Source of the DNA: Escherichia phage humlepung
Direction: 5' to 3' (one strand)
Sequence record: MN850564.1
DNA: 64,000 nt
Part shown: one piece after another, positions 1-64,000 of the stretch
Layout of the letters: each line of letters begins with the position of its first letter
Numbering within the stretch: the first letter of the stretch is position 1
The notes under the pieces: model-generated
Seen by the model: the letters and a program-made list of their open reading frames with translations, nothing else
Databases searched by the model: none
Told to the model about the DNA's origin: nothing
Position numbers and translations under genes: made by a program

Positions 1-177
1 ATCGTTAATTTCTACGCAGACCTGCAACTGTCTTATCATGGTCAGTTGAAAGTGGTAGGTATCCACCGTGATGCAGAACTGAAAGACCTGCTAACTCTTG
101 AATCAAGCGTTGATGCTACTGAAGTCAAGAAAGCTCTGGCTGCTAAAGGTATTGATTTCGTACCAACTGGCCTGTAA
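1..177 (+). CDS. 3-prime end of a capsid-module protein (partial; decoration/scaffold-like position)
   Basis: Open frame from window edge to TAA 175-177, immediately upstream of the capsid gene. Confidence 0.4.
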   Translation: MVNFYADLQLSYHGQLKVVGIHRDAELKDLLTLESSVDATEVKKALAAKGIDFVPTGL

Positions 178-210
178 TAACAATAATAAGACATTCTGGA
201 GAATTTTACA

Positions 211-1317
211 ATGTTGACTAATTCTGAAAAAAGCAGATTTTTCCTTGCTGACCTGACTGGTGAAGTCCAGTCTATCCCTAATACTTATGGGTATATTTCC
301 AACTTAGGTCTGTTCCGTTCAGCACCAATCACCCAAACTACTTTCCTTATGGACTTGACTGATTGGGATGTTAGCTTGCTTGATGCGGTAGACCGTGATA
401 GCCGTAAAGCAGAGACTAGCGCACCTGAGCGTGTTCGTCAAATCAGCTTCCCAATGATGTACTTCAAAGAAGTTGAAAGCATCACTCCTGATGAAATTCA
501 GGGTGTACGTCAGCCAGGCACTGCAAACGAACTGACTACTGAAGCTGTAGTACGTGCTAAGAAGCTGATGAAGATTCGTACCAAGTTCGATATTACTCGT
601 GAGTTCCTGTTTATGCAAGCTCTGAAGGGTAAAGTTGTTGATGCTCGTGGTACTCTGTACGCTGACCTGTACAAGCAGTTCGACGTTGAGAAGAAGACTG
701 TTTACTTCGACCTTGACAACCCTAATGCTGACATTGACGCTTCTATTGAAGAACTGCGTATGCACATGGAAGACGAAGCTAAGACTGGCACTGTAATCAA
801 CGGTGAAGAAATTCACGTAGTTGTTGACCGTGTATTCTTCAGCAAACTGGTTAAGCATCCTAAGATTCGTGACGCTTATCTTGCACAGCAGACCCCACTG
901 GCTTGGCAACAGATTACTGGTTCTCTGAGAACTGGTGGTACTGACGGCGTTCAGGCTCATATGAACACCTTCTACTACGGTGGTGTTAAGTTTGTCCAGT
1001 ACAACGGTAAGTTCAAAGACAAGCGTGGTAAGGTTCACACTCTGGTTAGCATTGACAGCGTAGCAGACACTGTTGGTGTTGGTCATGCTTTCCCTAACGT
1101 AGCTATGCTGGGTGAAGCTAACAACATCTTCGAAGTTGCATATGGTCCATGTCCTAAGATGGGTTACGCAAATACACTTGGTCAGGAACTGTATGTATTC
1201 GAATACGAAAAAGACCGTGACGAAGGTATTGACTTCGAAGCTCACTCTTACATGCTGCCATACTGTACTCGTCCTCAGTTGCTGGTAGATGTTCGCGCTG
1301 ATGCTGAAGACAAATAA
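211..1317 (+). CDS. major capsid protein (putative)
   Basis: 368 aa; first large gene of the structural operon, followed by connector/tail genes; assignment by position and size. Confidence 0.5.
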   Translation: MLTNSEKSRFFLADLTGEVQSIPNTYGYISNLGLFRSAPITQTTFLMDLTDWDVSLLDAVDRDSRKAETSAPERVRQISFPMMYFKEVESITPDEIQGVRQPGTANELTTEAVVRAKKLMKIRTKFDITREFLFMQALKGKVVDARGTLYADLYKQFDVEKKTVYFDLDNPNADIDASIEELRMHMEDEAKTGTVINGEEIHVVVDRVFFSKLVKHPKIRDAYLAQQTPLAWQQITGSLRTGGTDGVQAHMNTFYYGGVKFVQYNGKFKDKRGKVHTLVSIDSVADTVGVGHAFPNVAMLGEANNIFEVAYGPCPKMGYANTLGQELYVFEYEKDRDEGIDFEAHSYMLPYCTRPQLLVDVRADAEDK

Positions 1318-1338
1318 TATTCTTAAGGAGGGTTATGA

Positions 1339-1788
1339 ATGTGTTATACAGGCGACCCAGCCAATAACCCTCTTGATAGAGTAAGAATCCTCTGCACAGA
1401 CACCAATAATGATGAAATTCTTATTGAGCAGTCTGTGCTAGAGTGGTTCTATCTAGAATCTGGAAAGGATGAAAAGAAAGCAGCCATCAAAGCTCTTAAA
1501 TATTTACTCTTTCAAGTAGCCAAGATGGGAGATGAGAAGGTTGGTGGTGTTTATTTACGTAACTCTTCCAGATTCAAGTCTCTGAAAGCTGTTTATGACG
1601 ACCTTGTTAAAAGCTCTGTTTCAGGACTACCCTATGCAGGTGGTATTAATCAGTGTGATATTGACATGCGTCGTCAGAATCCTTGCTCTGTCAAGAAATA
1701 CACAGAATATGGTGATGCTGCCAGATACGAAGGCAGAGATTACTGCAACCGTGTTAATGGCGTATTTATTATCGAGCGAGATGAATAA
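1339..1788 (+). CDS. hypothetical head/connector-module protein
   Basis: ATG 1339 preceded by AAGGAGGG; 149 aa; tightly packed after the capsid gene. Confidence 0.45.
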   Translation: MCYTGDPANNPLDRVRILCTDTNNDEILIEQSVLEWFYLESGKDEKKAAIKALKYLLFQVAKMGDEKVGGVYLRNSSRFKSLKAVYDDLVKSSVSGLPYAGGINQCDIDMRRQNPCSVKKYTEYGDAARYEGRDYCNRVNGVFIIERDE

Positions 1789-2270
1789 TGGTTAAAAGGG
1801 TTATTCACCCCGCTAGAGCAAAATTAGTCGGGGCTATGAAGAACTTGCAAACGGCTAATGCTCAAGTTGGGTATTTTCAAGAACAAGGTCAACATAGCTC
1901 TGGTTTTTCTTATCCTGCTTTAATGTATTTACAAGAAGTTATTGGGGTTCCTTCAGCTTCTGGTAAAGTATATCGTAGGTTGTTTGAAATCACTATGATG
2001 CTAAACAAACAGACCTTGTTAGAGCAGACTAAGAAGAATCTATATAAGCAACTTAGCAGTCTCAACACAGACCCTTCAGATACCTTAGAAGCATTTGCAA
2101 AGAATGCTCAAAAGGCAATTAAAAGGGGCTTTGGTAATTCTGCTATCCTCCCTCCTAACGCACCTTCCACAGTCAAGAAAAAAGGCTTTAACGCACCTCT
2201 TGTTGAGACAGGTGACTTAAGAGATAACCTTGCTTATAAAATTTCTACTAAGAAGGGTATTAAGAAATGA
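1788..2270 (+). CDS. hypothetical head-tail joining protein
   Basis: ATGA overlap with upstream stop; 160 aa. Confidence 0.45.
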   Translation: MVKRVIHPARAKLVGAMKNLQTANAQVGYFQEQGQHSSGFSYPALMYLQEVIGVPSASGKVYRRLFEITMMLNKQTLLEQTKKNLYKQLSSLNTDPSDTLEAFAKNAQKAIKRGFGNSAILPPNAPSTVKKKGFNAPLVETGDLRDNLAYKISTKKGIKK

Positions 2271-2668
2271 GACTCTTAAACAGACACAGCTTTGTAGTAA
2301 AGCGTAAAGTCTCTGAAGACGGTTATTATAATGATGATGGTGATTGGGTAGCTTCACAAGATATTGTAGAGGTTAACTGCAAAGGTAATATCCAACCATA
2401 TATCAAAGGTTCTGTAAAGAATGGTACACAGATTGCTTTACCGGAAGGTATCAGGCTTACCGATACAAGAATCCTGTATACCACATATAAACTTAGAACT
2501 TCAGATGATGTAGAGTGGAATGAGTCTGATATTGTTATGATTGATGGTCATGAGTATGAAGTATTTATGACTATGGATTGGTCACAGCAATTAGCCCATA
2601 CGTCCCATTATGAATATATCATTATTAGAAGGGATAAAATGAATGCAGTTAGAAACAGCAGAACTTGA
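2267..2668 (+). CDS. hypothetical head-tail joining protein
   Basis: ATGA overlap at 2267-2270; 133 aa. Confidence 0.45.
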   Translation: MRLLNRHSFVVKRKVSEDGYYNDDGDWVASQDIVEVNCKGNIQPYIKGSVKNGTQIALPEGIRLTDTRILYTTYKLRTSDDVEWNESDIVMIDGHEYEVFMTMDWSQQLAHTSHYEYIIIRRDKMNAVRNSRT

Positions 2669-3242
2669 AAAAGGTCTAGTTAGAACCTTAGTGGATGTTA
2701 TTGGTCACAGACTAGCTCGTGATAAAAATAATAGGCCAAACGTAATTAGAGCTTACCCTTCTGATAACTCAAATGACAAAGGTTTAAAACCTGACCAGCC
2801 ATTTATCACCGTATATTGTCAAGATGCTGCAACACCTTATGGTTGGGTTCTTGATAAGTTTGTTGAGGATGATGTAGTTTGCTACAGAATTGCTTTTCAG
2901 ATTCCAGTATTAATTACGGTGAATGGTAAAGGTGCTCACAGTATTATGCTTGAGCTTAAACAACGATTAGAGATGAGTTCAGTCAGAGATTTAATCCTTG
3001 AAGAAACAGGAGCTACAGTACTAGACACTGGAGCTATCCCGAATGACTATACTTATCTCAATACAGATTTCGAAAATTCTGCACCTCTTGTTGTAACTCT
3101 TGTAAAAAACTCAGTCCTGAAGGATGAACGTGGAAGTATTATTGAGCGTGTCATTGTTGATGGTGAGTTGGTTTATGAAGAAGGACAAGAGCCACCAGAA
3201 TATACTATCCATCTAGATGTAGACTCCAAAGGGGTAAAATAA
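2643..3242 (+). CDS. hypothetical tail completion/neck protein
   Basis: 199 aa; overlaps upstream gene by 26 nt; no alternative in-frame ATG. Confidence 0.4.
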   Translation: MQLETAELEKGLVRTLVDVIGHRLARDKNNRPNVIRAYPSDNSNDKGLKPDQPFITVYCQDAATPYGWVLDKFVEDDVVCYRIAFQIPVLITVNGKGAHSIMLELKQRLEMSSVRDLILEETGATVLDTGAIPNDYTYLNTDFENSAPLVVTLVKNSVLKDERGSIIERVIVDGELVYEEGQEPPEYTIHLDVDSKGVK

Positions 3243-4595
3243 ATGTGGAATCCAATTGTTAATGTAGATATTACATTGAACACCGCAGGAACTACAAGAG
3301 AAGGTTTTGGTTTGCCACTATTCTTAGCTTCAACAGATAACTTTGAAGAAAGAGTACGTGGTTACACTTCCTTAACTGAAGTTGCTGAAGATTTCGATGA
3401 GAATACTGCTGCATATAAGGCTGCTAAACAACTTTGGAGTCAGACTCCTAAAGTAACTCAGCTTTATATCGGTAGACGCGCTATGCAGTACACTGTATCA
3501 ATTCCTGATGCCGTTACCGAAAGTACAGACTACTCAATTACTGTAGCTGTTGGCGGTGGAATTTCTCAACCATACCAGTACACAGCACAAGATTCAGACA
3601 CTGCTGAGGTAGTGTTGCAACAGTTTAAAACACAGATTGAAGCTGACCCAACAATCAAAGATAAGGTTTCTGTGAATGTAACTGGTAGCAATGGCTCTGC
3701 CACAATGATTATTACCAAAGCTGGTGATAATGACTTTGTGAAAGTAACAACCACAGCACAGACTGTATATATTGCAAGTACAACTGCTGATACAGCAGCA
3801 ACTGCTCTGGCAGCTATAGAAGCTTACTCTACTGACTGGTATTTCATTGCAGCAGAAGACAGAACTCAACAGTTTGTCTTAGCAATGGCTTCTGAGATTC
3901 AGGCTCGTAAGAAAATCTTCTTTACGGCTAACTCCGATGTAACAGCCCTACAAGGTACAGAATTAGCCAGTGCAAATGATGTTCCAGCACAGCTTGCTAA
4001 GAATATGTACACTCGTACAGTTTGCTTGTGGCATCACGCAGCAGCAGAAGATTATCCAGAGATGGCATACATTGCTTATGGTGCTCCATATGATGCAGGC
4101 TCAATTGCTTGGGGTAATGCTCAGCTAACTGGCGTAGCAGCTTCTCTACAACCACCTAATCAGAGACCTCTGACAAGTATTCAGAAGTCTGCTTTAGATG
4201 TACGTCACTGTAACTTTATTGACCTTGATGGTGGTGTTCCAGTGGTTCGTAGAGGGATTACTTCTGGTGGGGAATGGATTGATATCGTCCGTGGTGTTGA
4301 CTGGTTAGAATCAGACCTGAAAACTTCTCTGAGAGACTTGCTAATTAACCAGAAGGGTGGTAAGATTACTTATGATGATACTGGTATTACCCGTATTCGT
4401 CAAGTCATTGAAACCTCTCTGCAAAGAGCAGTCAACAGAAACTTCCTGTCATCTTACACAGTTAATGTTCCTAAAGCCTCTCAAGTTGCTTTAGCAGACA
4501 AGAAAGCACGTATCCTGAAAGATGTTACCTTCGCAGGTATCTTAGCAGGGGCTATCTTGGATGTTGACTTGAAAGGTACAGTGGCTTACGAATAA
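3243..4595 (+). CDS. tail sheath protein (putative)
   Basis: 450 aa; immediately upstream of a 148-aa tube-sized gene, chaperones and tape measure (myovirus order). Confidence 0.5.
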   Translation: MWNPIVNVDITLNTAGTTREGFGLPLFLASTDNFEERVRGYTSLTEVAEDFDENTAAYKAAKQLWSQTPKVTQLYIGRRAMQYTVSIPDAVTESTDYSITVAVGGGISQPYQYTAQDSDTAEVVLQQFKTQIEADPTIKDKVSVNVTGSNGSATMIITKAGDNDFVKVTTTAQTVYIASTTADTAATALAAIEAYSTDWYFIAAEDRTQQFVLAMASEIQARKKIFFTANSDVTALQGTELASANDVPAQLAKNMYTRTVCLWHHAAAEDYPEMAYIAYGAPYDAGSIAWGNAQLTGVAASLQPPNQRPLTSIQKSALDVRHCNFIDLDGGVPVVRRGITSGGEWIDIVRGVDWLESDLKTSLRDLLINQKGGKITYDDTGITRIRQVIETSLQRAVNRNFLSSYTVNVPKASQVALADKKARILKDVTFAGILAGAILDVDLKGTVAYE

Positions 4596-4610
4596 TAGAG
4601 GTAAATTGGA

Positions 4611-5057
4611 ATGGCTATGTATCAGCAATATTCCCCTAAAGACGTTGTATGTAGCTGGAACGGCATTGCTATTGAAGGCTTTGCTCCAGACTCATTCTTG
4701 CGTCTACAGAGAACATCACCACTTGTGACACCAGTTGTTGGTGCAGGTGGTCAGGTTGCTCTGACACGAAATGCAGACAAGACAGGTACTATTGAGATTG
4801 AGCTAATGCAGACTTCTCTCTCTAACCAGATGCTTTCTGCAATTCAAGCTAAACAAGACAATATGGAACTTGAAGAAGATATCTCTTCTAACTTCGTAAT
4901 CTACGACCCATCAGGCTCTGTTCTGGCAACTGGTATTAACGCTTGGTTGCAGGAGTTACCACAGATTGAACTTGGTCGTGACCAGAACTCTAAAACTTGG
5001 ATTTTTGGTTGTGAGAAGTTAGACTACACTTCTACAATTCCAGCGTCAAGTGTTTAA
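4611..5057 (+). CDS. tail tube protein (putative)
   Basis: 148 aa between sheath and chaperone genes; followed by a strong terminator. Confidence 0.5.
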   Translation: MAMYQQYSPKDVVCSWNGIAIEGFAPDSFLRLQRTSPLVTPVVGAGGQVALTRNADKTGTIEIELMQTSLSNQMLSAIQAKQDNMELEEDISSNFVIYDPSGSVLATGINAWLQELPQIELGRDQNSKTWIFGCEKLDYTSTIPASSV

Positions 5058-5069
5058 TAAATCCTATAA

Positions 5070-5103
5070 GGGGGAGACTTTAAAAGGTCTTCCCCTTTTT
5101 TGT
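5070..5103 (+). terminator. rho-independent terminator after tube gene
   Basis: GGGGGAGAC...GTCTTCCCC hairpin followed by T8. Confidence 0.6.
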
Positions 5104-5129
5104 TTCTTTTAAAGTATTAAGGAATCACA

Positions 5130-5528
5130 ATGAAAACAGAATCTAGAGTAATTAATGGTAAGAAAGTAAATATCGTTCTGCTTGGGGCAAGAGATGGTAT
5201 TAAGATGTCTATGAAGTTGGGTAAGATTGTTGTCCCAACCTTTGCACAGATGCTATCAAGTCTGACTGACAAGGGTAAGAAAGAAGCTCCAATGGTTCCA
5301 TTTAAAGAACTTGTTGAAGCTTGTTTTGACAGAATTGAAGAAATTAACCTTGAAGAGATGGCTACCCTGCTGTTTCAAGGGGCAACTGTTGATGACTTCC
5401 CACTTAATATTGATACGTACTTCCAAGCAAACTACGGTGAGTTTATTGATTACTTAGCATTTGCGCTGGAGGCAAACTTCGGAAGTTTTTTCGAAGCAAG
5501 CATTTTCAAAAGCCTAACTTCTCAGTAA
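5130..5528 (+). CDS. tail assembly chaperone (G-like, putative)
   Basis: 132 aa between tube and tape measure; RBS AAGGAA; contains T6C slippery run near its 3-prime end. Confidence 0.45.
   Translation: MKTESRVINGKKVNIVLLGARDGIKMSMKLGKIVVPTFAQMLSSLTDKGKKEAPMVPFKELVEACFDRIEEINLEEMATLLFQGATVDDFPLNIDTYFQANYGEFIDYLAFALEANFGSFFEASIFKSLTSQ
5486..5492 (+). other. candidate -1 programmed frameshift site T_TTT_TTC
   Basis: Heptamer in frame 0 of 5130..5528; the -1 frame is open from 5450 to 5770. Confidence 0.35.
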
Positions 5529-5530
5529 AC

Positions 5531-5769
5531 ATGGGTAACACTCTACAGACACCACTAACTGATGCTGCTGTAGAGGCAACCTATGAAGAAGCAGACGAGA
5601 TGAAATTTGTGCTTGCTATTTATGGTATGGAAGGGTGTAAAGAAACACTTGACCAACTCTTTGCTATGACATTCTCTGATTTATTATCATTGAGACAATT
5701 TCTTGAGATTCAGAGGTCGTATAAAGAGGAAATTGCTTACAACGAACTTAGAAGAGCAGGAAAAATGTA

Positions 5770-5770
<1 letters not shown>
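5531..5770 (+). CDS. tail assembly chaperone extension (T-like; -1 frame relative to upstream gene)
   Basis: 79 aa from ATG 5531; lies in -1 frame of the preceding chaperone, directly upstream of tape measure. Confidence 0.4.
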
Positions 5771-13768
<7,998 letters not shown>

Positions 13769-13770
13769 TA

Positions 13771-14919
13771 ATGGCAGTAGGTGAAATTCAAATTAGTGCC
13801 TTGCCTCAAGCAGCCTTACCAATTGACCTTAGTGATATCTTCCATCTTAAACAAGGTATCGAGGATAAAAGATGTACTCTTGAGCAATTACTTGCTCCAC
13901 ACTCAAGCCTAAGAAATAACCCTCATGGTGTTACTAAGACACAAATTGGTTTAGATAACGTTATTAATGCTCTCCAGTTAGTCGCTGAAAATAACTTATC
14001 AGACATTGTTAATGTAGCTGAGGCAAGAGCAAATCTACAGATTATGTCTTCAGAAGAGGTTAATAATCTTATTCAACAGCATATTGATGATAAGAGCAAC
14101 CCACACAATACTACTAAGGCACAGGTTGGGTTAAGCAATGTTCAGAACTGGGTGACATCTAACCTTTATAATGAGGATGCGGATAAGTATGCTACAGCAA
14201 GAGCAGTAAATAACTTGTACAAGGCTGTTCAGGCTTCTTATCCAGTAGGTACTATCCATCTTTCTATGAATCCTGCAAACCCCTCTACATATTTAATTTG
14301 TGGAGGTACTTGGGAGTTAGTCTCAAAAGGGAGAGCACTTGTAGGTTATGATAGTGATTCTAGGCCAGTTGGTTCAACGTTTGGTTCACAGACTACTGCA
14401 TTGACGGTTAATAACATCCCTGCACATACCCACTCAGTGTATGTCACTGGTGGTGGTCACACTCATGGTGCAACGGCCTCTATCAGTGCTTTTGATTATG
14501 GCACTAAAGGGACTACAACGTTTGACTACGGAACCAAGACCGTATCTACTTACGACTATGGCAACAGAACAACAAGTGCCGCTGGCTTAACACAAACAAC
14601 ATTCATTAACCGTGGCTATGCTGATGGTGGCTGGAGAGGTTTATCGGTTGAGGGGGCAAGCTATGACCCAAGAGCTACGTTGACAACAGCTAACAACCAC
14701 ACTCACTCTGTAGCAATTGGTGCGCATAATCATACGGTTGGTATTGGTGCTCACAGCCATTCTGTTGCAATTGGTTCCCACAGCCACTCAGCAACAGTAA
14801 CAGTAACCGGAGCAGGTGAGCATTCGCACTCTGGCACAACTGGTCCAACTGGTTCTGGTCAAGCATTTAGTGTTGAACAGCCATCCTTCGTATTGTATGT
14901 ATGGCAGAGAACAGCTTAA
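13771..14919 (+). CDS. tail fibre protein with C-terminal His-box (HxH) repeats
   Basis: 382 aa; repeated NPHxxTKAQ(I/V)GLxNV motifs; C-terminal HTHS/HNHT/HSHS repeats ending ...VWQRTA, paralogous to the next gene. Confidence 0.6.
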   Translation: MAVGEIQISALPQAALPIDLSDIFHLKQGIEDKRCTLEQLLAPHSSLRNNPHGVTKTQIGLDNVINALQLVAENNLSDIVNVAEARANLQIMSSEEVNNLIQQHIDDKSNPHNTTKAQVGLSNVQNWVTSNLYNEDADKYATARAVNNLYKAVQASYPVGTIHLSMNPANPSTYLICGGTWELVSKGRALVGYDSDSRPVGSTFGSQTTALTVNNIPAHTHSVYVTGGGHTHGATASISAFDYGTKGTTTFDYGTKTVSTYDYGNRTTSAAGLTQTTFINRGYADGGWRGLSVEGASYDPRATLTTANNHTHSVAIGAHNHTVGIGAHSHSVAIGSHSHSATVTVTGAGEHSHSGTTGPTGSGQAFSVEQPSFVLYVWQRTA

Positions 14920-14928
14920 TTTCTTTAC

Positions 14929-14950
14929 AGGGGCTGTATAGCCCCTTTTA
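14929..14950 (+). terminator. hairpin terminator between the two fibre genes
   Basis: AGGGGCTGTATAGCCCCT followed by TTTT; preceded by the CTTTACAG motif shared with the downstream cassette family. Confidence 0.45.
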
Positions 14951-14965
14951 AGAGGAAAATTTATA

Positions 14966-17305
14966 ATGGCAGATTACAAGTTGAGTGAATTAAACTCAAT
15001 CGACACAATCCGTTCAGACGACCTTCTCCATGTCAGGGTTAAAAAGAGACCTGAAATGTTAGGTGATGAAGACCGTCGAATGACCTATCAAGACTTCTTA
15101 GCGTCTTTTAAACTAGAAAGATTTGTTCAGATTGCTGGTAGCACTATGACGGGTGACTTAGGAATTGTCAAGTTACTTTATGGTGGTAAGGCAGTATTTG
15201 ACCCTACAGACTCTTCTGAGATTACTATGGGGGATGTTTTAAAGGCTTTTAAAATCAATGCAAACGGTCTTAAACTAACTATTGCAGATGCTTCAAGGTC
15301 TGCAACTGTTTATCATACTCTGAATAAGCCAAGCCCTAATGAACTTGGGATGAGAACTAATGAAGAGAATGACGCAAGATATGCAAGGTTGGCTGTTACA
15401 AACACATTTAACTCTAAACAGACCATTGTAGCAAATGGGGAACAGTTAACACTAAGGTCTCCTGTGAGTGGGGATAGAGCATACTCTGCTATTGTAGGTA
15501 GGGATGCAAGTAATGAAAAAACTTGGGCTATTGGGAACCTGATTAGGGGTAGTCTTGATGTTCAAATCGAGAGTAAACTAGGTTCCATCCTCACTCTAGG
15601 CACGGCTGCTTCTTTTAATAGGTCTTTATCAATCAATGGTCAAGTGCAACCTTCTGACTTCTCTAACTTGGATGCAAGATACTTCACACAGACAGCAGCT
15701 AATCAGAGATTTGCACAGCTAGTTGGCAATAACACCTTCAGGGGTATTAACAATTTTGTAGGAGAGTTCAATATCACCAGAGATAACGCTGTGCTAGTCA
15801 TTAAGAATGCCACTGCTGCAACTGGACTATACTTGCTGGGGCAGAAGGCTGATGGGACAAACAAGTTCTACTTAGGGACTGATAACTCTGATTCTGCAGT
15901 CAACCTACATAACTACACCACGAGTACAACTATCTCTTTGTCAAATGTGATTACCACTACTAAGACTGTGAAAATCACTGGTCAAGTTCAGCCTTCAGAT
16001 TGGGCTAACATTGACTCTAGATACATTCCAGCAGCAACATTAAGTACAATTGCAAGAACTAATGCAAGTAACACGTTCACTGCAAAGCAGGTTATTAACA
16101 CTAATGGTGAAGCTCTTGTGTTACAAGGAAAAACAACCGCCGCACTTTACATTAGGGGTAAGGACTATGATGGAACGAATAGGTGGTATGTTGGCAATGA
16201 TGACGGTAGTGACACTGTTAGTTTGTATAACTATAAAACTGGTAAAAACCTAAGCATTGGTTCCGAAGTATCAATTAATGCAAACTTAGTAATTGGTGGT
16301 CAAGTACAACCTAGCAACTTCACAAACTTTGATGCAAGGTATTACGGTAAAGCCGAAGCCGATTCAAAGTATTTCTGGTCAGCATTCAGAGCTTCGAAGA
16401 CCGAGGCTGCTGGTGGTGTGGCTTGGGACCAACCATCAGGAATCTATCTTGAGACAAAATCTAGCGGGCAAAACCGTTTAGTCTTGCACATGGCCTCTAA
16501 TGCGAAAGCCCTAACACCATCTGCACAATTAAGATTTGAATCGAAAAATGGTGGGATGTGGTACAGGTCAGCCAGAGACACACTTGGCTTTGAGGTTGAA
16601 TGGTCTAAGGTTTACACTGAAGCTCAGAAACCTACCCCTTCAGAGATTGGTGCATACACTAAAGCTGAAACTGACCAGAAGATTGCAGAAGCAATTAGTG
16701 ACTCTACAGACCTGAATAAAATCTATCCAGTAGGTATTGTGACGTGGTTTAACAGTAATGTTAACCCTAATACAGCACTGCCTGGCCTAACTTGGACGTA
16801 TCTGAAGAATGGTGTTGGTAGGACTATTAGAATTGCAGCAGCAAATGGTTCAGATGTTGCTACAACTGGTGGTTCAGATTCTGTAACGTTAGCTGTTGGT
16901 AACTTACCTTCGCACACGCACAGTTTTTCTGCGACTACCTCATCGTTTGACTACGGAACAAAAAACACTAACACGACTGGTGCTCACACTCACTCTGTAA
17001 GTGGCTCTACTTCATCTGCTGGTAACCACAACCATTCCATTTCGTGGATTGGTCAGAACTCTACACACTACTCTGGTGGTGGTGGTGGTAGTATTGGTGT
17101 AGGACCGGGTTACACCGATGTTAACGGTGCTCACACCCACTCCGTAAGTGGTACTGCCGCTTCTGCTGGTAACCATGCTCACAGTGTTGGTATTGGTGCT
17201 CACAGTCATACAGTAAGTGGTAACACTGGTGGTACAGGTTCTGGTTCAGCATTTAGTGTTACTAACCAGTTCTACAAGTTAATGGCTTGGGTGAGAACTG
17301 CTTAA
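14966..17305 (+). CDS. long tail fibre protein with His-box C-terminus
   Basis: 779 aa; three internal ~110-aa repeats containing GQVQPS(D/N)(F/W)xN(L/I/F)D(A/S)RY; C-terminus HTHS/HNHS/HAHS/HSHT repeats ending ...MAWVRTA. Confidence 0.6.
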   Translation: MADYKLSELNSIDTIRSDDLLHVRVKKRPEMLGDEDRRMTYQDFLASFKLERFVQIAGSTMTGDLGIVKLLYGGKAVFDPTDSSEITMGDVLKAFKINANGLKLTIADASRSATVYHTLNKPSPNELGMRTNEENDARYARLAVTNTFNSKQTIVANGEQLTLRSPVSGDRAYSAIVGRDASNEKTWAIGNLIRGSLDVQIESKLGSILTLGTAASFNRSLSINGQVQPSDFSNLDARYFTQTAANQRFAQLVGNNTFRGINNFVGEFNITRDNAVLVIKNATAATGLYLLGQKADGTNKFYLGTDNSDSAVNLHNYTTSTTISLSNVITTTKTVKITGQVQPSDWANIDSRYIPAATLSTIARTNASNTFTAKQVINTNGEALVLQGKTTAALYIRGKDYDGTNRWYVGNDDGSDTVSLYNYKTGKNLSIGSEVSINANLVIGGQVQPSNFTNFDARYYGKAEADSKYFWSAFRASKTEAAGGVAWDQPSGIYLETKSSGQNRLVLHMASNAKALTPSAQLRFESKNGGMWYRSARDTLGFEVEWSKVYTEAQKPTPSEIGAYTKAETDQKIAEAISDSTDLNKIYPVGIVTWFNSNVNPNTALPGLTWTYLKNGVGRTIRIAAANGSDVATTGGSDSVTLAVGNLPSHTHSFSATTSSFDYGTKNTNTTGAHTHSVSGSTSSAGNHNHSISWIGQNSTHYSGGGGGSIGVGPGYTDVNGAHTHSVSGTAASAGNHAHSVGIGAHSHTVSGNTGGTGSGSAFSVTNQFYKLMAWVRTA

Positions 17306-17312
17306 TCCCTTG

Positions 17313-17341
17313 TTGACTGATTGTTAAGATGGTGTTAATAT
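17313..17341 (+). promoter_or_regulatory. sigma70-like promoter TTGACT-N17-TAATAT
   Basis: Exact hexamers and 17-nt spacer; -10 sits in the loop of inverted repeat AAGATGGTG...CACCATCTT; same hexamers as the promoter at 57761. Confidence 0.55.
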
Positions 17342-17384
17342 TCTTTATGGGTATTCTCACCATCTTGGCTGATGAGGTGATTAA

Positions 17385-17579
17385 ATGCCTACAATCCTAG
17401 CAATTCTTCTAAAAAATCTAGGTAGCTTCTTCTGGAAACTCATTTTATCCCTTCTAAGTGAATACATGATTGAGAAAGTGTTCTTTAAGCTTGCAAGATA
17501 CCTTGCGAGTAAGACAGACACACCTATTGATGATGAGTTCGTAGATAACTTAGAAAAAGCTTTTAAGGGAGAGAAATAA
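17385..17579 (+). CDS. small hypothetical protein (hydrophobic N-terminus)
   Basis: 64 aa; RBS GAGGTGA; ATG 17385. Confidence 0.45.
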   Translation: MPTILAILLKNLGSFFWKLILSLLSEYMIEKVFFKLARYLASKTDTPIDDEFVDNLEKAFKGEK

Positions 17580-17951
17580 ATGAAGTGGCTAGAGGAAGCT
17601 TTTAAAAATAATATTGGTGCAATTGTAGTTGGTATTTTTAGTGTTATCGGAATGTATACCACTATGCAGGTTTCAAGTGGTAAACAAGAAGTGTCTGTCA
17701 CAACAAAGTTACAGCAGTTGGATAATTATTCCAAAAGTAACTATTCAGCTATTCGTGATTTACAGTCTGACATGAGACTGATTCAGCTAGGGATGGAGAA
17801 CCAGAAAGTTCAGTTAGAGAATGTTAAGGGTGAAAACGCAAAACTTACCAAAACTCTTGATAAATTCTCTGACAGTGTGAACAATCTGGCTCAATCAGTA
17901 TCAGCCTTGCAAGCTATTACTGAGAAGAACACAAAGAATACTGAAAAATAA
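17580..17951 (+). CDS. membrane-anchored coiled-coil protein (holin/spanin-like or fibre-associated)
   Basis: 123 aa; N-terminal TM segment IGAIVVGIFSVIGMY then helical region; ATGA-coupled. Confidence 0.45.
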   Translation: MKWLEEAFKNNIGAIVVGIFSVIGMYTTMQVSSGKQEVSVTTKLQQLDNYSKSNYSAIRDLQSDMRLIQLGMENQKVQLENVKGENAKLTKTLDKFSDSVNNLAQSVSALQAITEKNTKNTEK

Positions 17952-17956
17952 AGTTT

Positions 17957-17986
17957 AAGGCTCCTTTTTACGGGAGCCTTTTTTGT
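17957..17986. terminator. terminator at convergence of plus and minus operons
   Basis: GGCTCC...GGAGCC hairpin followed by T6; lies between the stop codons of converging genes. Confidence 0.6.
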
Positions 17987-17987
17987 T

Positions 17988-18887
17988 TTACTTACCTACT
18001 GACAGAGGTGCTTCAATCTTCCCTGCATGTTGGTAGTTGTTAATGCCGCCAATAAAATCACTTGCAGTAAGATGTTTTAAGTCACTTAAAGTGTTAAGTG
18101 GTACACCAATCTCAAAAGTAGGTGCATGGAACTCTTCGTTGTTCATCAGTTCATAAACCTGCTTCATATGATTCTGATAAATCTGAGTATCCCCAAAGAC
18201 ACCTATCAAGTATCGTGGAGTGTACCCAGTCATCTTACAAAGAACTTCCAGAATAAAACCATAAGACGCAATATTAAACGGAAGTCCTAAAAAGGTGTCT
18301 ACAGAACGTTGATACCATTGTAAGTCAACTTCACCTTCGTTGGTGATATAAATCTGAAACAGAACATGACAAGGTGCTAAAGCCATTGAGTTTGCTGCAA
18401 TATCTGCTGCATTCCAAGCATTAACAAGCATGTAACGGTCTGTGATATCACCTTTCATCTTCGTTACTAAGGTTTCTAACTGGTCTACAACACAACCATT
18501 ATGACCTTCAAAGTTTCTCCACTGAACCCCGTAGATTCTACCACCTGCATCTTCTAACCAGTCTTGTTCAGAGGAATAATTAGAGCTTAACCAGCGTTTA
18601 AAATCATCTGACCAGATAGTCCAGCGTTCTCCATCATTTTCACCCCAAGTACGATAACGGAGTTCACCAAGTTTATTCTCACCATTCAGGAACCATAAAG
18701 CTTCCCCAATAACTTGCCGTGTAAACACCTGTTTAGATGTTAAGAGTGGAAAACCAGTACGCATGTCAAAACGAAACTGTGGTGGAGCAAATGCAGAGAT
18801 AACATCTCCAGTTCGTGTAGTACGCAGTTCGCCAACAGATAAAACATGGTTCAGGATATTTTTGTAACTCAAATCAGCTTGTGACAT
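17988..18887 (-). CDS. thyA: thymidylate synthase
   Basis: 299 aa; active-site LAPCH motif; ThyA-like N-terminus. Confidence 0.85.
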   Translation of the reverse strand: MSQADLSYKNILNHVLSVGELRTTRTGDVISAFAPPQFRFDMRTGFPLLTSKQVFTRQVIGEALWFLNGENKLGELRYRTWGENDGERWTIWSDDFKRWLSSNYSSEQDWLEDAGGRIYGVQWRNFEGHNGCVVDQLETLVTKMKGDITDRYMLVNAWNAADIAANSMALAPCHVLFQIYITNEGEVDLQWYQRSVDTFLGLPFNIASYGFILEVLCKMTGYTPRYLIGVFGDTQIYQNHMKQVYELMNNEEFHAPTFEIGVPLNTLSDLKHLTASDFIGGINNYQHAGKIEAPLSVGK

Positions 18888-18888
18888 A

Positions 18889-19434
18889 TCAAAAGTGTCC
18901 TTTTACTTGTGGAACATAAATTTCAAAGGTTGCTTTACCATCATCTGAGGGTCTTGACTGCACCTTTGCAAATACACGGTTATCATACAGCTTATCAAAG
19001 AAGTTTTCAAAAGGTAAATACACAGTGGCTTCTTCAGTAACTTTATGGAAAACTGTATGAAAAACTACACCAGCATACGGTAAAGCATTGACAAGAACAC
19101 CTGCACCACCAATTACAAAAACATCTTCATCAATAGAGCTATCAAGATACTTCAAAAATGCTCCAAAGGATTCTTTACTGGCCTTAGCATACATTACATC
19201 ATCTTTGTCAAAATCTATGCCTAAGTATGGTACAGGATTTGTTAAGATGAGGTTTGCACGTTCTGGTAAAGGCTTACTCCCCAGAGTCTTAAAAGTCTCA
19301 TTACCCATGACTACTAAGTTGTTTTTAGTGAGTCTCTTAAACTCTTGCATATCTTGCTTATGTCGAGGCCACGGCATACCAGTTGGAGTACCAAATTCAC
19401 CGTTTTCACCACTTGCAAATATTAGCTTAATCAT
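18889..19434 (-). CDS. frd: dihydrofolate reductase
   Basis: 181 aa; GMPWP motif, VVMGNETFKTLG, VIGGAGV; adjacent to thyA. Confidence 0.8.
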   Translation of the reverse strand: MIKLIFASGENGEFGTPTGMPWPRHKQDMQEFKRLTKNNLVVMGNETFKTLGSKPLPERANLILTNPVPYLGIDFDKDDVMYAKASKESFGAFLKYLDSSIDEDVFVIGGAGVLVNALPYAGVVFHTVFHKVTEEATVYLPFENFFDKLYDNRVFAKVQSRPSDDGKATFEIYVPQVKGHF

Positions 19435-19691
19435 TTTGTAAACCCTTTCTTAATGAACCAGTTGATGACACTCTTCACAACTTTACTACGATGGTAGATA
19501 AAATGTGGAGAGGGTTGGTATGAACCATAAGCCCAGAAAGCGATAATTTCATTACACCCTGTGCATCGGGTACTTTCTTCAGCAATATGACCGTTGACTA
19601 TTTCACTTACCTCACCTTGTAAGTCTGTACACCCACAATGTGGACAACGGATAGGTGTTCCATCAGACTCATAGCAGTGTTCAATTTTCAT
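19431..19691 (-). CDS. small zinc-ribbon protein
   Basis: 86 aa; CPHCGC...CTGC; ATGA overlap with DHFR gene. Confidence 0.5.
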   Translation of the reverse strand: MKIEHCYESDGTPIRCPHCGCTDLQGEVSEIVNGHIAEESTRCTGCNEIIAFWAYGSYQPSPHFIYHRSKVVKSVINWFIKKGFTK

Positions 19692-20207
19692 CTATTTAAC
19701 CTCAAAAACTGGTTCAAGAACCAATATAAAGTCTACACAGTCATCTTCTTCATCCAGAATACCATCAAAGTTCTTAGGAACGAAGTCGAAGAGGCTCATA
19801 ACAAAACAGTCAGAAGTGACCTTGATAGTTCCTCCCATGTTCTCTACAGTTAACACTGTACGACTTTCTTTTACCTCCCTTAGAAGATTACCCACAAAGT
19901 CATCTAAGAAGTACTTCATCAATGACTTAAAACCTTTAGGATAATCTGTACCAGAGTATGTTTCAATCTGTGGTACAAGCTTAACATTTATACTAGTCTT
20001 TGTTAAGAACGTTTTAGAGAACATGCTATCAGGTAGCTTACAAACAGTCTTTCCAGTACCTTCATGTTCAATCTCAACAAAACCAGCTTCATCGCCACAT
20101 GTAACTATTTTAAAAGATGCTTCATTCTCATAATGTGAAGCCATAAACTTTTTAAGCATCTCTTTAAGGAAATCTGCATGAGCATCTTGTAAGAAGATAT
20201 CAATCAT
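19692..20207 (-). CDS. hypothetical protein
   Basis: 171 aa; RBS AGGTGA; coupled to downstream gene. Confidence 0.5.
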   Translation of the reverse strand: MIDIFLQDAHADFLKEMLKKFMASHYENEASFKIVTCGDEAGFVEIEHEGTGKTVCKLPDSMFSKTFLTKTSINVKLVPQIETYSGTDYPKGFKSLMKYFLDDFVGNLLREVKESRTVLTVENMGGTIKVTSDCFVMSLFDFVPKNFDGILDEEDDCVDFILVLEPVFEVK

Positions 20208-20220
20208 AGTTAATCACCTA

Positions 20221-20580
20221 TTATGGGAACAAGCACTTAATGTCGTCGTTTTTGAAAACAAAACTCGTGTAGTTATGACCATCAACATCCAGCCAAACAG
20301 CCTGAACATCCACACCATCAAGATTCTGGTAAAGCTCTTTGATGAAGTGGTCTTTCACAATCTGACTGCTAGTTGTCTCCAGCTTAATGTTTGAGATTGC
20401 TGAACCTACAGCCATATAACCCATGACACGTTTCTTCTCAGTATGCTTAATCTTACCATCTTTGTAAGCCATAATGAGATTGGAAAGAATCTTCACACCG
20501 TAGTACTTTTCAAGGTGAGTAGGTGCACCATAAAAGCCTAATGCGAAGTTTTCAGAGTGGATGATGTTTTCACGTTTCAT
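20221..20580 (-). CDS. hypothetical protein
   Basis: 119 aa; ATG 20580. Confidence 0.5.
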   Translation of the reverse strand: MKRENIIHSENFALGFYGAPTHLEKYYGVKILSNLIMAYKDGKIKHTEKKRVMGYMAVGSAISNIKLETTSSQIVKDHFIKELYQNLDGVDVQAVWLDVDGHNYTSFVFKNDDIKCLFP

Positions 20581-20581
20581 A

Positions 20582-20881
20582 TTAATCTGCCAACCTTAAA
20601 TTGAAATTAACACCAAATTTTTCACACACTTCCAACATATACTCAAGAGAGACATTGCCAGTGAGATGGATTATGTTGGATACGCGAGCCTGAGAGATAC
20701 CACAAATTTTAGCAACTTGCTCTTGAGAAAGACCTCTGGATTTAATCTCTCTCTTAAAACGATGTGCAACGAAGTCTCTCATTTCGTCTACACCCATTGG
20801 ACAAATATAACTCTCCATTTCAGCCTCTCTATCAGCCTCCCAATCATCTTGTGGAGCATAAGGGTCAAAAGCTTCATTCAT
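20582..20881 (-). CDS. helix-turn-helix (XRE-like) DNA-binding protein
   Basis: LSQEQVAKICGISQARVSNI HTH; start moved from track TTG (20911) to ATG 20881 with RBS. Confidence 0.5.
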   Translation of the reverse strand: MNEAFDPYAPQDDWEADREAEMESYICPMGVDEMRDFVAHRFKREIKSRGLSQEQVAKICGISQARVSNIIHLTGNVSLEYMLEVCEKFGVNFNLRLAD

Positions 20882-21086
20882 CTTTCTTCTTCCGTTTGCG
20901 TGAAGTGTCAATCAATGAATCTATGTTTGTAGCCCTAACCTTTTCACGTTCATCGTTAAGATAATCATCAAGAGCCTTTTCAATCTGTGAATCATCTTGG
21001 CAGATAACTGTAAAGACTGTAAAGCCATCTGTATCATCAATTATCTTACCATAACCGCTTCTGGGATGTAACTTTTTAAGAGCCAT
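20874..21086 (-). CDS. hypothetical protein
   Basis: 70 aa; ATG 21086; basic C-terminus. Confidence 0.45.
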   Translation of the reverse strand: MALKKLHPRSGYGKIIDDTDGFTVFTVICQDDSQIEKALDDYLNDEREKVRATNIDSLIDTSRKRKKKDE

Positions 21087-21087
21087 A

Positions 21088-21471
21088 TCAAATACCTGTG
21101 CAGCTTCTGTTTTCTAAGAAATACTCAACACCATACATAGCTTTTTGCATCAAATCTTCTTTAAACTGGATACGGTGGTTGAGCATAGCTTGTACATCAA
21201 TATCGTCATGGTGTTTCTCTTTAATATTTGCAGATTGCAGGAAATACTCTGCAAGAACACGATACTGGTAGTCAGTTACCTTATCAGTCATCTCTGTCAA
21301 AGACTCTTCAGAGATTGGTTTAAGTAGCTCACCATTAGCCAGAGCAACACCTTTTACAATCTGGCAAGTATCTTCTGGAACACCTGACAAGTCCACATTT
21401 GGAAGTTCTGTTGCATTGACTGGTAAATTCATTGTCATAACCATTGCAGCAGCTAATAAAATCTTTTTCAT
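21088..21471 (-). CDS. secreted protein with N-terminal signal peptide
   Basis: 127 aa; MKKILLAAAMVMTMNLPVNA signal-like N-terminus; RBS GAGGTC. Confidence 0.5.
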   Translation of the reverse strand: MKKILLAAAMVMTMNLPVNATELPNVDLSGVPEDTCQIVKGVALANGELLKPISEESLTEMTDKVTDYQYRVLAEYFLQSANIKEKHHDDIDVQAMLNHRIQFKEDLMQKAMYGVEYFLENRSCTGI

Positions 21472-21589
21472 AATGACCTCAAAGTTATATTAAATTTTGT
21501 ATTACGTTGAGTATAAAAATAAGCTATAACACCTGACTTGTCAACAGATTTTATAGCTTATTTGGCAGATTTTTTATAAGGCTACTGCC

Positions 21590-21830
21590 ATCCTTCCATA
21601 CTATACCCTACCAAACCGTACCTAACCTCACCCTACCGAACCGAACCGTACCTCATTAAAAGACCCTCTTTAAAGACCTTTTAAAAAGGTAAGTCTCATT
21701 TTAATGTAGCTGAGACTAACTACCCATACCAAACAGCACCGCACTATGCCTTACCCCACCTCACCGAGCCTCGCCCCACATCACTTAAAAACCCTTTTCA
21801 AAGACTCTTAAGTGATGTTGGTGAGTACCC
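21590..21830. repeat. G-poor degenerate tandem repeat (2 units of ~105 bp) in a 560-bp non-coding gap
   Basis: Two units of ACC/CCT-rich sequence each followed by TTAAAA(G/A)ACCCT...AAAGAC; hairpin GTCTCA...TGAGAC between them. Confidence 0.5.
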
Positions 21831-22032
21831 GTTGGTTTATGCTGCTCAGTATACTCACCAAATTTTCTATGTCAACAACTTTTTATAAAAAAGTTCTGAT
21901 AGCTATATGTGTCACGAAACAAAAGATTGTAAACAAGACACCCATTGCAAAAGATGTGTCCAAAAGCTTACTTGCAACGTATGACAATACAAAGACAACC
22001 AGTATAAACAGAATGACTGTACTGAACATAGT

Positions 22033-23133
22033 TTACTCATAATCCCTAATAACTAGCCCGACAGGGAACTGTAAAGAACCCTTACGAGTCATCTTCTGGA
22101 ACTGTACCGTTAAAGGCTTCCCGATAAACTCTTCAGGATGCTCAGCAAGATACTGTTTCTTCTCATGAGTAGTCTTCCATGATACATCTACAAAGACGTT
22201 AGGAAGAGTCTCTACAACGAACTTACCATGACCACGTTTATCAGTCTTTACACCAGTCACTTTAAACTCTTCAGTGTGCATCTTCTTGTGCTTAATCAAG
22301 AAGTATGAACGGTGACCACACTCATAGAAAGATTCTTCAGAGATTGAACGGTACATTGCACCTTCAAACTTAGCTTCAACCCACTTATCATGAGCTTCAT
22401 CAAATTCTTCCCAAGAATTTACACGACGAGACTTAACAGGAACAACTTTACAGCCATCTCTAAAGTCATTCAATGGTGAAGTCTCAATAATATCTCTACG
22501 CTCAGGCCACGTCTTAGTGCTGTCACAGATATCGTACCAGTAGAACTGGAGTAGATGTCGGTCTGGATTGTCAGCATTTTTAATCATAGACACAATATCT
22601 TCTAAGTCCCAACCATGAGCATAAATCTCACCATCAAAGTCTTCGACTTGTGGATGCAATTTAAGCAACAAAAGCAAATCTGGGATTAGTTCTGCTGGGA
22701 CGTTGTAAATAGTATTCTCACGAGAATAAGCCGTGAAGCTAACTAAATCAGCATCTCTTGAGATTCTACAACGTACACCATCAAGTTTTGGTTGAGCATC
22801 AGCAGGGAACTTCAGATACTTTGCATGACTAACCTTTGCAGCATCATGAGCAAGCTGTACACCTACCTTCTCAGTATTCTGTGCAGACTCTTTTGTGTAA
22901 GCATAACCTTTACGGTCAACTTGCTTTTTATACTTAGCAGCAACTTCAAAGAGAGCTTGCTGTTCAGCGTTACGCTCATTCTTTTTACCGATGTTCTTAG
23001 GCTCTGCTGTATACTCTTCAAACATCATCTTGCCATTCTCTTTACCATAGGTTGTAATAACTTTGTCACCTACAGCAACACATGACCAGACGTTGAAGGA
23101 ACCATCTTTATTTTGTTTGTACAGAATTGTCAT
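22033..23133 (-). CDS. ATP-dependent DNA ligase
   Basis: KLDGVRC motif I (KxDG); start set to ATG 23133 with GAGG RBS rather than track start 23169. Confidence 0.75.
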   Translation of the reverse strand: MTILYKQNKDGSFNVWSCVAVGDKVITTYGKENGKMMFEEYTAEPKNIGKKNERNAEQQALFEVAAKYKKQVDRKGYAYTKESAQNTEKVGVQLAHDAAKVSHAKYLKFPADAQPKLDGVRCRISRDADLVSFTAYSRENTIYNVPAELIPDLLLLLKLHPQVEDFDGEIYAHGWDLEDIVSMIKNADNPDRHLLQFYWYDICDSTKTWPERRDIIETSPLNDFRDGCKVVPVKSRRVNSWEEFDEAHDKWVEAKFEGAMYRSISEESFYECGHRSYFLIKHKKMHTEEFKVTGVKTDKRGHGKFVVETLPNVFVDVSWKTTHEKKQYLAEHPEEFIGKPLTVQFQKMTRKGSLQFPVGLVIRDYE

Positions 23134-23326
23134 TTTTAACCTCTGAGTGATACCAAGTATTGCAAGCATTACATGCGTAAAGCTCTAAGTCATTTTTATC
23201 TGGTTTGTGGAAACAGTTTGACCCACAACGACACCGGAATAGCTTACCATCAACACGAAGAATGAATGTTTCAAGCTCACCATCTTCTGTAAGAACTGCG
23301 TTCTTAAATTTATCTTCTACAGTCAT
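23108..23326 (-). CDS. small Cys-rich hypothetical protein
   Basis: 72 aa; CRCGSNCFH...CNACN zinc-ribbon-like. Confidence 0.45.
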   Translation of the reverse strand: MTVEDKFKNAVLTEDGELETFILRVDGKLFRCRCGSNCFHKPDKNDLELYACNACNTWYHSEVKNDNSVQTK

Positions 23327-23529
23327 TTTCTCTTACCACCAATCTCTACGTCGATAACTTGAACATCGCCAGCAACATCAAACTTATGAATGATGCTTTC
23401 CACAGTGTAAGTCCAACCCTCAATGCGAACCAACTCACCTTCTCGTGGGACGATTGGATTACGTTGAGCTACGGTTGTAGTGGAGTGAACAACATCATAA
23501 CAATAGATGTAGTTTACTAAGACTTCCAT
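23323..23529 (-). CDS. small hypothetical protein
   Basis: 68 aa from ATG 23529 with GAGGT RBS (the longer track ORF overlaps the lipoprotein gene). Confidence 0.4.
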   Translation of the reverse strand: MEVLVNYIYCYDVVHSTTTVAQRNPIVPREGELVRIEGWTYTVESIIHKFDVAGDVQVIDVEIGGKRK

Positions 23530-23539
23530 CGTGAAAACC

Positions 23540-23809
23540 TCACTCAATAACCGTAGTGTGTGATTGACCATTTTTGCCATAGCTATAAGATGTTGTTGTT
23601 TGGGAGTTTGGACATCTGACAACAACAATATCTCTGCTTATAGCATCACCATGTAACTTGTATACTTTGCAATCTTGCATCTCTGGTGGGAGACTGTAAG
23701 AAGCATTTTTATCTTCATAAGAAGGGTTGCAGCCAGATAGAAAAACAACACCAAGCGCAATTACTGCTTTCCACATAATACTTCCCCAGAGACTGTACAT
23801 TTTCTTCAT
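23540..23809 (-). CDS. lipoprotein (lipobox LSGC)
   Basis: 89 aa; N-terminus MKKMYSLWGSIMWKAVIALGVVFLSGC with lipobox Cys; RBS GGAG. Confidence 0.5.
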   Translation of the reverse strand: MKKMYSLWGSIMWKAVIALGVVFLSGCNPSYEDKNASYSLPPEMQDCKVYKLHGDAISRDIVVVRCPNSQTTTSYSYGKNGQSHTTVIE

Positions 23810-24024
23810 AGCAACTCCAGAATATCAATACGTTCGCCCTTAAGGACTCCAGTACGGTCTCTTGCAATCTTGCCGTCAACAATAAGGATATGTGCAGCCC
23901 TTAAAGAGTCACTATTAAAAGCTTTTACGAACTTACTAGGCATCACTACAATGGGCATCTCCTGAATCAACTCTGGAGTATAGCAATTGTCGTGAAGTTG
24001 CTGAATAACGTCTGCAAGTGTCAT
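23806..24024 (-). CDS. small hypothetical protein
   Basis: 72 aa from ATG 24024 (track start is TTG at 24039); RBS GGAGA. Confidence 0.45.
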   Translation of the reverse strand: MTLADVIQQLHDNCYTPELIQEMPIVVMPSKFVKAFNSDSLRAAHILIVDGKIARDRTGVLKGERIDILELL

Positions 24025-24230
24025 TTTTGATGTCTCCAATACTCAATGTCAATAAGTTCTTGTGCAATGCTTTTAAGGTTACCTTTCAAGAAAACCTTCT
24101 CAGAACCTGAAAGAGATGAATTGTCAATTAACCTGTTCATTCTCTCAAACAACTTCTGCTTACGATTTTTGATAGTCTCCTTTGAAGCACCTTTCATCAT
24201 TGCTGCATGGGTTCTTCCACGATGGCTCAT
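24021..24230 (-). CDS. small basic hypothetical protein
   Basis: 69 aa; strong RBS AGGAGGG. Confidence 0.5.
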   Translation of the reverse strand: MSHRGRTHAAMMKGASKETIKNRKQKLFERMNRLIDNSSLSGSEKVFLKGNLKSIAQELIDIEYWRHQK

Positions 24231-24281
24231 AATCCCTCCTATACAAGATGTAGTATAAGGTACTCTTCCCTGAGCACCTTG

Positions 24282-24785
24282 TCAACTTAGTTTTGCAAAC
24301 TCTCCGTGGAGTTTAATAGCAGCTTCACAGTAAGCTTTATGGGCTTCTTCTGGTGTGTCAAATAAACCAAGTGATGTCCTTTTACCTCTGCATGTTATAG
24401 CTGCCCTCCACTTATTGCAGTCTTTAAAGTAATGTACACCCTTGTAACCTGATTTGTTAGTCGTCTGCTTTACCCTATTTTGAGCATTTCCGTATTTATC
24501 AGTCTCCCTAAGATTAGAAATGTGATTATTACTTCTGTTACCATCAATGTGGTCTATCATCTTAGTGGGTTTGTAACCATGTTCGAACCACCAAACGAGG
24601 TGATGAATTTTTATTACGACATCTTTGAATTTAAGTACTTTGTAACCGTAAGCATCAGCACCTCCTGCAATCTGCCCAGCTTTAGCTTGTCTATTCCTGT
24701 CATACTTGTTGTAGAAGACCCCTTTGTCGGGGTCGTAAATAAAATTATCCTTGTAGTCTTGAAGTGTTAGTGTACGGCGTACCAT
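24282..24785 (-). CDS. HNH homing endonuclease with AP2-like DNA-binding domain
   Basis: IDHIDGNRSNNHISNLRE (HNH) plus YKGVHYFKDCNKWRAAI...LGLFDTPEEAHKAY (AP2-like); start overlaps the 3-prime end of the polymerase gene. Confidence 0.6.
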   Translation of the reverse strand: MVRRTLTLQDYKDNFIYDPDKGVFYNKYDRNRQAKAGQIAGGADAYGYKVLKFKDVVIKIHHLVWWFEHGYKPTKMIDHIDGNRSNNHISNLRETDKYGNAQNRVKQTTNKSGYKGVHYFKDCNKWRAAITCRGKRTSLGLFDTPEEAHKAYCEAAIKLHGEFAKLS

Positions 24786-27466
24786 GTCTTACCTACCTTA
24801 CCAGTGCCTGTAACAAGCGTCTTACTCTTTAATCCAAGATTTTTTGATGCTTGACCATACATTCTATCAATAATCTCCTTAACATCAGGTACATCTTTGG
24901 TTGGAACCTCTAAAGAGACCTCATCGTGGTAACTACAGACCCACCTAGCACCAATAGCTGGCTTCCTACCATTTAGAACTGTAAGCTTGCGCTCTGTTAA
25001 CTCCCTGTTAGCCAAGTTAATACCCTCATTCTGCACCTGCGCCTCACTGCCCATAAGTGTGTAATTCAATAACTTATGTGGAGATTTACACCATAACCAC
25101 GCCCCAGCAACCTTGATATAGCCACCTTTTGCAATTGCAGAAGTCTTTCCGAAAACCTCTTCAAGTGCTTTCTTAGTTGCTTTGAAGTCTTCCTCTAGTC
25201 TATCAAGCAGCTTTTTAATCTTAGGTAGACGCACAAAGTAAGTTTGTTTAGTCAATGCACCCTCTTCCGTAGATGATGCCTTGATAGTTTTTGCAAACTT
25301 CTCGTCTCCGGCTCCAAATAACAGGGCGTAGATGCCATTTTTGCTCTTCTTACGACCTTTTGTAATCTCGTGGAGAAGTTCCTCATCCTGTGTCTCCCTG
25401 CAACGAACAATATCCTCTTCTTTGTTAAGACCAAAGTAAATACTGTTCAGTGTATGCGCATCAGTCCCTGTGTAGACTTCATAGAGGTCATTTTCAGCAT
25501 CATAACGCAGATACTTGTCAGTTTCTGGGTTAAGATACTTGTCAAGATGTTTACAGTAGTATCTACCATCATCTTGCTTAGTGAACTCTACTGACTCTTT
25601 ACCCTCAGTTACCGCTTTAGTGAAGTCTTCATCACCCATAAAGTTACAAAGAAGAACTAGCTGGGCTGAGTTTTGGTCTACGGAGATGATATCTGTACCA
25701 TCTTCACAAGTCCACACCTCCCTCATAGGTGCTCCATAGACAGCAGCACCAGACGGTACGTTTACAATACCATATTGTGTCATACGTCCAGTTGAAGTGC
25801 CAAACACCATTGCACCAGCACTAAGGCGACCATCAGGACGAATCTGGTTCAACCAACCTTTTTCATCATCCTTTGAGTTCTCAATAGTTCTGCGTCGGTG
25901 CATCAAAGTATAGTACTTAGCAATCTTCTGTCCAAGCTCACCTTCAATCGTATCATAAGATGATTCAGTAAGTTTTGGTGAAGTACGGATTAAGCAAGGT
26001 TCAAGCAAATCTGTGTATTTCTTCACAGACCAGTTATGCTCGATGTACTGTACACCTTCATGTTCAACATAACTCAAACCACACCGCTCAACCATTTCCT
26101 GCCACTTAGGATGCTTTGTAATCATCTTTTTATTGTCTTTGAAACGACAAACTTTGATAGGGCGACCATCTGAGTCTTTCTTGTAATTCCAGTCATCTGG
26201 AATCCAACCAACTGATTTCAAGTAGTCTTTAACAACTGCTACCTGAGTCATACGAGAAACTTCAAACTCAATTGGTGTATATGGTGCATCAATCAAACCT
26301 GTGTAGCGACTTGACTCAAGTTCAAAGTGATTGACAACGTGACTGTTATAGTACTTCACAGTCTTGACTGTTTTTACTGGTTTCCAGTCTTTGCATTTTT
26401 TGCCAATCTTTGCATTCAACTCGTTGCAGATTGCACGAGCATCCTTCATCGCTACAAAACCCTCTTTGTACTCTTCACCAGTTACAGAGTTGGTTGGTGT
26501 ATAGCAATTTCTCTTTTCAATGTTAAAAATCTTTGTAGTTGGCTTACCAAATGGTTTGATTTCATAAGTCTGCATCTCACCATTACGTACCTGCTGACGA
26601 TACTTTGTCTTAGGGTACTTGGTAATTCTCTTCAGTCCATCTGCATGACCAAATGTTTCAACATACTCATTCCAAGCTTTTGCAAACTCTTCTCCAGTGA
26701 CTTTACCTTTGGTCTTAATAGTTGGAGGAAGATGTGGTTCAACCTCTGAAGCAAGTTCATTAGTCAATTTGTCAAGCTCCTTTACATGGAACTCCATAAG
26801 CTCCTTATCAGCTTTCCAACCATTGATAGCTTGCTGGCTCATCCAGAAAGATGTCTCTTTAGCTCGCATGTAAGTCTCATAAGTGTCTATACCACACTTC
26901 TTAAGCTTGAGATACTCGTTATCAAGTGCCCGTTTAGTTTTGGCATTAATACGGATATCTTCTACAACACGAGTGAAGATTTCTGCATTCCACACACCCC
27001 AATGTTCAATCTCTGGTTTACGGACACCAACACGAGCACCCCATGCAGCCAAACCATGAGCACCTTTATAACCCTTTGGGGTTGGCCTATCCATCCACTG
27101 AACACGAGACTGGATAAGAGAGTCCTGAAAGAAATTACTCCACGGTTTACACTTTGGATTATCAAAGTTCCATAAATCAGGTGCAATGTGATTGAAAACC
27201 CACCAGTCATAACCGAGACCATTATGGATGCAAAGACGTTTTGCCTTTAACGCAAATTCAACACCTTCACGTAAACCACCTTTGATGTACTTAGTGTACT
27301 TGTGACCGAGGATAGGCTCATCTGTAAAGACCCATACAGGTGGCTCTTCATCGTCAGATTTATAGTCTGCAAAGGCCATTACGTGAACTTTAGTGAACTC
27401 AAGGAGTAAACCATCAGTTTCTGTATCACCAACCAAATGTAAGTTTTTAAAATCTACGTTTTCCAT
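24767..27466 (-). CDS. DNA polymerase, family A (3-prime-5-prime exonuclease plus polymerase)
   Basis: 899 aa from ATG 27466 (RBS AGGGAG); DTETDGL exo motif, K...YG motif B (KNGIYALLFGAG), HDE motif C. Confidence 0.85.
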   Translation of the reverse strand: MENVDFKNLHLVGDTETDGLLLEFTKVHVMAFADYKSDDEEPPVWVFTDEPILGHKYTKYIKGGLREGVEFALKAKRLCIHNGLGYDWWVFNHIAPDLWNFDNPKCKPWSNFFQDSLIQSRVQWMDRPTPKGYKGAHGLAAWGARVGVRKPEIEHWGVWNAEIFTRVVEDIRINAKTKRALDNEYLKLKKCGIDTYETYMRAKETSFWMSQQAINGWKADKELMEFHVKELDKLTNELASEVEPHLPPTIKTKGKVTGEEFAKAWNEYVETFGHADGLKRITKYPKTKYRQQVRNGEMQTYEIKPFGKPTTKIFNIEKRNCYTPTNSVTGEEYKEGFVAMKDARAICNELNAKIGKKCKDWKPVKTVKTVKYYNSHVVNHFELESSRYTGLIDAPYTPIEFEVSRMTQVAVVKDYLKSVGWIPDDWNYKKDSDGRPIKVCRFKDNKKMITKHPKWQEMVERCGLSYVEHEGVQYIEHNWSVKKYTDLLEPCLIRTSPKLTESSYDTIEGELGQKIAKYYTLMHRRRTIENSKDDEKGWLNQIRPDGRLSAGAMVFGTSTGRMTQYGIVNVPSGAAVYGAPMREVWTCEDGTDIISVDQNSAQLVLLCNFMGDEDFTKAVTEGKESVEFTKQDDGRYYCKHLDKYLNPETDKYLRYDAENDLYEVYTGTDAHTLNSIYFGLNKEEDIVRCRETQDEELLHEITKGRKKSKNGIYALLFGAGDEKFAKTIKASSTEEGALTKQTYFVRLPKIKKLLDRLEEDFKATKKALEEVFGKTSAIAKGGYIKVAGAWLWCKSPHKLLNYTLMGSEAQVQNEGINLANRELTERKLTVLNGRKPAIGARWVCSYHDEVSLEVPTKDVPDVKEIIDRMYGQASKNLGLKSKTLVTGTGKVGKTWYAVH

Positions 27467-27723
27467 TTTTACTCCCTCTAAAATCATTAACCTCATACAT
27501 TACTGCAAAAAATTATAAAAAGCAAGTTGACAATGTACTTGACAAGGTGTTAATCTTTGCGAAGTGGGTTTTTACTTAAAAGGTCACTTAACAGTTTAAC
27601 TATACAGATACTTTAAAACTCTTAAAAGATTATTTAATAGCTTTTAAAAAGCTTTAAAGTATAACGTATAGAATACGTTAAGATAAAAGATTAAAACTTA
27701 ATAGTTACTTAAAAGAGGCTTAC
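27467..27723. promoter_or_regulatory. divergent intergenic control region with palindromic operator-like sites
   Basis: Between divergent pol and plus-strand operons; TTGACA x2; palindromes AGCTTTTAAAAAGCT and AACGTATAGAATACGTT (the latter contains a TATAGAAT -10-like element). Confidence 0.5.
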
Positions 27724-28146
27724 ATGCAGAAAATGTTTGTTCACCCAGACATAGCTGACTTTGTTAGAGCTTTGCAGAAGTTGGAAGAACTTGACATTGC
27801 TGCTCAGCGGGAATATGCTCACCATCACAGGAGAATGGTTGATATACAACATGAAATAGAGTTGTCTGAAAACTATGAAGATGACTTAAAATGCTCTGTA
27901 TTTGAGCATATGAAAGATGTTGCTACAGCGAGACGTAAAGCTAAAGACACAGTTGCTTTACTAGATTCTCTTAAAAAGAGGTTGCAAAGTGGTACAGACC
28001 TGTGTAATCTAGCGTCACTGATTAACGATGTTGAAACTTCTTGGGATAGGCACTATTATCCACGTTCTGAAAAGACACTTGACTTTTCTTCATCCGAAAA
28101 CTTAAAATGTTCTAGAAAGAAACTTAACCAACTGAGAGAGAAATAA
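27724..28146 (+). CDS. hypothetical early protein
   Basis: 140 aa; RBS AGAGG. Confidence 0.5.
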   Translation: MQKMFVHPDIADFVRALQKLEELDIAAQREYAHHHRRMVDIQHEIELSENYEDDLKCSVFEHMKDVATARRKAKDTVALLDSLKKRLQSGTDLCNLASLINDVETSWDRHYYPRSEKTLDFSSSENLKCSRKKLNQLREK

Positions 28147-28147
28147 T

Positions 28148-28948
28148 ATGAATATCGATGTAGAAAAGATGCTTGAAGAGAAAGGTGTTGATGAAGCATT
28201 CTTAATCAATGCCGTAGAAAGCATGGCTATGATTCTTCGTGGTAATAACTACACAGAACAGTTTATGCCTGCAAGCTATAACTTGCCTGAAGACAAGTCT
28301 GATAACGGTGCTTTTGCAGAACAGGTTAATATGATGTTGACAGACACTACACTTGCTCTGGCATCTATTGCGGTTGGTGTTGATGCACTTGCTGAGTTCA
28401 TTTTTTATGAAATGCAAAAGAATGACTATATCAGGATGTCAGACGAAGATAAGGAACTGTTGCTGACTAAGGACACTGATTTCATTATTGATACGCTTAT
28501 CTCATCAACGAGTGCTGTTATGGCTGTTCTTGAGAAGCGTATGGAAGAGAAACTTTCACGATATGAAAAACTTGATTGGGGCGTAGAAGAATTAAACCCA
28601 CGAATCAAAGAGATTATCCAGCAAACTAAAGAGTCTTTGGAAGAAGCTGTTGAAAATGACTCTGTAGCTGACATTGAACCACTTCAGGTGAAAGTTGCAC
28701 TGATGATTCCAGCTATCTCTACGATGATGAATATCGTTGCACTAATCCAACTGTCACAGATGATGGGTGTGAGTATTGAGTTCATTGAGGAAATGACTGG
28801 TGGCGTTAGTATGCAAGCAATCAATGATGTTCTGGTGAGCATTGGTGCTTCAATCATTGAAGAGAAGCTGCGCATTAACTTTGGTGATGATTTTGTGAAG
28901 CAAATCTCAGCTATGGCTGAAAAAGAGTCTGCTGACCAACTGCACTAA
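28148..28948 (+). CDS. hypothetical acidic protein
   Basis: 266 aa; coupled start. Confidence 0.5.
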   Translation: MNIDVEKMLEEKGVDEAFLINAVESMAMILRGNNYTEQFMPASYNLPEDKSDNGAFAEQVNMMLTDTTLALASIAVGVDALAEFIFYEMQKNDYIRMSDEDKELLLTKDTDFIIDTLISSTSAVMAVLEKRMEEKLSRYEKLDWGVEELNPRIKEIIQQTKESLEEAVENDSVADIEPLQVKVALMIPAISTMMNIVALIQLSQMMGVSIEFIEEMTGGVSMQAINDVLVSIGASIIEEKLRINFGDDFVKQISAMAEKESADQLH

Positions 28949-28965
28949 GTCTTTATAAATCTTAC

Positions 28966-28991
28966 AAGCCTCCTTAGTTGGGGGCTTTTTA
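28966..28991 (+). terminator. putative terminator
   Basis: AAGCCTCC...GGGGGCTT hairpin (one G-U) followed by T-rich run. Confidence 0.4.
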
Positions 28992-29009
28992 GTAATTAAT
29001 GGAGATAAA

Positions 29010-29753
29010 ATGAGTAATATTATAGCATTTACTGGAAAGGCGCGTTCTGGAAAAGACACCTCATGTTCTATTGTGAAGAACATCTTAGAGGATGAGCACG
29101 GCTACAATGTTGCAGTAATGGCCTTTGCAGACAACCTTAAACTATCTGCATCAAAGATATTTGACTTGACTTGGAATGACCTGTACGGTGAAACTAAAGA
29201 GACTCCGCAGGTATTTGACTTATCATATCATGAACTGATGTTTAAAGTTACGGAAGCTATGGAGTTCACCTTCAGGGATGAACGTTACCATATGGACTTC
29301 AAGCTTATGTCAGAGTTAACCGGACGATTAATCATGGAGCTTAAGAAGGTTGCTAAACCGACTCTATTGACACGTCTGGGGTTTAGTAAAAAGTATAAAT
29401 TCTCATCAAGACAAATTCAACAGATTTGGGGTACTGAAGTTGTCCGTAAAGTAATGGGCGACAAGTTCTGGTCTAAAGACCTTGAAAAAAGAATGGTTAG
29501 ATTCCATGAAATGTGCTCACTTAGAAATCAATATGGTTTTGTCTTAATCAGTGATTTAAGATTTGACTCTGAAGCTGAATGGCTGAGTAGATTTGCACAC
29601 CAAACTATTGAAGTAAAAAGAGACAATGTGGACAAAGTTTCATCACATGTTTCAGAAAATGGGATTTCTACAAAATATGAGCGTGACATTATTCATAATA
29701 ATGGTACTCTTGCAGACCTTGAGAACAAGCTAAGAGCCATCATTAAAGTTTGA
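29010..29753 (+). CDS. deoxynucleoside monophosphate kinase (T4 gp1-like)
   Basis: N-terminal P-loop FTGKARSGKDT resembling T4 dNMP kinase GVKRSGKDT; 247 aa. Confidence 0.55.
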   Translation: MSNIIAFTGKARSGKDTSCSIVKNILEDEHGYNVAVMAFADNLKLSASKIFDLTWNDLYGETKETPQVFDLSYHELMFKVTEAMEFTFRDERYHMDFKLMSELTGRLIMELKKVAKPTLLTRLGFSKKYKFSSRQIQQIWGTEVVRKVMGDKFWSKDLEKRMVRFHEMCSLRNQYGFVLISDLRFDSEAEWLSRFAHQTIEVKRDNVDKVSSHVSENGISTKYERDIIHNNGTLADLENKLRAIIKV

Positions 29754-29761
29754 AAGAGATA

Positions 29762-29962
29762 ATGAAGATGAGAGTAAAAGACAATTTTAAAGTTATTGAC
29801 CACCGTTTAGTGGAACTCTCATCTCTTTCCAATGAGGTAATGATTGAACGTCTTAAGAGAGTTGAATCACGAAGGAAAGAGATTGCAGATGAAATTCATG
29901 AACTGGACAAGATTGAAAATGGATTGAAGGCAGAACTACAACGAAGAGGTGCTAATGTCTAA
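29762..29962 (+). CDS. small coiled-coil protein
   Basis: ATG 29762 (track start 29750 is TTG); 66 aa. Confidence 0.4.
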   Translation: MKMRVKDNFKVIDHRLVELSSLSNEVMIERLKRVESRRKEIADEIHELDKIENGLKAELQRRGANV

Positions 29963-31940
29963 AGGTCGTAAATTGAAAGAGGCTGGTCAGTTTGTTGGTC
30001 ATTGCGCATGTCCACGTTGTGGTTCATCAGATGCTGGTTCAATCTATCACCATGACGATGATTCTTATTCAATGACTTGCTTTAGTTGTAACAAAGGTTT
30101 CCCAGAGTGGGATTTTGATAAAGGACAAATCGTGAGCACTTATTCTACTGGTTCAGACAATAAAAACCGTACTTTCCGTGGAATGGATTTAGACGATGTG
30201 AAAGAAAACCTTGAAGCAATGGACTTAAAGGACAGGAAGATTCCTGCAAAAGTCCTTGAACGCTTAGGTATCAAGGTTGACATTGACAGTGACGGTGAAA
30301 TTGATGCGCACTTCTATCCAACTTACAAACGTAATGAAGATGGTAAGCTAGAACATGTTGGCTACCGTGTTCGTCACCGTTACCCAGAAGACCATCCAAA
30401 AGAGCACCTACGTGGTAAGCTAAAAGACTTTTCAGGTGGTGTTGGAGACATTAAAGGTGAACTGGCAATGTTCGGTTCATGGATTGCTCCAGAAGGTGGT
30501 AACCGTCTATTCATCTGGGAAGGTGAGATGGAATGTGCGACAGCAATCTATATGACCTCTCTTGCGATTAAAGACAAGTCTCGTCGTAAGAATTACTGTC
30601 ACGTATCTGTTCCATCAGGTGCAAACATCAAGTCTATCAAAGACAACTATCAGTACATTACATCATTTGATGAGATTTACTTGTGCTTTGATAACGATGA
30701 AGCAGGTGCTAAAGCTACCAAAGAGGCTGCTGGTATTCTCCCTATTGAGAAGGTTCGTTTATTCCAGTATCCAGAAGGTGTAAAAGACCTTAACGAGTGG
30801 TGGACAAAGTTCTATAAAGAGAAAGATACAGTTCTGGAAGGATTTAAGCAGCGTATCTACAATGCACCTCGTTACTGTCCTGCTGGTATCAAGAACTTCG
30901 CAGATGGTTTTGAGGCAATGAAGAATCGTGGTCAGATTCCATTGATTCCTTTCCCAGAATCTTTCGGAGATTTGAACAGACTGACTTATGGTGGTTATGG
31001 TTTAGGTGAGATTACAACTCTGGCAGCACCATCTTCAGTGGGTAAATCTGCATACACTCGTGAAATGATTTATACTGCTTGGAAAGATACCGATTATAAT
31101 ATTGGTGTAATTCCTGTAGAAGATACCTATGAAGAGTTGATGGAGATGCTTTGTGCAATCCACCTGAGCAAGCAGATTTCTGAGATTCCTTATGATGAAC
31201 GTGATTGGGATGAATTGAAGGAGGCACATGCAGAACTATCTAAAGGTCGTCGTATCCACATCGTAGACCATCAAGGGGCAATTGACCAAGATAACTTACT
31301 GGAGTTTGTTGACTATCTTGTTAATAGCTTAGACTGTAAGATTATTATTCTTGACCCTATTACGTTGGCTCTGTCACGTTCAGATACGGATGAAGAGGAA
31401 GTTTTGTCTGAGCTATTGCGTCGTTGCAAACGCTACCAGTATGCACAAGTGAACGTCTGTCACGTTCGTAAGAGTGCAGGTGGTCAGAAGGCTAACTCTG
31501 AAGGTGGGGATATCTCTGAAGAGGATATTAAAGGCTCTGGTGCGTATTTCCAGATTTCTATGAACAACATTCTGTTAATGCGTAACAAGGTTGACCCAGA
31601 CCCTGTTAAGAAAAACTTGACAAAAATCAAGCTAACTAAATGTCGTCGTCACGGTAAGTCGACGGGTATTGCTGGTCATACTTGGTACAATCCAGATACA
31701 GGACGCCTCATCAAAGCATCTGGTTGCGGAGTTGACATTGATGGTGCAGCAGAAAATATTCGCCAACAGTTTGGTATTGGTGAAGCTGAAGACCATTACG
31801 ATGACTCTTTGCCACATTATGAGGATGAAGTGTTTGACCGTGAGACTGGTGAAGTCTATACTGAAGAGCAGCGCCAAAGCTCAACGATTCCACCTGTATT
31901 AAGTGAGGATGCAGATGACTGCCCATTCGAAACTGAGTGA
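29955..31940 (+). CDS. DNA primase/helicase (T7 gp4-like)
   Basis: Zinc-binding CACPRCG...CFSCNKGF, TOPRIM-like acidic region, Walker A LAAPSSVGKSAYT; start at ATG 29955 after GAAGAGG. Confidence 0.8.
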   Translation: MSKGRKLKEAGQFVGHCACPRCGSSDAGSIYHHDDDSYSMTCFSCNKGFPEWDFDKGQIVSTYSTGSDNKNRTFRGMDLDDVKENLEAMDLKDRKIPAKVLERLGIKVDIDSDGEIDAHFYPTYKRNEDGKLEHVGYRVRHRYPEDHPKEHLRGKLKDFSGGVGDIKGELAMFGSWIAPEGGNRLFIWEGEMECATAIYMTSLAIKDKSRRKNYCHVSVPSGANIKSIKDNYQYITSFDEIYLCFDNDEAGAKATKEAAGILPIEKVRLFQYPEGVKDLNEWWTKFYKEKDTVLEGFKQRIYNAPRYCPAGIKNFADGFEAMKNRGQIPLIPFPESFGDLNRLTYGGYGLGEITTLAAPSSVGKSAYTREMIYTAWKDTDYNIGVIPVEDTYEELMEMLCAIHLSKQISEIPYDERDWDELKEAHAELSKGRRIHIVDHQGAIDQDNLLEFVDYLVNSLDCKIIILDPITLALSRSDTDEEEVLSELLRRCKRYQYAQVNVCHVRKSAGGQKANSEGGDISEEDIKGSGAYFQISMNNILLMRNKVDPDPVKKNLTKIKLTKCRRHGKSTGIAGHTWYNPDTGRLIKASGCGVDIDGAAENIRQQFGIGEAEDHYDDSLPHYEDEVFDRETGEVYTEEQRQSSTIPPVLSEDADDCPFETE

Positions 31941-32010
31941 TAGTTATAAAAGAGAGGGGTTCACACCCTTCTTTGAAGAAAAAAGTTTAAATAAATTTCA
32001 GGAAGAGTGT

Positions 32011-32039
32011 TTGACAAAGATTGATAGATTCTATAGAAT
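32011..32039 (+). promoter_or_regulatory. sigma70-like promoter TTGACA-N17-TAGAAT
   Basis: Exact -35, 17-nt spacer, TAGAAT -10; same architecture as the promoter at 32350. Confidence 0.5.
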
Positions 32040-32192
32040 GCTCCTCATGAAATGCGATGGAGAGGTTGAGATAAAAGAAGATTTTCACCAGAGCATGATT
32101 ACAGTCATCATTGCGCTGCCTCAGCATAATATTAGTTGGCTGTTTATAATTAAAGAAAATGTGTTTGAATATCAAGTATATCGGAGAATATC

Positions 32193-32342
32193 ATGAAACA
32201 CTCTAAAGCATTTGAAAAAGTTTTTGGGGATTCCTTAAAAGCCACTGCTGGAAAACCAGCAAAATACTATGAAGAAAAACGTGTAAGAACTGGAAAAACT
32301 GCACGTAAAGCAGCTTCTAAAGATAAGCACAACTTCCAGTAA
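32193..32342 (+). CDS. small lysine-rich protein (49 aa, below ORF-track cutoff)
   Basis: ATG 32193 with GGAG RBS 6 nt upstream; MKHSKAFEKVFGDSLKATAGKPAKYYEEKRVRTGKTARKAASKDKHNFQ. Confidence 0.4.
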   Translation: MKHSKAFEKVFGDSLKATAGKPAKYYEEKRVRTGKTARKAASKDKHNFQ

Positions 32343-32349
32343 TTAGTAT

Positions 32350-32378
32350 TTGACAATAGAGTATCAACAAACTAGAAT
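32350..32378 (+). promoter_or_regulatory. sigma70-like promoter TTGACA-N17-TAGAAT
   Basis: Exact hexamers, 17-nt spacer, ~35 nt upstream of SSB-like gene. Confidence 0.55.
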
Positions 32379-32414
32379 TGGTACTCTTCATAAATTGAGA
32401 TAGAGGTTTAAATA

Positions 32415-33272
32415 ATGTCTAAAGTTGTTAAAATGAAAGCTCCGGTAGAGAAATACAATGGTACTGAACGCCAAACTCTGCGATACCTGCTGAAAGATGT
32501 CTGGTTTTATTACCTGAACACTTCACCACGTCCGGGAAAAGGTAAGTCTATTGATAAGAAATTCCCAGGCAAAGACTGTAACTACAGCGTATCAATTCTG
32601 GCAGAAGACGGTAACAAACTGTTTAAAGAGTTTACTAAGTCTAAGAAAAATCCAGAAGGCTGGGATAAAGTCACTACTGAAGCAGTTGATGCAGATGACT
32701 TCGAAGAGAAGTTTGGTTGTAAACCACCTTTTGAAGCAGACACTTACTACATCTTGAAAGTAAGTCGTGCAGCAGCTTATAAAGATGGTGCTGTATGGAC
32801 AGCTAAACAGTCATTCCCTGTGATGCTGATTGAAGAAGTAAATGGTAAGCGTGTAGCTGTTAAACAGCCGATGAAGAAAATCAAAGCTCAAGCATCTGAT
32901 AAACATGAAGATGACAAGAACTATGATGTAATTCATCCAGATATTGCAGTCGGTAACGGTTCTTTTGGTAGTGTGATTCTTTCTACTCACTTCTACACTT
33001 TTGAGAACAATGTTCTGACAAAACCTATTCAGGAACAGTTTATCATTGATACTCTTGTACCTTACACTGGTGGTAACGGTGCTAACGGTGAACCTGAACT
33101 GGATGAAGACGAACTGGCTATGCTTGGTCTTGATGGTGTCGAAGATAACGGTGAAATCACTGAAGAAGATGCAACAGACCATAAATCTTCGAATGAGTCT
33201 GATGATGGTGATGATGAAGATTTGCCAGACCCAGATGACGAAGAAGATGAAGACTTCGATACAGAAGACTAA
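32415..33272 (+). CDS. single-stranded DNA-binding protein (putative; acidic C-terminal tail)
   Basis: 285 aa; extremely acidic C-terminus DDGDDEDLPDPDDEEDEDFDTED typical of phage SSBs; own promoter. Confidence 0.5.
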   Translation: MSKVVKMKAPVEKYNGTERQTLRYLLKDVWFYYLNTSPRPGKGKSIDKKFPGKDCNYSVSILAEDGNKLFKEFTKSKKNPEGWDKVTTEAVDADDFEEKFGCKPPFEADTYYILKVSRAAAYKDGAVWTAKQSFPVMLIEEVNGKRVAVKQPMKKIKAQASDKHEDDKNYDVIHPDIAVGNGSFGSVILSTHFYTFENNVLTKPIQEQFIIDTLVPYTGGNGANGEPELDEDELAMLGLDGVEDNGEITEEDATDHKSSNESDDGDDEDLPDPDDEEDEDFDTED

Positions 33273-33290
33273 TCTCTAAAAGTTACTTTA

Positions 33291-33319
33291 AAGCCCTGTA
33301 CTTAGTATGGGGCTTTTTC
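33291..33319 (+). terminator. putative terminator
   Basis: AAGCCC...GGGCTT hairpin followed by T-run. Confidence 0.45.
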
Positions 33320-33334
33320 ATATGGAGAGCCATA

Positions 33335-34375
33335 ATGGAGAAGTACACATTAACAAAGCTTCCCGATTCAGTTACACATGTTTTTATTGACTCTGACAGT
33401 ATTGCCTATAAAGGTGCTTGTGTAGTTGAGAAAGCAAAGTATAAATATGTCAATAAACTCACAGCAGAAGAGTCTGAGCCATTTGATAATGCGAAAGATG
33501 CTGCAAGATGGTTAGCAGACCAGAGAATCCTTGTGGAAGAGCTTGGCCTGACATTTAATGAAGATGAATGGGAAAGGCAGACTTGGAAAGAAGCTAAGAG
33601 TGAAAAAGAAGCTATCATGGCTACTCAACAGGTTCTTCAGGAATGGCTTAAGGTTGTTGGTAAAGAGAGAATTTGGGTAGGTTATCTAACAGAGAAAGGT
33701 GTGCATAAGCATAAAGACATTAAAGGTCTTGAGCACCAATATCAAGGTAACCGTAAAGATGCTGTCACACCAACACACTTAGTTGCTTGTCGTGAGTATC
33801 TTCTGTCAAGACCAGAGTTCAAACTAATTCTTGATGGATTTGAAGCCGATTCTATCGTTATTGCTAAAGCTGAAAAGATGGGTAAAAAGGCTGCCTTGAT
33901 GAGTATTGATAAAGACCTTCGTCAAGCTGAAGGGACTTACTGCATTGATATGACCTATGAAAAGTCACCTTTGATTTTCATTGCTGACAACAACGTAGGT
34001 GAAATTTGGGATTGCCCAATAAAATCGACACCAAAAGCTAAGAAGACAGTTGGGGTAGGTTTTAAATTTCTTTGTTACCAAGCTGTGGCTGGTGATAATG
34101 CTGATAATTATTTTGGTTTAAAGGGCGTTGGTAAGGCTACTGTAATGAAAGCACTTGAAGGTAAAACCACCTACAAAGAGTGTCTTGATGCAATTTATGA
34201 GCTTTATGCTAAGAAAGAGTCATATACTTATGTCTCGTGGGATGGCCAAACAATTACCAGAACACCTTTAGAGTTAATGCAGCAACACTTTTTCTTAGCT
34301 TATCAGGAAAGAAACAAGAAAGACGATTTCACTTTTAAGAAATATAATTGGGAGCCGTGTATGAATGAAGATTAA
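33335..34375 (+). CDS. 5-prime-3-prime exonuclease / flap endonuclease
   Basis: 346 aa; H3TH-like AGDNADNYFGLKGVGKATVMKAL; acidic metal-binding N-terminus. Confidence 0.6.
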   Translation: MEKYTLTKLPDSVTHVFIDSDSIAYKGACVVEKAKYKYVNKLTAEESEPFDNAKDAARWLADQRILVEELGLTFNEDEWERQTWKEAKSEKEAIMATQQVLQEWLKVVGKERIWVGYLTEKGVHKHKDIKGLEHQYQGNRKDAVTPTHLVACREYLLSRPEFKLILDGFEADSIVIAKAEKMGKKAALMSIDKDLRQAEGTYCIDMTYEKSPLIFIADNNVGEIWDCPIKSTPKAKKTVGVGFKFLCYQAVAGDNADNYFGLKGVGKATVMKALEGKTTYKECLDAIYELYAKKESYTYVSWDGQTITRTPLELMQQHFFLAYQERNKKDDFTFKKYNWEPCMNED

Positions 34376-34862
34376 AGGATTTGGCAATTGCCCTACCTAT
34401 GGTCATTGGGTATCTTTATGTGGGGAAGTTGACCCCACTAAACATTTTGGTTTTGTCTATTTAGTGTACTGCAAAAAGACTGGACAGTATTATTTGGGTA
34501 AGAAACAGTTTAATAGCGTGACCAAAAGAAAAGTTGCTGGTAAGACTCGGAAGAAGATAGTCACTAAGGAAAGTGATTGGCTGACTTACGAGACTTCTTC
34601 TGAGTATATCAAAAAAGATATTGAGAGCTTTGGAAAAGAATCTTTTGACTTTTACATTATTCAGACCTACTACACAAAAGGTGGCCTAGTCTATGGTGAA
34701 GCAAACCTTCAACATAAATTCGATGTAATGACAAAAAGGATTGACTCGAAGCTCAGACTCTTCTACAATGCCAATATTGCAGCAATTAAGTTTATTACTA
34801 AAGAAACTTATGAAGATGCTGAAAAAAGAATCCATAAGGTAATGAAAGCAAATTGTGCTTGA
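34365..34862 (+). CDS. GIY-YIG homing endonuclease (putative)
   Basis: FGFVYLVYCKKTGQYYLGKKQF GIY-YIG-like motif; 165 aa; start overlaps exonuclease gene end. Confidence 0.5.
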   Translation: MKIKGFGNCPTYGHWVSLCGEVDPTKHFGFVYLVYCKKTGQYYLGKKQFNSVTKRKVAGKTRKKIVTKESDWLTYETSSEYIKKDIESFGKESFDFYIIQTYYTKGGLVYGEANLQHKFDVMTKRIDSKLRLFYNANIAAIKFITKETYEDAEKRIHKVMKANCA

Positions 34863-34883
34863 TAACTATTGAGAGAGAATAAA

Positions 34884-35132
34884 ATGTTTAACAAAAGTAA
34901 AGCTGTGAGTCATGTAGCAAAAGTTGACAGCAAGATTGAAGAACTTGAGCGCATCCTTGCAAATGCTAGAGAGTCAATAATTAAAGAAGTTGAAGCTGTT
35001 GAGTCTCAAATGCAGCACCTAATGCTTAAACGTCAAGAGCTACGTGAACATCTAGAATATATTGAAACACGAGAGCTAAAGGTTAACAAATATTTTAAGG
35101 AGTCCGAATGTTTAACTCAAGAGAATCAGTAA
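34884..35132 (+). CDS. small coiled-coil protein
   Basis: ATG 34884 (track start 34869 is TTG); 82 aa. Confidence 0.45.
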   Translation: MFNKSKAVSHVAKVDSKIEELERILANARESIIKEVEAVESQMQHLMLKRQELREHLEYIETRELKVNKYFKESECLTQENQ

Positions 35133-35863
35133 AAAACTGGAACCTTCGTTGTGGAAACACTCAAAAGCAACCTTACAGTGATGAGTATTGGGAATCTTTA
35201 AAATCTCAATCTCTGTGTATGCTTGAAGAAGCAAAAGAGCTTGTAAAAGCAATTGAAGAGAAAGACCCCATTGAGACACTGGATGCTCAGGCAGATTTGC
35301 AATATGTTCTTGACGGCTTGATTTATCTGTCACAACATGACCATAACGGTGCTATGAAAGCTGTTTGCCGTAATAATGACCTGAAGTACACAGATGACTA
35401 TGAAGAAGCTTTAAAACGTCTTGCAGACATTGAAAAGCGTACTGGTCAAGAGTGTATTATCAGAATGTCAGTAGTTGATGGTAAAGAGTGGTATGCTATT
35501 GTTCGTGCAGCCGATGGGAAGATTATGAAGCAATCAAATCTCCCTAAAGTACAGCTTGGTGAATACATTGTAGAACTTGAAAGCCAAGAACTTTTTGTGG
35601 TAGTATCTGAGACATGCGTTATCTGCAAAGGTATTGTAGGTAGCTTAAAGGATTTGGGTGTAGATGGTTTTGTAGAAGTTAATCCAATTACCTCTAAAGC
35701 AGATAAAGACTTCTGTAAAGAGAACGGACTATGGATTGCAGATATTGTCTACTATGATGGTGAGCAGTTCCATGTAACCTCATACCCGAAACTGAATTAT
35801 GATGCTAATAACCTGAAGTGCTGGTTAAAAGGGGTTGGTTATAATGGATTCACAGAACATTAA
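35108..35863 (+). CDS. hypothetical protein with MazG-like NTP pyrophosphohydrolase N-terminal region (tentative)
   Basis: RBS AAGGAG; LEEAKELVKAIEE...ETLDAQADLQYVLDGL resembles the MazG EExxE/DxxxD pattern; 251 aa. Confidence 0.35.
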   Translation: MFNSRESVKNWNLRCGNTQKQPYSDEYWESLKSQSLCMLEEAKELVKAIEEKDPIETLDAQADLQYVLDGLIYLSQHDHNGAMKAVCRNNDLKYTDDYEEALKRLADIEKRTGQECIIRMSVVDGKEWYAIVRAADGKIMKQSNLPKVQLGEYIVELESQELFVVVSETCVICKGIVGSLKDLGVDGFVEVNPITSKADKDFCKENGLWIADIVYYDGEQFHVTSYPKLNYDANNLKCWLKGVGYNGFTEH

Positions 35864-36167
35864 TAAAGAGGGTGTGGCTCAGAAGAGCCACTTCTCAAAC
35901 TACAATATTTCTATGACGGTGTTTATGAATGACCCGTTACTAGAAAAATATGGTGAGACTCCAGATACACTTCTGGACAATGAACAAGTTTTAAAAGCAG
36001 TCCTGTACAAATACGGTATTGATATTGAGAAAGAGTATTCTTTTGAAATCTGCCAACACAGAAACACTTTTGGTAAAGTTGTGATGGCTCCACTCTTTAT
36101 GGGCGTAGAAAGGACTGACTATGGCTGGTTGTATCTGAAAAGAAACTTGGAGAAATACCGTGTCTAA
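35844..36167 (+). CDS. hypothetical protein
   Basis: ATG 35844 (track start TTG 35835); 107 aa. Confidence 0.4.
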   Translation: MDSQNINKEGVAQKSHFSNYNISMTVFMNDPLLEKYGETPDTLLDNEQVLKAVLYKYGIDIEKEYSFEICQHRNTFGKVVMAPLFMGVERTDYGWLYLKRNLEKYRV

Positions 36168-36495
36168 AGCAAAAAAGCTATCTTATGATGACATTATCTC
36201 AGGTGCTAAGTTAGGTGTTGATAGTATCGGACAAGATGTTAAGCACGGAGACACAGTCATGTACTGTGATGACCGAAGAGGTAGAAGTGCAATCTTGTTT
36301 GGAAGAATTGTTTGCAAGATGAGAGGTAATTACGTTGTTGCAGACATGGATGTGAACGTTACACAAAAACTTGAAACAATTATGGATGCTAGCGCACCAT
36401 CATGGTTCCTAAATTGTATGCACACCTCGTCAGTCACAAAAGTAAGTGATAAGTTTTACGATATGTGGCAGAATGAGCAAATTTTCAAGATTTAA
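36160..36495 (+). CDS. hypothetical protein (GTG start)
   Basis: GTG 36160 preceded by GGAG; no in-frame ATG until codon 34. Confidence 0.4.
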   Translation: MSKAKKLSYDDIISGAKLGVDSIGQDVKHGDTVMYCDDRRGRSAILFGRIVCKMRGNYVVADMDVNVTQKLETIMDASAPSWFLNCMHTSSVTKVSDKFYDMWQNEQIFKI

Positions 36496-36501
36496 ACTAT
36501 G

Positions 36502-36525
36502 GAGCCTCTTCGGAGGCTCTTTTCA
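36502..36525 (+). terminator. rho-independent terminator
   Basis: GAGCCTC-TTCG-GAGGCTC followed by TTTT. Confidence 0.6.
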
Positions 36526-36541
36526 TCTGTAGGATTCAAAA

Positions 36542-38776
36542 ATGATTAAGACAATTAAAAAATCAAACGGTACAGTAGTAAGCTTTGACCCAGAAAGACT
36601 GAATAAGTGGGCATCATGGGCAGATAAACGTGGGATTATCTGGTCAGAAGTCACTATGGAAGCCATGAAACGTGTCTATGAGGGTTGCACTACAAAAGAG
36701 ATGCACCAAGCCATGATTGATGTTTGTGTTGATAAACAAACTCAAGAGTACTCAGATATGGCTGGACGACTGCTTTTGGGTATTATCTACAAAGAAGCCT
36801 TTGGAGGCTTTACTAAGGTTCCTACGCTGGTTACCTTCGTTAAAAATATGGAGAGAGCAGGACTTTGGGAGAAGATGGATTATTCACAGGAAGAGCTTGA
36901 ATACCTGCAAGGTTACATCGTACACTCAAAAGATATCTCTTACGGTTATGCAGTCTTGAAACAGTTCAGAGACAAGTATGGTATCCGTGATATTAAAACG
37001 GGAAGACTTTTTGAGTCACCACAATTTATGTTTATGGGTATGGCTATGAAAGCTTTTGAGAAGCAACCAAAGCACCGTAGACTGCAAGATGTTATCAAGC
37101 TGTACACTTATCTATCTGACCTGAAGATTAATGCTCCCACACCTTATTTAAACGGTTTAAGAGCTACTAAATCAGGTTATGCGTCATGCTGTTTGATTAA
37201 GGCGAATGATACTGCTGAATCTCTAGGTATTGCTGCAAAGGTTGCCTATGACATGACCACAAAGCAAGCTGGTATTGGGATGCTGATGGAGACTCGCACT
37301 ATTGGTGATGGCATCCGTCAAAATACTATTGAACACATGGGTAAGCTGCCTTATTATAAGCTTGTACGTTCATCTGTAGAGGCAAACAAACAGAAGAGTC
37401 GTGGTGGTTCAGCTAATAACTTCTACACTGCTCTAGACCCGCAGATTGAAGATTTACTGCGTTTGAAGCACCCTACAACGGTTCCTTCTAAACGTATTAA
37501 TGAGATGGACTACTCATTCGGCACAAACGATTATTTCTGGCAGTGTGTTCAGTATGATACAGATTGGTTGCTATTCTCTTACAAAGATGCACCAAAACTC
37601 TATGACATGTTCTACACAGCATCTGCTGATGAGTTTGCTATGGCAGTTGGTCACGCAGTACATACAGGAGTTAAGCACAGACGAGTAAAGGCTCGTGAAA
37701 TTGCTAAGCTGTTTATTCAACAGCGTTATGCTACAGGTCGTGTGTATCCATTCTTCACTAACAATGCAAACACACATACACCATTTAAAGAACCATTGAA
37801 GATGTCAAATCTTTGTATGGAAATTGTATTGCCAGTGTATGGTTTTGAGAAAGAGACAGACCTTTACAGAGACGATGCTGTGAAAGAGGATGGTGAGGTG
37901 GCTCTTTGCTTCCTAGCTAGTTTGGTTGCAGGGAGAATTTCAGAAGATGAATACGCTGACGTTGCTTATTATGCTCTTGCAATGGTTGACTCCGTTATTG
38001 ACCTTATGGATTATCCGTATCCGTCGATGCGTAACCATGTTCAGAAGCGTCGTTCTGTTGGGATTGGCCTTACAAATGTGGCTCATTACCTTGCGAAGAA
38101 CTACGTGAACTACTCTTCACGAGCAGGTAAAACGAAACTTCATGAACTTGCAGAGATGCACTCTTACTATCTGCATGAAGCCTCTCTGAGACTTGCTAAA
38201 GAGCGTGGCGTTCCAGAGTACATGAAGTTCACTAAGTATCCTGAAGGCTGGGTTCCTCCAAAGACAGCTAACAAGAAGATTGATGAAAAGCATGATGCAA
38301 AACTACGATATGATTGGGATGACTTAGCACAACGTATCAAAGAAAATGGTGGAATCCGAAACTCTGTATTAGAAGCTTACATGCCTAATGAGAGTTCTTC
38401 ACTAGCAACTAATACGACAAACGGCTTGTACCCAATTCGTGACTTTATTTTAACTAAAAAGTCTGCAACCGGTAACGTACTGTTTATTGTTCCAGATTAT
38501 GAAGAACTGAAGTATGTCTATGAAATTGCTTGGGATATTGACACCTTTGATATGATTGATTGTTATGCAATTGTTCAAAAGTTCACTGGTCAGGCTATCT
38601 CTTCAGACTTCTATGTTGACTATGCAAAGTCTAAGAAGGTATCATTGGCTCAAGCTTTGAAGTACATGATTTATGCCAACTCGGTAGGTATGAAAACCAT
38701 GTACTACCTTAACAGTCGCATTGGTGTAGGTAAATCTGCACTGCAAGATGCTTATTGCGAGGGTTGTGGTGTTTAG
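36542..38776 (+). CDS. nrdA: ribonucleotide reductase class I large subunit
   Basis: 744 aa; N-terminal ATP-cone (IKKSNGTVVSFDPERL); C-terminal CEGCG; followed by nrdB. Confidence 0.85.
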   Translation: MIKTIKKSNGTVVSFDPERLNKWASWADKRGIIWSEVTMEAMKRVYEGCTTKEMHQAMIDVCVDKQTQEYSDMAGRLLLGIIYKEAFGGFTKVPTLVTFVKNMERAGLWEKMDYSQEELEYLQGYIVHSKDISYGYAVLKQFRDKYGIRDIKTGRLFESPQFMFMGMAMKAFEKQPKHRRLQDVIKLYTYLSDLKINAPTPYLNGLRATKSGYASCCLIKANDTAESLGIAAKVAYDMTTKQAGIGMLMETRTIGDGIRQNTIEHMGKLPYYKLVRSSVEANKQKSRGGSANNFYTALDPQIEDLLRLKHPTTVPSKRINEMDYSFGTNDYFWQCVQYDTDWLLFSYKDAPKLYDMFYTASADEFAMAVGHAVHTGVKHRRVKAREIAKLFIQQRYATGRVYPFFTNNANTHTPFKEPLKMSNLCMEIVLPVYGFEKETDLYRDDAVKEDGEVALCFLASLVAGRISEDEYADVAYYALAMVDSVIDLMDYPYPSMRNHVQKRRSVGIGLTNVAHYLAKNYVNYSSRAGKTKLHELAEMHSYYLHEASLRLAKERGVPEYMKFTKYPEGWVPPKTANKKIDEKHDAKLRYDWDDLAQRIKENGGIRNSVLEAYMPNESSSLATNTTNGLYPIRDFILTKKSATGNVLFIVPDYEELKYVYEIAWDIDTFDMIDCYAIVQKFTGQAISSDFYVDYAKSKKVSLAQALKYMIYANSVGMKTMYYLNSRIGVGKSALQDAYCEGCGV

Positions 38777-38831
38777 TTTTAATAACTATGAGGGTCGTAA
38801 AAGACCCTCTAAAAATAACTTTGGAGAGACC

Positions 38832-39089
38832 ATGAAAGATTTAATAGAAAAACATGAGCGACCTATATACTTGCTCCACAAGCCTCGGAAAACGATGTAC
38901 TATGTGAGTAGCACAGACATGATGATAAAACAAAAGGATGACTCATGGGTTGCTGGTATCTCTTACATCTCTACAGCAGATGGTAAAATCTACGCAAGAC
39001 CTTATGAGATGTTCAATGAAGAAAATTGGGAAGTTTTAGACAGAAAACAAGCCTTAGAAATGATAAAGAAAGGAGAAATCACACTATGA
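38832..39089 (+). CDS. small hypothetical protein
   Basis: ATG 38832 after GGAGAG; 85 aa; stop overlaps nrdB start (ATGA). Confidence 0.4.
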   Translation: MKDLIEKHERPIYLLHKPRKTMYYVSSTDMMIKQKDDSWVAGISYISTADGKIYARPYEMFNEENWEVLDRKQALEMIKKGEITL

Positions 39090-40159
39090 TTAACCAGCAC
39101 CCAATCTTTTTAGGTGGTGAGAGAAAAACTTTTGACTCACTTAATAAGCACTACCCAAAAATCTTTGAACTTTATAAACAACAAAAAGCACAAGACTGGT
39201 CAGAAGATGAGTTCCCTTTTGAGCAATCACGTCTTGATTTTGAGAGTGTGCCAGCATCAATGTCAGGTGTAATGCTTGAGATTCTTAAGTGGCAGTGGGA
39301 AGCAGATACCCAAGTTGCTAAGAGCTTGGCATTCGCCTTTGCACCATTCATCTCTGATGATATTTATGCAACTGCAATTATGAAGCAGTCTGAGATTGAA
39401 AACCTACATGCTCTAACTTACTCGGAGATTGTAAGGCAATGTATTAAAAATCCTGAAACAATCTTAGATGAGATTAACCAGAACGTTGCTGTACAAGACC
39501 GATTAAAAACTGTGAATCGTGTTCTTGAAGAATTACTAGATGAAGGTATAAACTACCGACTGAGTTATGTCCGTGGCTCACTTCTGGACAAAGACCCTTT
39601 ACACTTCCATAAAGTGATTCTGAAAGGTCTATTTGCAGTGACTGCACTGGAAGGTATATCTTTTATGGCATCCTTTGCATGTACTTTTGCACTTGATGCT
39701 CAAGATAAATTTCAGGGTATTGCTCAAGCGGTACAGAAAATTATGCTTGACGAAATCCTTCACACTAAAATTGATATTGAAGTTTTAAAAGAAACTTTAA
39801 GAGATGATGAGTGGCAGAAAGCTTTTCAACAAATTCTTCCAGAGATTAAAGTAATCTTAGATGAAGTAGTTGAAAGTGAAGAGAAATGGTCGTATTATAT
39901 CTTCTCCGAAGGACGTGCTGTAGTTGGCTTAAATACAAAGCTTCTTCATGAGTGGGTTTACTATAATGCTGCCCCGCTGTATGACATGTTTGGCATTCAA
40001 AGAGATTTTGTAGCTCCTAAAGAACCACCTTTGAAGTACATGATTAAGAAGATGGAAATTGATAAAGAGCAGAATGCTAATCAGGAGCAACAGAACGGTG
40101 CGTACCTGTTGAATACTGTTGTAGACGATTTGAATAGTGGATTTTTAGAGGTTCCTTAA
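39086..40159 (+). CDS. nrdB: ribonucleotide reductase class I small subunit
   Basis: 357 aa from ATG 39086 (RBS AAAGGAGAAA); ferritin-like helical protein adjacent to nrdA. Confidence 0.75.
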   Translation: MINQHPIFLGGERKTFDSLNKHYPKIFELYKQQKAQDWSEDEFPFEQSRLDFESVPASMSGVMLEILKWQWEADTQVAKSLAFAFAPFISDDIYATAIMKQSEIENLHALTYSEIVRQCIKNPETILDEINQNVAVQDRLKTVNRVLEELLDEGINYRLSYVRGSLLDKDPLHFHKVILKGLFAVTALEGISFMASFACTFALDAQDKFQGIAQAVQKIMLDEILHTKIDIEVLKETLRDDEWQKAFQQILPEIKVILDEVVESEEKWSYYIFSEGRAVVGLNTKLLHEWVYYNAAPLYDMFGIQRDFVAPKEPPLKYMIKKMEIDKEQNANQEQQNGAYLLNTVVDDLNSGFLEVP

Positions 40160-40401
40160 TGACTTATGTAATTTACTCCAAAACTGGATGCCCTCAGTGT
40201 GAGACTGCAAAGAATTTTGCAAAAGCTCGTGGTATTGACCACGTTGTGAGAATGTTAGGGCAGGATTATGAGCTATCAGACCTGATGGATATTGCACAGA
40301 TGCCAGTTCGTCAGATGCCATTCATCATGAAAACTGATGGACAAAACCTAAAACCTGTTGGTACGCTACAGAATTTTATGGCAGAGGTGAATAATGCTTA
40401 A
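40159..40401 (+). CDS. nrdH: glutaredoxin-like protein
   Basis: 80 aa; CPQC redox motif at N-terminus; directly after nrdB. Confidence 0.65.
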   Translation: MTYVIYSKTGCPQCETAKNFAKARGIDHVVRMLGQDYELSDLMDIAQMPVRQMPFIMKTDGQNLKPVGTLQNFMAEVNNA

Positions 40402-40600
40402 ACGCCTTTGGGAAGGTTTGGTTGTTGATGCACCAGCTATTGTGATTGGTATGCTTATTGTTAACCTATTTACTGACTTTGAACAAGGTTCATTGTTTGG
40501 AGCCATGTTACTATGGGTTATCTTTGAAATATTAGAGATACAGTTAGGTATCACTGAAAAACTAAGAGAACTCTTTGCGAAGTTTTCTAAAAAGATTTAA
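40394..40600 (+). CDS. small membrane protein
   Basis: 68 aa; hydrophobic core; RBS GAGGTGA. Confidence 0.4.
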   Translation: MLKRLWEGLVVDAPAIVIGMLIVNLFTDFEQGSLFGAMLLWVIFEILEIQLGITEKLRELFAKFSKKI

Positions 40601-40606
40601 AATGAA

Positions 40607-40629
40607 AGGGTCTCTTCGGAGACCTTTTT
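40607..40629 (+). terminator. rho-independent terminator
   Basis: GGGTCTC-TTCG-GAGACC followed by TTTTT. Confidence 0.6.
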
Positions 40630-40648
40630 AGCATGTAAAGGGGCAATA

Positions 40649-42793
40649 ATGAACAAAGTACAGATTATTAAAAAGAATGGCTCACTCGAAGAACCTGATA
40701 TCAAAAAAGTTTTAGCAGCAGTCACAAAGTCAGCTAATAGGGTTGGGTATAAAGAACTTCCATCAGATGTTACCCAAGCTCTTGAGTCAGCATTTATGAG
40801 GATTCTGGTAAAATCTACTAAGCAGAATAATTTACTCATTTCAGTAAATGATATTCACAGTATTGTTGAAGGTGCTTTGGCAGAAGTCAATCACGAGATT
40901 TATGAGTCTTACTCAACATATAGAAATTACCGTAAAGAGGTTGCTCAAAATTGGGATGAACTCTACCAGAAGACCAAAGATACACTCTTCTTAGGTGACC
41001 GAGAAAACGCTAATTTTGACAGCAGTTTAATTTCTACAAAAGGCTCAATTATTCGTGGTTACCTGACTAAAGAAATCTTTAAACAGTACCACCTAACACC
41101 AGAGGAACTTGAAGCCATTGAAAAAGGGTTTATCTATATCCATGATTTAAGAGACCTGATTTTTGGTGGTATCAACTGTTGCTTGTTTGACATTGGTAAA
41201 GTGCTGAAAGGTGGCTTTGAAATGTCTGGCATTGAATACTGTGAACCGAAGTCTGTACTGTCAGCCTTACAGGTTATTGGTGATGTAGTTCTTTCAGCAA
41301 CTGCACAGCAATTTGGTGGCTTTACTTTAGCAGAGATTGATAAGGTACTTGTACCGTATGCTAAGAAGTCTCTACGTTACCATGCTGAAAAAGCAACAGC
41401 TTATGGTATTCCTAAAGAACATTACCACAACTATGTCATGGAGCAGCTACAGATTGAATTAACTCAAGGTTTTCAGTCTCTTGAAATGAAGCTCAATACT
41501 GTGCCTTGTAGCCGTGGTGATTTTGCATTCACAACTTTGACATTCGGGTTACTTGACTCAGATATGTCTAATGAAGATAACCGACTGCAATACATGATTG
41601 CAAGCACTCTCCTAGATGTTCGTATGAATGGACAAGGTAAGAGCAAGAAGCCTGTTGTATTCCCTAAACTGGTTTATATTTATGACCAGAAGAGACATAA
41701 TGAGAATATCTGTCAAGGCCACCTGTACAGTAAAGCTATTGAGTGTTGCTCTAAAGCTATGTATCCAGATTTCTTAAGTGTATCTGGACATGGTGCTGTA
41801 GCAGAGGCTTTTGAGCATTCTGGTAAGGTAATTTCACCGATGGGTTGCAGAGCCTTCTTATCTCCATATCTTAATGAGGAAGGAGAAGAGTTCTACGTTG
41901 GTCGTGCTAACATTGGTGCTGTATCTTTGAACTTACCAATGATTTACCAGTATTCTAAAGAGAATGGTTTAGATTTCTGGAAAGAGCTTGATAAGTACCT
42001 AGAGATGATTCGCAGCTTCCACAAGAAACGTTACGAAATGATTGCTAATATGCCAGCAAGTTCTAACCCTCTTGCATTCACACAGGGTGGTCTGTACAAA
42101 GGGAATAAGAAACCTACTGACAGGGTTGGTTGGGATATTGTGAAGTCCTTCACAGCTTCTTTTGGGGTTACTGCGCTTGATGAGCTATCTGTTCTTGCTG
42201 AAGGTAAACGACTTCATGAAGTCGGAAGCTGTAGTTTTGCATACGATGTTCTGGAATACATCAACATGAAAACTGAAGAGTTTAAAAATGAAGATGGCTT
42301 CTTATATGCAGTCTATGGCACTCCAGCAGAATCACTTTGTGGAACTCAGCTAAAACAGTTCAGAGATATGTTTGGCGTTATTAAAGGTGTCTCTGACAAG
42401 GAATACTTTACAAACAGTTTCCATATGAATGTTGCAGCAGACATCTCACCATTTGAGAAGCAGGACTTAGAAGAGCCATTCTTCCATATCTGTAGAGGTG
42501 GTAGAATCCAGTATGTAAGGGTAGCTAACCCAGAAAACTTAACAGCACTTAAAAGTTGTATTACCAGAGGGATGTTGAAGGGTTTTTATCAGGGACTTAA
42601 CTTTGACTTAGCAATCTGTGAACATTGTGGTAACAGACCAAAGGCTGATGTTGAAGAATGTGAGGTTTGCCATTCACATGATATCTCTGTGATTAACAGG
42701 GTGTGTGGGTACTTGTCATTCACAAAAATTAAAGGTCAGTCTCGAATGAATGACGCTAAGATGGCAGAAATTAAGGATAGGGTTTCTATGTAG
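40649..42793 (+). CDS. nrdD: anaerobic ribonucleotide reductase (class III)
   Basis: 714 aa; C-terminal glycyl-radical motif RVCGYL and zinc-ribbon CEHCG...CEVCHS. Confidence 0.85.
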   Translation: MNKVQIIKKNGSLEEPDIKKVLAAVTKSANRVGYKELPSDVTQALESAFMRILVKSTKQNNLLISVNDIHSIVEGALAEVNHEIYESYSTYRNYRKEVAQNWDELYQKTKDTLFLGDRENANFDSSLISTKGSIIRGYLTKEIFKQYHLTPEELEAIEKGFIYIHDLRDLIFGGINCCLFDIGKVLKGGFEMSGIEYCEPKSVLSALQVIGDVVLSATAQQFGGFTLAEIDKVLVPYAKKSLRYHAEKATAYGIPKEHYHNYVMEQLQIELTQGFQSLEMKLNTVPCSRGDFAFTTLTFGLLDSDMSNEDNRLQYMIASTLLDVRMNGQGKSKKPVVFPKLVYIYDQKRHNENICQGHLYSKAIECCSKAMYPDFLSVSGHGAVAEAFEHSGKVISPMGCRAFLSPYLNEEGEEFYVGRANIGAVSLNLPMIYQYSKENGLDFWKELDKYLEMIRSFHKKRYEMIANMPASSNPLAFTQGGLYKGNKKPTDRVGWDIVKSFTASFGVTALDELSVLAEGKRLHEVGSCSFAYDVLEYINMKTEEFKNEDGFLYAVYGTPAESLCGTQLKQFRDMFGVIKGVSDKEYFTNSFHMNVAADISPFEKQDLEEPFFHICRGGRIQYVRVANPENLTALKSCITRGMLKGFYQGLNFDLAICEHCGNRPKADVEECEVCHSHDISVINRVCGYLSFTKIKGQSRMNDAKMAEIKDRVSM

Positions 42794-42800
42794 AATACAA

Positions 42801-43358
42801 ATGAATTACGAACTAATATATAATGCAATTATTAAGAAGGCACATTCTGAAAGGGGTGTGCCTCTTACATACTACAAATGTCAAGGTAAGGGTTATGAAA
42901 GACACCATATCATACCAGTGTGTCTAGGTGGCGATAAAATTAGTGGAGATAATATTGCTCTACTTACACCTAGAGAACATTATATAGCTCATAAATTACT
43001 GGTTAAGATGTATCCAAACAACCACAAGTTATGGTTTGCATGGAACAGACTAGCTCATGATGGCCTAGATAGGAAAATATCATCCAGAGACTATGAAAAG
43101 GTAAGGGCTTTGAACTCGAAAGCTTTATCTATTGTGAATAAAGGTAGGGTTTTCACTGAAGAACATCGAAGACGATTAGGAGAATCTCAAATAGATAATA
43201 CAAAATCAAAAGGTTGTAAAAGGTCTATAGAAACAAGGAAGAGGATGTCAGAAGCCGGAAAAAAGCCAAAGAAAAAGAAAACTTGCCCTCATTGTGGTAT
43301 GACTGGTGGTGCTGGTAACATGACTCGATATCATTTTGACAATTGTAAGAAAAAATAA
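42801..43358 (+). CDS. HNH homing endonuclease
   Basis: YERHHIIPVCLGGDKISGDNIALLTPREHYIAH; start at ATG 42801; inserted between nrdD and nrdG. Confidence 0.6.
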   Translation: MNYELIYNAIIKKAHSERGVPLTYYKCQGKGYERHHIIPVCLGGDKISGDNIALLTPREHYIAHKLLVKMYPNNHKLWFAWNRLAHDGLDRKISSRDYEKVRALNSKALSIVNKGRVFTEEHRRRLGESQIDNTKSKGCKRSIETRKRMSEAGKKPKKKKTCPHCGMTGGAGNMTRYHFDNCKKK

Positions 43359-43378
43359 CCTTATGTAAAACTTGACAA

Positions 43379-43417
43379 GGTGATGTGGGTCTTGATAGGC
43401 TTACATCACCTTTTTTA
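43379..43417 (+). terminator. rho-independent terminator
   Basis: GGTGATGT...ACATCACC hairpin followed by T6. Confidence 0.55.
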
Positions 43418-43430
43418 TTGGATGTTAGAT

Positions 43431-43544
43431 ATGGCAGAAAGTATTATTGGATTGTTCATAGGTTCTGTCTTGCTAGGGTTCTTTTTAGGACTCTCTTATT
43501 GTGAATTGAGAGATAAGTTAAAATGTTTAAGATATCAAAAACGA
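43431..43544 (+). CDS. small hydrophobic peptide (37 aa, below ORF-track cutoff)
   Basis: MAESIIGLFIGSVLLGFFLGLSYCELRDKLKCLRYQKR; ATG 43431; TGATG overlap with next ORF. Confidence 0.3.
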
Positions 43545-43723
43545 TGATATACATACTCCACATTCTAATCTTCTTCTTTGGGGTTAGTGTTATGGTATGG
43601 GGTTTTTCAGACCCACAATGGAGTTTATCATATCATGGTCAGATGGATTTATGGTCATGCTTCAAACCATTTTTAGGGTTAGCTATAGCATTCAGTGCAT
43701 TACCAACTAAGGTGAAATTATGA
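43523..43723 (+). CDS. small membrane protein
   Basis: 66 aa with two hydrophobic segments; alternative start ATG 43544. Confidence 0.4.
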   Translation: MFKISKTMIYILHILIFFFGVSVMVWGFSDPQWSLSYHGQMDLWSCFKPFLGLAIAFSALPTKVKL

Positions 43724-44115
43724 TTAAGTTAAACCAAAAACAGTTAGAGTGGATTAAAGATTACGCCTCAGAGTGTGGTTCTTGCGAAAAGAATCACGTA
43801 AGATACTCAACATTCCATACGACCTTCACATTGTATATCGGCGACAATGTTCTAAGTGATTCTGTAGAAGATGGTGTAGCATTGCCTAATGAATTGCTTG
43901 ACAAATTAGCTGTAGTCACTGGAACTTGGTCTGAAGAAGACGGTCATGAATTATCTGACAATGTTGTCTTCTACAGTCTTGAAAATATTATGAATCCAGA
44001 GTACATTATGCTAATGACTTGTGCACAAGATTGTGTGCCATTACAAAACTTCATTAAAGAGCACTGTGAAGAATTTATTACTAAACAGGTTCCCTGTCAG
44101 GTAGTGTTTGGATGA
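43720..44115 (+). CDS. hypothetical Cys-rich protein
   Basis: 131 aa; RBS AAGGTGA. Confidence 0.45.
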   Translation: MIKLNQKQLEWIKDYASECGSCEKNHVRYSTFHTTFTLYIGDNVLSDSVEDGVALPNELLDKLAVVTGTWSEEDGHELSDNVVFYSLENIMNPEYIMLMTCAQDCVPLQNFIKEHCEEFITKQVPCQVVFG

Positions 44116-44174
44116 GCAAAACAATTCGAAGAAAAGGTTTACAGAACTTTTATATGTATTGGTGAGGTAACTAG

Positions 44175-44660
44175 ATGAATTACATGGAGATTAGACCATT
44201 TGACACAGCTAATGGTGAAGGGGTTCGTGTAAGCCTCTTCGTAGCTGGTTGTAAGCATCACTGTGAAGGCTGCTTTAACAGGGAGTCTTGGAAGTTTAAT
44301 GCTGGTAAGGTATTTACTTATGCAAACCTCTACGGAATCATCCAGCTAATGGGTGATAATGCTGTCAGTGGTTTGTCAATACTTGGTGGAGAACCTCTGG
44401 ATGATAGAAATATTCAAGAGGTTACAGACATATGCAAACGTGTTAAAACTGTTTACCCAGAGAAGACTATATGGCTCTGGACAGGTTTTCAGTTACACGA
44501 AAAAATTCACCTAGATGTAATGAAATATGTTGACGTGGTGATTGATGGTAAGTATGATTCATCTAAACCAACAGTTAAACCATATCGTGGTTCTGATAAC
44601 CAAAACCTCTGGAGAAAAGAGTATGGGTGGCAAGGCGATTGTCAATGGCGAGCAGAGTGA
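44175..44660 (+). CDS. nrdG: anaerobic ribonucleotide reductase activating protein (radical SAM)
   Basis: CKHHCEGCFN CxxxCxxC radical-SAM cluster motif near N-terminus; 161 aa. Confidence 0.8.
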   Translation: MNYMEIRPFDTANGEGVRVSLFVAGCKHHCEGCFNRESWKFNAGKVFTYANLYGIIQLMGDNAVSGLSILGGEPLDDRNIQEVTDICKRVKTVYPEKTIWLWTGFQLHEKIHLDVMKYVDVVIDGKYDSSKPTVKPYRGSDNQNLWRKEYGWQGDCQWRAE

Positions 44661-44898
44661 TTATTCTGGCAAGTGGACTTATGACATAAACAAGTTAGAT
44701 GCCTGGATGATTTATACGAGAGAAAAATTTGGTGCACGTTCATTATGTGCTCTTGCAACGATGGTGAAGAACGTTACCTTTGACATTCATGAATCTGATA
44801 AGTTTGGAGACTTCTACAGGATTCAAAACATCAGAGAAGGTATAACTCCAATCGGTATCACTGAAGAAGAGCTTCATAAGTTCTGTATCAAACTTTAA
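44623..44898 (+). CDS. hypothetical protein
   Basis: ATG 44623 after GGAG; overlaps nrdG 3-prime end in another frame. Confidence 0.35.
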   Translation: MGGKAIVNGEQSDYSGKWTYDINKLDAWMIYTREKFGARSLCALATMVKNVTFDIHESDKFGDFYRIQNIREGITPIGITEEELHKFCIKL

Positions 44899-44913
44899 TG
44901 AGTGAGACTAAAA

Positions 44914-45180
44914 ATGGGAATTTTAGGTAATATGAAAGCTGGCTTCTTGAAGGCACTGGCAAAAGCAGCAGCAATCATTTCTATGACTGGAAAGCAGGTT
45001 GGTGTGGATGCTTCAGCAATTGCACAGGTTCTTGCAAGCCAAATTGAACAGCAGCCTTACATCCACGTTGGACGTGGTAAAGGTGGTAAAAAACAAGCAC
45101 ATCGACCAACTGGTGCAGCAGCTATTAAACGAGCAGCTAAGAAAGCTCGTAACCGTAAACGTAACAAGAAGGCTAAATAA
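44914..45180 (+). CDS. small basic protein (Lys/Arg-rich C-terminus)
   Basis: ATG 44914 (track start 44902 is GTG); C-terminus KKARNRKRNKKAK. Confidence 0.4.
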   Translation: MGILGNMKAGFLKALAKAAAIISMTGKQVGVDASAIAQVLASQIEQQPYIHVGRGKGGKKQAHRPTGAAAIKRAAKKARNRKRNKKAK

Positions 45181-45182
45181 TC

Positions 45183-45503
45183 ATGAGCAAAGTTTATAAC
45201 ACTCGCAAATTACAGATTTTCGTACTGTGCCAGTTTATGGCTAAAGAATACAACTTCTACTATTGTGGTACAGGTTTTATTAGTGATGATGATGGCTCAT
45301 ACCTCCCATTCAAAGAAGCTGTAAAACTCTTTAATGAAGAGAAAAGCTCTAAGAAAGATATTGAAAAGGTTAAGCTAACTTACAGCAAGAAAGATAAGAA
45401 GATTATCTGCCTAGATAACTTTGTGAAAGTTACTGGAGAAGCAAAAGAGTTTATGGATGAGAGTGAGATTTCATTCACAAGCATCTTGAAAGTAGCTCAG
45501 TAA
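45183..45503 (+). CDS. hypothetical protein
   Basis: 106 aa; coupled start. Confidence 0.45.
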   Translation: MSKVYNTRKLQIFVLCQFMAKEYNFYYCGTGFISDDDGSYLPFKEAVKLFNEEKSSKKDIEKVKLTYSKKDKKIICLDNFVKVTGEAKEFMDESEISFTSILKVAQ

Positions 45504-45516
45504 ACAGATACTATAA

Positions 45517-45542
45517 GGGAACTGTAAAGGTTCCCTTTTTAT
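45517..45542 (+). terminator. rho-independent terminator
   Basis: GGGAAC-TGTAAAG-GTTCCC followed by T5. Confidence 0.55.
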
Positions 45543-45554
45543 TTTGGAGATAAT

Positions 45555-46070
45555 ATGTACCTGTCAAACCTGAAACGTTCTGCTGCAATGTCAGTGTTAA
45601 GACTCAGCTTTGAGGAACGTCAAGAGTTCATTGACTCCCACCAATATGACCCTTCAAACTCTAATCACATGATTCTCTGGAATCGTGATAGCACTCGTGA
45701 AAGAGCACTATTCCGCTACTACCCACACTACACCATAGACAACCTGTATGAATGTTTTGTTGTGAAGAACACCATTACAGTACTCAATAAACTTTGCAGA
45801 TACACAGGTAGTCAATCCTTCACATTAGGCCACCACAAACCTGTTACAAAGGGTGGTGAGCATCACTGTGCAAACTGGTTTATCCAGACTAAACTTGATA
45901 ACCAGAAGCAAGGAGATAACCTTCTAAGCACTCCTAAGATGACCTATGAAGAGCAAGAGAAATATATCAAAAATAATATGCCAGATGTGCTTGACAACAA
46001 CTATACAGATTTGGCAATATCTCTCCTGTTGAAGTTCGAGACAGTTTATAGGGCGACTTACAATGGCTAA
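45555..46070 (+). CDS. HNH endonuclease (putative homing endonuclease)
   Basis: LGHHKPVTKGGEHHCANW...N HNH-like motif; RBS GGAGA. Confidence 0.5.
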   Translation: MYLSNLKRSAAMSVLRLSFEERQEFIDSHQYDPSNSNHMILWNRDSTRERALFRYYPHYTIDNLYECFVVKNTITVLNKLCRYTGSQSFTLGHHKPVTKGGEHHCANWFIQTKLDNQKQGDNLLSTPKMTYEEQEKYIKNNMPDVLDNNYTDLAISLLLKFETVYRATYNG

Positions 46071-46341
46071 AGAAAAGTGGGAGATTTTACCACTAGTTAG
46101 TGAAGGCGGTAATGGTTGTGAAATGTACATGATACGTGGTCATGTTCCAGAACCAATTGCACTTGAGATGGTAAACAACTTTACAGATGGCTCTTACAAA
46201 GACTTAGGGGAGCCAACTATAAAGCAGCAATGGGTAAAGCCTGTACCAGACAGCACAGGTAACTGTAGTGTACTTTATCACGTTGTAGACCCTGCAAAAT
46301 GTAAATCTGCAATGGCAGTAACAAACGTAACTTTTGATTGA
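46063..46341 (+). CDS. hypothetical protein
   Basis: 92 aa; overlapping start. Confidence 0.45.
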   Translation: MAKEKWEILPLVSEGGNGCEMYMIRGHVPEPIALEMVNNFTDGSYKDLGEPTIKQQWVKPVPDSTGNCSVLYHVVDPAKCKSAMAVTNVTFD

Positions 46342-46352
46342 GAGAGAAAACT

Positions 46353-47234
46353 ATGAAAACTGTTATTGAAGCCGTCGTCACCGCACAAGAGAAATTCTTC
46401 CACACAGAAAAATTTAATATCATTCAATTCCCATCTGGAGAAATTGGTGGAAACTTCTCTGAAGATTTTGTTAAGTTTACTGAGCGTAATGCTGGTAAGA
46501 TTGATAATGTTATAATTACTGTACAGGGATATGACAAGGATACACTGTTTGCATTAGCTTTGGCTAAGGATGCCGTTGACAGTCTTGTTCCCCAGAAATC
46601 AGCGATGAAAACCGTTGTTTTCGGGTTCTTACCAAATGCTCGATATGACCGCCACATGTTCAAAGGTGATGCAGCAGCACTGAAAGTCTTTGCCAACCTA
46701 GTTAATGCAATGGGCTTTGATGCAGTATGTGCTCTTGACCCTCACAGTAATGTTGCAGAAAACTTATTTAAGTGTTTTCAGAGCATGAAGCAAAAAGATG
46801 TGGCAGTACACTTTGCAAGTGACCCACGCATTGATTTCTTGGTAGCCCCAGATGCAGGTGCAGCTAAGAAGACTGAAGATGCCGCTAAAGAGGTGGATAA
46901 ACCATATATCACAATGTCTAAGGTGCGCAATCTTAAGACTGGAGAAATCACTGGTATGCGAATCCTTGACGATGTTGATTTGACCGATAAAACTGTCATG
47001 ATTCTTGATGATATCTGTGATGGTGGTCGAACCTTCGTAGAGGCAGCTAAACACCTACGTGAAGCAGGTGCAAAACGTGTGGAACTCTATGTAACTCATG
47101 GTATTTTCTCTAAAGGTGTTGAAAACTTACTTGACAATGGTATTGACCATATCTACACTACAAACACTTTAGGTGAAGCTAAAGACCGTGGCTTAACACA
47201 TTACGCCCAAGTTACTGTAGCAACCATTGATTGA
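46353..47234 (+). CDS. ribose-phosphate pyrophosphokinase-like enzyme (candidate ADP-ribose pyrophosphokinase of NARP1)
   Basis: PRTase-type PRPP/ribose-phosphate binding loop VMILDDICDGGRTF; start ATG 46353 after GAGAGAGAAAA (track start TTG). Confidence 0.7.
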   Translation: MKTVIEAVVTAQEKFFHTEKFNIIQFPSGEIGGNFSEDFVKFTERNAGKIDNVIITVQGYDKDTLFALALAKDAVDSLVPQKSAMKTVVFGFLPNARYDRHMFKGDAAALKVFANLVNAMGFDAVCALDPHSNVAENLFKCFQSMKQKDVAVHFASDPRIDFLVAPDAGAAKKTEDAAKEVDKPYITMSKVRNLKTGEITGMRILDDVDLTDKTVMILDDICDGGRTFVEAAKHLREAGAKRVELYVTHGIFSKGVENLLDNGIDHIYTTNTLGEAKDRGLTHYAQVTVATID

Positions 47235-47243
47235 AACTTTATA

Positions 47244-47265
47244 GGGGCTTGAAAGCCCCATTTTG
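47244..47265 (+). terminator. putative terminator/attenuator between the Prs-like and NAMPT-like genes
   Basis: GGGGCT-TGAA-AGCCCC followed by ATTTTG. Confidence 0.4.
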
Positions 47266-47279
47266 AGAGAGATTAAAAG

Positions 47280-49061
47280 ATGACTAAATCGCTTTACGCA
47301 GTACCAGCAGGTTTAAACGCAGATGCTTACAAATCTGGTCATGTTTACCAGTACCCTAGTGCAACAGAATACTTGATGTTCAACCTGACACCACGTAGTG
47401 ACAAATGGTTTAACAGCCCCTTAGCAATTGATGGTGTAGTAGCTTTTGGTATTCAACGTTTCGTTAAAGATTACCTGATAGACCACTGGAACGCCACTTT
47501 CTTTGAACGTGATAAAAAAGAAGCAATTGACGAAATCTTAGAAGTTATGAATGGTGTTCTGGGGAAAGATGCTATCGGTCGAGAGCATTGGGAAGCACTT
47601 CACGACTTAGGTTATCTACCAGTTGAAGTGTACGCTGTAGAAGAAGGCACAGTTGTCCCGATGCGTGTCCCAATGATTGTCTTCCAGAACACTGTTTCAG
47701 GTTTCCATTGGGTAGCAGGTTATCTAGAAGACGCTTTCTCTGCTGAGATTTGGAAGACTTGCACCATTGCAACTATTGCATTGCACTACAAACGTATCTG
47801 TAAGAAGTGGGCTGACCTTACTTGCGACAATGAATTACATTTACCTTATCAGTGCCATGACTTTGCTATGCGTGGTATGTCCGGCTTTACCGATGACGCA
47901 TTTAATGCTGTAGGTCACTTAACCAGCTTTAAAGGAACTGATAGCTTCCCTGCTGTATACACGGCTAAACGCATCTATGGACAGTCTTACCCAATTTCTG
48001 ATATTGGTAGTTCTGTACCAGCCACTGAACACTCTGTAATGTGTGCAAACATTGCTTGGGAAGGTGGTAATGAATTGATTGAAGAGGAAAGACGCTTTAA
48101 AGGTGAGTTGCAAACCTTCCGTCGTTTCTTAACAGAAACTTACCCAACTGGTATTGCAAGTATTGTTTCAGATACTTATAACTTCTGGAGAACTGTGTCA
48201 GAAATCTTACCAGCACTTCGTAAAGAAATTATGGAACGTGATGGTAAGCTGGTAATTCGCCCTGACTCTGGAGACCCTGTACATATTGTCACAGGCTATA
48301 AAGCAATCCACTTAGAGTGTGCTAAGAAGGCTTATTACGAACACTTAAGCAAGCTTGAAGCCAGCGACACAATGTTGAATGCTGTTCTGAACATGAAGCT
48401 TGAAAACATCAATTATGGTATTGCTGGATGGCTACTGTCAGAAGGCTACGAAATGGTTGTTGACAGAGAAGACTTTGAAGTTGCTGATACAGTGCTGTTG
48501 AAAAACGCTTATATGGTTGGTTCTGCAAACGTTGTAACACGTCCTGTAGCTGAGATTGATGGAGCTATTAAGACACTGTACAACATCTTTGGGGGAACTA
48601 TTAACTCTAAAGGGTTTAAGGTACTGGATGAGCATATCGGACTTATCTATGGTGACTCTATCACGCTGGAACGTGCAAACGAAATCCTGAAGCGTCTGTA
48701 TGAAATGGGTTTTGCAAGCTCTAACGTAGTGTTTGGCGTAGGTTCTTACACTTACCAGTACATGACTCGTGACACCTTTGCATTTGCTGTCAAAGCAACT
48801 CTTGCAAGCATTGGTGGTAAAGAGATTATGCTTGCAAAAGACCCTAAAACAGATAGTGGTGTTAAGAAATCTGCCTTTGGTGGTGTAGCACCTATGTGGG
48901 ATGGTGACAAGCTGAAAGCTATAGATGGCTATGGATTCCAGAGTTTTGCAGATGTACTTGACCACCCAGCTTGTGCCTTACGTTTAGTCTTTAGTGACTC
49001 TGAGCAGTTCGGTTACACAACTCTTGGGGATATTCGAAATAATATTGACAAGCAGCTTTAA
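47280..49061 (+). CDS. nadV: nicotinamide phosphoribosyltransferase-like enzyme (candidate Namat of NARP1)
   Basis: 593 aa NAMPT/PBEF-family sized protein directly downstream of the Prs-like gene. Confidence 0.7.
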   Translation: MTKSLYAVPAGLNADAYKSGHVYQYPSATEYLMFNLTPRSDKWFNSPLAIDGVVAFGIQRFVKDYLIDHWNATFFERDKKEAIDEILEVMNGVLGKDAIGREHWEALHDLGYLPVEVYAVEEGTVVPMRVPMIVFQNTVSGFHWVAGYLEDAFSAEIWKTCTIATIALHYKRICKKWADLTCDNELHLPYQCHDFAMRGMSGFTDDAFNAVGHLTSFKGTDSFPAVYTAKRIYGQSYPISDIGSSVPATEHSVMCANIAWEGGNELIEEERRFKGELQTFRRFLTETYPTGIASIVSDTYNFWRTVSEILPALRKEIMERDGKLVIRPDSGDPVHIVTGYKAIHLECAKKAYYEHLSKLEASDTMLNAVLNMKLENINYGIAGWLLSEGYEMVVDREDFEVADTVLLKNAYMVGSANVVTRPVAEIDGAIKTLYNIFGGTINSKGFKVLDEHIGLIYGDSITLERANEILKRLYEMGFASSNVVFGVGSYTYQYMTRDTFAFAVKATLASIGGKEIMLAKDPKTDSGVKKSAFGGVAPMWDGDKLKAIDGYGFQSFADVLDHPACALRLVFSDSEQFGYTTLGDIRNNIDKQL

Positions 49062-49075
49062 AAGTATATGATAAG

Positions 49076-49100
49076 AGGCTCCTACGGGAGCCTTTTTAAT
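49076..49100 (+). terminator. rho-independent terminator
   Basis: AGGCTCC-TACG-GGAGCCT followed by T5. Confidence 0.6.
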
Positions 49101-49114
49101 TTCTGGAGAAAACT

Positions 49115-49450
49115 ATGAAAATCAAAGAGATGAACATCAACATTGTCTTAGAAGAACGTTGGGAGAACATCAAGAAGCCTGAAGATGGTCATAAGTTCCT
49201 TAACAAAATCTTGGTAGCAGCTAAAGAAGAACTGACTGGAAAGGTTGCAGCAGCAATCACAATAAAGGTTTGTGTAAAAGGTCTTCCACAACATCACCAG
49301 TTTGCACTTGACGAGTTTAAAGAAAGCTTCTACAATCCAAACAAACAGATGCTTGAAAGTAACTTTGCAGTATCTACAAGTATCGTTCATGACAGAAGCT
49401 TTATCCTTTACAAAAATATGAGAGGTGAGTCATGCAAGCATATTGGATAG
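49115..49450 (+). CDS. hypothetical protein
   Basis: 111 aa; RBS GGAGAA. Confidence 0.45.
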   Translation: MKIKEMNINIVLEERWENIKKPEDGHKFLNKILVAAKEELTGKVAAAITIKVCVKGLPQHHQFALDEFKESFYNPNKQMLESNFAVSTSIVHDRSFILYKNMRGESCKHIG

Positions 49451-49608
49451 AAATTTTACTGTCACTTGGTAGTGTAGCAGTATTTGTTTACCTCCTTTGT
49501 AAGTACTTTGCAGAGCACAAAAAATGTGACTACTGTAATGGAGAGGGGTACATAAGGGCAGGATGTTGCCCTATGTGTGGTGGTTCTGGTAAAATGTTTA
49601 ATAAGTAA
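49432..49608 (+). CDS. small membrane-anchored zinc-ribbon protein (58 aa, below ORF-track cutoff)
   Basis: ATG 49432 after AGAGGTGAG; hydrophobic N-terminus then CDYCNGEGYIRAGCCPMCGGSG (CxxC...CxxC). Confidence 0.4.
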   Translation: MQAYWIEILLSLGSVAVFVYLLCKYFAEHKKCDYCNGEGYIRAGCCPMCGGSGKMFNK

Positions 49609-49636
49609 TTTAACAGTAAACTGAGAGGAAAGTATT

Positions 49637-52003
49637 ATGCGCATGGTAAACGACCACGCAGAAGTGATTAAGAGTTCAACTTCTTTAGAGACGTCTCAAG
49701 CACAGATTACAATGACACCTGAAATGTTCAGCCTTTTGAGTTCTGGTGTATATACCTTTAAAGAAAGGGCAGTGATTCGTGAACTGTCATGTAACGCAGT
49801 AGATGCTCAGAAAGAAGCTGGAAAAGAGAATATCCCGTTCCATGTGCATTTACCTACTCGTTTTGAGCCTTACTTTGAAGTCCGTGATTTTGGAACTGGA
49901 TTGACTCATGATAAAGTTATGAGTTTGTACCTAAACTACGGGGCTTCTACGAAGAATGACTCTAATGATTACATTGGTGCAATGGGTATCGGCTCAAAAT
50001 CTCCATTTGCAATTGCTCAGTCATTCACAGTATCTAGCTATGTTGACGGTGTTGTTAATAAGTACTCTGTTTATCTTGAGAATGGTATTCCTCAAGTAAC
50101 TAAGCTGACAACTAACCCAACAAAAGAACCTAATGGTTTAGCTGTACGTGTGGCAGTTGCTGACCACCGTATCTCAAAGTTCTTTGAAGAAGCTGGTAAT
50201 GTATACTCATACTTTGCTGTAAAACCAGAAAGTAATATTGTGTACGACGATGTATTAGCAGATATGAACGTCATTGCCCGTGAAGAGGGTGTTTATGATG
50301 CCATGATTCATAAGCAAAGTTGGCGTTCTAGTGGTAACAGGACAGAGTTTAATGTGGTGATGGGTAACATTGCCTACCCTGTTAACATGGAAGCATTACT
50401 TGGTGATGACTTCTTCAAAGTATTGCCAGAATTTTTCCGTAGGAGCGTAGACCTTGTAAACATCTACATGCCTATTGGTTCAGTTGCTATTGCAGCTTCT
50501 CGTGAAGCATTGCAGATGAATGACACGACAAAAAATGTTATCATTGAGGCTACTAAAAAGATAACTGAAGCCATTACAAAGGATGTTATCAAGAAAGTTA
50601 ATAGCCAACCTACACTCATGGATGCTGCACAGGCTTATGCTGAGTTACGTTTGAACTCACGAGAGATGTTTAATGCTGTGTGTCCAAAGCTAGAGTGGGG
50701 AGGCGTTAAGCTTGATTCTCTGGAAGAAGAATTGCTAAACATTCGTCGTGGGATTATCTACGCAGAAGACGGCTCAGTCATTTATGAACGTGACGGTAAA
50801 GGTAATATTAAGGTTGACAGTAAAGGAAACAACATTCCTAAAGTGGACTACCTATACAATCCAGTTGCTTATGTCAAGTTCAACTCTTTAGAGAGTAAGA
50901 TTCGTGCAACAGCACTTTCCTACACTCAAGAGGCAAGTATGTTCAATATCTTTGGTGCAATGCGTAAAAGCCAAATTGAACAGTTTTTGTTCGTGATTAA
51001 TGACCGTCGCAATAAAAACGGAACTGAGAAGACTGTAGGACGCAATCAAATCTTGCGTGGTGCATGTCGAGACTACGCCAACGAGTCAAGTCTGTTTCGC
51101 AGATACAATGGTATTGTGTTTGTATTCTCGACTGAAAAAGAGCTAGATGACTTAATCAACCTACACAAACTTGATAAAAGCTTGTTAAAGATTGTGAAAA
51201 TGTCTGATAAGGAGCACCATTACCAGCGCAAAGAAGCTGTAAGGGGTGTTGTAAAACTCTGGAAAGCTGTTCCATCAGAAACTAAAGCTTCATACACAGA
51301 GGTGTCAGAAGACCTAGATACAATTGAAGAACCCCAGCTTTATATCAAGGCAGTAGGCGACACAGTTGATGGTGAATGTTTTTGCTCATCCCCAGAAGAT
51401 GTAGCTAAAACAATTGCTAATGTTATAGGAAAAACAGTCTATGTTTTCCGAAAAGCAAATTGGAAAAAGATACCAGAAGACTGGATTGAAGTAGATGAGA
51501 AGCTATTGAATGACAGCTTAACTGATGTTCACTGGATTAATCATAACAGGTATATGACACGTATCTATATGAATGGTGTCCTTGACCTTACAAGTAGTTG
51601 GATTATTGCCAGAAACTTTACGTTTAATAACAAGAAGATTTCTCGCGGGTATTGCTATTCACGAGATACAAACAAAACCATCTTCTTAGAAGGTAATGAG
51701 AATGCTGTTGAGGCAATGTTTGGTAAGATTCAGTATGTGGCTGCACCGTTTGCATACACTTACACTATCAGTGTTCTTCAGGATTTGAAGTCATGCCTTG
51801 ACAATGATACAAAACTGTACAAAAAGATTAAGAAAGCGGGTGACCGCATGGTTATCAAACTGACAAACTATCTTTCAAAAAGAAAACAAGAAAACTTCTT
51901 GCTTTCTCATTTAGATTGGAATAAAGTGTCACCCATCGAAGTGAGTAAGTTCTTAGGTTTTGATGTGAAGTGTGTTCCAGAAGGAACTACAATTTACGAT
52001 TAA
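49637..52003 (+). CDS. rIIA: rIIA-like protein (GHKL-type ATPase fold)
   Basis: 788 aa; N-terminal GHKL motifs ELSCNAVDA, DFGTG, GAMGIGSKS; followed by rIIB-sized gene. Confidence 0.6.
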   Translation: MRMVNDHAEVIKSSTSLETSQAQITMTPEMFSLLSSGVYTFKERAVIRELSCNAVDAQKEAGKENIPFHVHLPTRFEPYFEVRDFGTGLTHDKVMSLYLNYGASTKNDSNDYIGAMGIGSKSPFAIAQSFTVSSYVDGVVNKYSVYLENGIPQVTKLTTNPTKEPNGLAVRVAVADHRISKFFEEAGNVYSYFAVKPESNIVYDDVLADMNVIAREEGVYDAMIHKQSWRSSGNRTEFNVVMGNIAYPVNMEALLGDDFFKVLPEFFRRSVDLVNIYMPIGSVAIAASREALQMNDTTKNVIIEATKKITEAITKDVIKKVNSQPTLMDAAQAYAELRLNSREMFNAVCPKLEWGGVKLDSLEEELLNIRRGIIYAEDGSVIYERDGKGNIKVDSKGNNIPKVDYLYNPVAYVKFNSLESKIRATALSYTQEASMFNIFGAMRKSQIEQFLFVINDRRNKNGTEKTVGRNQILRGACRDYANESSLFRRYNGIVFVFSTEKELDDLINLHKLDKSLLKIVKMSDKEHHYQRKEAVRGVVKLWKAVPSETKASYTEVSEDLDTIEEPQLYIKAVGDTVDGECFCSSPEDVAKTIANVIGKTVYVFRKANWKKIPEDWIEVDEKLLNDSLTDVHWINHNRYMTRIYMNGVLDLTSSWIIARNFTFNNKKISRGYCYSRDTNKTIFLEGNENAVEAMFGKIQYVAAPFAYTYTISVLQDLKSCLDNDTKLYKKIKKAGDRMVIKLTNYLSKRKQENFLLSHLDWNKVSPIEVSKFLGFDVKCVPEGTTIYD

Positions 52004-52008
52004 AGTGT

Positions 52009-52038
52009 TTGACAAGGGGCTTCGAAGCCCCTTAGAAT
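52009..52038 (+). promoter_or_regulatory. promoter TTGACA-N18-TAGAAT with perfect GC palindrome in the spacer
   Basis: -35 TTGACA, spacer contains GGGGCTTCGAAGCCCC (doubles as hairpin after rIIA), -10 TAGAAT. Confidence 0.45.
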
Positions 52039-52082
52039 AGCCTTACAAAATGATTTATTAACTAACAAGAGAGAGTAATAAG

Positions 52083-53192
52083 ATGACTACTAAAACTAAA
52101 GCACAGATTGACGCAGAAATTTACGAACTGGTTAAAGAAGGTAAGCTGACTAAAACAGCTATTGCACAGAAATTCAATACTTCAACCCGTTCAGTTGGTC
52201 GTGCTGTAGAGCGTCATGAAGCAACCTTAAAAGGTAAGAAAAAGGTAGCTTCTAAACCAGCTACGAAGACTTTGAAGCAAGTTGCTAAATCAGTTAAAAA
52301 GAAAGCTGACAAACCAGTTGAAAAGGTTGTTAAAGAGCCTGTACAGAAAGCTCCGGTAAATAAACTGCATGAAGCTATGCAGAATGGCAACCAAATTGAG
52401 TACATGATTACTGGCGACTCTGTTATCATGACTTTCGGTGCAGATTCTGAAATCGTTGAATCTACCCATCCGAACTACAAAGAAATCGTGATGGCTGTTG
52501 TATCCGGTGAGTATAAGAAAGCTTTCGAACTGATGAACATTCGTAAGTCTATCGAAAACTTCACTCAGGGTGCTATCACCATCAAAGGTGACAAGTTATT
52601 CTACGGTGCTGTTGAGATGCGTTCTACTCTGGTTGACCGTATTCTTCACATGATGAAGACTGGAGATAAGGGTTTTGAACGCCTTGTGATGTTCTTCGAA
52701 AAACTGATGGAAAACCCATCTAAAGACTCTGTAGAACAACTTTGGGGATTCGTATCTCACCTTGATGTTGAAATTGATGAAGAAGGCTACATCATTGGTT
52801 GGAAGAAAGTCTCTACTCATGAAGGCAAGCTGGTTGACTCCCACACCTACAGAGTACCTAATGATTTGGGTAACATTGTAGAAATGCCACGTTGGATGGT
52901 TGATAATAACCGTAACGTGACTTGCTCTCAGGGTCTTCACGTTGGTGCTTGGGATTATGTTCGTTGCTTCTCAGGTGATACAATCCTGAAGGTTCGTGTC
53001 CATCCACGAGATGTTGTATCTGTTCCAACTGATTACAACGATATGAAGATGCGTTCGTCTCGTTATGAAGTTGCAGCAATCGTTGATAATCAACGTAAAG
53101 TGCTGAAAGAATGGGATGGCAAGACTGAAGCTTTGCATGTCATCGTTGGCACTGCTGGTGAACTAATCTCCCAACGTAAACGTGAAATCTAA
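52083..53192 (+). CDS. rIIB: rIIB-like protein
   Basis: 369 aa directly downstream of rIIA-like gene; basic N-terminal region. Confidence 0.5.
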   Translation: MTTKTKAQIDAEIYELVKEGKLTKTAIAQKFNTSTRSVGRAVERHEATLKGKKKVASKPATKTLKQVAKSVKKKADKPVEKVVKEPVQKAPVNKLHEAMQNGNQIEYMITGDSVIMTFGADSEIVESTHPNYKEIVMAVVSGEYKKAFELMNIRKSIENFTQGAITIKGDKLFYGAVEMRSTLVDRILHMMKTGDKGFERLVMFFEKLMENPSKDSVEQLWGFVSHLDVEIDEEGYIIGWKKVSTHEGKLVDSHTYRVPNDLGNIVEMPRWMVDNNRNVTCSQGLHVGAWDYVRCFSGDTILKVRVHPRDVVSVPTDYNDMKMRSSRYEVAAIVDNQRKVLKEWDGKTEALHVIVGTAGELISQRKREI

Positions 53193-53206
53193 TAAGTAAT
53201 TTCTTA

Positions 53207-53232
53207 AAAGGCTGCTTCGGCGGCCTTTTTTA
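53207..53232 (+). terminator. rho-independent terminator
   Basis: AGGCTGC-TTCG-GCGGCCT followed by T6. Confidence 0.55.
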
Positions 53233-53292
53233 TTTGTATTTTGTGCAGAGTGCTGTATAATTGTTGTCACGATAAACTAAACAGGAGAACCA

Positions 53293-53841
53293 ATGAAGAA
53301 ATTGATTCTAGGTTTGTGCTTAATGTTTACAGCACACTTATCTTATGCAGTTGACTGCCCAGAGCTATCAATTAGCCAAAAAGTAAACATGTTAAAAGCT
53401 TACCAGTATGGTGAGAATAACATGGGTAAAGGTTGGGGTATCACTCTAGCTGCTATAGCCTTACAAGAGTCAGAGTTAGGTCTGAAGGTAGAGAATAAAA
53501 AGACACATGATTATGGTATCTTCCAGAATCACTTGAAGACTGTTGTAAAGCGTAACAAAATTAGTCCTAATGTGGCTAAAAAGAAACTCTTAAAAGACTT
53601 TGACTATGCTGCGAAGGAAACTCACAAAGAGCTTGAGTTTTGGACAAAGGTGCATGGTCAGCCAAAGTCAAAGAAGACTTTACAAAAAGTTTTAGCATCA
53701 TATAATGCTGGGTATTCGTACAAAATCCCTAAAGCTAAGAAATATTCTCAAGATGTCTATAACAACATGAAAGTCATTGCTCAATGTGAATTTGCAATAA
53801 ACATTTCTAAGGTAAACCATGAAAAAATTAAAAAAGTCTGA
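53293..53841 (+). CDS. secreted lytic transglycosylase-like protein (SLT/lysozyme-like domain)
   Basis: Signal-like N-terminus MKKLILGLCLMFTAHLSYA; ALQESELGL...DYGIFQN resembles the SLT catalytic E-S...GxxQ motif. Confidence 0.45.
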   Translation: MKKLILGLCLMFTAHLSYAVDCPELSISQKVNMLKAYQYGENNMGKGWGITLAAIALQESELGLKVENKKTHDYGIFQNHLKTVVKRNKISPNVAKKKLLKDFDYAAKETHKELEFWTKVHGQPKSKKTLQKVLASYNAGYSYKIPKAKKYSQDVYNNMKVIAQCEFAINISKVNHEKIKKV

Positions 53842-54514
53842 TGAAGTATTGTGTCATGCTTACGACTTACATCCTCATGAGTTAGGTCTTGATTCCTGTG
53901 TATGGACTCCAGAACAGTGTAGGGATTTTGAAGACACTGCAAGAGAAGTTGTATGTTCACTCGAAGAGTTCCACACATCAGAGCCAATTGTGAATGTTGT
54001 AGATAAAGAGACTGGACAAACTATAGGTGTAAGTCGTGATAGCTTAGTCATAGTCAATAAAGACCTTGTAGAAAAAGGTAACCTCATCTTAGCAGATATT
54101 GATGGTGTTCTTACAAATTTTAATCACGAAGATTGCTCAACGGAATTGACTGATGGGTCATTCTCACAGTACACTAATCTTCTTGACTCTGTAAGAGCAA
54201 AACCAACGTATGTCTTTAGTATTATTGATGCAATTGCTAATCATGCTGCCATTGGACTCTTGACAGCGAGAGGTGAATCTCAGAGAATACCTACTGAGAT
54301 GTTTTTAAGGCATAACACAGAGCATGACTACATGCTTTTTATGCGTGGTTTTGGGACTAACTCTATAAGTGCAGAAAGTTTGAAAGTGAGGATGATTCAG
54401 TCTTGCATTCTGCCTTACTTTAATATAGTATGTTTTATAGAAGACACAGAGAAGAATGTGCAGAAGGTGAACAGAATACTTCCACACATCAAAACCATGT
54501 TAGTTAAACATTGA
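53819..54514 (+). CDS. HAD-superfamily hydrolase-like protein (C-terminal domain)
   Basis: LILADIDGVLTNF matches HAD motif I (DxDGT/V); 231 aa. Confidence 0.4.
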   Translation: MKKLKKSDEVLCHAYDLHPHELGLDSCVWTPEQCRDFEDTAREVVCSLEEFHTSEPIVNVVDKETGQTIGVSRDSLVIVNKDLVEKGNLILADIDGVLTNFNHEDCSTELTDGSFSQYTNLLDSVRAKPTYVFSIIDAIANHAAIGLLTARGESQRIPTEMFLRHNTEHDYMLFMRGFGTNSISAESLKVRMIQSCILPYFNIVCFIEDTEKNVQKVNRILPHIKTMLVKH

Positions 54515-54524
54515 GAGAAAACTT

Positions 54525-54989
54525 ATGAACAATATCATTACGGTAGCACTGGACGTTACGGCAAACAAATCTGAAGTAGTTCGTAACATTATCAAGAGCA
54601 ACTTTGAGGGTAAAATTTTCCGTGCTGTCAACGTAAAAGCAGACGGTAACATCCGAGAGTATCGTGCTCTTTTGAATGTTAAGAAACACGTAAAAGGTTC
54701 TGGCTCAACCACAGCACACAAAGAAAACCTGATGACTATCTATGATATGGGGATGGCTTCAGAATTAGGTGCTGAAGGTATTGTTAAAGAAGGTGCTCCG
54801 TATCGCTCTTTCAATCTGGAAACTGCTCTTATGCTTTCCTTTACAAGTGGTTCTAAAACAACTACTTATCTCTTTACTGATGCTGCAACGGTATCTGCTA
54901 TCAAGGATAGCACTGTCAAAGCTGGGGTAGCTGCTGCTGCAAAAGCTTCTTCGATGGCTGCAAATGTCCTTGCTAAAGTCCTCGGTTAA
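54525..54989 (+). CDS. hypothetical protein
   Basis: 154 aa; followed by strong terminator. Confidence 0.5.
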   Translation: MNNIITVALDVTANKSEVVRNIIKSNFEGKIFRAVNVKADGNIREYRALLNVKKHVKGSGSTTAHKENLMTIYDMGMASELGAEGIVKEGAPYRSFNLETALMLSFTSGSKTTTYLFTDAATVSAIKDSTVKAGVAAAAKASSMAANVLAKVLG

Positions 54990-55000
54990 GGTTAAGATAC

Positions 55001-55024
55001 AGGCTCCTTCGGGAGCCTTTTTCA
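55001..55024 (+). terminator. rho-independent terminator
   Basis: AGGCTCC-TTCG-GGAGCCT followed by T5. Confidence 0.6.
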
Positions 55025-55041
55025 TTTCAGGAGATTGTTAA

Positions 55042-55389
55042 ATGACATTTAAAGAGTTCTGTCAAGCTACTTTCATAATTGTTTTCTTAGTTGGTGCAGG
55101 TGTCTGGGGAGGATACTCTTACAGAGACTATCAAGTTGCTGAAGCTGAGCTAAATAATGAGAAACTAATAAGTGTTGCTAAAGATGCTTATCAGGAAGGT
55201 TTAGCCACACTCAGCACCAATTACAAAAATGATTTGAAAGATGTGCTTGCTAAGAATAAGCATACAAAAGAGGTACTAACGTATGAAAAGACTAAGCCAG
55301 AGTTTTATAATGTTTGTGTTACTGATAATTATGTCAGGGTGTTCAACGAACAAAGTGAGCAGTACATTCAAAAACTCCCAAGTAAGTGA
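55042..55389 (+). CDS. i-spanin-like protein (N-terminal TM plus helical periplasmic domain)
   Basis: 115 aa; TM segment ATFIIVFLVGAGVWGGYSY; RBS AGGAGA; 3-prime end overlapped by lipoprotein gene. Confidence 0.4.
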   Translation: MTFKEFCQATFIIVFLVGAGVWGGYSYRDYQVAEAELNNEKLISVAKDAYQEGLATLSTNYKNDLKDVLAKNKHTKEVLTYEKTKPEFYNVCVTDNYVRVFNEQSEQYIQKLPSK

Positions 55390-55552
55390 GAGTGATAAGT
55401 ACACTCAAGAAGAATCACGGTATATCATCAAAGGCAACACAGGTAGTGATGTAGCAGCAGCACTTGAGTTCTACCGTGACGGATTTTACCAGTGTACAAT
55501 CAAAGCTAATAACCTTATTGACATGATTTTATTAGGGAATAAGCAGCAATGA
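55283..55552 (+). CDS. o-spanin-like lipoprotein (overlapping, +1 frame)
   Basis: 89 aa; MKRLSQSFIMFVLLIIMSGC lipobox-like signal; starts inside preceding gene. Confidence 0.4.
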   Translation: MKRLSQSFIMFVLLIIMSGCSTNKVSSTFKNSQVSESDKYTQEESRYIIKGNTGSDVAAALEFYRDGFYQCTIKANNLIDMILLGNKQQ

Positions 55553-55818
55553 CAGAGAACGAAGATACTTTCTATGTAGAAGGGTACTTACTGCTACCAC
55601 GACCAAAAGAAACTTATATGCGGGTTGATTTCTCACCAACCATTATGGATAACGTGATGTGTCATATCTTTATGCAAGGTGTCACAGCACAACTTAAGCA
55701 TGTTGGTAAAGAGTGCAAAATAAAGGTTGACACTCATCCAGAAATCAAAGAGAATCACTACACATGGTTCTTACCAGACTCTAAAGAAATCTTAGCAGTT
55801 CTTAAAACGAGGAAGTAA
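55549..55818 (+). CDS. hypothetical protein
   Basis: 89 aa; ATGA-coupled. Confidence 0.45.
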   Translation: MTENEDTFYVEGYLLLPRPKETYMRVDFSPTIMDNVMCHIFMQGVTAQLKHVGKECKIKVDTHPEIKENHYTWFLPDSKEILAVLKTRK

Positions 55819-55820
55819 CT

Positions 55821-56150
55821 ATGCAGATTAATGGAAGAGACTTTGTAGCCGTTTACTACGACGAGAAAGATAAAGAAGTTGGTGTAGCACAAGTAACCTA
55901 TGGCAATGGTAAGTGGCTATATGGAACAATCGCAGTAGTAGGAACAAGAAGTGATACAAAAACTTTTAAAGATTGTGTTGACCTTCTTGAAGAATCCGTC
56001 CACAATCATTGGTGTCTGATATGGATGACTGACAATGAAGTGATGGAACGTTTCAAAAAGATTGATATCAACATAGACAGCATTGAGCATGTTGACTTGT
56101 ATGAACTGACTGAGAAGGTAAATTATGAAAGTAATTCTAGCCAGAGATAA
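55821..56150 (+). CDS. hypothetical protein
   Basis: 109 aa; RBS GAGGAAG. Confidence 0.45.
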   Translation: MQINGRDFVAVYYDEKDKEVGVAQVTYGNGKWLYGTIAVVGTRSDTKTFKDCVDLLEESVHNHWCLIWMTDNEVMERFKKIDINIDSIEHVDLYELTEKVNYESNSSQR

Positions 56151-56352
56151 AAAGACACGGAAAATTATCCGGTCAGCAGTATTTATTGGAAGAAATGAAG
56201 TGATTCCTTTTACAGCAAATGATGTGATAGTCTACAGGAAAAAATTAGCATTCAGTTATTGCTTACGTGGCTTTATCTCCCAGCCATTAGAAGATTTTAA
56301 AAATCGTTGTGGTAAAGGCATCATCATTCAAGAGGCAATTATTCATGGCTGA
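56125..56352 (+). CDS. hypothetical protein
   Basis: 75 aa. Confidence 0.4.
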   Translation: MKVILARDKKTRKIIRSAVFIGRNEVIPFTANDVIVYRKKLAFSYCLRGFISQPLEDFKNRCGKGIIIQEAIIHG

Positions 56353-56545
56353 CTTCTGCAAAGACTGTGCTATCGAGATGTTTGGGCGTGATACAGGTGA
56401 TTTAAAAGGTCTTATCACTGAAGATGACTTTAAAGCTGGCTATGCAATGCCAGTAATCTGTGAAGGTTGTGGATGTATCTGGGTAGACCATGAGGGGCAA
56501 CGTGTAAAACCTTCAGAAGATAAAGAATCTTGGGAGAGATGTTAA
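56345..56545 (+). CDS. small zinc-ribbon protein
   Basis: ATG 56345; CKDC...CEGCGC; coupled to macro-domain gene. Confidence 0.4.
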   Translation: MADFCKDCAIEMFGRDTGDLKGLITEDDFKAGYAMPVICEGCGCIWVDHEGQRVKPSEDKESWERC

Positions 56546-57331
56546 ATGGGTATTGTAAAAATAATCAATGGTGATATCTTTGCCGAATTTGATAAAGGTA
56601 AGTTTGACATCATCGGTCACGGTTGCAACTGTATGAATTTAATGGGTGCAGGTATCGCTGACAAGATTTCTAAACTTTACCCAAAAGCATATGAGACCGA
56701 TACAGAAGTTTATCTATATGCAGGTGGTATAGGACACAAACCCTGTGAAAATTTACTGGGTAATTTCTCTGTAGCACGTTTAAAACAAGGTCGAATAGCT
56801 AACCTTTACACTCAGCTTAAGACTGGTAAAGATGCCCGATACAGTGCTTTAGAATCATCTTTGAAACAGCTTAACAGATACTGTGAAGTCAATCAGTTGA
56901 AGAAAGTCGGGTTACCTATGATTGGCGCAGGTATCGGTGGACTAGACCCTCAAGCCGTCACAGTTATCATTAATCAGGTGATGAAGAGTGTAGATGTTTA
57001 TCTGTATGTCTACGAAGGAGAGATGTACCACAAGTTACGCTCAGGTTGGAATAACTACTGTGAACCAGAATACTTTGCAGGTGTAGTAATGTTCACAGAT
57101 GATACAGTTACCCTCTTCAGACGAAGAAAAGGTAAGATACATCAAAGTAACCCTCCGGTTGAGAAGATGTCTCTAAGTAACGCTCTAGTTACCCACCTGT
57201 CGAAGAGCAATCACAGAATTGCAGTAACATTTGGCAGTGATGCGGATACTTATATCTATGCAAGAACTGATGAGGATATCGAGTTAATCTTCTCTTCACC
57301 AGAGCTTACCTTCTTAGACGCAAAGAACTAA
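56546..57331 (+). CDS. macro-domain (ADP-ribose binding/hydrolase) protein with C-terminal extension
   Basis: N-terminus INGDIFAEF...DIIGHGCNCMNLMGAGIADKI fits the macro-domain GDI...NAAN...GGGV pattern; 261 aa. Confidence 0.55.
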   Translation: MGIVKIINGDIFAEFDKGKFDIIGHGCNCMNLMGAGIADKISKLYPKAYETDTEVYLYAGGIGHKPCENLLGNFSVARLKQGRIANLYTQLKTGKDARYSALESSLKQLNRYCEVNQLKKVGLPMIGAGIGGLDPQAVTVIINQVMKSVDVYLYVYEGEMYHKLRSGWNNYCEPEYFAGVVMFTDDTVTLFRRRKGKIHQSNPPVEKMSLSNALVTHLSKSNHRIAVTFGSDADTYIYARTDEDIELIFSSPELTFLDAKN

Positions 57332-57405
57332 GAAACTTCGTAGCATATTCACAATAGACTAAGCCTTTCTTATCTGGTAAATTTTTTCAGGTAAGGAGGG
57401 CTTTT

Positions 57406-57585
57406 TCATTTTAGAATTGTGCAGGTAGAGTTATGTAGAGAAATCTATAGAGAAAATTTTGAACTCCAAAGAGAAAATTCATTTTCAAACTGTGCAGGTA
57501 ATCTCCAAAGAGCTTTTTCATTTTCAAAACGTGCAGACCCCGCTCAGGTCGGGCAAGAAAAATCATTTTAGAATTGTGCAGGTAG
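57406..57585 (+). repeat. iteron-like direct repeats (4 copies of ~23 bp TCATTTT(A/C)(G/A)AA(T/C)(T/C)GTGCAGGTA)
   Basis: Copies at 57406, 57479, 57518, 57563; copies 1 and 4 identical; CTCCAAAGAG also repeated. Confidence 0.6.
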
Positions 57586-57600
57586 GTTTTTATAGACAGC

Positions 57601-57640
57601 CAGCCCAACCCCTCTCCCCCTCTTACTCCCCCTCTCCCCA
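57601..57640 (+). repeat. polypyrimidine C-rich tract
   Basis: CAGCCCAACCCCTCTCCCCCTCTTACTCCCCCTCTCCCC, between iterons and strong promoter. Confidence 0.5.
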
Positions 57641-57760
57641 AAAGTCAAGAGAAAAATTTGTAGCGGATTGAAAAATAATTCTTGATTTGCGTTCTGTTTT
57701 GTGGTAGTCGTGCGCACCCGTTTCATTACAGTTTTGCCAAAAATATTTTTAAGATTTTTA

Positions 57761-57852
57761 TTGACTCTTTGAACGTGGTTATCTAATATTTACATCAACG
57801 GGGAGGGAATGACCTTCCCCACTAAATAAAATCCTAAACTGGAGATTCAAAA
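57761..57852 (+). promoter_or_regulatory. cassette type 1 (promoter TTGACT-N17-TAATAT, 5-prime hairpin, conserved leader with GGAG)
   Basis: Hairpin GGGGAGGGAATGACCTTCCCC at 57800-57820; leader ACTAAATAAAATCCTAAACTGGAGATTCAAAAATG. Confidence 0.65.
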
Positions 57853-58236
57853 ATGGCATACCGCGCACCGAAATTCATCAATAAAGAAAATTTTCGTAAT
57901 GTATTAGAGAAGGTGCTTGATGAAAAATTTAACGGCAAAATAATTGTTGTTCACGCATACAATTTCAAGTATGATATCAACGGGAATAAAATCAACCATT
58001 ACACGGCAACTATGTTAGATGGCAATCTTTCAAGTGAAAAAGCCGTACTGAATGCACTTGCCGGACGTGGAAAAAACCTGATAAGATGCGATAAGAGACG
58101 TTATCAGGGTGGCGCATATGGTTACGATGATGCTATTTATCATCTTGAAAATATGGGCTATCAAGTAGAAAAAGCTGGAGTATCACAAATCATCGGCAGT
58201 GATGGCTATGTAACAATCTTCAAAATTAACAAATAA
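57853..58236 (+). CDS. cassette gene A, hypothetical
   Basis: 127 aa; starts ATG GCA in conserved leader. Confidence 0.55.
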   Translation: MAYRAPKFINKENFRNVLEKVLDEKFNGKIIVVHAYNFKYDINGNKINHYTATMLDGNLSSEKAVLNALAGRGKNLIRCDKRRYQGGAYGYDDAIYHLENMGYQVEKAGVSQIIGSDGYVTIFKINK

Positions 58237-58322
58237 AGTACTTTACAGGGGGCTTATAGTTCGATAAAGTAAGCCCCAGATAAAGAGCTTTACCACTAAA
58301 TCCTAAATTGGAGAACTTAAAA
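58234..58322 (+). repeat. cassette type 2 (palindrome TAAAGTACTTTA, hairpin, conserved leader)
   Basis: Palindrome begins with upstream stop codon; hairpin GGGGCTTATAGTTCGATAAAGTAAGCCCC without U-tract; shared leader/SD. Confidence 0.6.
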
Positions 58323-58613
58323 ATGGCTATTATCAAAAACGTTGTAATTCCCGCAAAAACTCGTGATGACGCTCGCATCATGGCGAAAAAGTTAGGCGGG
58401 AAAGTGGTTGACAATGGAAAACAATCTGCTGTAAGATGGGGTGTGAAGGCTGATAAACAGTTGAAGTTAAAAAATTCACCGATAAACCTTTTTACATGTG
58501 TAAACACTATCGGGAAGACAAATGTATACACGAAAAAAGCATATATTAGACGCGTAGCATTAACATCCCCCATTCGTACAATGAGAAGTTATGCAAAGCT
58601 GAAAATTAACTGA
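58323..58613 (+). CDS. cassette gene B, small basic protein
   Basis: ATG 58323 (track start is TTG); 96 aa; MAII N-terminus. Confidence 0.5.
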   Translation: MAIIKNVVIPAKTRDDARIMAKKLGGKVVDNGKQSAVRWGVKADKQLKLKNSPINLFTCVNTIGKTNVYTKKAYIRRVALTSPIRTMRSYAKLKIN

Positions 58614-58700
58614 TAAAGTACTTTACAGGGGGCTTAAAAGTTGGTATCTTAAGCCCCAGATAAAGAGCTTTACCACTAAATCCTAAACTGGAGATTCAAA
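58614..58700 (+). repeat. cassette type 2
   Basis: TAAAGTACTTTA palindrome; hairpin GGGGCTTAA...TTAAGCCCC with changed loop; conserved leader. Confidence 0.6.
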
Positions 58701-59213
58701 ATGAAAACTGTAGACGCTACTTTTGAAGTTGTAAAAGAAAAATTCACTATTATTTATGAAGCGGTAAATTGCTACGAAGCAAGCCATAATCTTGATAATT
58801 GGAAGTTTACAGATGACCATCAAGGCGGCGTGACTGTTAAAAACCCTAACTGTCAGCGTAACGATTTTAAATATGCAATCCCTTTAAATTATAGCCTTAA
58901 ACAGCTTTCTAGTGACTATGCAAAACAAGGCCGGGAAAATCCATCAAAAGAGGCTTACGCAAGCTTACAGAAAGAACTAGAAAGAGATTTAGAGGCTTCA
59001 GAGTACAACCTTGCCGCGAAAGTTGTCGATGCAAACGGTAACACGGTTTTAGAAAGTTTTTATCTTGGTTATGCTTTCGATTGGTGCTATAGTGACGGTG
59101 ATGATTTAGAGGAAAGACTAAAAGAAGAGGTGAGCAATTCAGACGCAGAAACTGAAGTATTAGAACGTTTGGAATCGTTGAAAGACTCAGTGATGAATAT
59201 CTTTAAGAACTAA
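58701..59213 (+). CDS. cassette gene C, acidic hypothetical protein
   Basis: 170 aa; acidic C-terminal half. Confidence 0.5.
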   Translation: MKTVDATFEVVKEKFTIIYEAVNCYEASHNLDNWKFTDDHQGGVTVKNPNCQRNDFKYAIPLNYSLKQLSSDYAKQGRENPSKEAYASLQKELERDLEASEYNLAAKVVDANGNTVLESFYLGYAFDWCYSDGDDLEERLKEEVSNSDAETEVLERLESLKDSVMNIFKN

Positions 59214-59305
59214 ATAGATTTCTTTACACGGGGTTATCAAGCTGGTAAGATAGCCCCAGATAAAGAGATTTATCAAATAAAGCCCTTAAACTAGGAGATT
59301 CTAAA
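59214..59305 (+). repeat. cassette type 2 (diverged copy)
   Basis: CTTTACACGGGGTTATC...GATAGCCCCAGATAAAGAG; hairpin retained with a G-U pair. Confidence 0.45.
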
Positions 59306-59602
59306 ATGAAATTATCAAATCAAGTGCGTGAAAATCTGAGCAAATTACTCAACAAAATTGATTTTATCGAGACATCAAGAAATAATCATGATGTTATGGA
59401 ATGGTTGCACGGCAAAATAAAAGGCCGTCGCGTAGTGATTTGCTTATGGAATAGTTGCAGGGAGTATAAAAAACCTGTATTGCAAGTAAATATTTATGAT
59501 GATACTTTTAAAAGTCCAGTAAAGTCTAAAAGTGACTTATTAGAATCCTATGAGATAACTGTAAATGGCAAAGTATCACGTAAAGAGGAAACACCATGTT
59601 AA
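59306..59602 (+). CDS. cassette gene D, hypothetical
   Basis: 98 aa. Confidence 0.5.
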   Translation: MKLSNQVRENLSKLLNKIDFIETSRNNHDVMEWLHGKIKGRRVVICLWNSCREYKKPVLQVNIYDDTFKSPVKSKSDLLESYEITVNGKVSRKEETPC

Positions 59603-59928
59603 TGACTGGCATCACCGCAATCCTTGCCATTTTCGCGCTATATAAGGCATATAAAGCCTATAATCTAGCAAATAAGGCAATCACGCAACAGGTCAATAAT
59701 AGCTTTGTAATGAGCTTTCTGGAGCGTTTAAGTGATGAACAAATAAAACGGTTAGAAATGAGCTTCAGATTTCAATCAAAAACTTATCAAATCAGCGACA
59801 TTTTCAAAGATGATTTTCAGTTAGTCGATGATTATAATTCTCTGATAAATGCTTTAAATGTCAGTGACTTAAAAGACTACTACGCTGTAATTGTTCAAGA
59901 ATTGAGCAAACGAAAAAATTCCTCTTGA
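59596..59928 (+). CDS. cassette gene E, membrane-anchored protein
   Basis: 110 aa; N-terminal TM segment ITAILAIFALY; coupled to gene D. Confidence 0.45.
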   Translation: MLMTGITAILAIFALYKAYKAYNLANKAITQQVNNSFVMSFLERLSDEQIKRLEMSFRFQSKTYQISDIFKDDFQLVDDYNSLINALNVSDLKDYYAVIVQELSKRKNSS

Positions 59929-60015
59929 TTTTGGTTTTTAAAACAAGTAAATTACTAATCAACGGGAGGTAATAACCTCCCCACTAAGTAAAGTCCTTAA
60001 ACTAGGAGATTCAAA
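59925..60015 (+). promoter_or_regulatory. cassette type 1 (TTGATT-N17-TAAATT, hairpin, leader)
   Basis: Hairpin GGGAGGTAATAACCTCCC (compensatory changes on both arms); conserved leader. Confidence 0.6.
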
Positions 60016-60288
60016 ATGTACACTACTAACAACGGTCGCACCTTAAACGTAACCATTCGTCACTATGTGAACGGTGTAATGCACTTCGAAGATTTACAAG
60101 CCGAACAACATATCTTAGATTGGCAACTTGCAGGACTACAAAAAACTGCTACAGGATACGGGAAAAAGATTCCAACCAGTTGGAAAGTATACTACGAAGG
60201 CCGTTTGCGCAGAATTTATCAGGATGTGCAAAGCAATAGCGCATCGAGTTACATCATAGTAAAAGGTAAAAAGCTGCATTTAGTGTAA
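60016..60288 (+). CDS. cassette gene F, hypothetical
   Basis: 90 aa. Confidence 0.5.
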   Translation: MYTTNNGRTLNVTIRHYVNGVMHFEDLQAEQHILDWQLAGLQKTATGYGKKIPTSWKVYYEGRLRRIYQDVQSNSASSYIIVKGKKLHLV

Positions 60289-60374
60289 AGTACTTTACAG
60301 GGGGCTTATAGTTCGATAAAGTAAGCCCCAGATAAAGAGCTTTACCACTAAATCCTAAATTGGAGAACTTAAAA
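60286..60374 (+). repeat. cassette type 2
   Basis: Near-identical to copy at 58234 (stop TAA embedded in palindrome). Confidence 0.6.
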
Positions 60375-60779
60375 ATGGCTATTAATAACCGTGAATTATC
60401 AATCTTAAAAGCACGTTTGACCGTTAACCGGATTAATGTTATCACGTCATCAGCGCCTGATGAGACATTGCACAACATTATCGGGAAGATTCAAAGCGTT
60501 ATCTTAGACGTTGAAAACGTAAAAAAATCATTGGCTGACGTTGCATCAGGTATCACGCTAGACGGCGCACAATATGAAATGGCTGACATGTTAGGCAAAT
60601 CAAAGATAATGAATAAAGAGCTTGATTTAAAAATGTTTCGATTTGCTGTTAAAGTATGGCTATCCGTCGAGTATGACGCTAATTTTGCAATCGCTGATTT
60701 CTTTGCCACTTGGTTACAACGTAATTTGACAAATCACGATTTTCGTGATGTCTGTGATGCAATTTATGCAGAACTCTAA
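60375..60779 (+). CDS. cassette gene G, hypothetical
   Basis: ATG 60375 (track start TTG); 134 aa; MAIN N-terminus. Confidence 0.5.
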   Translation: MAINNRELSILKARLTVNRINVITSSAPDETLHNIIGKIQSVILDVENVKKSLADVASGITLDGAQYEMADMLGKSKIMNKELDLKMFRFAVKVWLSVEYDANFAIADFFATWLQRNLTNHDFRDVCDAIYAEL

Positions 60780-60787
60780 AAATTTTG

Positions 60788-60879
60788 TTGACACCGGTTT
60801 TTAGATAGATTAAATTACACATCAACGGGGAGGGAGTGACCTTCCCCACTAAGTAAAGTCCTAAACTGGAGATTCTAAA
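60788..60879 (+). promoter_or_regulatory. cassette type 1 (TTGACA-N17-TAAATT, hairpin, leader)
   Basis: Hairpin GGGGAGGGAGTGACCTTCCCC. Confidence 0.65.
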
Positions 60880-61083
60880 ATGGCTATTATTAACGGCTTA
60901 AACATTGAAACTACACACATCAAAGATATCAAAGTTGGCGATATAGTCCTTTCCCACGGCGTAGAAAAAACTGTCACTACAAAGGATATCAAAGAGGATT
61001 CTTTCATGGGTAGGACTCTCTTCGGTGATTCTTATTGCTTAGGGTATCTTGCAGTCTTAAAAGTTGTCAAAAATAACAAATAA
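60880..61083 (+). CDS. cassette gene H, small hypothetical
   Basis: 67 aa; MAII N-terminus. Confidence 0.5.
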   Translation: MAIINGLNIETTHIKDIKVGDIVLSHGVEKTVTTKDIKEDSFMGRTLFGDSYCLGYLAVLKVVKNNK

Positions 61084-61169
61084 AGTACTTTACAAGGGGC
61101 TTATAGTTCGATAAAGTAAGCCCCAGATAAAGAGCTTTACCACTAAATCCTAAACTGGAGATTCAAAAA
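61081..61169 (+). repeat. cassette type 2
   Basis: TAAAGTACTTTACAAGGGGCTTATAGTTCGATAAAGTAAGCCCC...leader. Confidence 0.6.
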
Positions 61170-61712
61170 ATGAAATGCTTTCACGGTACTACTCAAGAAA
61201 ACTTTATCAACCTGATTAATAATGGTGATAAGCCATCAGGTGCATGGAATTGTTCGGATATGGACGGCAATTTTTACGTGTACCCAGAAAATAAAATCTA
61301 TGGCGACGATGAGGAAGAGATAATCTCTGAAGGTATCCAGCAAGCGTTAGGTAATGCCACTATTACGGCCGCTTTCCAGATGAAAACCCAAAATATTGTT
61401 ATCTTAGAACTTGATATCCCAGAGGATGACCTAAATGACGATTATTCTTGTGATAATATGTCTGGCGTAGCAAGTTTTACAGAATACTTCGATTTAAATT
61501 GGATTAAAAAGGTTTACGTAACAGAGTTTAACGCTATGTATTCGCCTTTTTGTCTTCCTTCATTGGATAACCCAAATTTAAATTATCTTGATGAGTCTCT
61601 GGAGCTTCTTGCTAAAAGTGTCCAACAGTCGGACAGTATTCAGGTTTTTTGTGACATCATGGACACACTAACGGGAAACATCGCAGAAGAGGATTTAAAG
61701 AGCTTTTTCTAA
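61170..61712 (+). CDS. cassette gene I, acidic hypothetical protein
   Basis: 180 aa. Confidence 0.5.
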   Translation: MKCFHGTTQENFINLINNGDKPSGAWNCSDMDGNFYVYPENKIYGDDEEEIISEGIQQALGNATITAAFQMKTQNIVILELDIPEDDLNDDYSCDNMSGVASFTEYFDLNWIKKVYVTEFNAMYSPFCLPSLDNPNLNYLDESLELLAKSVQQSDSIQVFCDIMDTLTGNIAEEDLKSFF

Positions 61713-61744
61713 AAACCTATGCAATCGCCTTATAAACACTGATT

Positions 61745-61764
61745 AGCCCCTCACAGGGGCTTTT
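61745..61764 (+). terminator. rho-independent terminator
   Basis: GCCCC-TCACA-GGGGC followed by TTTT. Confidence 0.5.
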
Positions 61765-61778
61765 AAGAGGCTTAAATC

Positions 61779-62012
61779 ATGCTTACAACCGTTTATCTTA
61801 TCCTTTCTATTTGTAATGGTCATTCATGTGATTTTAAAGGGCTTGAGGAGTTTACAGGAAGTAAAGAAAATGCTGTTCAGGTCTGTCAGATAGCAAGGCA
61901 AGACTACCCCGCCAGTGATGACATACAATGTTACTTTAAGACAGAAGATGAAGATGGTATCTATTTCGATAGTGTAGACGGTCAATATGAAATAATTATA
62001 GAAAAAGACTAG
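61779..62012 (+). CDS. cassette gene J, small Cys-containing protein
   Basis: 77 aa; RBS AAGAGG. Confidence 0.45.
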   Translation: MLTTVYLILSICNGHSCDFKGLEEFTGSKENAVQVCQIARQDYPASDDIQCYFKTEDEDGIYFDSVDGQYEIIIEKD

Positions 62013-62102
62013 ACAAGCCTGATAAAAATCTGTAAATTACTAATCAACGGGGAGGGAATGACCTTCCCCACTAAACAAAATCCTAAACTGGAGATTCAAA
62101 AA
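62010..62102 (+). promoter_or_regulatory. cassette type 1 (TAGACA-N17-TAAATT, hairpin, leader)
   Basis: Hairpin GGGGAGGGAATGACCTTCCCC at 62049-62069. Confidence 0.6.
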
Positions 62103-62444
62103 ATGGCTTATGTAACCGTAATTACCGATAAAGCTGGCGCATCTTGGTCAACTCAGGTTAGTGATAAGATGTCGCCTATGCAGTGCCTAAAATACTTTGA
62201 ACAGTGGAACAAAGGCGAGGACACAAGCCCCTTTCACGTAATGCAGATTATTCATGTAGACAATGAAGGGAAGAAAACAACTCTGAATAGTGAGTACTAC
62301 GCAAGCCGTTTTGAAACGAGAAGTAAAGCAATGAAGCTCTTACGTGAGGCCGGATATGGTCACATTGCCGCGATAATCTGGGATGACCTTCTAAAAAGTC
62401 AACGTATCAGCTATGTAAAGCCTGAAAAAATATTCATCAGTTAA
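62103..62444 (+). CDS. cassette gene K, hypothetical
   Basis: ATG 62103 (track ORF starts inside the hairpin at 62058); 113 aa. Confidence 0.5.
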   Translation: MAYVTVITDKAGASWSTQVSDKMSPMQCLKYFEQWNKGEDTSPFHVMQIIHVDNEGKKTTLNSEYYASRFETRSKAMKLLREAGYGHIAAIIWDDLLKSQRISYVKPEKIFIS

Positions 62445-62573
62445 TCAATAACTTACAAAAAACTTTTAAAAAAGTGTTGACAATACCCCTTGACATTGGT
62501 AACTTTGTTCGAGGGGGTTTATCTAAAAGGGATTCACTTAAAAGATTCTTTATAGATAAGCTTAAAAAATTGC

Positions 62574-62663
62574 TTGCAATCAGCTATCAAAACAAGTAAA
62601 TTACTAATCAACGGGAGGGATGACCTCCCCACTAAATAAAATCCTTAAACTAGGAGAGTCAAA
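62574..62663 (+). promoter_or_regulatory. cassette type 1 (TTGCAA-N17-TAAATT, hairpin, leader)
   Basis: Hairpin GGGAGGGATGACCTCCCC; additional TTGACA motifs at 62475-62495 upstream. Confidence 0.6.
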
Positions 62664-63194
62664 ATGAACAAGTTTAAAGCTATCAACTTCATTCGTTCAA
62701 ATGCTGTAATGTCAAAACCTGTAAAAGACACATACGAATTTCGCTGCAATGGGGTACACTTTGCAACCATCACTAAGTCAGAAAACGGGGCTTATTACGT
62801 ACATCGTCGTAATGTTGCAACCGTTGTAGTCTCTCACTTTATGCAAGCTGTAGCGGAGTTATTACCGTTATTCTTAGAGATTTATCTAGGTGAGTGTAAA
62901 AACGTTCGTAACCACGTTAAAAACCTTTTAAACGGTTATAAAATGGCTTATGAACGTTCTATCAAGTCCTTGAACAAGTTCTATAAATCCCCTGTAAATA
63001 CTGTTTCAATGGCTTACACTGTAAGCGGTGAGTTGGTTAGCCTCTTCGAAGTAGAAGAAATTGAACTATATGACTCACGTCCTAGCGGTTACTCTAAGAC
63101 ACTGGGAGAAGGATTATCTTTCAATATCAAGAACTTAGAAAAAACTTTAAAAGATATTGAAAAAGATATTGACGAGACAATCAAAAGTCTGTAA
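62664..63194 (+). CDS. cassette gene L, hypothetical
   Basis: 176 aa. Confidence 0.5.
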   Translation: MNKFKAINFIRSNAVMSKPVKDTYEFRCNGVHFATITKSENGAYYVHRRNVATVVVSHFMQAVAELLPLFLEIYLGECKNVRNHVKNLLNGYKMAYERSIKSLNKFYKSPVNTVSMAYTVSGELVSLFEVEEIELYDSRPSGYSKTLGEGLSFNIKNLEKTLKDIEKDIDETIKSL

Positions 63195-63260
63195 ATTGTC
63201 AATCAACGGGGAGGGAATGACCTTCCCCACTAAATGAAGTCCTAAACTGGAGATTCTAAA
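63169..63260 (+). promoter_or_regulatory. cassette type 1 (TTGACG-N17-TAAATT, hairpin, leader); -35 lies inside the 3-prime end of gene L
   Basis: Hairpin GGGGAGGGAATGACCTTCCCC at 63208-63228. Confidence 0.6.
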
Positions 63261-63509
63261 ATGGCTACTATCCGCGCAACTGTTAACGAATTCGGCTTCT
63301 ACTCTCTGGACGTTAAATTTGACCTTGTAGGTACTGATAACACCTTTGAAATGGTGAAAGGCCTTATCAGCCAGACCATCAGTGACTACAACCCCTCTGA
63401 TGAATTCTGGAAAGAAACAAAACAGGAAGTTCTCAAAGAGGGTTATACATACCACTACTGGGGTGAAAAAATTGTCTCCCTGTACTACGACAAAAAAGGC
63501 ACTAACTAA
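63261..63509 (+). CDS. cassette gene M, hypothetical
   Basis: 82 aa; MATI N-terminus. Confidence 0.5.
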   Translation: MATIRATVNEFGFYSLDVKFDLVGTDNTFEMVKGLISQTISDYNPSDEFWKETKQEVLKEGYTYHYWGEKIVSLYYDKKGTN

Positions 63510-63547
63510 ACGCCGCAACGGGGCTAAATAGCCCCAGATACCTTTAC

Positions 63548-63575
63548 AGCCCCTTTCCCATAGGGGCTTTTTTAC
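63548..63575 (+). terminator. rho-independent terminator closing the cassette array
   Basis: AGCCCC...GGGGCT followed by T6; preceded by a type-2-like hairpin GGGGCTAAATAGCCCCAGATA. Confidence 0.55.
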
Positions 63576-64000
63576 GTCTTATCAAATCCCTTATACAACC
63601 CTTTCCCTTTCCTTTCCAGAATCTTATCAGACCTTAAAAAGCAATAACTCTATAGTCTACTCTATAGCCTTTTATCAAATCAACTTAAATATAAGCCCAT
63701 AACCCGAAAGGGAAGGGCAACCGTTTAAACGCTCTATAAAGCTCTATAACAGCCTTATCAACCTAACTTAAGGGATTGCATTAACTCACCCTAAAAAGCC
63801 CTTTATAAAGCTTCCCAGAGACTTAAAAGAATCTTATAAGGGTGTAAGCTTTATTATCTCGTTAGCTATCTTGTGAACTACTAAACAAGCCCCTTGATAG
63901 TAACTGAAAAGTATGTTATAGGGGCTTTAAAGTTACTTTGAAGTGGCTTAAAAGTTACGTAAATGCTAGCCCCCTTAACATTTTCTTAACAATTTCTTAA
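63576..64000. repeat. non-coding repeat-rich region (CTTATCA x5, CTCTATA x4, AAGTTAC x2)
   Basis: No ORF of 60 aa or more on either strand; short direct repeats and pyrimidine-rich tracts. Confidence 0.5.

Follow-up and report, generated by a model that had tools for sequence, protein, structure and literature searches.

The DNA analysed here is a window of 64,000 nucleotides from the genome of Escherichia phage humlepung (MN850564.1), a Felixounavirus (Felix O1-like). Between positions 27467 and 27723 lies a non-coding gap of 257 bp, which runs from the ATG of the leftward DNA polymerase gene (27466-27464, minus strand, Shine-Dalgarno AGAGGGAG at 27479-27472) to the ATG at 27724 of an ORF97 homologue, with which the rightward replication operon opens (plus strand, Shine-Dalgarno AAGAGG at 27713-27718). 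A gap between divergent operons of just this position and length, with its features, had been described in an earlier note, and all of it is present in the sequence. The polymerase start at 27466 is also used in the Moogle, SUSP2 and Sf13 records, with the ribosome-binding site annotated in Moogle; the RefSeq entry of Felix O1 starts the gene at an upstream ATG, equivalent to 27487. Because the alignment carries indels upstream of 27466, that stretch is not coding. The ORF97 homologue belongs to PHROG 4039, to which PHROG assigns no function, and a Pfam search with it gave no match. AlphaFold models it (pLDDT 72.5) as a long hairpin of helices, for which a Foldseek search against the PDB returned nothing at E < 0.1, a fold comparison that was uninformative. 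ORF97 as a DNA-binding autoregulator was rejected on these grounds and on those of a homologue search, which found only nine proteins, none of them with a Pfam domain. Scans of the gap found no ORF, no tRNA-like element and no terminator, and an Rfam covariance-model search of 27300-27900 gave no match at E <= 1.

A divergent control region at this place was already assumed by Whichard et al. (2010), who did not find promoters, so the idea of a divergent region is not new. According to the Felix O1 genome paper, promoters in the polymerase/replication gap could not be found, temporal control and the passage of many terminators were left unexplained, and no sigma or appropriator homologue was noted, while RT-PCR timing showed the ORF96 (polymerase), 101 and 105 transcripts to be present within 5 min (PMC3185647). 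In the literature searched, neither a Felixounavirus transcriptome nor a start-site map was found for any Felix O1-like phage. The CRISPRi-ART screen of SUSP1 targets genes rather than the gap element.

We take the evidence for function in this gap to be its conservation, rather than its counts of palindromes and TTGACA motifs. In an alignment of Felixounavirus, Suspvirus and Mooglevirus, mean column identity is 91% in the gap, compared with ~79% over 1.2 kb consisting largely of neighbouring coding sequence. A 216-bp core matches 274 phage records, 170 of them at 99% identity or more, and its identity between genera (84-89%) is higher than that of the coding flanks. The gap has 26% G+C, and the 164 bp after the rightward promoter have 24%, compared with 39% for the window.

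The rightward promoter, P_R, is a candidate sigma-70 promoter found by our own scan on the plus strand. It consists of a -35 TTGACA (27527-27532), an 18-nt spacer and a -10 TAATCT (27551-27556) extended by a TG at 27548-27549 inside the spacer, and its predicted start is at about 27562-27564. It has the attributes by which sigma-70 promoters are recognized, namely a -35 near TTGACA, a spacer of 16-19 bp, and a -10 with T1, A2 and T6, and it is annotated as a promoter in phage AYO145A. The -10 is weak, matching the consensus at only 3/6 positions, and a stricter promoter scan misses P_R for this reason. The pattern TTGACA-N17/18-TAnnnT is preserved from Felixounavirus to Kolesnikvirus, Pectobacterium phage Wc4-1 and Hafnia phage SarahDanielle. 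The -10 of relatives reads TAGTCT in the Susp and Moogle groups, TAGGCT in Wc4-1, TACATT in phiEa104 and TAATGT in SarahDanielle, and the L040 equivalent of P_R is TTGACT-17-TATCCT. Thus, elements and spacing are kept in three alignable genera and in four distant Ounavirinae which are otherwise unalignable. The reading of the gap as a divergent control region between a leftward polymerase operon and a rightward replication operon is supported.

Two TTGACA motifs had been pointed out in the gap, and both are present on the plus strand (27527-27532 and 27539-27544), where ~0.21 copies per 257 bp are expected by chance. The first is the -35 of the deeply conserved P_R, but the second (CTTGACAAGGTG, 27539-27549) lies within the P_R spacer as part of a tandem -35 cassette. 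We rejected it as an independent -35, since no TAnnnT is found 16-18 bp downstream, here or in the paralogues. Promoters at 43372 (plus strand) and 24285 (minus strand) have TTGACAAGGTG as their -35 region, too.

The leftward candidate, P_L, is a putative sigma-70 promoter on the minus strand (-35 TTGCTT at 27525-27520, 17-nt spacer, -10 TAATGT at 27502-27497). It was read by eye from the alignment and scores below the thresholds of both promoter scans; its consensus match is weak, 3/6 for the -35 (TTG only) and 4/6 for the -10. In 22 sequences from three genera, the -35 is invariant, the -10 retains TAnnGT (TAATGT, TAAGGT, TAGGGT or TAGTGT), and the spacer is always 17 nt despite sequence turnover. 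P_L would drive the polymerase operon, with a predicted start near 27490. Three other promoter candidates were rejected. For the minus-strand promoter annotated in AYO145A (27517-27485), the TATAAT is limited to Felixounavirus and has no -35. The conservation of a weak minus-strand TTTTAA-17-TATAGT (27627 to 27599) is inseparable from that of the hairpin described below. For a T4 middle promoter (GCTTTA-N12-TAGAAT, MotA-box-like), 17 matches were found and 6 expected, an excess which does not define a MotA-type promoter class because a single repeat, present in four copies that coincide with ribosome-binding sites, accounts for it.

The tandem -35 cassette also occurs at position 62477 of the window, at P41 of Felix O1 (L042 9516), and in SarahDanielle. 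The 62477 and P41 cassettes share with the present one the tandem -35, the type of -10, a box at +12 and a structured leader, their leaders folding at z = -2.9 and -3.4, respectively. Here, the box is ACTTAAAAGG (27574-27583, plus strand), at ~+12 of the predicted P_R transcript; in the leader of Felix O1 gene 41 the same box starts at ~+13, and the 62477 leader has TCTAAAAGGG at ~+9 and ACTTAAAAGA at ~+24. The region between genes 40 and 41 of Felix O1 is a direct paralogue, with promoters placed back to back between oppositely oriented operons, as here. The two gaps are alike in a TTGACA-type -35, a TAnnnT -10, A-tracts upstream, the tandem TTGACAAnnnACTTGACAAGGT module, the ACTTAAAAGG box at +12 and a hairpin-rich leader. 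They differ in that the -35 boxes abut here (1 bp apart) but are ~30 bp apart in the 40/41 gap, as counted from the sequences. The closest known systems are divergent early promoters of lytic phages that are read by host sigma-70 polymerase, and another feature that sets the present gap apart from them is the second TTGACA in the spacer without a matching -10. The production of Felix O1 in E. coli cell-free extract (10.1101/2023.12.07.570578) is consistent with host-polymerase promoters.

The two perfect palindromes which the earlier note reported were verified in the sequence, at 27639-27653 and 27663-27679. These positions correspond to ~+77 to +91 and ~+101 to +117 of the predicted P_R transcript, i.e. 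~80-120 bp downstream of the P_R -10 and more than 110 bp from P_L, so that neither palindrome overlaps a promoter core. The number of palindromes is by composition alone only mildly unusual, as at least one appeared in 24% and at least two in 3.6% of 20,000 first-order Markov simulations of the gap, and the window-wide rate is 0.12 per 257 bp. Palindrome 1 (AGCTTTTAAAAAGCT) has 7-bp arms around one central base. It covers the 3' arm of helix D of the leader hairpin together with the internal loop next to it, and one of the seven CTT(T)AA(A)AG-type boxes lies within it. Its 3' arm has been altered independently (A27648G in AYO145A and SUSP2, G27651T in ESh19, and a change in Sf13/L033), which breaks the symmetry in three lineages. 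Folded alone, it reaches -3.5 kcal/mol (z = -0.4), no better than shuffles, and it is absent from the minimum-energy fold of the window sequence. Loose matches to it number 21 in the window, where 6 are expected, and one similar palindrome, ACCTTTTAAAAAGGT, is found at 21676. We read palindrome 1 as arising incidentally from helix D together with its loop.

Palindrome 2 (AACGTATAGAATACGTT, AACGTAT-AGA-ATACGTT) behaves differently. Its 7-bp arms surround a non-symmetric AGA and extend to 8 bp at 27662-27680, and alone it folds at -5.8 kcal/mol (z = -4.0). The arms are 100% paired in all sequences, with two compensatory pairs giving three states: AACGTAT..ATACGTT in Felixounavirus, TACGTAT..ATACGTA in Suspvirus and Sf13, and TATGTAT..ATACATA in the Moogle group. 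The two arms, E2 and E3, can form a local 7-bp hairpin, and E3 can alternatively pair with a third segment, E1 (27587-27592), 85 nt upstream. E1 shifts in step with the three states (CTTAAC, CTTTAC and CTTTAT), and this three-way covariation of E1, E2 and E3 holds without exception in 22 sequences. The -10-like element that had been noticed within palindrome 2, TATAGAAT, is indeed present at 27667-27674 but lacks a usable -35: the best at 16-18 bp upstream is TAAAAA (3/6). We therefore rejected TATAGAAT as a -10, as no credible promoter uses it.

Both palindromes are most likely pieces of a hairpin-forming leader rather than repressor sites on promoters. RNAalifold predicts, on the plus strand, a 96-nt imperfect inverted repeat at 27587-27682 composed of helices A (27587-92/27677-82), B (27600-05/27666-71), C (27611-17/27653-59) and D (27622-28/27641-47). 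Over the 100-nt stretch from 27585 to 27684, the folding energy is -23.3 kcal/mol (z = -4.9), and none of 200 shuffles is as stable. The same stretch is even more stable on the minus strand (z = -5.8), so that the folding is compatible with either strand, and with RNA as well as DNA. Hints from sequence changes on this point conflict: a Moogle change gives C:A on the plus strand and G:U on the minus strand, and a change in AYO145A and SUSP2 gives U:G on the plus strand. Of the alignment cells, 98-99% are paired, as compared with 11-62% when the partners are slid. Two pairs covary, being changed on both sides, and they support helix A and the local hairpin alike; as there are only three sequence states, each represents about two evolutionary events. 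Variable columns make up 7 of the 52 paired and 17 of the 44 unpaired positions (Fisher p = 0.008), and under a pairing model with the local palindrome the concentration of variation in loops has p = 0.8. A covariance model also matches the Wc4-1 leader (E ~0.006). The most distant leaders are weakly or non-significantly structured (z = -0.5 for phiEa104 and -1.8 for L040). A metagenome scan for variants with the loose pattern CTTAAAAGAN{3,6}TTAATAGC returned 120 loci, all of them chance matches; ACTATACAGNNNCTTTAAAA is a stricter anchor for such a scan.

What we established directly is the sequence anatomy, the conservation, the covariation, and the folding energy relative to shuffles. Considering these together, we favour, with slightly more than even confidence, the view that the gap comprises two divergent host sigma-70 promoters followed on the right by a conserved structured leader acting in cis. 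In this scheme, host sigma-70 RNA polymerase would read a compact divergent early control region in which P_L and P_R stand back to back with abutting -35 boxes. P_L would transcribe the polymerase operon leftward from ~27490, and P_R, with its extended -10, the replication operon rightward from ~27563. The remaining ~160 bp (27563-27723), judged by its position downstream of the predicted P_R, would be present in the rightward mRNA as its AU-rich 5' leader, and we presume that the structure forms in this RNA rather than in DNA. The leader would fold into a conserved hairpin system with a central hairpin of helices C and D, whose base may be closed in one of two mutually exclusive ways, either by the long-range E1:E3 pairing with helix B or by the local hairpin E2:E3, which is palindrome 2. 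Such a leader would most likely act in cis on processing or stability (for example as an RNase III-type site), on ORF97 translation, or on terminator read-through, and is probably not an operator at the DNA level. As the Shine-Dalgarno lies outside the hairpin, no translational mechanism readily suggests itself.

Leader RNAs that act in cis after phage early promoters are well known, and include nutL and nutR of lambda (boxA and a boxB hairpin), putL and putR of HK022, the early RNase III hairpins of T7, and the RNase III site of the lambda N leader. Like these, the present element is a conserved, structured segment of a predicted 5' leader just downstream of divergent early promoters. Like RNase III substrates, it is an imperfect helix of ~26 bp interrupted by internal loops. 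The lambda nut site consists of a boxA consensus and a boxB with a 5-bp stem and a pentaloop, and is used by an N-like protein. In contrast to the known elements, our leader is very AU-rich, with no sequence similarity to them and no Rfam match, and its alternative pairing of E1 or E2 with E3 is not known from nut or put sites. By eye, it also has no CGCTCTTA-like boxA, and the stem of its hairpin has 7 bp and the loop 3 nt, unlike lambda nut. A further likeness to the known elements is that it heads a long operon with intrinsic terminators (after ORF98; Table 2 of PMC3185647).

The two alternative closures allow a more specific proposal, which we regard as a long shot: an RNA switch in which E3 (27677-27682) pairs with either E1 (27587-27592) or E2 (27663-27669), the balance of the two folds governing the ~35-kb rightward early transcript. 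The balance might be decided in the course of transcription or through a factor of phage or host origin, and the step controlled might be terminator read-through, RNase processing or shut-off. If true, this would be an RNA-based answer to how transcription of Felix O1-like phages passes terminators and is timed, and the class would also include the paralogous leaders of gene 41 and of the 62477 cassette.

Among the alternatives to a cis-acting leader, the operator interpretation comes first. It holds that palindrome 2, and perhaps palindrome 1, is a DNA operator for a dimeric regulator, such as the XRE-type HTH protein encoded at 20582-20911, which would time early transcription by a roadblock or by looping. 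The dyad symmetry falls in the 14-20 bp range of operators (7+3+7 and 7+1+7), and palindrome 2 has the classic geometry of Cro/CI-type operators, 17 bp with 7-bp arms and half-site centres 10 bp, or one helical turn, apart. As in Cro/CI-type systems, an XRE-family HTH protein is encoded by the phage (HTH_3, Pfam E = 6e-10; transcriptional regulator in PHROG). Moreover, the arms change symmetrically across genera, and the timing of Felix O1 transcription was left unexplained in the genome paper (PMC3185647). However, the centre of palindrome 2 lies at ~+108 from the predicted P_R start and ~170-180 bp from P_L, and therefore overlaps neither promoter. Further copies are also missing: palindrome 2 is single in the 64-kb window, which was the range of this search, ~22 kb of the genome lying outside it. 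None of the other matches there has fewer than two mismatches, and the number found, 25, is within the 19 +/- 4 of chance. The recognition helix ISQARVSNII is the same with ACGTAT and ATGTAT half-sites, and is essentially unchanged over the three palindrome states except for one A-to-S in Michonne; the idea that the helix tracks the palindrome state was therefore dropped. In addition, E1 changes in step with the arms although a two-arm operator does not need a third segment, palindrome 1 is not maintained, and TATAGAAT has no -35. In being single, off the promoter and covarying with a third segment under a constant regulator helix, palindrome 2 differs from Cro/CI-type operators, and we consider an operator improbable. 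The earlier description of the palindromes as operators is thus not supported, given their location off the promoter cores, the loss of palindrome 1, the covariation of palindrome 2 with a third segment and the lack of a second copy in the window, and nothing in our analysis demonstrates that the gap takes part in a switch between transcription classes.

A second alternative takes the gap elements as an array of double-stranded DNA boxes of the CTT(T)AA(A)AG type, bound by an architectural or regulatory protein of host or phage, with the hairpin incidental. As the helices consist of self-complementary CTTTAAAG-type boxes, a conserved array of protein boxes would mimic helices with variable loops. 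The cluster of seven boxes in 170 bp is denser than any other in the window (shuffle mean 0.27, maximum 3), and the boxes often lie 10-12 bp apart. Arrays of palindromic boxes of a related kind, such as TTCTTTAAAGAA, are present in the leaders of all Ounavirinae examined, and the box recurs at ~+12 in the leaders of the two paralogous cassettes. Over-representation of CTTAAAAG is ~9-fold on the plus strand, with 17 found and ~2 expected by our own base-composition estimate. Nevertheless, independent boxes do not predict that E1, E2 and E3 should change together, and to sequences that are complementary without being identical. E2 is not a box, and other boxes drift independently, for example from CTTAAAAG to CTTAATAG. 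No binding protein has been identified, and ORF97 shows no DNA-binding fold. We also rejected the possibility that E1 and E3 are copies of the CTGTTAAG repeat co-evolving with a binding protein: the CTGTTAAG/CTTGTTAG repeat arrays hold the same consensus in all three palindrome states, and are constant where E1 and E3 changed. We infer that the covariation does not track a DNA-binding specificity, and the box array seems to us a rather unlikely explanation.

A third alternative is a DNA replication element, either a transcription-activated origin or a single-stranded hairpin entry site for the T7-like primase-helicase. The primary origin of T7 has tandem promoters, 1.1A and 1.1B, and an AT-rich region, and oriF and oriG of T4 combine a promoter with a DNA unwinding element. 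A promoter followed by an AT-rich region is found here too (P_R and 164 bp of 24% G+C, compared with 39% in the window). Like those origins, the gap has tandem promoter-like boxes and a conserved AT-rich stretch, and adjoins T7-like replication genes, lying between the T7-like polymerase and primase/helicase operons. Its conservation exceeds that of the flanking coding sequence, the hairpin can be formed by both strands, and cumulative GC skew shows a local minimum here. However, GC skew in this genome simply follows gene orientation, and the minimum at 27.5 kb coincides with the orientation switch and is therefore uninformative; as evidence for an origin it was discarded. Unlike in T7 and T4, the second TTGACA is not a separate promoter, and the cassette is repeated at non-replication loci; the occurrence of promoter plus leader at two other loci fits a promoter class better. 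A far stronger origin candidate is a region of 1.6 kb that has no ORF and is densely filled with CTGTTAAG/CTTGTTAG repeats, and no initiator protein is known. An origin in the gap is accordingly doubtful.

That the palindromes are chance features of an AT-rich spacer with no function of their own is very improbable as an account of the whole: the simulated frequencies (24% and 3.6%) and the shuffle-like folding of palindrome 1 suit it, and chance remains the likely reading for palindrome 1. For palindrome 2 and for the long hairpin, it is largely refuted: there are the compensatory changes, the z of -4.9, and a core which shares at least 99% identity among 170 genomes and 84-89% between genera, more than the coding flanks do.

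Felix O1 is a widely used phage for Salmonella typing and biocontrol, with relatives numbering in the hundreds. For this group, our analysis supplies coordinates for both candidate early promoters, for a three-copy tandem -35 cassette and for a leader hairpin with three-way covariation. If the leader is a processing, antitermination or switching element, it would help to explain early expression in a phage without its own RNA polymerase. If the leader is functional, insertions in the gap would not be neutral, which matters for the engineering of Felix O1-like phages. Should the gap turn out to contain no more than promoters and a stabilising leader, the result would be an ordinary one, yet existing annotation would be corrected.

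Repeated regulatory cassettes are also reported in T4-type phages, whose promoter-early stem-loop (PeSL) cassettes are said to combine a sigma-70 promoter and a stem-loop sequence in several copies per genome. The cassette described here resembles them as a repeated unit of a sigma-70 promoter with a stem-loop-forming sequence. It differs in that its stem-loops lie in the leader predicted to be transcribed rather than around the promoter, and in that only three copies are present, flanking core operons rather than hyperplastic regions. Closer look-alikes of PeSL cassettes are found elsewhere in the window, at 58.2-61.1 kb.

The gap at 27467-27723, between the leftward DNA polymerase gene and the rightward replication operon, is read here as an early control region of the phage that includes a structured leader. 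A 601-bp query spanning it matched 257 phage records (53 at ≥99% identity), among them Salmonella phage Felix O1 and numerous Felixounavirus isolates of Escherichia, Salmonella, and Shigella. In Felix O1, the gap is flanked by the leftward DNA polymerase gene, ORF96, and by a rightward hypothetical gene, ORF97, with genes for dNMP kinase, T7-like primase/helicase, exonuclease, and ribonucleotide reductase downstream of ORF97. The gap is delimited in this way because the ATG at 27466, directly preceded by AGAGGGAG and annotated as the start in other genera, is taken as the true polymerase start; the alignment upstream of 27466 contains indels. Annotations of this start codon disagree within 27466-27496 (- strand): RefSeq Felix O1 has it 21 nt further upstream, at the equivalent of 27487, and the ORF at its longest begins at 27496, while the Shine-Dalgarno sequence and cross-genus conservation favour 27466. 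In the longer versions the coding sequence would cover the proposed start site of the leftward promoter P_L.

Earlier literature assumes the general role of the gap, and a GenBank record carries an annotation of one promoter. Whichard et al. found no sigma-70-like sequences in the gap, reported that the Felix O1 ORF96, 101, and 105 transcripts are present within 5 min, and described the passage of many terminators and the timing of transcription in Felix O1 as not known (PMC3185647). No transcriptomes or maps of transcription starts for Felix O1-like phages turned up in our literature search. New here, as predictions from sequence, are a conserved P_L candidate, a three-copy tandem -35 cassette, and a 96-nt leader hairpin with three-way covariation.

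The gap would hold back-to-back sigma-70 early promoters. The rightward promoter predicted by sequence scan, P_R, consists of TTGACA (27527), an 18-nt spacer, and a TG-extended TAATCT (27551-27556) on the + strand, and corresponds to the + strand promoter annotated in the phage AYO145A record (window 27527-27556). Its pattern, TTGACA-N17/18-TAnnnT, is also found in Suspvirus and Mooglevirus (-10 TAGTCT), and is kept in four distant Ounavirinae (Wc4-1, phiEa104, SarahDanielle, and an IMG/VR contig) whose gaps are otherwise unalignable. The P_L candidate was found by eye on the alignment and lies below both promoter scans; on the - strand it has a -35 TTGCTT (AAGCAA, 27520-27525), a 17-bp spacer, and a -10 TAATGT (27502-27497). 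Among 22 sequences, the AAGCAA adjoining the P_R -35 is invariant, the -10 varies only within TAnnGT, and the spacer turns over freely in sequence with a constant length in all 22. Since kept boxes at a fixed spacing are what a working promoter would show, we infer that 27525-27497 (-) may be the polymerase promoter and propose it as such. A further promoter-like sequence, TTGACA-17-TATGCT (10/12 matches), lies within ORF97 at 27791-27819 (+), 67 nt from the start of the coding sequence; the -35 of this site has the same context, AACTTGACATTG, as that of P_R, and the conservation of the site is inseparable from that of the ORF97 protein.

The mRNA of the replication operon would begin with a structured, AU-rich 5' leader. 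The TTGACA copies, the palindromes, and the gap reported in the earlier note are all present at their positions when checked on the sequence. Palindrome 1 (27639-27653, 7+1+7 bp) and palindrome 2 (27663-27679, 7+3+7 bp, extendable to 8-bp arms) fall at about +77 to +117 of the predicted P_R leader. Two such palindromes arise by composition alone in 3.6% of simulated gaps. Column identity in the gap across three genera is 91%, versus ~79% over a 1.2-kb stretch of mostly flanking coding sequence, and of the 274 records that match the 216-bp gap core, 170 do so at ≥99% identity; this conservation is stronger evidence than the palindrome chance statistics. Palindrome 1 is read as incidental: its 3' arm carries independent changes in AYO145A and SUSP2, in ESh19, and in Sf13/L033, and folded alone it is no better than shuffles (z = -0.4). 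Palindrome 2 is present in every alignable genome, with two compensatory pair changes.

RNAalifold identified CTTAAC at 27587-27592 (E1) as an alternative partner of the 3' arm of palindrome 2 (E3), and E1:E3 pairing carries the same two compensatory changes as pairing of E3 with the 5' arm (E2). In the 22 sequences, the three segments occur without exception in three states: CTTAAC, AACGTAT, and ATACGTTAAG (E1, E2, and E3, respectively) in Felixounavirus; CTTTAC, TACGTAT, and ATACGTAAAG in Suspvirus and the Sf13 group; and CTTTAT, TATGTAT, and ATACATAAAG in the Moogle group. Palindrome 2 would be one of two alternative ways in which the base of a hairpin is closed. An imperfect inverted repeat of 96 nt, with four helices, occupies 27587-27682; the 100 nt at 27585-27684 fold at -23.3 kcal/mol (z = -4.9), and their reverse strand reaches z = -5.8. 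Variable columns favour the loops of the long hairpin (7 of 52 paired versus 17 of 44 unpaired, p = 0.008), with no such concentration under a local two-palindrome model (p = 0.8). In constrained folding, the Felix and Susp states favoured the long form by 3-7 kcal/mol and the Moogle state the local palindrome-2 form by 1-3 kcal/mol; both forms retain the central hairpin. A covariance model built from the hairpin gave a further match in the leader of Wc4-1, a distant phage (E about 0.006); this support is soft, as scores of this kind are inflated by AT-rich self-complementary boxes. By analogy with elements in the leaders of lambda, HK022, and T7, the leader might affect translation, the processing or stability of the transcript, or read-through at terminators.

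The main alternatives to this reading are an array of double-stranded protein-binding boxes, the operators proposed in the earlier note, and a DNA-level replication element. Palindrome 1 lies where CTT(T)AA(A)AG-type boxes cluster most densely in the window (seven in 170 bp; at most three in shuffles), and E1 is an exact reverse copy of the repeat CTGTTAAG, for which reason E1/E3 were checked for tracking of repeat-binding specificity. This was rejected, as the arrays of one Susp-state and one Moogle-state phage keep the consensus and E1/E3 have moved away from it. Taken together, the sequence comparisons favour pairing between the E segments over shared recognition of a DNA word; such pairing may occur in RNA or single-stranded DNA of either strand, and the two informative wobble cases disagree on the strand. 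A DNA-level replication element is weakened by the repetition of the promoter-leader cassette at other loci and by a repeat region that is a better origin-like candidate; GC skew is uninformative here because it follows gene orientation. The reading of the palindromes as operators, for which the earlier note had named an HTH regulator, is not supported, since both lie in the predicted leader, palindrome 2 has no other copy within the 64-kb window, and the only annotated regulator (HTH_3, 20582-20911) has essentially the same recognition helix in phages that differ in palindrome state.

The repeat region is an iteron-like array in a ~1.6-kb ORF-free region after a terminator, at window 63540-64000 and beyond the window end; in Felix O1, where it was reached through the covariance search, it lies at NC_005282 about 12370-13925 (L042:370-1925). 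It contains TGTTAAG 12 times, CTGTTAAG eight times, and CTTGTTAG eight times, often at 11-bp spacing, along with a hairpin made of three CTTAACA copies and three inverted copies. Array and consensus are also present in Moogle and pEC-M719. It is plausibly an origin or another protein-binding array, and is absent from the description in the Felix O1 genome paper (PMC3185647).

The second TTGACA of the gap sits in the P_R spacer without a matching -10. A pattern scan of the window and the remaining Felix O1 sequence found exactly three copies of the tandem module TTGACAAnnnACTTGACAAGGT: in the gap, at window 62477, and in the Felix O1 gene 40/41 gap, which is 93% conserved across genera. All three cassettes are preceded by an A-tract and have a TAnnnT -10 at a distance of 17-18 bp from their first TTGACA; each also has a CTTAAAAG-type box close to +12 and a leader that folds more stably than its shuffles (z = -2.9 in one paralogue and -3.4 in the other). 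The cassette at 62477-62600 (TTGACAATACCCCTTGACA, -10 TAACTT, CTAAAAGG/CTTAAAAG boxes, leader hairpin z = -2.9) lies upstream of the ORF at 62664-63194. Promoters at 43372-43401 (+) and 24285-24257 (-), with -10 hexamers TAGGCT and TACCTT, have the extended -35 word TTGACAAGGTG in common with the second TTGACA of the gap.

Elsewhere in the window, a near-consensus promoter, TTGACA-17-TAGAAT, lies at 32011-32039 within the ORF102 equivalent, its -10 embedded in a perfect 12-bp palindrome (ATTCTATAGAAT, 32028-32039) that, on position alone, is a better operator-over-promoter candidate than palindrome 1 or 2. A palindrome resembling palindrome 1 (ACCTTTTAAAAAGGT, 21676-21690) is contained in the 560-bp intergenic region from ligase to the ORF87 homologue (21472-22032, -), together with two sigma-70-like promoters (21875 and 21544) and two blocks of G/T-rich GGT-type repeats. 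Five promoter-like cassettes at 58242, 58622, 59223, 60294, and 61089 (+), TTTACA-N17-TAAAGT (or TATCTT/TAAGAT) with a GGGGCTTA...TAAGCCCC stem-loop across the spacer and -10, each lie upstream of a small early gene and resemble the PeSL cassettes of T4-type phages; the 57-bp direct repeats left uninterpreted by Whichard et al. look like two of them (PMC3185647). A second family at 57761, 60788, 62010, and 63169 (+), TTGACx-N17-TAAATT or TAATAT with a conserved ATCAACGG at the predicted start, resembles a 39-bp direct repeat in the same paper (PMC3185647).

What the first reader, a model, noticed from the sequence alone, without database searches (positions are those of the whole stretch)
34365..46070. 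Three further freestanding homing endonucleases interleaved with nucleotide-metabolism genes
A GIY-YIG-like gene (34365..34862) follows the exonuclease gene, an HNH gene (42801..43358) is inserted between nrdD and nrdG, and another HNH-like gene (45555..46070) sits before the NARP1-like pair. Insertion next to highly conserved enzyme genes is typical of selfish homing elements and marks likely recombination hot spots.
Basis: partly seen in the sequence, partly recalled or inferred. Interest (0 to 1): 0.4.

Follow-up and report, generated by a model that had tools for sequence, protein, structure and literature searches.

The report
One mobile endonuclease, two core nucleases
In this Felix O1-like phage only the HNH gene after nrdD behaves as a selfish homing endonuclease, while the GIY-YIG gene and the HNH-like gene are conserved single-copy genes found in essentially all relatives, so the finding is largely ordinary and only one-third right.

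Summary
The window is a Felixounavirus (Felix O1-like, Ounavirinae) genome. All three ORFs exist at the stated coordinates and carry the stated nuclease folds.

- **G2 (42801-43358)** is a Mob-type HNH freestanding homing endonuclease. It lies in a clean 575-bp cassette (42794-43368) between the nrdD stop codon and the nrdD terminator. About 20% of relatives carry it. It is always linked to a recoded 82-nt tract at the nrdD 3' end (42712-42793), which probably marks its target and immunity site.
- **G1 (34365-34862)** has a real GIY-YIG fold. It is a roughly 150-165 aa stand-alone domain, overlaps the exonuclease gene by 11 nt, and has dN/dS 0.03. It is present in 29/29 and about 261/262 relatives, including Erwinia phages. 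The mobile element at that junction is a different HNH_3 gene, which the window lacks.
- **G3 (45555-46070)** is a divergent HNH-like protein present in 29/29 relatives, with dN/dS 0.12. It sits upstream of the NARP1 pair even in genera that lack nrdDG. It is lost or replaced in only two records.

Homing endonuclease polymorphism in Felix O1-like phages is already published. Interest is low.

The parts
33335..34375 (+). 5'-3' exonuclease (FEN/RNaseH-like) gene; its last 11 nt overlap the G1 start
   Evidence: phrog_107 exonuclease, E=8e-66. Weak Pfam 5_3_exonuc matches.
34365..34862 (+). G1: stand-alone GIY-YIG nuclease-domain protein (165 aa). Core gene of Ounavirinae, often mis-annotated as 'NAD synthetase'.
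40649..42793 (+). nrdD (anaerobic class III ribonucleotide reductase). Intact and intron-less in the window.
   Evidence: Pfam NRDD 1.7e-114. It is split at codon ~400-403 in 10/29 relatives.
42712..42793 (+). HEG-linked recoded tract at the nrdD 3' end (encodes ..LSFTKIKGQS..). Predicted immunity allele; the G2 target in HEG-minus genomes is predicted to lie at the equivalent of 42712-42742.
   Evidence: 24 HEG-associated substitutions all fall in these 82 nt, none in the preceding 818 nt. The S-F / Q changes are shared with the Suspvirus HEG+ phage. The tract is 99.6% identical among HEG+ phages, against 95.5% for the upstream flank.
42794..43368 (+). 575-bp homing-endonuclease cassette, absent from HEG-minus relatives. 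It is flanked by the 7-nt near-repeat TATGTAG (42787-42793) / TATGTAA (43362-43368).
   Evidence: Pairwise BLAST against JK55. Junction sequences in 30 loci. Cassette length 574-576 bp in other HEG+ loci.
42801..43358 (+). G2: Mob-type HNH freestanding homing endonuclease (185 aa). N-terminal HNH, a weak (below-threshold) NUMOD3 match, and a C-terminal CxxC...H..C motif.
   Evidence: phrog_655 3.4e-56. HNH motif aligned to colicin E9 / pyocin AP41. Homologous to T-even mob genes, 1041 records / 1586 places. Present in 51 of ~262 relatives.
43377..43412 (+). Intrinsic-terminator-like hairpin (16 bp stem) plus T-run. It follows the nrdD stop directly in HEG-minus phages and follows G2 in the window.
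   Evidence: empty-site sequences.
44175..44660 (+). nrdG (class III RNR activase)
   Evidence: Pfam Fer4_12 1.1e-42.
45515..45537 (+). Terminator-like hairpin just upstream of G3, so G3 probably opens a new transcription unit
45555..46070 (+). G3: divergent HNH-like (H-N-N) protein (171 aa). Near-universal in Ounavirinae; overlaps the next ORF by 8 nt.
   Evidence: phrog_3500 5e-92; phrog_2214 HNH 2.4e-4. Motif conservation H93/N107/N116. 29/29 loci. dN/dS 0.12.
46063..46341 (+). 92-aa ORF (phrog_4726) co-deleted or co-replaced with G3 in two relatives. Not conserved outside Felixounavirus-like genera.
46338..49061 (+). Prs-like (Adps, 46338-47234) and NAMPT-like (Namat, 47280-49061) pair, i.e. 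the NARP1 NAD+ reconstitution operon
   Evidence: Pfam. NARP1 was defined in the Felixounavirus Bas63, genes 79-80 (bioRxiv 10.1101/2024.02.11.579819).

Best explanation
The three genes have different status.

**G2 is a genuine freestanding Mob-type HNH homing endonuclease.**
- It is a promoter-less 575-bp cassette lodged between the nrdD stop codon and the nrdD terminator, so it is read from the nrdD transcript.
- Inferred mechanism: in a mixed infection it nicks or cuts the nrdD 3' end of a HEG-minus phage. The predicted site lies in the codons just after the glycyl-radical motif RVCGY, in the YLGWTKIKGES region. Recombinational repair then copies the cassette from the HEG+ genome.
- The cassette's own genome is protected by the recoded 82-nt tract (YLSFTKIKGQS).

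**G1 is a core, stand-alone GIY-YIG nuclease.** It overlaps the 5'-3' exonuclease gene by 11 nt, which suggests translational coupling. It most likely works in phage DNA replication, recombination or repair, or in host-DNA processing. In that sense it is an EndoII/Slx1-like housekeeping nuclease rather than a homing enzyme.

**G3 is a core, divergent HNH-like protein.** It heads the transcription unit that contains NARP1. Its substrate is unknown.

**Shown:** domain identities, presence/absence frequencies, cassette boundaries, the linked tract, and purifying selection.
**Inferred:** the cleavage site and immunity, and the cellular roles of G1 and G3.
For: **G2**
- Present in 51 of ~262 relatives and 6 of 29 IMG/VR loci. 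It always starts 8-11 nt after the nrdD stop, including in the Suspvirus phiSUSP1 at 76% aa identity.
- The empty site is exactly nrdD-stop|TTGACA-hairpin-Trun.
- All 24 HEG-linked substitutions fall in the last 82 nt of nrdD. The GW->SF and E/T->Q changes are shared across two genera.
- The tract is 99.6% identical among HEG+ phages, while the upstream flank is 95.5% and nrdG 91.7%.
- 93 records carry the tract but only 51 carry the gene. That fits a homing cycle with HEG loss or tract-only conversion.
- The VpaE1 copy is frameshifted.
- The family is multi-copy and sits in variable contexts in T-even and other phages. T4 mob biology is reviewed in PMC2988022, including mobC between nrdG and nrdD.

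**G1**
- Universal presence; dN/dS 0.03; one copy per genome.
- The domain occupies residues 21-138 of 165 aa, and related longer HEG families have profiles of 356-574 positions, so there is no room for a DNA-binding domain.
- Distant homologues of ~150 aa sit at a fixed position upstream of a DnaG-like primase and a PD-(D/E)XK nuclease in another phage group.
- The polymorphic element at the exo|G1 junction is a different HNH_3+AP2 gene, present in 12 of 28 relatives.

**G3**
- Present in 29/29 loci. The synteny G3 - small ORF - Prs - NAMPT is kept in Erwinia phages that lack nrdDG.
- dN/dS 0.12. Single copy, 429 records / 429 places.
- It also holds a fixed position in Stephanstirmvirinae.
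Against: - No cleavage or homing experiment exists for any of the three proteins.
- The 82-nt tract could be hitch-hiking variation from the original donor rather than an immunity determinant.
- About 41 records have the tract without the gene, so tract and gene are separable.
- G1 and G3 could in principle be homing endonucleases that reached fixation in the whole subfamily and still act against outside lineages.
- G3 plus the next ORF are missing in GE_vB_7A (an 'UNVERIFIED' record) and replaced by a split adenine methyltransferase in SP4 SHa-2019. G3 is therefore dispensable and its slot is occasionally exchanged.
- The HNH assignment of G3 is only moderately supported.
Confidence: 0.8

Rival explanations
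1. All three are freestanding homing endonucleases. G1 and G3 have simply swept to fixation in Ounavirinae and persist as selfish elements.
For: - The G1 catalytic domain is most similar to the SegE / I-TevI type.
- G3 has an HNH-like motif.
- The region is heavily colonised by HEGs in relatives.
- The G3 slot is replaced or deleted in two records.
Against: - No empty site for G1 was found in ~290 records spanning several genera down to ~68% nt identity.
- G1 has dN/dS 0.03, as low as exo and nrdD. A fixed HEG without targets is expected to decay.
- G1 lacks any DNA-binding domain.
- G1 and G3 are strictly single-copy and at a fixed locus. The true HEG family of G2 is multi-copy and context-variable.
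Confidence: 0.1
2. G2 is a decaying, no-longer-mobile remnant. The linked nrdD tract is only historical hitch-hiking from a single ancient insertion.
For: - The VpaE1 copy is frameshifted.
- HEG copies have diverged to 92.6% identity, so the insertion is not very recent.
- The tract occurs without the HEG in ~41 records.
- No Shine-Dalgarno sequence is obvious before the ATG.
Against: - The window copy is full length with an intact HH..N..H motif, and dN/dS is ~0.1 (few pairs).
- Its distribution is scattered over lineages whose flanks are only 92-96% identical, while the tract stays 99.6% identical with a sharp, shared left boundary.
- The same residues are changed in a second genus.
Confidence: 0.1

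Closest known systems
T4 Mob-family freestanding HNH homing endonucleases (MobA-E; mobC lies between nrdG and nrdD, mobE between nrdA and nrdB)
   Same: - N-terminal HNH domain with a distinct C-terminal region.
- Promoter-less cassette placed in an RNR-gene intergenic region and transcribed from the upstream gene.
- Sporadic distribution among relatives.
- Sequence homology: 30-40% aa identity to mob genes of T-even phages, and the same PHROG, phrog_655.
   Different: - The host is an Ounavirinae genome.
- The protein is shorter (185 aa, against 260 aa for the best T4 match).
- The inferred target is only ~50-80 bp from the insertion site. Freestanding T4 endonucleases often cut hundreds of bp away (PMC2988022).
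- Activity has not been tested.
T4 SegE / I-TevI-type GIY-YIG homing endonucleases
   Different: - G1 has no DNA-binding domain.
- It is universally present, single-copy, overlaps the exonuclease gene and is strongly constrained.
- It has no empty sites.
T4 endonuclease II (DenA) and Slx1/UvrC-type housekeeping GIY-YIG nucleases
   Different: - Similarity to these is weaker than to I-TevI.
- G1 carries a basic beta-hairpin insertion (residues ~50-69) and an invariant N-terminal YGHW motif.
- No biochemical data exist.
HNH / HNH_5 (McrA-like) superfamily
   Same: G3 keeps the H...P...GG...N...N spacing and a predicted beta-beta-alpha element. A G3 family profile hits a protein with three Pfam HNH/HNH_5 domains.
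   Different: - No Zn-binding cysteines.
- Below Pfam thresholds, and no significant structural match.
- A narrow family: 18 clusters among 1.84 billion representatives.

Membership tests
Freestanding homing endonuclease gene - G2 | Nuclease domain of a homing-endonuclease family with intact catalytic motif | tested here: met
   The HH-N-H motif aligns to colicin E9 / pyocin AP41 HNH. phrog_655 3.4e-56.
Freestanding homing endonuclease gene - G2 | Intergenic, not inside an intron or intein | tested here: met
   The gene starts 8 nt after the nrdD stop. No Rfam intron was found in 33000-47500.
Freestanding homing endonuclease gene - G2 | Presence/absence polymorphism at the same site among close relatives | tested here: met
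   Present in 51 of ~262 GenBank records and 6 of 29 IMG/VR loci. Empty sites are clean.
Freestanding homing endonuclease gene - G2 | Sequence difference between HEG+ and HEG- alleles next to the insertion (immunity / co-conversion) | tested here: met
   24 linked substitutions are confined to the last 82 nt of nrdD.
Freestanding homing endonuclease gene - G2 | Site-specific cleavage of the HEG-minus allele and super-Mendelian inheritance | not testable with these tools
   This needs in vitro cleavage assays and phage crosses.
Freestanding homing endonuclease gene - G1 | Presence/absence polymorphism among close relatives | tested here: not met
   About 261/262 GenBank records, 29/29 IMG/VR loci, and Erwinia phages too.
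Seg-type GIY-YIG homing endonuclease - G1 | GIY-YIG catalytic domain | tested here: met
Seg-type GIY-YIG homing endonuclease - G1 | C-terminal DNA-binding/specificity domain | tested here: not met
   The domain spans residues 21-138 of 165. The remainder is one helix. Its own family profile is 148 positions, against 356-574 for HEG PHROGs.
NAD synthetase (database label for G1) | Similarity to NAD synthase fold or family | tested here: not met
   No Pfam or NCBIfam NAD-synthase hit. The structure matches GIY-YIG nucleases only.
Freestanding homing endonuclease gene - G3 | Presence/absence polymorphism among close relatives | tested here: not met
   29/29 loci and 240 records at >=80% coverage. 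Only two exceptions were seen, one of them an UNVERIFIED record.
HNH superfamily - G3 | beta-beta-alpha-Me motif with conserved His/Asn residues | tested here: inconclusive
   For: motif and predicted secondary structure fit; the family profile reaches an HNH_5 protein at 8e-5; phrog_2214 2.4e-4. Against: Pfam HNH is below cut-off and Foldseek is non-significant.

The most novel reading that the evidence does not exclude
G3 may not be a DNA nuclease at all. It could be an accessory component of phage NAD+-reconstitution loci.

- Its family sits immediately upstream of the NARP1 Adps/Namat pair throughout Ounavirinae, including genera that lack nrdDG.
- In a group of T4-like phages it lies ~2 kb downstream of a NadV-type NAMPT.

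A separate, less exotic possibility concerns G1. The G1 family, labelled 'NAD synthetase' in hundreds of records, may be an uncharacterised core replication/recombination nuclease shared by Ounavirinae, cyanomyoviruses and other phages.
Probability: 0.08. Interest if true: 0.55.

Novelty: already known. Interest (0 to 1): 0.22.

Why it matters
The practical value is corrective.

- **Annotation.** Only one of the three 'homing endonucleases' should be treated as mobile DNA when aligning, typing or engineering Felix O1-like therapeutic phages. The G1 family is mislabelled both as 'NAD synthetase' and as 'homing endonuclease' in hundreds of GenBank records.
- **A testable prediction for G2.** The analysis gives a precise recognition region: the nrdD codons just after the glycyl-radical motif. 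It also gives a natural set of sensitive, resistant-with-HEG and resistant-without-HEG alleles. These could serve as a simple system for studying intron-less homing outside the T-even phages.
- **Limits.** None of this overturns current understanding. Variable homing endonuclease content in this genus is already documented (PMC3185647, PMC4837284, PMC8300805).

Tried and rejected
- **PDB sequence searches for G1 and G3.** There were no meaningful hits. The G3 N-terminus gave a repeat-inflated match to staphylococcal protein A domains. I regard it as chance, because each individual stretch has E>1.
- **Foldseek of the G3 model against the PDB.** Nothing was significant, and the model is only pLDDT 65.
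- **NCBIfam for all three proteins.** Nothing above noise.
- **Is G3 functionally tied to NAD salvage?** Neighbourhoods supported this in Ounavirinae and in T4-like contigs. It failed in Stephanstirmvirinae, where the homologue sits next to a UvrD-type helicase with no NAMPT within 4 kb.
- **Is the small ORF after G3 a conserved partner?** It is not homologous across lineages.
- **Sandegren et al. 2005** (SegH/Hef replacing mobC/mobE) could not be read, because the paper is not held.
- **'Inactive remnants' reading for G1 and G3.** I rejected it because the catalytic motifs are invariant and dN/dS is low.


Full report
**Identity of the window.** The region 33000-47500 matches 262 phage records at 80-97% nucleotide identity. 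Nearly all are Felixounavirus or other Ounavirinae. The gene order is as follows:
- primase-helicase, then 5'-3' exonuclease (33335-34375);
- G1 (34365-34862), MazG-like, nrdA, nrdB, glutaredoxin;
- nrdD (40649-42793), G2 (42801-43358), three small ORFs;
- nrdG (44175-44660), four small ORFs;
- G3 (45555-46070), a 92-aa ORF;
- Prs-like (46338-47234) and NAMPT-like (47280-49061).

The last two genes are the NARP1 NAD+-reconstitution operon. It was first defined in the Felixounavirus Bas63 (bioRxiv 10.1101/2024.02.11.579819).

**Observation.** All three ORFs are real and carry the proposed folds.
- G2 matches phrog_655 'homing endonuclease' at 3e-56. Its ERHHIIPVCLGG...DNIALLTPREH segment aligns with the colicin E9 / pyocin HNH motif.
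- G3 is HNH-like with moderate support. For it: phrog_2214 at 2.4e-4, a conserved GH..P...GG.H..NW.IQ...N motif, a predicted beta-beta-alpha element, and a family profile that reaches a protein with three Pfam HNH/HNH_5 domains at 8e-5. Against it: no significant structural hit.

**G2 is a bona fide mobile element.**
- Only 51 records carry it at >=80% coverage, out of ~262 relatives. Only 6 of 29 IMG/VR Ounavirinae loci carry it.
- Against the HEG-minus phage JK55, the window has a clean 575-bp insertion at 42794-43368. It begins immediately after the nrdD stop codon and is bounded by TATGTAG/TATGTAA.
- In HEG-minus genomes the stop codon is followed directly by TTGACA and a 16-bp hairpin with a T-run. 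In the window this terminator-like element (43377-43412) follows G2. The cassette is therefore promoter-less and rides on the nrdD transcript, as described for several T4 mob and seg genes (PMC2988022).
- The gene occupies the same site in the Suspvirus phiSUSP1 at 76% aa identity.
- Its family is the T-even Mob family. That family is multi-copy and found in many contexts: 1041 records and 1586 places, including next to nrdA. T4 mobC itself lies between nrdG and nrdD.

**The HEG-linked tract in nrdD.** I compared 6 HEG+ and 18 HEG- Felixounavirus sequences over the last 900 nt of nrdD.
- All 24 positions strongly associated with the HEG lie in the final 82 nt (42712-42793). None lies in the 818 nt before that.
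- The tract changes NrdD from ..RVCGYLGWTKIKG(E/T)S.. to ..RVCGYLSFTKIKGQS... The same GW->SF and ->Q changes occur in the HEG+ Suspvirus but not in HEG- members of neighbouring genera.
- Among HEG+ phages the tract is 99.6% identical. The upstream nrdD flank is 95.5% identical and nrdG 91.7%.
- 93 GenBank records carry this tract but only 51 carry the gene. L017 and L028 are examples of tract-only genomes. The VpaE1 copy of G2 is frameshifted.

I infer that the recognition or cleavage site lies in the sensitive-type sequence just 3' of the glycyl-radical codons. On this reading the tract is the immunity allele, and the population shows the usual cycle of invasion, decay or loss, and resistant empty sites. 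This step is inference. Hitch-hiking from one ancestral donor is the alternative.

**G1 is not an inserted element.**
- It is found in 297 records, once each. 261 of them match at >=80% coverage, and Erwinia phages match at ~68% nt identity.
- It is found in 29 of 29 IMG/VR Ounavirinae contigs.
- In Erwinia phage Tian it overlaps the exonuclease gene just as in the window.
- dN/dS is 0.03, as low as exo and nrdD.
- Y32, Y43, G45, R62, E112, N114 and N135 are invariant down to 51% identity.
- The protein is essentially a bare GIY-YIG domain. Related PHROGs of real homing endonucleases are 356-574 positions long.
- Homologues of ~150 aa occur once per genome in ~400 cyanomyoviruses and other phages, usually labelled 'NAD synthetase'. 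In one environmental phage group they sit at a fixed position upstream of a DnaG-like primase and a PD-(D/E)XK nuclease.
- No NAD-synthase similarity exists.
- The element that really is polymorphic at the exo|G1 junction is a ~490-bp HNH_3+AP2 gene. It is present in 12 of 28 relatives and absent from the window.

**G3 is also conserved.**
- It is present in 29 of 29 loci at 74-100% aa identity and in 240 records at >=80% DNA coverage.
- It is single-copy (429 records / 429 places), with dN/dS 0.12.
- In Erwinia Kolesnikvirus, which lacks nrdD/nrdG, the order G3 - small ORF - Prs - NAMPT is retained.
- A terminator-like hairpin precedes it (45515-45537), so it probably heads the unit that contains NARP1.
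- There are two exceptions. GE_vB_7A lacks window 45591-46306. SP4 SHa-2019 has a split adenine methyltransferase in place of 45675-46235.
- I tested a link to NAD salvage. Distant homologues lie beside Prs/NAMPT in another Ounavirinae-like contig, and ~2 kb from NadV in T4-like contigs. In Stephanstirmvirinae, however, they lie next to a UvrD-type helicase with no NAMPT nearby. The small downstream ORF is not conserved either. The link remains a weak lead.

**Comparison with what is known.** Felix O1 was reported to have six HNH homing-endonuclease sequences (PMC3185647). UAB_Phi87 and others have an nrdD split by an endonuclease gene (PMC4837284). Copy number varies between Felixounavirus genomes (PMC8300805). 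G2 is already annotated as 'MobE-like HNH homing endonuclease' in VpaE1. The finding is therefore already known in kind. What this analysis adds is the separation of one mobile gene from two core genes, the exact cassette boundaries, and a predicted target/immunity tract.

**Verdict.** Interest is low (0.22).

Noticed in passing
window ~41846-41857 (nrdD codons 400-403); L003:3517-4246: In 10 of 29 relatives nrdD is split at this codon by a ~730-bp or ~305-bp insertion. In L003 the insertion matches the Rfam group I intron model (E=6e-8, below the gathering score) and is reported to carry a homing endonuclease ORF. The window has the intron-less allele. This parallels the T4 nrdD intron.
   Followed up: partly
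window 34336-34357 (exo|G1 junction); L002:1836-2351: 12 of 28 relatives carry a ~490-bp HNH_3+AP2 homing endonuclease gene between the exonuclease gene and G1. The window has the empty site, with exo and G1 overlapping by 11 nt.
   Followed up: partly
window 47234-47280 (Prs|NAMPT junction); L002:15517-16008: VpaE1 carries another HNH_3+AP2 endonuclease gene inserted inside the NARP1 operon, between the Prs-like and NAMPT-like genes. The window lacks it.
   Followed up: no
window 24291-24776, minus strand: This stretch encodes a protein 34-36% identical to the VpaE1 HNH_3 endonucleases (tblastn E 1e-18 to 1e-23).
   Followed up: no
window 44147-44150; L001:11284-11583: JK55 and VpaE1 have an extra ~300-bp ORF (weak DUF5499 match) between the phrog_4382 gene and nrdG. 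It is absent from the window. In addition, window 43435-43551 is replaced by a different 363-bp segment in JK55.
   Followed up: no
window 44542-47234: Several genes here exist as two diverged allele classes among otherwise ~95%-identical relatives. The phrog_4462 protein is ~98% or ~50% identical. The Prs-like protein is 96-100% or 77-82% identical. The phrog_5082 protein ranges from 46% to 97%. This mosaicism is consistent with a recombination-active region.
   Followed up: partly
L119:2620-3471 (Salmonella phage SP4 SHa-2019); L118 (GE_vB_7A): G3 (from nt 120) and the following 92-aa ORF are replaced by a split adenine-specific DNA methyltransferase in SP4. Both genes are deleted in the UNVERIFIED GE_vB_7A record.
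   Followed up: partly
window 34365-34862 and ~400 cyanophage records (e.g. KJ019120.1 153166-153552): The G1 family is annotated 'NAD synthetase' in hundreds of phage records. Sequence and structure show only a GIY-YIG nuclease domain, so the label appears to be a propagated error.
   Followed up: partly
window 45591-45719 (G3 residues 13-55): The G3 N-terminal helix region (LSFEERQEFIDSHQYDPSNSNHM) resembles the [24 protein letters not shown] motif of staphylococcal protein A domains. The whole-sequence E-value (1e-9) is inflated by the repeats, and each stretch alone has E>1. It is probably chance.
   Followed up: partly
L124, L129, L132 (T4-like contigs); L126: Distant G3 homologues lie ~2 kb downstream of a NadV-type NAMPT in T4-like phages and next to Prs/NAMPT in an Ounavirinae-like contig. 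In Stephanstirmvirinae (L130, L131) they lie next to a UvrD-type helicase instead.
   Followed up: partly

Follow-up and report, generated by a model that had tools for sequence, protein, structure and literature searches.

Organization of the adps-namat locus

The window, that is, the whole stretch of 64,000 nucleotides from Escherichia phage humlepung (MN850564.1) that was analyzed, contains two adjacent genes on the plus strand separated by a spacer of 45 nt. The first, adps (46353 to 47234, +), encodes a PRPS-like protein of 293 amino acids (aa) that is predicted to be an ADP-ribose diphosphokinase (Adps). The second, namat (47280 to 49061, +, stop codon included), encodes a NAMPT-like protein of 593 aa that is predicted to be a nicotinamide ADP-ribose transferase (Namat). 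The adps ORF as listed extends from 46338 to 47234 (+). The ATG at 46353, which is preceded by the Shine-Dalgarno-like sequence GAGAGAG, is also the start annotated in phage Bas63 and gives the 293-aa product. The DNA identity to Escherichia phage nataliec over the region is 99.1%, and the source phage is a Felixounavirus (FelixO1-like coliphage).

The two genes follow those for RNR, NrdD, and NrdG in the nucleotide-metabolism region. Terminator-like hairpins were found upstream at 45515 to 45537 (+; consensus scan and RNA folding) and, followed by a T-run, 12 nt past the namat stop codon at 49073 to 49096 (+; consensus match only, -16.6 kcal/mol); the sequence of the latter is identical in Bas63. 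Together they bracket four ORFs (45555 to 46070, 46063 to 46341, adps, and namat), and we infer that the two small upstream ORFs may be cotranscribed with adps-namat. The spacer contains a small G+C hairpin, GGGGCT-TGAA-AGCCCC (47244 to 47259, +; spacer fold, -12.6 kcal/mol), followed by ATTTTG and by the Shine-Dalgarno-like GAGAGAG of namat. The spacer sequence, including this hairpin, is conserved in Bas63, and the hairpin could be a putative attenuator or could stabilize the transcript.

Both ORFs are kept in 258 phage records, in 226 of them at a coverage of at least 80%, and this conservation is far beyond chance. The operon is conserved across the whole FelixO1-like genus. The flanking ORFs (45555 to 46070, 46063 to 46341, 49115 to 49450, and 49432 to 49608) were considered as accessory NARP1 genes (Macro/Adpp or RyR/RyDEP) and rejected, as no such domain was identified in them by Pfam or PHROGs; the 171-aa flanking ORF product had only a weak HNH-type match.

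Features of Adps

Pfam domains Pribosyltran (E = 9.8e-12) and Pribosyl_synth (E = 2.3e-10) were identified in Adps, and its PHROGs match is phrog_619, "ribose-phosphate pyrophosphokinase" (1.3e-99). The preliminary description of this DNA had reported a Prs-like gene, with a phosphoribosyltransferase loop, next to a NAMPT-like gene; the ORFs and the Pfam and PHROGs matches bear this out, and the quoted loop, VMILDDICDGGRTF, is found at aa 215 to 228 of Adps (window positions 46995 to 47036). The PP-loop D219-D220-I-C-D223 lies within LDDICDGGRTF, and its acidic residues are conserved and match those of the DDICD loop of ICP1 Adps (D212, D213, and D216). Adps K190 corresponds in the alignment to Lys194, the catalytic lysine of human PRPS1. 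Adps is shorter than PRPS proteins (293 aa versus 315 to 326 aa), and the alignment, which is one of sequences only, stops near PRPS residue 289; Adps may thus lack the alpha11-alpha12 module at the C terminus of PRPS and the allosteric sites, a loss expected of a NARP1 Adps. Among the NCBIfam models, Adps scored below every Prs equivalog cut-off (best, NF002095, 115 bits versus a cut-off of 296) and passed only that of the broad TIGR01251 subfamily (139.6 versus 113).

Features of Namat

Namat matches the Pfam families NAPRTase (E = 6.1e-35) and NAMPT_N as well as phrog_448, "nicotinamide phosphoribosyl transferase" (6.9e-202), and it passes the NCBIfam NF006629 equivalog cut-off. Its top PDB sequence match is the SpbetaL1 Namat (9w5w/9w5x; E = 1.6e-128), whereas mammalian NAMPT was matched at ~1e-40. 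The AF2 model (pLDDT, 92.6) has 9w5x Namat as its best fold match with a TM score of 0.95, versus 0.94 for bacterial NadV, so that fold similarity alone does not separate the two.

The Nampt-like catalytic core, which comprises a Phe/Tyr sandwich for nicotinamide, an Asp, an Arg-x-Asp, and a catalytic His, is represented in Namat by D15, Y17, F195, R198, D221, H251, R327, and D329, all of which are invariant across 27 relatives; all except H251 correspond to SpbetaL1 residues (D13, Y15, F189, R192, D215, R306, and D308, respectively). What distinguishes Namat from Nampt is the adenine clamp, and both of its elements were recognized here. The selectivity-clamp helix motif GSYTYQYMTRD (aa 488 to 498; 48741 to 48773, +), located by a regular-expression search with the published consensus, fits the Namat pattern GS-X-Phi-X-Phi-X-Phi-TRD, and its third and seventh residues, Y490 and Y494, are aromatic; the motif residues G488, S489, Y492, T496, R497, and D498 are invariant in the 27 relatives. 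The selectivity-clamp loop is SDKWF (aa 40 to 44; 47397 to 47411, +). When the third residue of this loop is Lys or Tyr, the fourth stacks on adenine, and Bas63 Namat has been given as an example of this rule (PMC12774641). With K42 as the third residue and W43 as the predicted stacking residue, the loop found here appears to follow the rule.

A lineage-specific insertion of ~85 aa was identified in Namat at approximately aa 340 to 427 (48297 to 48560, +), both as a gap in the 9w5w alignment (residues 343 to 428) and in the multiple alignment. The ~495-aa forms of Namat and NAMPT lack it, as do all of the chains matched when the Namat model was used in a fold search, each of which belongs to the NAMPT family. 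AF2 models the insertion as a confident alpha/beta subdomain with pLDDT values mostly of 92 to 96 (83 for the block at aa 391 to 400). In a tblastn search with the insertion alone, all matches were to Namat genes, from 253 Ounavirinae records; this insertion is previously undescribed and restricted to Ounavirinae. Felixounavirus Namat has a second insertion of ~15 aa, and both are absent from the solved Namat.

Relationship to Bas63 and other characterized systems

The closest characterized counterpart is the bas63_0079/bas63_0080 (gp79-gp80) operon of Bas63 (JohannRWettstein), a phage of the same genus with the same gene order, 45-nt spacer with hairpin, flanking hairpins, and neighboring ORFs. 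The two operons share 96.5% nucleotide identity and 99% amino acid identity (290/293 residues for Adps and 585/593 for Namat), with 79 synonymous and 11 nonsynonymous codon differences. None of the amino acid substitutions, three in Adps (V88I, A177T, and A285G) and eight in Namat, is at a catalytic or ligand-contact position. Bas63 differs in that its namat is followed by an additional small ORF, bas63_0081, which is absent from the window.

The NARP1 NAD+ reconstitution pathway was discovered in the Bas63 operon, its published type example: from deletion of this operon and metabolomics, Osterman et al. defined NARP1 as Adps plus Namat (bioRxiv 10.1101/2024.02.11.579819). In that study, Bas63 lacking genes 79 and 80 was ~20-fold more sensitive to SIR2-HerA, NAD+ was partly restored only by wild-type Bas63, and ADPR-PP was seen only in wild-type infection of cells carrying this defense. 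The effect of the Bas63 operon has been reported to be independent of host PncC and NadR. Bas63 Adps "did not purify well," and the in vitro reactions used SpbetaL1 proteins (bioRxiv 10.1101/2024.02.11.579819). The conversions of ADP-ribose and ATP to ADPR-PP and of ADPR-PP and nicotinamide to NAD+ are in the literature for SpbetaL1 and ICP1 proteins. Because the in vitro work used SpbetaL1 proteins and ICP1 Adps, the support for the Felixounavirus enzymes comes from in vivo metabolites and homology, and we infer the in vitro activities of Felixounavirus Adps and Namat themselves from these homologues. Namat homologues keep some PRPP-to-NMN activity in vitro, and Namat may have a minor NMN-forming side activity.

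The SpbetaL1 system (PDB 9w5w/9w5x; PMC12774641) resembles the one described here in its two-gene pathway, Namat core fold (TM score, 0.95), catalytic residues, and selectivity-clamp helix pattern. However, Foldseek identity between the two Namat proteins is only ~38%, the clamp loop has K42-W43 here and R40 in SpbetaL1, and the 593-aa protein with its ~15-aa and ~85-aa insertions exceeds the ~495-aa SpbetaL1 enzyme. The Adps proteins of ICP1 (PMC13586617) and Vibrio phage K412 are PRPS-like, with the catalytic Lys on a beta-hairpin and a DDxCD PP-loop; in ICP1 Adps, adenine is bound by Phe18, Arg87, and Phe92. The Adps encoded here shares ~36% identity over 194 aa with that of K412.

NAD+ reconstitution and alternative explanations

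On this basis, the operon is almost certainly the NARP1 operon of a Felixounavirus, and the system is already known from genetic work on a phage with 99% identity and from the structures of homologues. NAD+-depleting defenses with SIR2-, TIR-, or SEFIR-domain effectors split NAD+ into ADP-ribose and nicotinamide. In the proposed mechanism, Adps (46353 to 47234) would transfer the beta,gamma-pyrophosphate of ATP to the 1'' hydroxyl of ADP-ribose, yielding ADPR-PP, and Namat (47280 to 49061), by Nampt-type chemistry, would use nicotinamide to displace the pyrophosphate of ADPR-PP and form NAD+ directly. NAD+ would thus be regenerated by Namat with neither an NMN intermediate nor an NMNAT.

The database names would fit a different pathway, in which a true PRPP synthetase and a NadV/Nampt enzyme make NMN, with its conversion to NAD+ left to host NadR/PncC or to a phage NMNAT that has not been seen. 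Pfam, PHROGs, and NCBIfam names agree with this classical salvage, as does the passing of the NF006629 cut-off by Namat, and all 258 matching GenBank records, where annotated, bear such names. The same names and homologous folds are shared by bacterial Prs plus NadV and by NARP2 of KVP40 (NadV/Nampt plus Nmnat-Nudix), from both of which the operon differs in having no Nmnat, in the Namat-type adenine clamp, and in an Adps below the Prs equivalog cut-offs. These differences also speak against classical salvage. The preliminary description had seen no NMNAT/Nudix partner in the window and had preferred NARP1 to the NadV-NatV route for this reason, with an NMNAT elsewhere in the genome as the finding that would count against it. 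Neither a Nudix box nor the NMNAT (H/T)xGH motif was found in the six frames of the window, the 59 ORFs between 17988 and 63509 (the scan began beyond the structural-gene block at 211 to 17305) gave no Pfam match to CTP_transf_like or NUDIX, and no NMNAT/Nudix gene is annotated in the 89-kb genome of nataliec, the closest complete genome. In addition, a homologous Adps gave no product in a Prs-type control (the text gives "PRPP and ATP," the figure legend ribose-5-phosphate; bioRxiv 10.1101/2024.02.11.579819), ADPR-PP production and direct formation of NAD+ by purified homologues have already been reported, and Osterman et al. found no phage with both NARP1 and NARP2. Classical salvage is therefore extremely improbable, and the preference for NARP1 is upheld by the identity to Bas63 gp79/gp80. 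It is also very unlikely that the operon is a housekeeping metabolic booster, increasing NAD+ for phage DNA metabolism whether or not the host has a defense. Its location among nucleotide-metabolism genes would suit such a role, and KVP40 NARP2 raises NAD+ even without a defense system, but NARP1 requires free ADP-ribose, the ADPR-PP intermediate appeared in Bas63 infections only when SIR2-HerA was present, and the sole deletion phenotype reported is on defense-carrying hosts (bioRxiv 10.1101/2024.02.11.579819).

A further alternative concerns NARP1-AP, the Adps-Adpp-Namat system of Vibrio phage Gary (bioRxiv 10.64898/2026.01.28.702374), which has the Adps plus Namat core in common with the operon described here and differs in carrying a Macro-domain gene within the operon. 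No Macro domain was identified in the ORFs beside adps-namat (45183 to 46341 and 49115 to 49608), and the sole Macro protein is encoded at 56546 to 57331. This protein might act in trans, dephosphorylating the ADPR-1''-phosphate made by aRES to ADP-ribose for Adps and Namat. Its N-terminal 155 aa form a macrodomain of the TARG1/DarG/Poa1p type with 28% identity to the macro "phosphatase" of Vibrio phage K412, whose gene separates adps from namat in that phage, and an unlinked gene of this kind would be missed by the published survey, which counted only Macro genes at most two genes away from NARP1. However, namat is 7.5 kb away from the gene, a distance of about a dozen ORFs, the macrodomain protein is closer to the T-even Tk.4 protein (~35% identity; E, ~1e-16), its only NCBIfam match is DarG, and members of its family are present in 2847 phage records, a number far above that of records with NARP1. 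We regard such a dispersed NARP1-AP as unlikely.

The Tk.4 protein of T4 is the anti-DarTG2 factor AdfM, and the unlinked macrodomain protein is nearer to it than to the macrodomain phosphatase that a NARP1-AP-type phage encodes within the operon. Adpp was rejected as the leading reading of this protein because of its closeness to T4 Tk.4/AdfM and because TARG1, DarG, and Poa1p are not told apart by fold or profile searches.

Significance

As a discovery, the operon adds almost nothing to the published type example of NARP1, and the practical value of identifying it is annotation. Pfam, PHROGs, NCBIfam, and the annotated GenBank matches still say "ribose-phosphate pyrophosphokinase" and "nicotinamide/nicotinate phosphoribosyltransferase." Because the databases keep these old labels, recognition of Adps and Namat from sequence alone was correct where the databases are outdated.

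NARP1 could be extended in Felixounaviruses, either by the macrodomain protein (56546 to 57331), which would supply ADP-ribose in trans from ADPR-1''-phosphate or from other conjugates of ADPR, or by a regulatory or partner-binding function of the Namat insertion at aa 340 to 427, and we consider such an extension unlikely. If it were true, the insertion would give Namat a function that is absent from the characterized SpbetaL1 enzyme. With respect to phage therapy, tolerance of aRES, which yields ADPR-1''-phosphate, is probably not to be expected; the phage is predicted to tolerate defenses that deplete NAD+ by cleaving it to ADP-ribose and nicotinamide, such as SIR2-HerA, DSR1, DSR2, type I Thoeris, and SEFIR.

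Organization of the adps-namat region

A Prs-like gene and an NAMPT-like gene adjoin on the plus strand as described in the preliminary description: adps (ORF 1; 46353 to 47234), encoding a PRPS-like protein of 293 aa, and namat (ORF 2; 47280 to 49061), encoding an NAMPT-like protein of 593 aa. Pfam assigned the products to Pribosyltran/Pribosyl_synth and NAPRTase/NAMPT_N, respectively, and the PHROGs matches agreed ("ribose-phosphate pyrophosphokinase," 1.3e-99; "nicotinamide phosphoribosyl transferase," 6.9e-202). The mechanical start of ORF 1 is a TTG at 46338; the ATG at 46353, used here, has a Shine-Dalgarno-like GAGAGAG run ahead of it and is where annotations of related phages begin the gene. 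The PRTase loop noted previously in the Prs-like protein, VMILDDICDGGRTF, was located at amino acids 215 to 228.

Four ORFs lie between two terminator-like G+C hairpins with T-runs (45515 to 45537 and 49073 to 49096): two small upstream ORFs, adps, and namat. The first (45555 to 46070, plus strand; 171 aa; equivalent to Bas63 gp77) contains an HNH-like stretch, GHHKPVTKGGEHHCANW...NQK, and weakly matches PHROG 2214, "HNH endonuclease" (E = 2.4e-4). It overlaps by 8 nt the second (46063 to 46341, plus strand; 92 aa; equivalent to Bas63 gp78), which is directly upstream of adps and carries no annotation. A smaller G+C hairpin occupies the adps-namat spacer (47244 to 47259). All three hairpins are kept in Bas63, and each has a TATAAG or TATAGG-like string on its 5' side.

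Signatures of Adps and Namat

In alignment, Adps residue K190 falls opposite Lys194, the catalytic lysine of human PRPS1, and D219-D220-I-C-D223 corresponds to the DDICD PP-loop of the structurally characterized ICP1 Adps (PMC13586617). Among the NCBIfam models, Adps passed the cutoff of only the broad subfamily TIGR01251 and failed every Prs equivalog cutoff. The closest solved chains to Namat were those of SpbetaL1 Namat (9w5w/9w5x; E = 1.6e-128), compared with about 1e-40 for mammalian NAMPT. An AlphaFold2 model of Namat built on 27 relatives (pLDDT, 92.6; pTM, 0.91) had 9w5x as its best fold match (TM, 0.95), but Haemophilus NadV was nearly equal (TM, 0.94), and fold alone is therefore not discriminating.

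The discriminating feature of Namat is an adenine "selectivity clamp" with the helix motif GS-X-Phi-X-Phi-X-Phi-TRD (PMC12774641). Namat has GSYTYQYMTRD at amino acids 488 to 498, with aromatic Y490 and Y494, and a K42-W43 clamp loop, the arrangement given for Bas63 Namat in the same study (PMC12774641). Namat also retains every core residue (D15, Y17, F195, R198, D221, H251, R327, and D329), none of which varies among relatives.

Relative to the ~495-aa form, which includes the solved SpbetaL1 enzyme, the Ounavirinae Namat proteins carry two insertions, a short one (about 48051 to 48095, plus strand; about amino acids 258 to 272) and one of ~85 aa (48297 to 48560, plus strand; amino acids 340 to 427). 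The latter, predicted by AlphaFold2 with high confidence to be an alpha/beta subdomain, was found only within Namat genes (253 Ounavirinae records) and is not mentioned in the Namat structure paper (PMC12774641). It is 48% identical to that of Citrobacter phage Moogle, versus about 75% for whole-protein relatives of that clade; the insertion is thus more divergent, and evolves faster, than the core.

Relatives and the Bas63 operon

The region from 46000 to 49500 matched 258 records (megablast, GenBank phages), nearly all of them Felixounavirus, i.e., FelixO1-like myoviruses from Escherichia, Salmonella, Shigella, and Citrobacter. The best match was Escherichia phage nataliec (99.1% identity); JohannRWettstein (BASEL Bas63) showed 96.4% identity. 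The 147-kb "Staphylococcus phage SA1" record (GU169904.1) contains this Felixounavirus operon at 116652 to 120151 (95.3% identity), and there were matches in two "Campylobacter" records as well; these probably represent mixed or mislabeled assemblies rather than host range.

The Bas63 equivalents of adps and namat are bas63_0079 and bas63_0080. Identical residues number 290/293 for Adps (gp79) and 585/593 for Namat (gp80), and none of the eight Namat differences falls on a clamp or core position. The operon DNA is 96.5% identical to that of Bas63, and the codon differences (79 synonymous versus 11 nonsynonymous) indicate purifying selection on the operon.

NARP1 was defined by Osterman et al. 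from Bas63 genes 79 and 80 (bioRxiv 10.1101/2024.02.11.579819). In that study, Bas63 lacking both genes plaqued ~20-fold less efficiently on SIR2-HerA cells, NAD+ was partly restored by the wild type and not by the mutant, and ADPR-pyrophosphate (m/z 720.010) was detected solely when the wild type infected defense-carrying cells. The conversion of ADPR and ATP to ADPR-PP, and then with nicotinamide to NAD+, was demonstrated in vitro with SpbetaL1 homologues, since the Bas63 protein purified poorly (bioRxiv 10.1101/2024.02.11.579819). Other defenses that NARP1 overcomes are type I Thoeris, DSR1, DSR2, and SEFIR. NARP1 is found in 4.3% of sequenced phages; in other phages it is extended by Macro (Adpp) or RyR (RyDEP) domain genes.

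Pathway assignment

The reported lack of an NMNAT/Nudix partner in the window held up: a six-frame motif scan found no Nudix box or NMNAT (H/T)xGH motif there, and Pfam found no nucleotidyltransferase or NUDIX families among 59 ORFs (17988 to 63509). An NMNAT elsewhere, which had been named as evidence against NARP1, is likewise not listed in the fully annotated 89-kb nataliec genome. These searches speak against NARP2, in which Nampt and Nmnat effect salvage. NARP1-AP, which includes the operon Macro-domain phosphatase Adpp, does not fit the immediate neighbors of the operon, where both Macro (Adpp) and RyR (RyDEP) domains are absent. Given the missing salvage partner and the missing Macro/RyR neighbors, the operon is a plain two-gene NARP1. 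The preference for NARP1 over NadV-NatV is upheld by the near identity to the Bas63 operon, the clamp, and the lack of a salvage partner, and we assign the operon by sequence to NARP1 in this form.

Macrodomain protein and other genes

The N-terminal part of a 261-aa protein encoded at 56546 to 57331 (plus strand) is a macrodomain (Pfam Macro, E = 1e-7), and the protein matches PHROG 335, "phosphatase" (E = 1e-111). In profile and fold searches, the macrodomain belonged to the TARG1/DarG/Poa1p clade, equally near all three. An Adpp role would accord with its likeness to the operon-embedded Macro phosphatase of a NARP1-AP-type Vibrio phage, but identity to that protein is 28%, compared with about 35% to T-even Tk.4, recently named AdfM (anti-DarTG2 factor), suggesting that an anti-DarT role is more likely. 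The gene is likely a second counterdefense gene, independent of NARP1. [quoted passage not shown]

The stretch from 40649 to 43358 (plus strand) contains a single unbroken 714-aa ORF for NrdD (anaerobic ribonucleotide reductase) and, next to it on the downstream side, an overlapping ORF for a NUMOD3/HNH-type endonuclease of 202 aa. In nataliec a homing endonuclease interrupts the NrdD gene, and the Bas63 annotation joins NrdD from two pieces, a pattern that resembles a mobile-endonuclease polymorphism among members of the genus. A minus-strand block (17988 to 27496) encoding thymidylate synthase, DHFR, DNA ligase, and DNA polymerase coincides with a GC skew reversal at about 18 to 28 kb and is flanked by plus-strand structural and nucleotide metabolism modules.

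Annotation of the NARP1 genes

NARP1 is already known from genetics in a 99%-identical phage and from structures in homologues. The remaining value lies in the public annotation, where both genes are still wrongly named: every listed megablast match with annotation misnames them. Namat passes the NCBIfam "nicotinate phosphoribosyltransferase" equivalog cutoff (469 versus 405 bits), and TIGR01251, whose cutoff Adps passes, is named "ribose-phosphate diphosphokinase"; automatic pipelines will therefore go on misnaming NARP1 genes.

Follow-up and report, generated by a model that had tools for sequence, protein, structure and literature searches.

A candidate PeSL-like composite of promoter and stem-loop at the rIIA/rIIB junction of a Felix O1-like coliphage

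In phage T4, rIIB is reached by read-through from rIIA and also has promoters of its own near the rIIA end. These T4 promoters are of the MotA-dependent middle type and lie inside the rIIA coding sequence. Promoters combined with a hairpin are known as promoter-early stem-loop (PeSL) cassettes from the T4-like phages phi1 and RB49 (Arbiol et al. 2010, PMC2839356; Comeau et al. 2014, PMC4122927). PeSLs are sorted into five classes by the position of the stem-loop, the commonest having it between the -35 and -10 hexamers or overlapping the -10 (PMC2839356). Direct reading of the phi1 hyperplastic region gave TTGACA-GGGGATCACCGATCCCC-TATACT for the ORF206/205 gap, TTGACA-GGGGATCGGGAGATCCCC-TATAAT for another gap and TTGACA-GGGGATCGGTGATCCCCT-TATAAT for the gap 5' of ORF210, with three further gaps alike. 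In reporter assays, a wild-type clone of PeSL206/205 drove expression at about 13,000 Miller units, and insertion of the PeSL211/210 stem-loop 5' of lacZ lowered expression to about the same extent as rrnB T1 (PMC2839356). For Felix O1, the genome paper left open how transcription is timed without an encoded RNA polymerase and how the numerous terminators are passed (PMC3185647).

The window analyzed here is a stretch of 64,000 nucleotides from Escherichia phage humlepung (MN850564.1), which is placed in Felixounavirus (Ounavirinae, Felix O1-like coliphages). Its rII region is 99% identical to that of Escherichia phage nataliec and 93% identical to that of Felix O1. The ORF list contains rIIA at 49637-52003 on the + strand (788 aa, stop TAA at 52001-52003); its product is RIIA by PHROGs (PHROG 612, E=3.9e-189), BLAST concurs, and the gene is annotated rIIA in relatives. 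The list places rIIB at 52083-53192, also on the + strand (369 aa), the product being RIIB according to PHROG 609 (E=3e-88), a tblastn match to T4-type RIIB and the annotation in relatives. The two co-oriented genes are separated by a gap of 79 nt (52004-52082). A canonical intrinsic terminator with a UUCG tetraloop and a T-run lies 3' of rIIB at 53206-53229 (+ strand) and closes the unit; its counterpart is listed as t2 in Felix O1 (PMC3185647), and a terminator after rIIB is annotated in the wV8, AYO145A and Barry records. The junction was read in 30 IMG/VR relatives and in Barry, Felix O1, SUSP2, phiEa21-4, phi63_307, Wc4 and LPML1.

Downstream of the rIIA stop codon follow AGTGT, the -35 hexamer TTGACA (52009-52014, + strand, 6/6 consensus) and an A. 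GGGGCTTCGAAGCCCC then occupies 52016-52031 and is followed by a T, the -10 hexamer TAGAAT (52033-52038, + strand, 5/6 consensus, 18 bp past the -35), AGCCTT and an A at 52045. A 16-bp GC palindrome flanked by these two hexamers is what the initial annotation had described at the junction, and it is present as described. The sigma-70 site matches the consensus at 11 of 12 positions with a spacing of 18 bp, within the 16-18 bp of PeSL promoters, and the spacer (52015-52032) consists of A, GGGGCTTCGAAGCCCC and T. With the closing A of the -35 and the opening T of the -10 included, the spacer forms a perfect palindrome of 20 bp, AAGGGGCTTCGAAGCCCCTT (52014-52033), longer than any other perfect palindrome of the window. 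The corresponding hairpin has an 8-bp stem with 5 G-C pairs, a core of GGGGCT/AGCCCC (52016-52021 and 52026-52031) and the loop TCGA (52022-52025). The RNA fold of the element has an energy of -15.3 kcal/mol (z=-2.3), with the hairpin at about -13 to -15 kcal/mol. Transcription is predicted, from the sequence and standard sigma-70 geometry, to start at the conserved A at 52045 (+ strand), 7 nt past the -10, which would give rIIB a leader of 38 nt (52045-52082, + strand). This segment is strongly conserved in relatives, including SUSP2, and carries a purine-rich, Shine-Dalgarno-like AAGAGAGAG at 52067-52075, 7 nt 5' of the rIIB ATG. The 20 nt 5' of the -35 are mostly rIIA coding sequence and contain 75% A+T compared with 61% in the window, without an A-tract like the TAAAAAAGTTG of phi1.

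The resemblance to the PeSLs is close. Both occupy a gap between a stop codon and an ATG, both have near-consensus sigma-70 hexamers followed by a Shine-Dalgarno sequence and a start codon, and in both a hairpin of a G-run and a C-run exactly fills the 17-18 bp spacer, so that the phi1 examples are nearly superimposable. [quoted passage not shown] Neither the phi1 PeSLs nor the present element has a U-tract, because the -10 directly follows the stem. There are also differences. The host genome belongs to the Ounavirinae here and to the Straboviridae in the described cases. The rIIA/rIIB element is present as a single copy between two conserved genes and not in a hyperplastic region; PeSLs form a repeated family near ORFans, whereas the exact pattern matches only once per genome here. 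An indel or recombination boundary, as is typical of PeSLs, was not seen at rIIA/rIIB in 36 relatives, in which the synteny of the two genes is unchanged and no gene has been gained or lost at the position of the element. Promoter and attenuator assays exist for the phi1/RB49 elements, whereas the rIIA/rIIB element is known from its sequence. On this analysis the element fits the structural definition of a PeSL, not the genomic one, and would work like a PeSL. The design is a known one and not a new mechanism, and so far it has been described only in T4-like phages. When compared with T4, the locus is alike in having a promoter for rIIB at the rIIA/rIIB boundary besides read-through, and differs in that a plain sigma-70 consensus with an embedded hairpin lies here in a 79-nt gap.

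The stem GGGGCT/AGCCCC and both hexamers are kept, with few exceptions, in 33 junctions from Felixounavirus, Suspvirus and Moogle-type phages. Conservation within the gap is highest from TTGACA to TAGAAT in all three genera. The 3' coding DNA of rIIA is about 90% identical within a genus and 62-65% identical between genera, and the neighboring coding DNA is about 90%, or 62-84%, identical in the 33 relatives. The exceptions are a -35 of TTGACT in one relative, a C.A mismatch in the stem of two (L006, L030), and position 3 of the -10, which varies so that all relatives carrying the element have TAGAAT or TAAAAT. Positions 52040-52044, between the -10 and the predicted start, are variable, as are the bases immediately 5' of the -35. 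Felixounavirus has a spacer of 18 bp, Suspvirus and Moogle-type phages one of 17 bp. Loops in Felixounavirus are TCGA, TTGA or TCAA, those of the other two genera GAAA or GCAA; the GNRA loops (GAAA, GCAA) occur in Moogle-type phages and SUSP2, and GAAA also in phiEa21-4. What is conserved, given the fixed stem and the variable loop, is thus a hairpin between two hexamers. That the palindrome is perfect, as had been noted, turned out to be incidental: most relatives have TTTGAA or TTCAAA in the center and keep the stem alone, and the perfect form is peculiar to the present genome, a one-base accident of its loop. A scan of IMG/VR for the exact pattern yielded 26 contigs with the element, each having a single copy, always at rIIA/rIIB.

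Identity profiles of the rIIA 3' and rIIB 5' regions in 27 loci step across the junction in 3 loci, which is no commoner than inside rIIB; a preference of recombination for the junction was rejected on these 27 loci in favor of general mosaicism. Physical genome ends at the junction, as the records of Moogle and Michonne (L022, L023) might suggest, were also rejected, since these records were most likely re-opened at rIIA, and the convention of opening the genome record at rIIA is stated in the Felix O1 paper (PMC3185647).

Palindrome length was not accepted as evidence. Perfect palindromes reaching at least 20 bp occurred in 8 of 200 dinucleotide-shuffled versions of the window and GC-rich ones of at least 16 bp in 8 of 100, so length alone is not significant because 4-8% of shuffled windows hold one of that size. 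Sigma-70 sites with at least 11/12 matches number 6 in the window compared with 2.56 ± 1.56 in shuffles, and the estimated probability that a given 79-nt gap contains one such site, correctly oriented, is about 0.002. A chance coincidence of palindrome and promoter-like hexamers with no function could appeal to the frequency of such palindromes and to the roughly 2.6 sites of at least 11/12 expected per window. This reading is hardly credible given the exact joint placement, the rank of the block as the best-conserved part of the gap in 33 relatives and its occurrence once per genome, always at this junction; from the sequence comparison, the pattern of conservation effectively refutes it. That the palindrome nests exactly in the spacer of such a site, within a short gap between co-oriented genes, is, taken together with the conservation, far beyond chance.

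The initial annotation had proposed a double use of the same bases, as a terminator-like hairpin for rIIA transcripts and as the spacer of a promoter for rIIB. The promoter part has held up. Assignment of 52009-52038 as the rIIB promoter is well supported because the hexamers are invariant across three genera while their flanks diverge; further evidence comes from the GenBank record of AYO145A, where the homologous 30 bp are annotated as a promoter "with 1bp mismatch", and from the timing of rIIB. RT-PCR signals in Felix O1 were maximal at 10 min for rIIB (ORF2) and at 25 min for rIIA (ORF1), in an end-point, semi-quantitative assay (PMC3185647 Table 3); this difference is the sole experimental hint that the two genes are controlled separately. 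No promoter is annotated at the junction in the wV8, Felix O1 and Barry records, and neither the Felix O1 annotation (PMC3185647) nor that of wV8 has a promoter or a terminator there.

The terminator-like part of the proposal remained an inference by analogy. A GC-rich hairpin 11 nt 3' of the rIIA TAA has the position of an intrinsic terminator, and the intrinsic terminators at 49073-49096, 53206-53229 and 55001-55018 likewise have a GC-rich stem of 6-8 bp and a 4-nt loop about 11 nt past a stop codon. These terminators of the phage differ from the junction hairpin in having at least 5 T in 8 and a UNCG-type loop, both of which it lacks. Its tail is UUAGAAUA, with 3 U in 8, and a terminator scan requiring at least 5 T in 8 called the hairpins at 49073, 53206 and 55001 and did not call that at 52014-52033. 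With no U-tract, canonical intrinsic termination should be weak and at most partial, and a terminator or attenuator function of the hairpin is probably weak. An Rfam scan of 51500-53500 returned only sub-threshold noise, none of it at the element. In the literature searched, no transcript maps or stem-loop promoters were found for Felix O1-like phages and no mapped transcript ends for any Ounavirinae phage.

In deeper branches of the Ounavirinae the hairpin persists and its stem is replaced. LPML1, whose RIIB is 57% identical, has TTGACA, 17 bp and (TGg)TCTAAT, with the hairpin AAGTGGTC-TAATAA-GGCCACTT lying over the -10. Wc4 has TGGTGGC-CTAACAA-GCCACCA directly past a weak TTGACC-N18-AAAAAT. 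The gap of phiEa21-4 and phi63_307 measures 51 nt and contains GGGCTG-GAAA-CAGCCC, which is not surrounded by consensus hexamers; the two 10/12 sites within the rIIA end of these phages are no more than expected by chance. The hairpins of LPML1, Wc4 and phiEa21-4, 6-8 bp long and just 3' of rIIA, have unrelated stems (AAGTGGTC, TGGTGGC, GGGCTG) and fold z-scores of -2.9 to -3.0, and each of the gaps compared folds better than its own shuffles (z -2.0 to -3.0). A U-tract after the junction hairpin is absent from the gaps of LPML1, Wc4, phiEa21-4 and phi63_307. The turnover of stems is described qualitatively here, as hairpins of different genera are not unambiguously alignable (MAFFT shifts that of phiEa21-4 by one base). 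Judged from these comparisons, a hairpin directly 3' of rIIA is the most deeply conserved feature of the junction, its stem sequence having been turned over completely, and promoter hexamers are recognizable around or beside it in most, not all, genera. Pairs of the G.U type occur on the + strand in LPML1, Wc4 and the type 1 cassettes of the window described below, and the loop measures 4 to 7 nt across genera. Retention of a GNRA loop through the change between GAAA and GCAA, the + strand G.U pairs and the loop lengths of 4-7 nt point to selection on a transcribed RNA and not on a DNA-binding site. A motif CTTAAAC lies 0-2 nt past the hairpin in phiEa21-4 (L032 1126-1150), Wc4 (L033 891-925) and LPML1 (L035 1597-1625). 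As a distinct signal it was rejected, since in the window it belongs to the leader of the cassettes, 5' of the Shine-Dalgarno sequence, and shows no enrichment otherwise.

The hairpin of phiEa21-4, lacking hexamers, must have a function there that is independent of a promoter, and if rIIB of that phage is expressed from upstream, its hairpin must allow read-through or at least cannot be a strong block. The presence of a hairpin 3' of rIIA in every Ounavirinae junction examined, including the hexamer-less phiEa21-4 and phi63_307, and the maintenance of structure while stem sequences turn over would suit a stem-loop that simply ends rIIA as a decay barrier, pause site or weak attenuator in a co-transcribed unit, with hexamers that initiate little or nothing. 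The GC-rich spacer of 18 bp is suboptimal for sigma-70 and would fit as well. Such a reading is nevertheless unlikely, as TTGACA and TAGAAT/TAAAAT are held across three genera while adjoining bases diverge, and an 11/12 match in a gap of this length has the low probability given above. PeSL promoters of identical design are very strong (PMC2839356), and the rIIB peak in Felix O1 is earlier than that of rIIA (PMC3185647).

A related reading gives the hairpin priority without denying the promoter. The hairpin (stems GGGGCT, GGGCTG, TGGTGGC and AAGTGGTC) may be the primary RNA element of the whole subfamily, with a job other than termination, around which hexamers were assembled independently in several genera. 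It would serve as a decay barrier setting the rIIA:rIIB ratio or as a handle for a phage or host factor. We regard this as rather unlikely; if it were true, Ounavirinae and T4-like phages would be convergent or horizontally linked users of hairpin-bearing promoters.

The opposite position is that only the promoter matters. Sigma-70 promoters are modulated by the composition of their spacers, and the palindrome might accordingly be a DNA-level spacer that tunes promoter strength, or might extrude as a cruciform under supercoiling that joins the hexamers and silences the promoter, with no role as RNA. The exact spacer size of the palindrome agrees with this, as does the missing U-tract, from which little termination is expected. 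It is improbable in view of the loop bases, which vary freely while pairing is kept and while GNRA is retained through the GAAA/GCAA change. Hairpins moreover persist at junctions without a promoter and are shifted over the -10 in LPML1, and the G.U-type pairs on the + strand of LPML1, Wc4 and the type 1 cassettes point to transcribed RNA.

The dyad GGGGCT-N4-AGCCCC could also be an operator, bound by a dimeric repressor of the rIIB promoter, for which RIIB itself is a candidate. Conserved half-sites around a variable center are seen in many operators, the dyad occurs four times in the window, and RIIB residues 10-46 match several HTH families below threshold, with HTH_Tnp_ISL3 as the best (E=9.6e-5). 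LPML1, with different arms (AAGTGGTC) and a spacing of 6 nt, has an identical putative recognition helix, TSTRSVGRAVERH, so that half-site and spacing are not kept there together with the helix, and in phiEa21-4, where the arms are GGGCTG, the helix is nearly identical. The loop length of 4-7 nt between genera also disagrees with an operator, and the same stem is found in ordinary U-tract terminators and, in reversed arm order, elsewhere. An operator is thus highly improbable, and autoregulation by an HTH of RIIB was rejected because arms differ between phages that have the same recognition helix. The copies of GGGGCT-N4-AGCCCC in the window are at 14924-14946, 47244-47259, 52016-52031 and 63520-63535, and the reversed order (AGCCCC..GGGGCT) occurs at 61745 and 63548. 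The N-terminus of RIIB (window 52110-52220, residues 10-46) shows sub-threshold similarity to HTH_Tnp_ISL3 (E=9.6e-5), HTH_23, HTH_11 and HTH_29, and its motif TSTRSVGRAVERH is conserved across Ounavirinae genera. We know of no DNA-binding domain described for RIIB.

The anatomy of the element, its pattern of conservation and the identity of its design with the PeSLs are plain from the data, and they are best explained by a composite PeSL-type promoter/stem-loop cassette, which is probably what the junction contains. Use of the bases as hairpin for rIIA and spacer for rIIB, as first proposed, is the best-supported reading, with a published experimental precedent for both uses in the PeSL cassettes (PMC2839356); promoter activity, the start site and any attenuation we infer. 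As duplex DNA, 52009-52038 would act as a promoter for the host sigma-70 polymerase, and rIIB transcripts would begin at about A52045, carry the 38-nt leader and end at the terminator at 53206-53229. In polymerases arriving from upstream through rIIA, the spacer would be transcribed and its RNA would fold into the 8-bp GC-rich hairpin, with the -10 sequence serving as an A/U-rich hairpin tail in the read-through RNA. The hairpin may attenuate or pause read-through, terminate weakly and/or leave a protected 3' end on the rIIA mRNA. Transcripts from the internal promoter would not contain the hairpin and would be immune to it. The net effect would be a partial uncoupling of rIIB from rIIA and a shielding of the promoter from upstream transcription.

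No current view is overturned by such an element, which is real and of a fairly ordinary regulatory kind. It extends a design hitherto known from T4-like phages to a second lineage of myoviruses, and it adds to annotation a site missed at the junction in most records. PeSL-like composites also offer a testable model of early units, in which each cassette would end or shorten the transcripts that reach it and initiate new ones. In the engineering of therapeutic Felix O1-like phages, insertions at such junctions would alter both the RNA ends upstream and initiation downstream.

Further composites of promoter and hairpin are present in the window. The initial annotation had the hairpin-in-spacer form recurring in the type 2 cassettes and at 17313; overlap of promoter and hairpin was confirmed there, and the form lying wholly within the spacer was not, because the hairpins in question enclose the -10. 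Only 52009-52038 has a hairpin wholly within the spacer in the window. In the type 2 cassettes (at about 58.24, 58.62, 59.22, 60.29 and 61.09 kb), GGGGCTTA...TAAGCCCC has TTTACA directly at its 5' foot, and exactly 17 bp past this hexamer there is TAnnnT (TAAAGT, TATCTT or TAAGAT), which is kept though the loop sequences differ; from this arrangement, these cassettes probably contain a promoter. At 17313-17366, TTGACT-N17-TAATAT is enclosed by AAGATGGTG...CACCATCTT with the -10 in the loop, and at 32350-32400 the -10 of TTGACA-N17-TAGAAT lies in the loop of AGAGTAtC...GgTACTCT. These composites share with the junction a -35-like hexamer at the 5' foot of the hairpin and a -10 located 16-18 bp downstream; they differ in that the hairpin encloses the -10 (32350, 17313, type 2) or just follows it (49045, type 1). 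TT(G/T)ACA abuts the 5' foot of a hairpin in 7 of 35 cases on the + (transcribed) strand and in 0 of 35 on the - strand. A third TTGACA-N17-TAGAAT at 32011 overlaps the palindrome ATTCTATAGAAT. At 49045-49096, TTGACA-N16-TATGAT (11/12) ends 0-3 nt before the terminator hairpin AAGAGGCTCC-TACG-GGAGCCTTTT; its predicted start lies inside the 5' arm, so its transcripts should escape a terminator that stops those from upstream.

In the hyperplastic early region at 57727-63600, two types of repeated cassette, both different in sequence from the rIIA/rIIB element, lie between small ORFs. The type 1 cassette consists of TTGACx-N17-TAAATT followed, about 10 nt into the transcript, by the hairpin GGGGAGGG-AATGA-CCTTCCCC with a G.U pair, then by ACTAAAT..CCTAAACTGGAGA and ATG. 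The layout of type 2 is CTTTACA-GGGGGCTTA..TAAGCCCC-AGATAAAGAGCTTTACC. Homology breakpoints of relatives coincide with cassettes at about 57.8, 58.23, 58.61 and 63.25 kb; they correspond to query positions 95-136, 532, 907 and 5553-5566 of the region, of which at least 80% was covered by 51 of 257 records. By its sequence, the region looks like a case of PeSL-style modular shuffling in a Felix O1-like phage, and the presence of repeated cassettes that resemble true PeSLs in the same window lends weight to the idea that this lineage follows the same regulatory grammar.

Two other regions of the window were noted. The gap of 343 nt between divergent genes at 21472-21814 contains a hairpin with a 13-bp stem, AAATAAGCTATAA..TTATAGCTTATTT, and two series of short degenerate repeats (5-10 nt) in which ACC and CCTA are frequent (TACCCTACCAAACCGTACCTAACCTCACCCTACCGAACCGAACCGTACC); it may serve as a divergent promoter region or as an origin. 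The ORF at 42802-43358 (about 185 aa) has HNH-type and NUMOD-like motifs recognizable by eye (..ERHHIIPVCLGGD..N..H..) and probably encodes a homing endonuclease inserted between early genes.

Follow-up and report, generated by a model that had tools for sequence, protein, structure and literature searches.

Positions 53293 to 53841 of the DNA analysed here—a 64,000-nucleotide stretch of Escherichia phage humlepung (sequence record MN850564.1), referred to below as the window—encode a small lytic transglycosylase precursor. The reading we lean towards is that of an accessory wall enzyme, exported through Sec to the periplasm and conditioning the sacculus before lysis, and not that of the main endolysin. 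We hold with high confidence that the protein is an exported SLT-fold enzyme; our confidence in its specific biological role is low, and we infer that role, the transglycosylase (not hydrolase) chemistry, and the timing of expression in this phage. The feature is already known at the level of annotation: an identical protein has been deposited, and the SLT similarity of its family has long been in the literature. What gives it wider interest is that ~1,900 phages (3.7% of the collection) export a transglycosylase on top of a complete holin-endolysin-spanin set, the carriers of this second wall enzyme being T4-like, Vi01-like, Felix O1-like, marine, and jumbo myophages. The main question raised is what purpose a second wall enzyme, exported and made early, serves in so many large virulent phages.

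The gene and its probably exported product

The window comes from a Felixounavirus (a Felix O1-like myophage) and is collinear with Escherichia phage adrianh, sharing 98.6% identity with it over 4 kb. The gene, its ribosome-binding site, and the parts of its product that are discussed in this section are as follows.

53283..53287, + strand: Shine-Dalgarno AGGAG, 5 nt 5' of the ATG, kept in Mooglevirus Sf18
53293..53841, + strand: coding sequence of the 182-aa Vs.1-family lytic transglycosylase precursor, ATG start (evidence: ORF, phrog_600, T4 Vs.1, dN/dS)
53293..53349, + strand: signal peptide, aa 1-19 (MKKLILGLCLMFTAHLSYA), predicted signal peptidase I cut after A19
53350..53838, + strand: predicted mature protein, aa 20-182 (163 aa, 18.6 kDa, pI 9.7)
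53356..53358, + strand: codon of Cys22, which is proposed to form a disulfide with Cys165 (codon 53785-53787)
53467..53472, + strand: catalytic Glu-Ser motif I, codons of E59-S60 (E59 in 96/96 and S60 in 95/96 sequences; at the end of helix 48-60 in the model; aligns with the E-S of EtgA)
53509..53526, + strand: motif II (GxxQ), codons of D73-Y-G-I-F-Q78 (G75 in 90/96; Q78 in 53/96, with His in 30; D73 in 55/96)
53698..53712, + strand: motif III, codons of S136-Y-N-A-G140 (Y137 in 96/96, N138 in 94/96, G140 in 96/96)
53743..53745, + strand: motif IV tyrosine, Y151 codon (96/96)

The same protein occurs at 100% identity in Escherichia phage Andreotti, where it is annotated as a 'putative lysin', and the product of the Mooglevirus Sf18 orthologue is 76% identical. 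Measured against the latter, the gene has a dN/dS of 0.13; it is therefore real and under purifying selection.

The N-terminus has the layout of a cleavable signal peptide, with an n-region of M-K-K, an h-region from L4 to L16 (13 residues, rich in Leu, Ile, and Phe), and a c-region of S17-Y18-A19 followed by V-D. The S17-Y18-A19 site obeys the -3/-1 rule, as read from sequence features and not from a signal-peptide predictor, and an equivalent hydrophobic segment begins 92 of the 96 family members that we aligned; residues 1-20 have low pLDDT in the structural model. These features predict that the precursor would be exported by the host Sec system and cut by signal peptidase I after Ala19, giving a soluble, basic, 18.6-kDa periplasmic enzyme. 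Two other readings of the N-terminus were rejected. SAR domains are uncleaved, weakly hydrophobic transmembrane segments of ~18-22 residues, rich in Gly, Ala, and Ser; the 13-residue Leu/Ile/Phe-rich core has neither the length nor the low hydrophobicity of a SAR endolysin segment, and a signal peptidase I site comes after it. A lipobox, of the form [LVI][ASTVI][GAS]C, closes the signal peptide of a lipoprotein; L6-G7-L8-C9, the candidate for an Mlt-type lipoprotein, has Leu at -1 and lies just 5 hydrophobic residues past the n-region, and Cys9 is not conserved in distant homologues.

A second mark of export may lie in a pair of cysteines. One Cys 7 or 10 residues before Q29 and another exactly 14 residues after Y151 occur together in 64 of the 96 sequences (65 and 69 singly), a co-occurrence that is the pattern of a disulfide made in the oxidising periplasm. 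In the Felixounavirus protein these would be Cys22 and Cys165, which probably form a disulfide that staples the mature enzyme.

Beyond the signal peptide, the protein consists of an SLT/GH23 core (~aa 25-160) and a poorly conserved, low-confidence tail (~aa 166-182). All four motifs of family-1 lytic transglycosylases—E-S at a helix end, G-x-x-Q, [AS]-Y-N-x-G, and a tyrosine—are found in the core, and their conservation was counted in an alignment of 96 sequences, mostly 25-35% identical to the query, in which Q29 is also invariant. The first-pass annotation had drawn attention to a cleavable-looking signal peptide and to an ALQES...GIFQ motif; both are present, the latter with ALQES at aa 56-60, including the invariant E59, and GIFQ at aa 75-78.

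On its own, the query scores 18.8 bits (E 1.2e-3) against Pfam SLT (PF01464), below the gathering cut-off of 21.3. T4 Vs.1 clears this cut-off at 25.1 bits and 80 of the 96 family members match the model at E<=0.01 (best 3e-14), so SLT membership holds at the level of the family. The shortfall of the query, along with the replacement of Q78 in motif II by His in about a third of the family, would suit a protein that keeps the SLT fold without its catalysis and serves to bind peptidoglycan or as a decoy, for example by capturing host wall enzymes or inhibitors. We consider such a protein very unlikely, however: a glutamate present in every sequence, with Ser, YN-G, and Tyr invariant or nearly so across members this divergent, is the pattern expected of an active enzyme.

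Structural evidence points to the same fold. A single-sequence phmmer search against the PDB returned no match; with the 96-sequence profile, the best sequence match in the PDB is EtgA, a type III secretion transglycosylase (E 8e-6). In the pairwise alignment with EtgA, the E-S pair, YNAGY, and Y151 line up, and D73-Y-G-I-F-Q falls on D-I-G-I-M-Q. The AF2 model (pLDDT 88.5, pTM 0.82) has a lysozyme-like alpha/beta fold of the SLT/GH23 type that contains the catalytic Glu and can be superposed on solved lytic transglycosylases. Foldseek E-values against the PDB are weak (at least 0.014) and every top match is a GH23 protein, while the best matches in a viral structure library are phage 'SLT domain' proteins. 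Structural comparison with individual proteins gave the following values.

MltF: 13.7
Slt: 12.5
MltC: 12.5 (2.6 A / 134)
Cj0843: 12.4
goose-type lysozyme: 12.2 (2.5 A / 129)
Slt70: 11.9
MltE: 11.7
EtgA: 10.6 (2.4 A / 109)
phiKZ gp144: 9.8

The lack of an SLT-like fold in structural models, together with a lack of muralytic activity, had been named beforehand as grounds for giving up the enzymatic assignment, and the model has that fold. An SLT/GH23 fold with its catalytic Glu, behind a Sec signal peptide, makes a periplasm-targeted peptidoglycan enzyme—one of the two options offered by the first-pass annotation—the right class. The mature protein would be a single-domain family-1 (GH23, SLT-type) lytic transglycosylase in which Glu59, at a helix end that faces the substrate groove, would serve as the single acid/base, cutting the MurNAc-beta-1,4-GlcNAc bond of peptidoglycan to leave 1,6-anhydroMurNAc ends. 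D73, at the position of the EtgA motif Asp, may leave room for a lysozyme-like hydrolytic component. Housekeeping enzymes such as Slt70/Slt, MltC, MltE, and MltF are lipoproteins or multidomain proteins, whereas the Felixounavirus protein is a minimal soluble domain, and its sequence identity to the housekeeping lytic transglycosylases of E. coli and Pseudomonas and to goose-type lysozyme (GH23) is only 13-17%. A small, basic, periplasm-adapted enzyme of this kind could serve as a Gram-negative muralytic module.

The Vs.1 family in phages and bacteria

The protein matches phrog_600 ('unknown function') at E 2e-57, with residues 1-168 of 182 placed on profile positions 1-174 of 178, and BLASTP aligns it with T4 Vs.1 (NP_049725) at 32% identity over 174 aa (E 2e-16; lengths 182 and 181 aa). 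With a full-length profile match and the same domain architecture, it belongs to the T4 Vs.1 family and, judged by its sequence, the gene is the Felixounavirus orthologue of T4 vs.1. The two proteins share a signal peptide followed by a single SLT domain, the invariant residues, and an early-gene location. They differ in that T4 Vs.1 has neither the Cys22/Cys165 pair nor Asp73 and does not have the 17-residue, poorly conserved C-terminal tail; the neighbours also differ, being rIIB and pseT in Felixounavirus and regB and vs in T4.

A marginal match of vs.1 to SLT was published in 2006 by Nolan et al. (PMC1524935), and a paper of 2022 (PMC9409062) predicted that phrog_600 is lysozyme-like. The first-pass description of an SLT-like transglycosylase was right as to class, but it passed over the fact that the protein belongs to this known family, whose genes already carry the labels 'putative lysin' or 'SLT domain protein'. 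In many GenBank records the gene is named 'putative lysin' or simply 'lysin', and NCBIfam holds no model for the Vs.1 family. Literature searches on vs.1, phrog_600, and the Felix O1 gene turned up annotation-level remarks, with no functional study among them. In several genomes (e.g. KF669653 Marshall_110, MT074477, and KP869105) the Vs.1 homologue is labelled 'RegB endoribonuclease', apparently because vs.1 neighbours regB in T4.

The family is large and widespread. By tblastn, homologues are present in 1,899 of 50,697 phage records (3.7%), among them T4-like phages, Kuttervirus, and phages of Aeromonas, Vibrio, Acinetobacter, and Erwinia. An exhaustive profile search collected 1,232 representatives of 50%-identity clusters at E<=1e-3, nearly all of them 160-200 aa long and matching from residue 1. 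Taxonomically, Vs.1 homologues span Straboviridae, Ackermannviridae, Ounavirinae, and the marine and jumbo myophages.

A few homologues are filed under bacterial names. One, assigned to Campylobacter coli, was considered as a sign of bacterial origin and rejected: it lies on contig ACBEZJ010000004.1 (GCA_053226485.1, 214,766 bp), ~1.4 kb from a gene for chimallin. Chimallin is the shell protein of the phiKZ-type phage nucleus, and the contig has the appearance of a jumbo-phage genome that ended up in a bacterial assembly. A tblastn search with two Campylobacter-like family members gave no Campylobacter phage among the matches listed. Chromosomal bacterial homologues occur in Vibrio chagasii (locus 8001-10146) and Helicobacter monodelphidis (locus 8001-11842), and in both genomes a chemotaxis gene of the CheV type (CheW plus receiver) lies no more than ~2 kb away; this proximity may be a coincidence or may hint at a motility-linked role in bacteria.

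Lysis, wall conditioning, and virion entry

The first-pass annotation had also offered a secreted (Sec-dependent) endolysin, and here the evidence goes the other way. Phage adrianh encodes a separate 154-aa GH24 endolysin (Pfam Phage_lysozyme, E 4.8e-40) that lacks a hydrophobic N-terminus; its genome also has genes for a holin and a two-component spanin. The holin gene lies in the window at 17580-17951 and the spanin genes at 55042-55552, 1.2 kb downstream of the transglycosylase gene; the GH24 endolysin gene is absent from the window and is placed beyond its end. T4 lysis is carried out by gpe and gpt. Time-resolved omics of T4 place vs.1 among early RNAs and its product among middle proteins (PMC9697503 supplement). 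The gene is surrounded by small early-type or nucleotide-metabolism genes in T4, Kuttervirus Marshall, Cobetia phage Carin-5, Shewanella phage 1/4, and Mooglevirus Sf18, and in none of these five does a holin or endolysin gene adjoin it. The separate GH24 endolysin, holin, and spanin set, the early expression of T4 vs.1, and this genomic context therefore do not support a role as the endolysin.

An endolysin of a less usual kind has nevertheless to be weighed. Some endolysins carry signal peptides, Lys44 of Oenococcus phage fOg44 being an example; the protein could likewise be exported ahead of time, stay inactive under the energised membrane, and be freed when the holin depolarises that membrane. 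A cleavable Sec signal peptide of the Lys44 type can indeed be read from the sequence, and the spanin genes 1.2 kb away and the 'lysin' names of many GenBank records agree with such a function. The same architecture—188 aa, a signal peptide, and an SLT domain—is found in the F352 endolysin of Campylobacter Fletchervirus, which also comes from a large virulent myophage, is also encoded outside any lysis cassette, and was shown in E. coli to need both Sec and holin (PMC7692668). The second property of Lys44, that of a late, holin-partnered lysis enzyme, does not fit: adrianh, near-identical to the window, encodes elsewhere a holin and a GH24 endolysin of the canonical kind, free of a signal peptide, T4 possesses the orthologue yet lyses with its own pair of lysis proteins and transcribes vs.1 early, and in the phages sampled the gene is never beside a holin or endolysin gene. 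F352 was also tried as an orthologue and rejected, because hhalign (probability 0.8%) and BLASTP align the signal peptides only; with no homology detectable beyond these it is an analogue only. It shows, by analogy, that an enzyme of this build can work as the endolysin of a phage without any other, since the SLT enzyme of F352 is the sole endolysin, whereas Felixounavirus has the GH24 enzyme besides. On this evidence we think an endolysin of the Lys44 kind improbable. The transglycosylase Tgl of Staphylococcus Kayvirus (PMC7150955), another enzyme for comparison, has a Gram-positive host and a different, IsaA/SceD-like transglycosylase lineage.

The likeliest role, then, would be that of an accessory wall enzyme, which from the periplasmic side would introduce nicks into the sacculus or loosen it and thereby remodel or weaken the wall before the holin-endolysin-spanin system finishes lysis. 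If a transglycosylase were active in the periplasm from early on, the cell would need to tolerate it or something would need to restrain it; no regulator of it is evident.

A more tentative alternative, to which we give clearly less weight, is a specialised transglycosylase, 'space-making' or envelope-conditioning, that would serve ends other than final lysis. Among solved proteins, EtgA is the nearest by sequence profile and has the D-x-G-x-x-Q motif in common with the Felixounavirus protein, which is small, with a signal peptide and a single domain. IpgF, IagB, and VirB1 share this plan. The early expression of the T4 homologue, the location among early genes near rIIA and rIIB, and the retention of the gene in ~1,900 large virulent phages, all with their own endolysins, would also agree with a non-lytic purpose. 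On the other side, the neighbouring genes include no partner machine or regulator, and the motif Asp is not universal in the family, being replaced by Ala in T4 Vs.1. The likeness to EtgA, IpgF, and VirB1 is one of sequence and architecture only. Unlike these enzymes and IagB and P19, the Felixounavirus gene is not linked to a secretion or pilus machine—its neighbours are rIIB, a polynucleotide kinase gene, and early genes—and no activating partner like EscI is known for it. It differs further from EtgA-type enzymes in being phage-encoded and in having a family-specific N-terminal helix, which bears the invariant Q29.

What such an enzyme might do is a matter of speculation: superinfecting phages could be excluded through a change to the sacculus, trimming of uncross-linked glycan strands could preserve the envelope while infection is prolonged or lysis is inhibited, or anhydromuropeptides could be released for recycling or signalling. 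Extended to the whole family, the idea would make the Vs.1 proteins early, Sec-exported, specialised transglycosylases with which large virulent phages re-engineer the sacculus for ends other than lysis, a generalisation that we regard as doubtful but of some consequence. If it were true, Vs.1 enzymes might, for example, block superinfection or the entry of competitor DNA, or stabilise the wall as host synthesis decays or lysis is inhibited; alternatively, the wall might be primed so that the endolysin released by the holin finishes within seconds. They would then constitute a widespread, unrecognised class of periplasmic phage takeover functions.

Some phage wall enzymes travel in the virion and pierce the wall for DNA entry, like T7 gp16, PRD1 P7, and phiKZ gp181. 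That the Vs.1 homologue of Felixounavirus is one of these seems to us extremely improbable. A cleavable Sec signal would route it to the periplasm, away from virion assembly in the cytoplasm; collinearity with adrianh puts the structural module at window ~1-15400, which does not include the gene, and the tail genes are ~38 kb away from it; and the product is a free 18-kDa domain that is fused to no tail or internal protein.

The presumed transcription unit and its surroundings

For an accessory enzyme that would act ahead of lysis, the arrangement of the gene bears on when it is made. The rIIB gene (phrog_609, E 3e-88), its upstream neighbour, ends at 53192, and the elements that follow are listed here.

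53206..53235, + strand: intrinsic terminator ending the rIIB transcript, found by scan (GC-rich 10-bp stem with UUCG loop at 53206-53229, then T6)
53234..53261, + strand: sigma-70-like promoter candidate (-35 TTGTAT at 53234-53239, 3/6; 16-bp spacer; -10 TATAAT at 53256-53261, 6/6)
53819..54514, + strand: polynucleotide kinase/phosphatase gene, pseT-like (phrog_3970, E 2.9e-134)
54525..54989, + strand: phrog_2267 gene of unknown function, third in the presumed operon (ORF, PHROG match)
55001..55018, + strand: intrinsic terminator closing the presumed three-gene unit, found by scan

The terminator behind rIIB is strong (-14.7 kcal/mol, z = -4.3, with none of 200 shuffles folding equally well) and is kept in adrianh and in Sf18, which bears out the earlier observation that the gene follows a terminator. 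A promoter-like sequence of its own had likewise been proposed, at 53233-53261, and here the picture is mixed. The -10 is perfect, and TTG and TATAAT are common to Sf18, of the related genus Mooglevirus, whose -35 is TTGAAA (11/12); but the -35 of the window is weak, with a looser scan scoring the site 9/12 and a strict consensus scan making no call at 53234-53261. Because TTG and TATAAT are kept in Sf18, a host-type promoter is plausible at this position. The conserved TGTGCAG in the promoter spacer was considered as a phage-specific promoter element, and showed no enrichment across the window (15 observed against 11.8 expected).

Downstream, the start of the pseT-like gene overlaps the transglycosylase stop by 23 nt, and the two genes therefore share one transcription unit. 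The transglycosylase gene would be the first of this unit, followed by the polynucleotide kinase gene and the ORF of unknown function, between two intrinsic terminators and with a host-type promoter ahead. A unit with its own candidate promoter, together with the likeness to T4 vs.1, suggests that expression is probably early or in mid-infection, as for T4 vs.1, in which case the enzyme would accumulate in the periplasm well before lysis.

Several further observations concern this region and its flanks. The i-spanin start codon, at 55042, is only 24 nt 3' of the strong terminator at 55001-55018; because the terminator is so close and no promoter was called between the two, spanin expression may need read-through. 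Inside the transglycosylase gene, 113 nt 5' of the kinase start, is a promoter-like site at 53679-53706 (+ strand; TTTACA-16-TATAAT, 11/12), whose -10 (TATAAT, 53701-53706) coincides exactly with the TAT-AAT codons of Tyr137-Asn138 in motif III. The match may simply follow from conservation of the protein, or the phage may exploit the site as an internal promoter. Another promoter-like site, at 49045-49096 (+ strand; TTGACA-16-TATGAT, 11/12), abuts a terminator hairpin at 49073-49096, where the nicotinamide phosphoribosyltransferase gene ends, an odd order in which promoter precedes terminator. Finally, a non-coding gap of 520 nt at 57332-57852, in which Tandem Repeats Finder reported nothing, contains four copies of a ~25-nt repeat, CATTTT(A/C)(G/A)AA(T/C)(T/C)GTGCAGGTA, at about 57402, 57476, 57516, and 57560, followed by a C-rich tract at ~57598-57640; the gap could be a regulatory or origin-like region.
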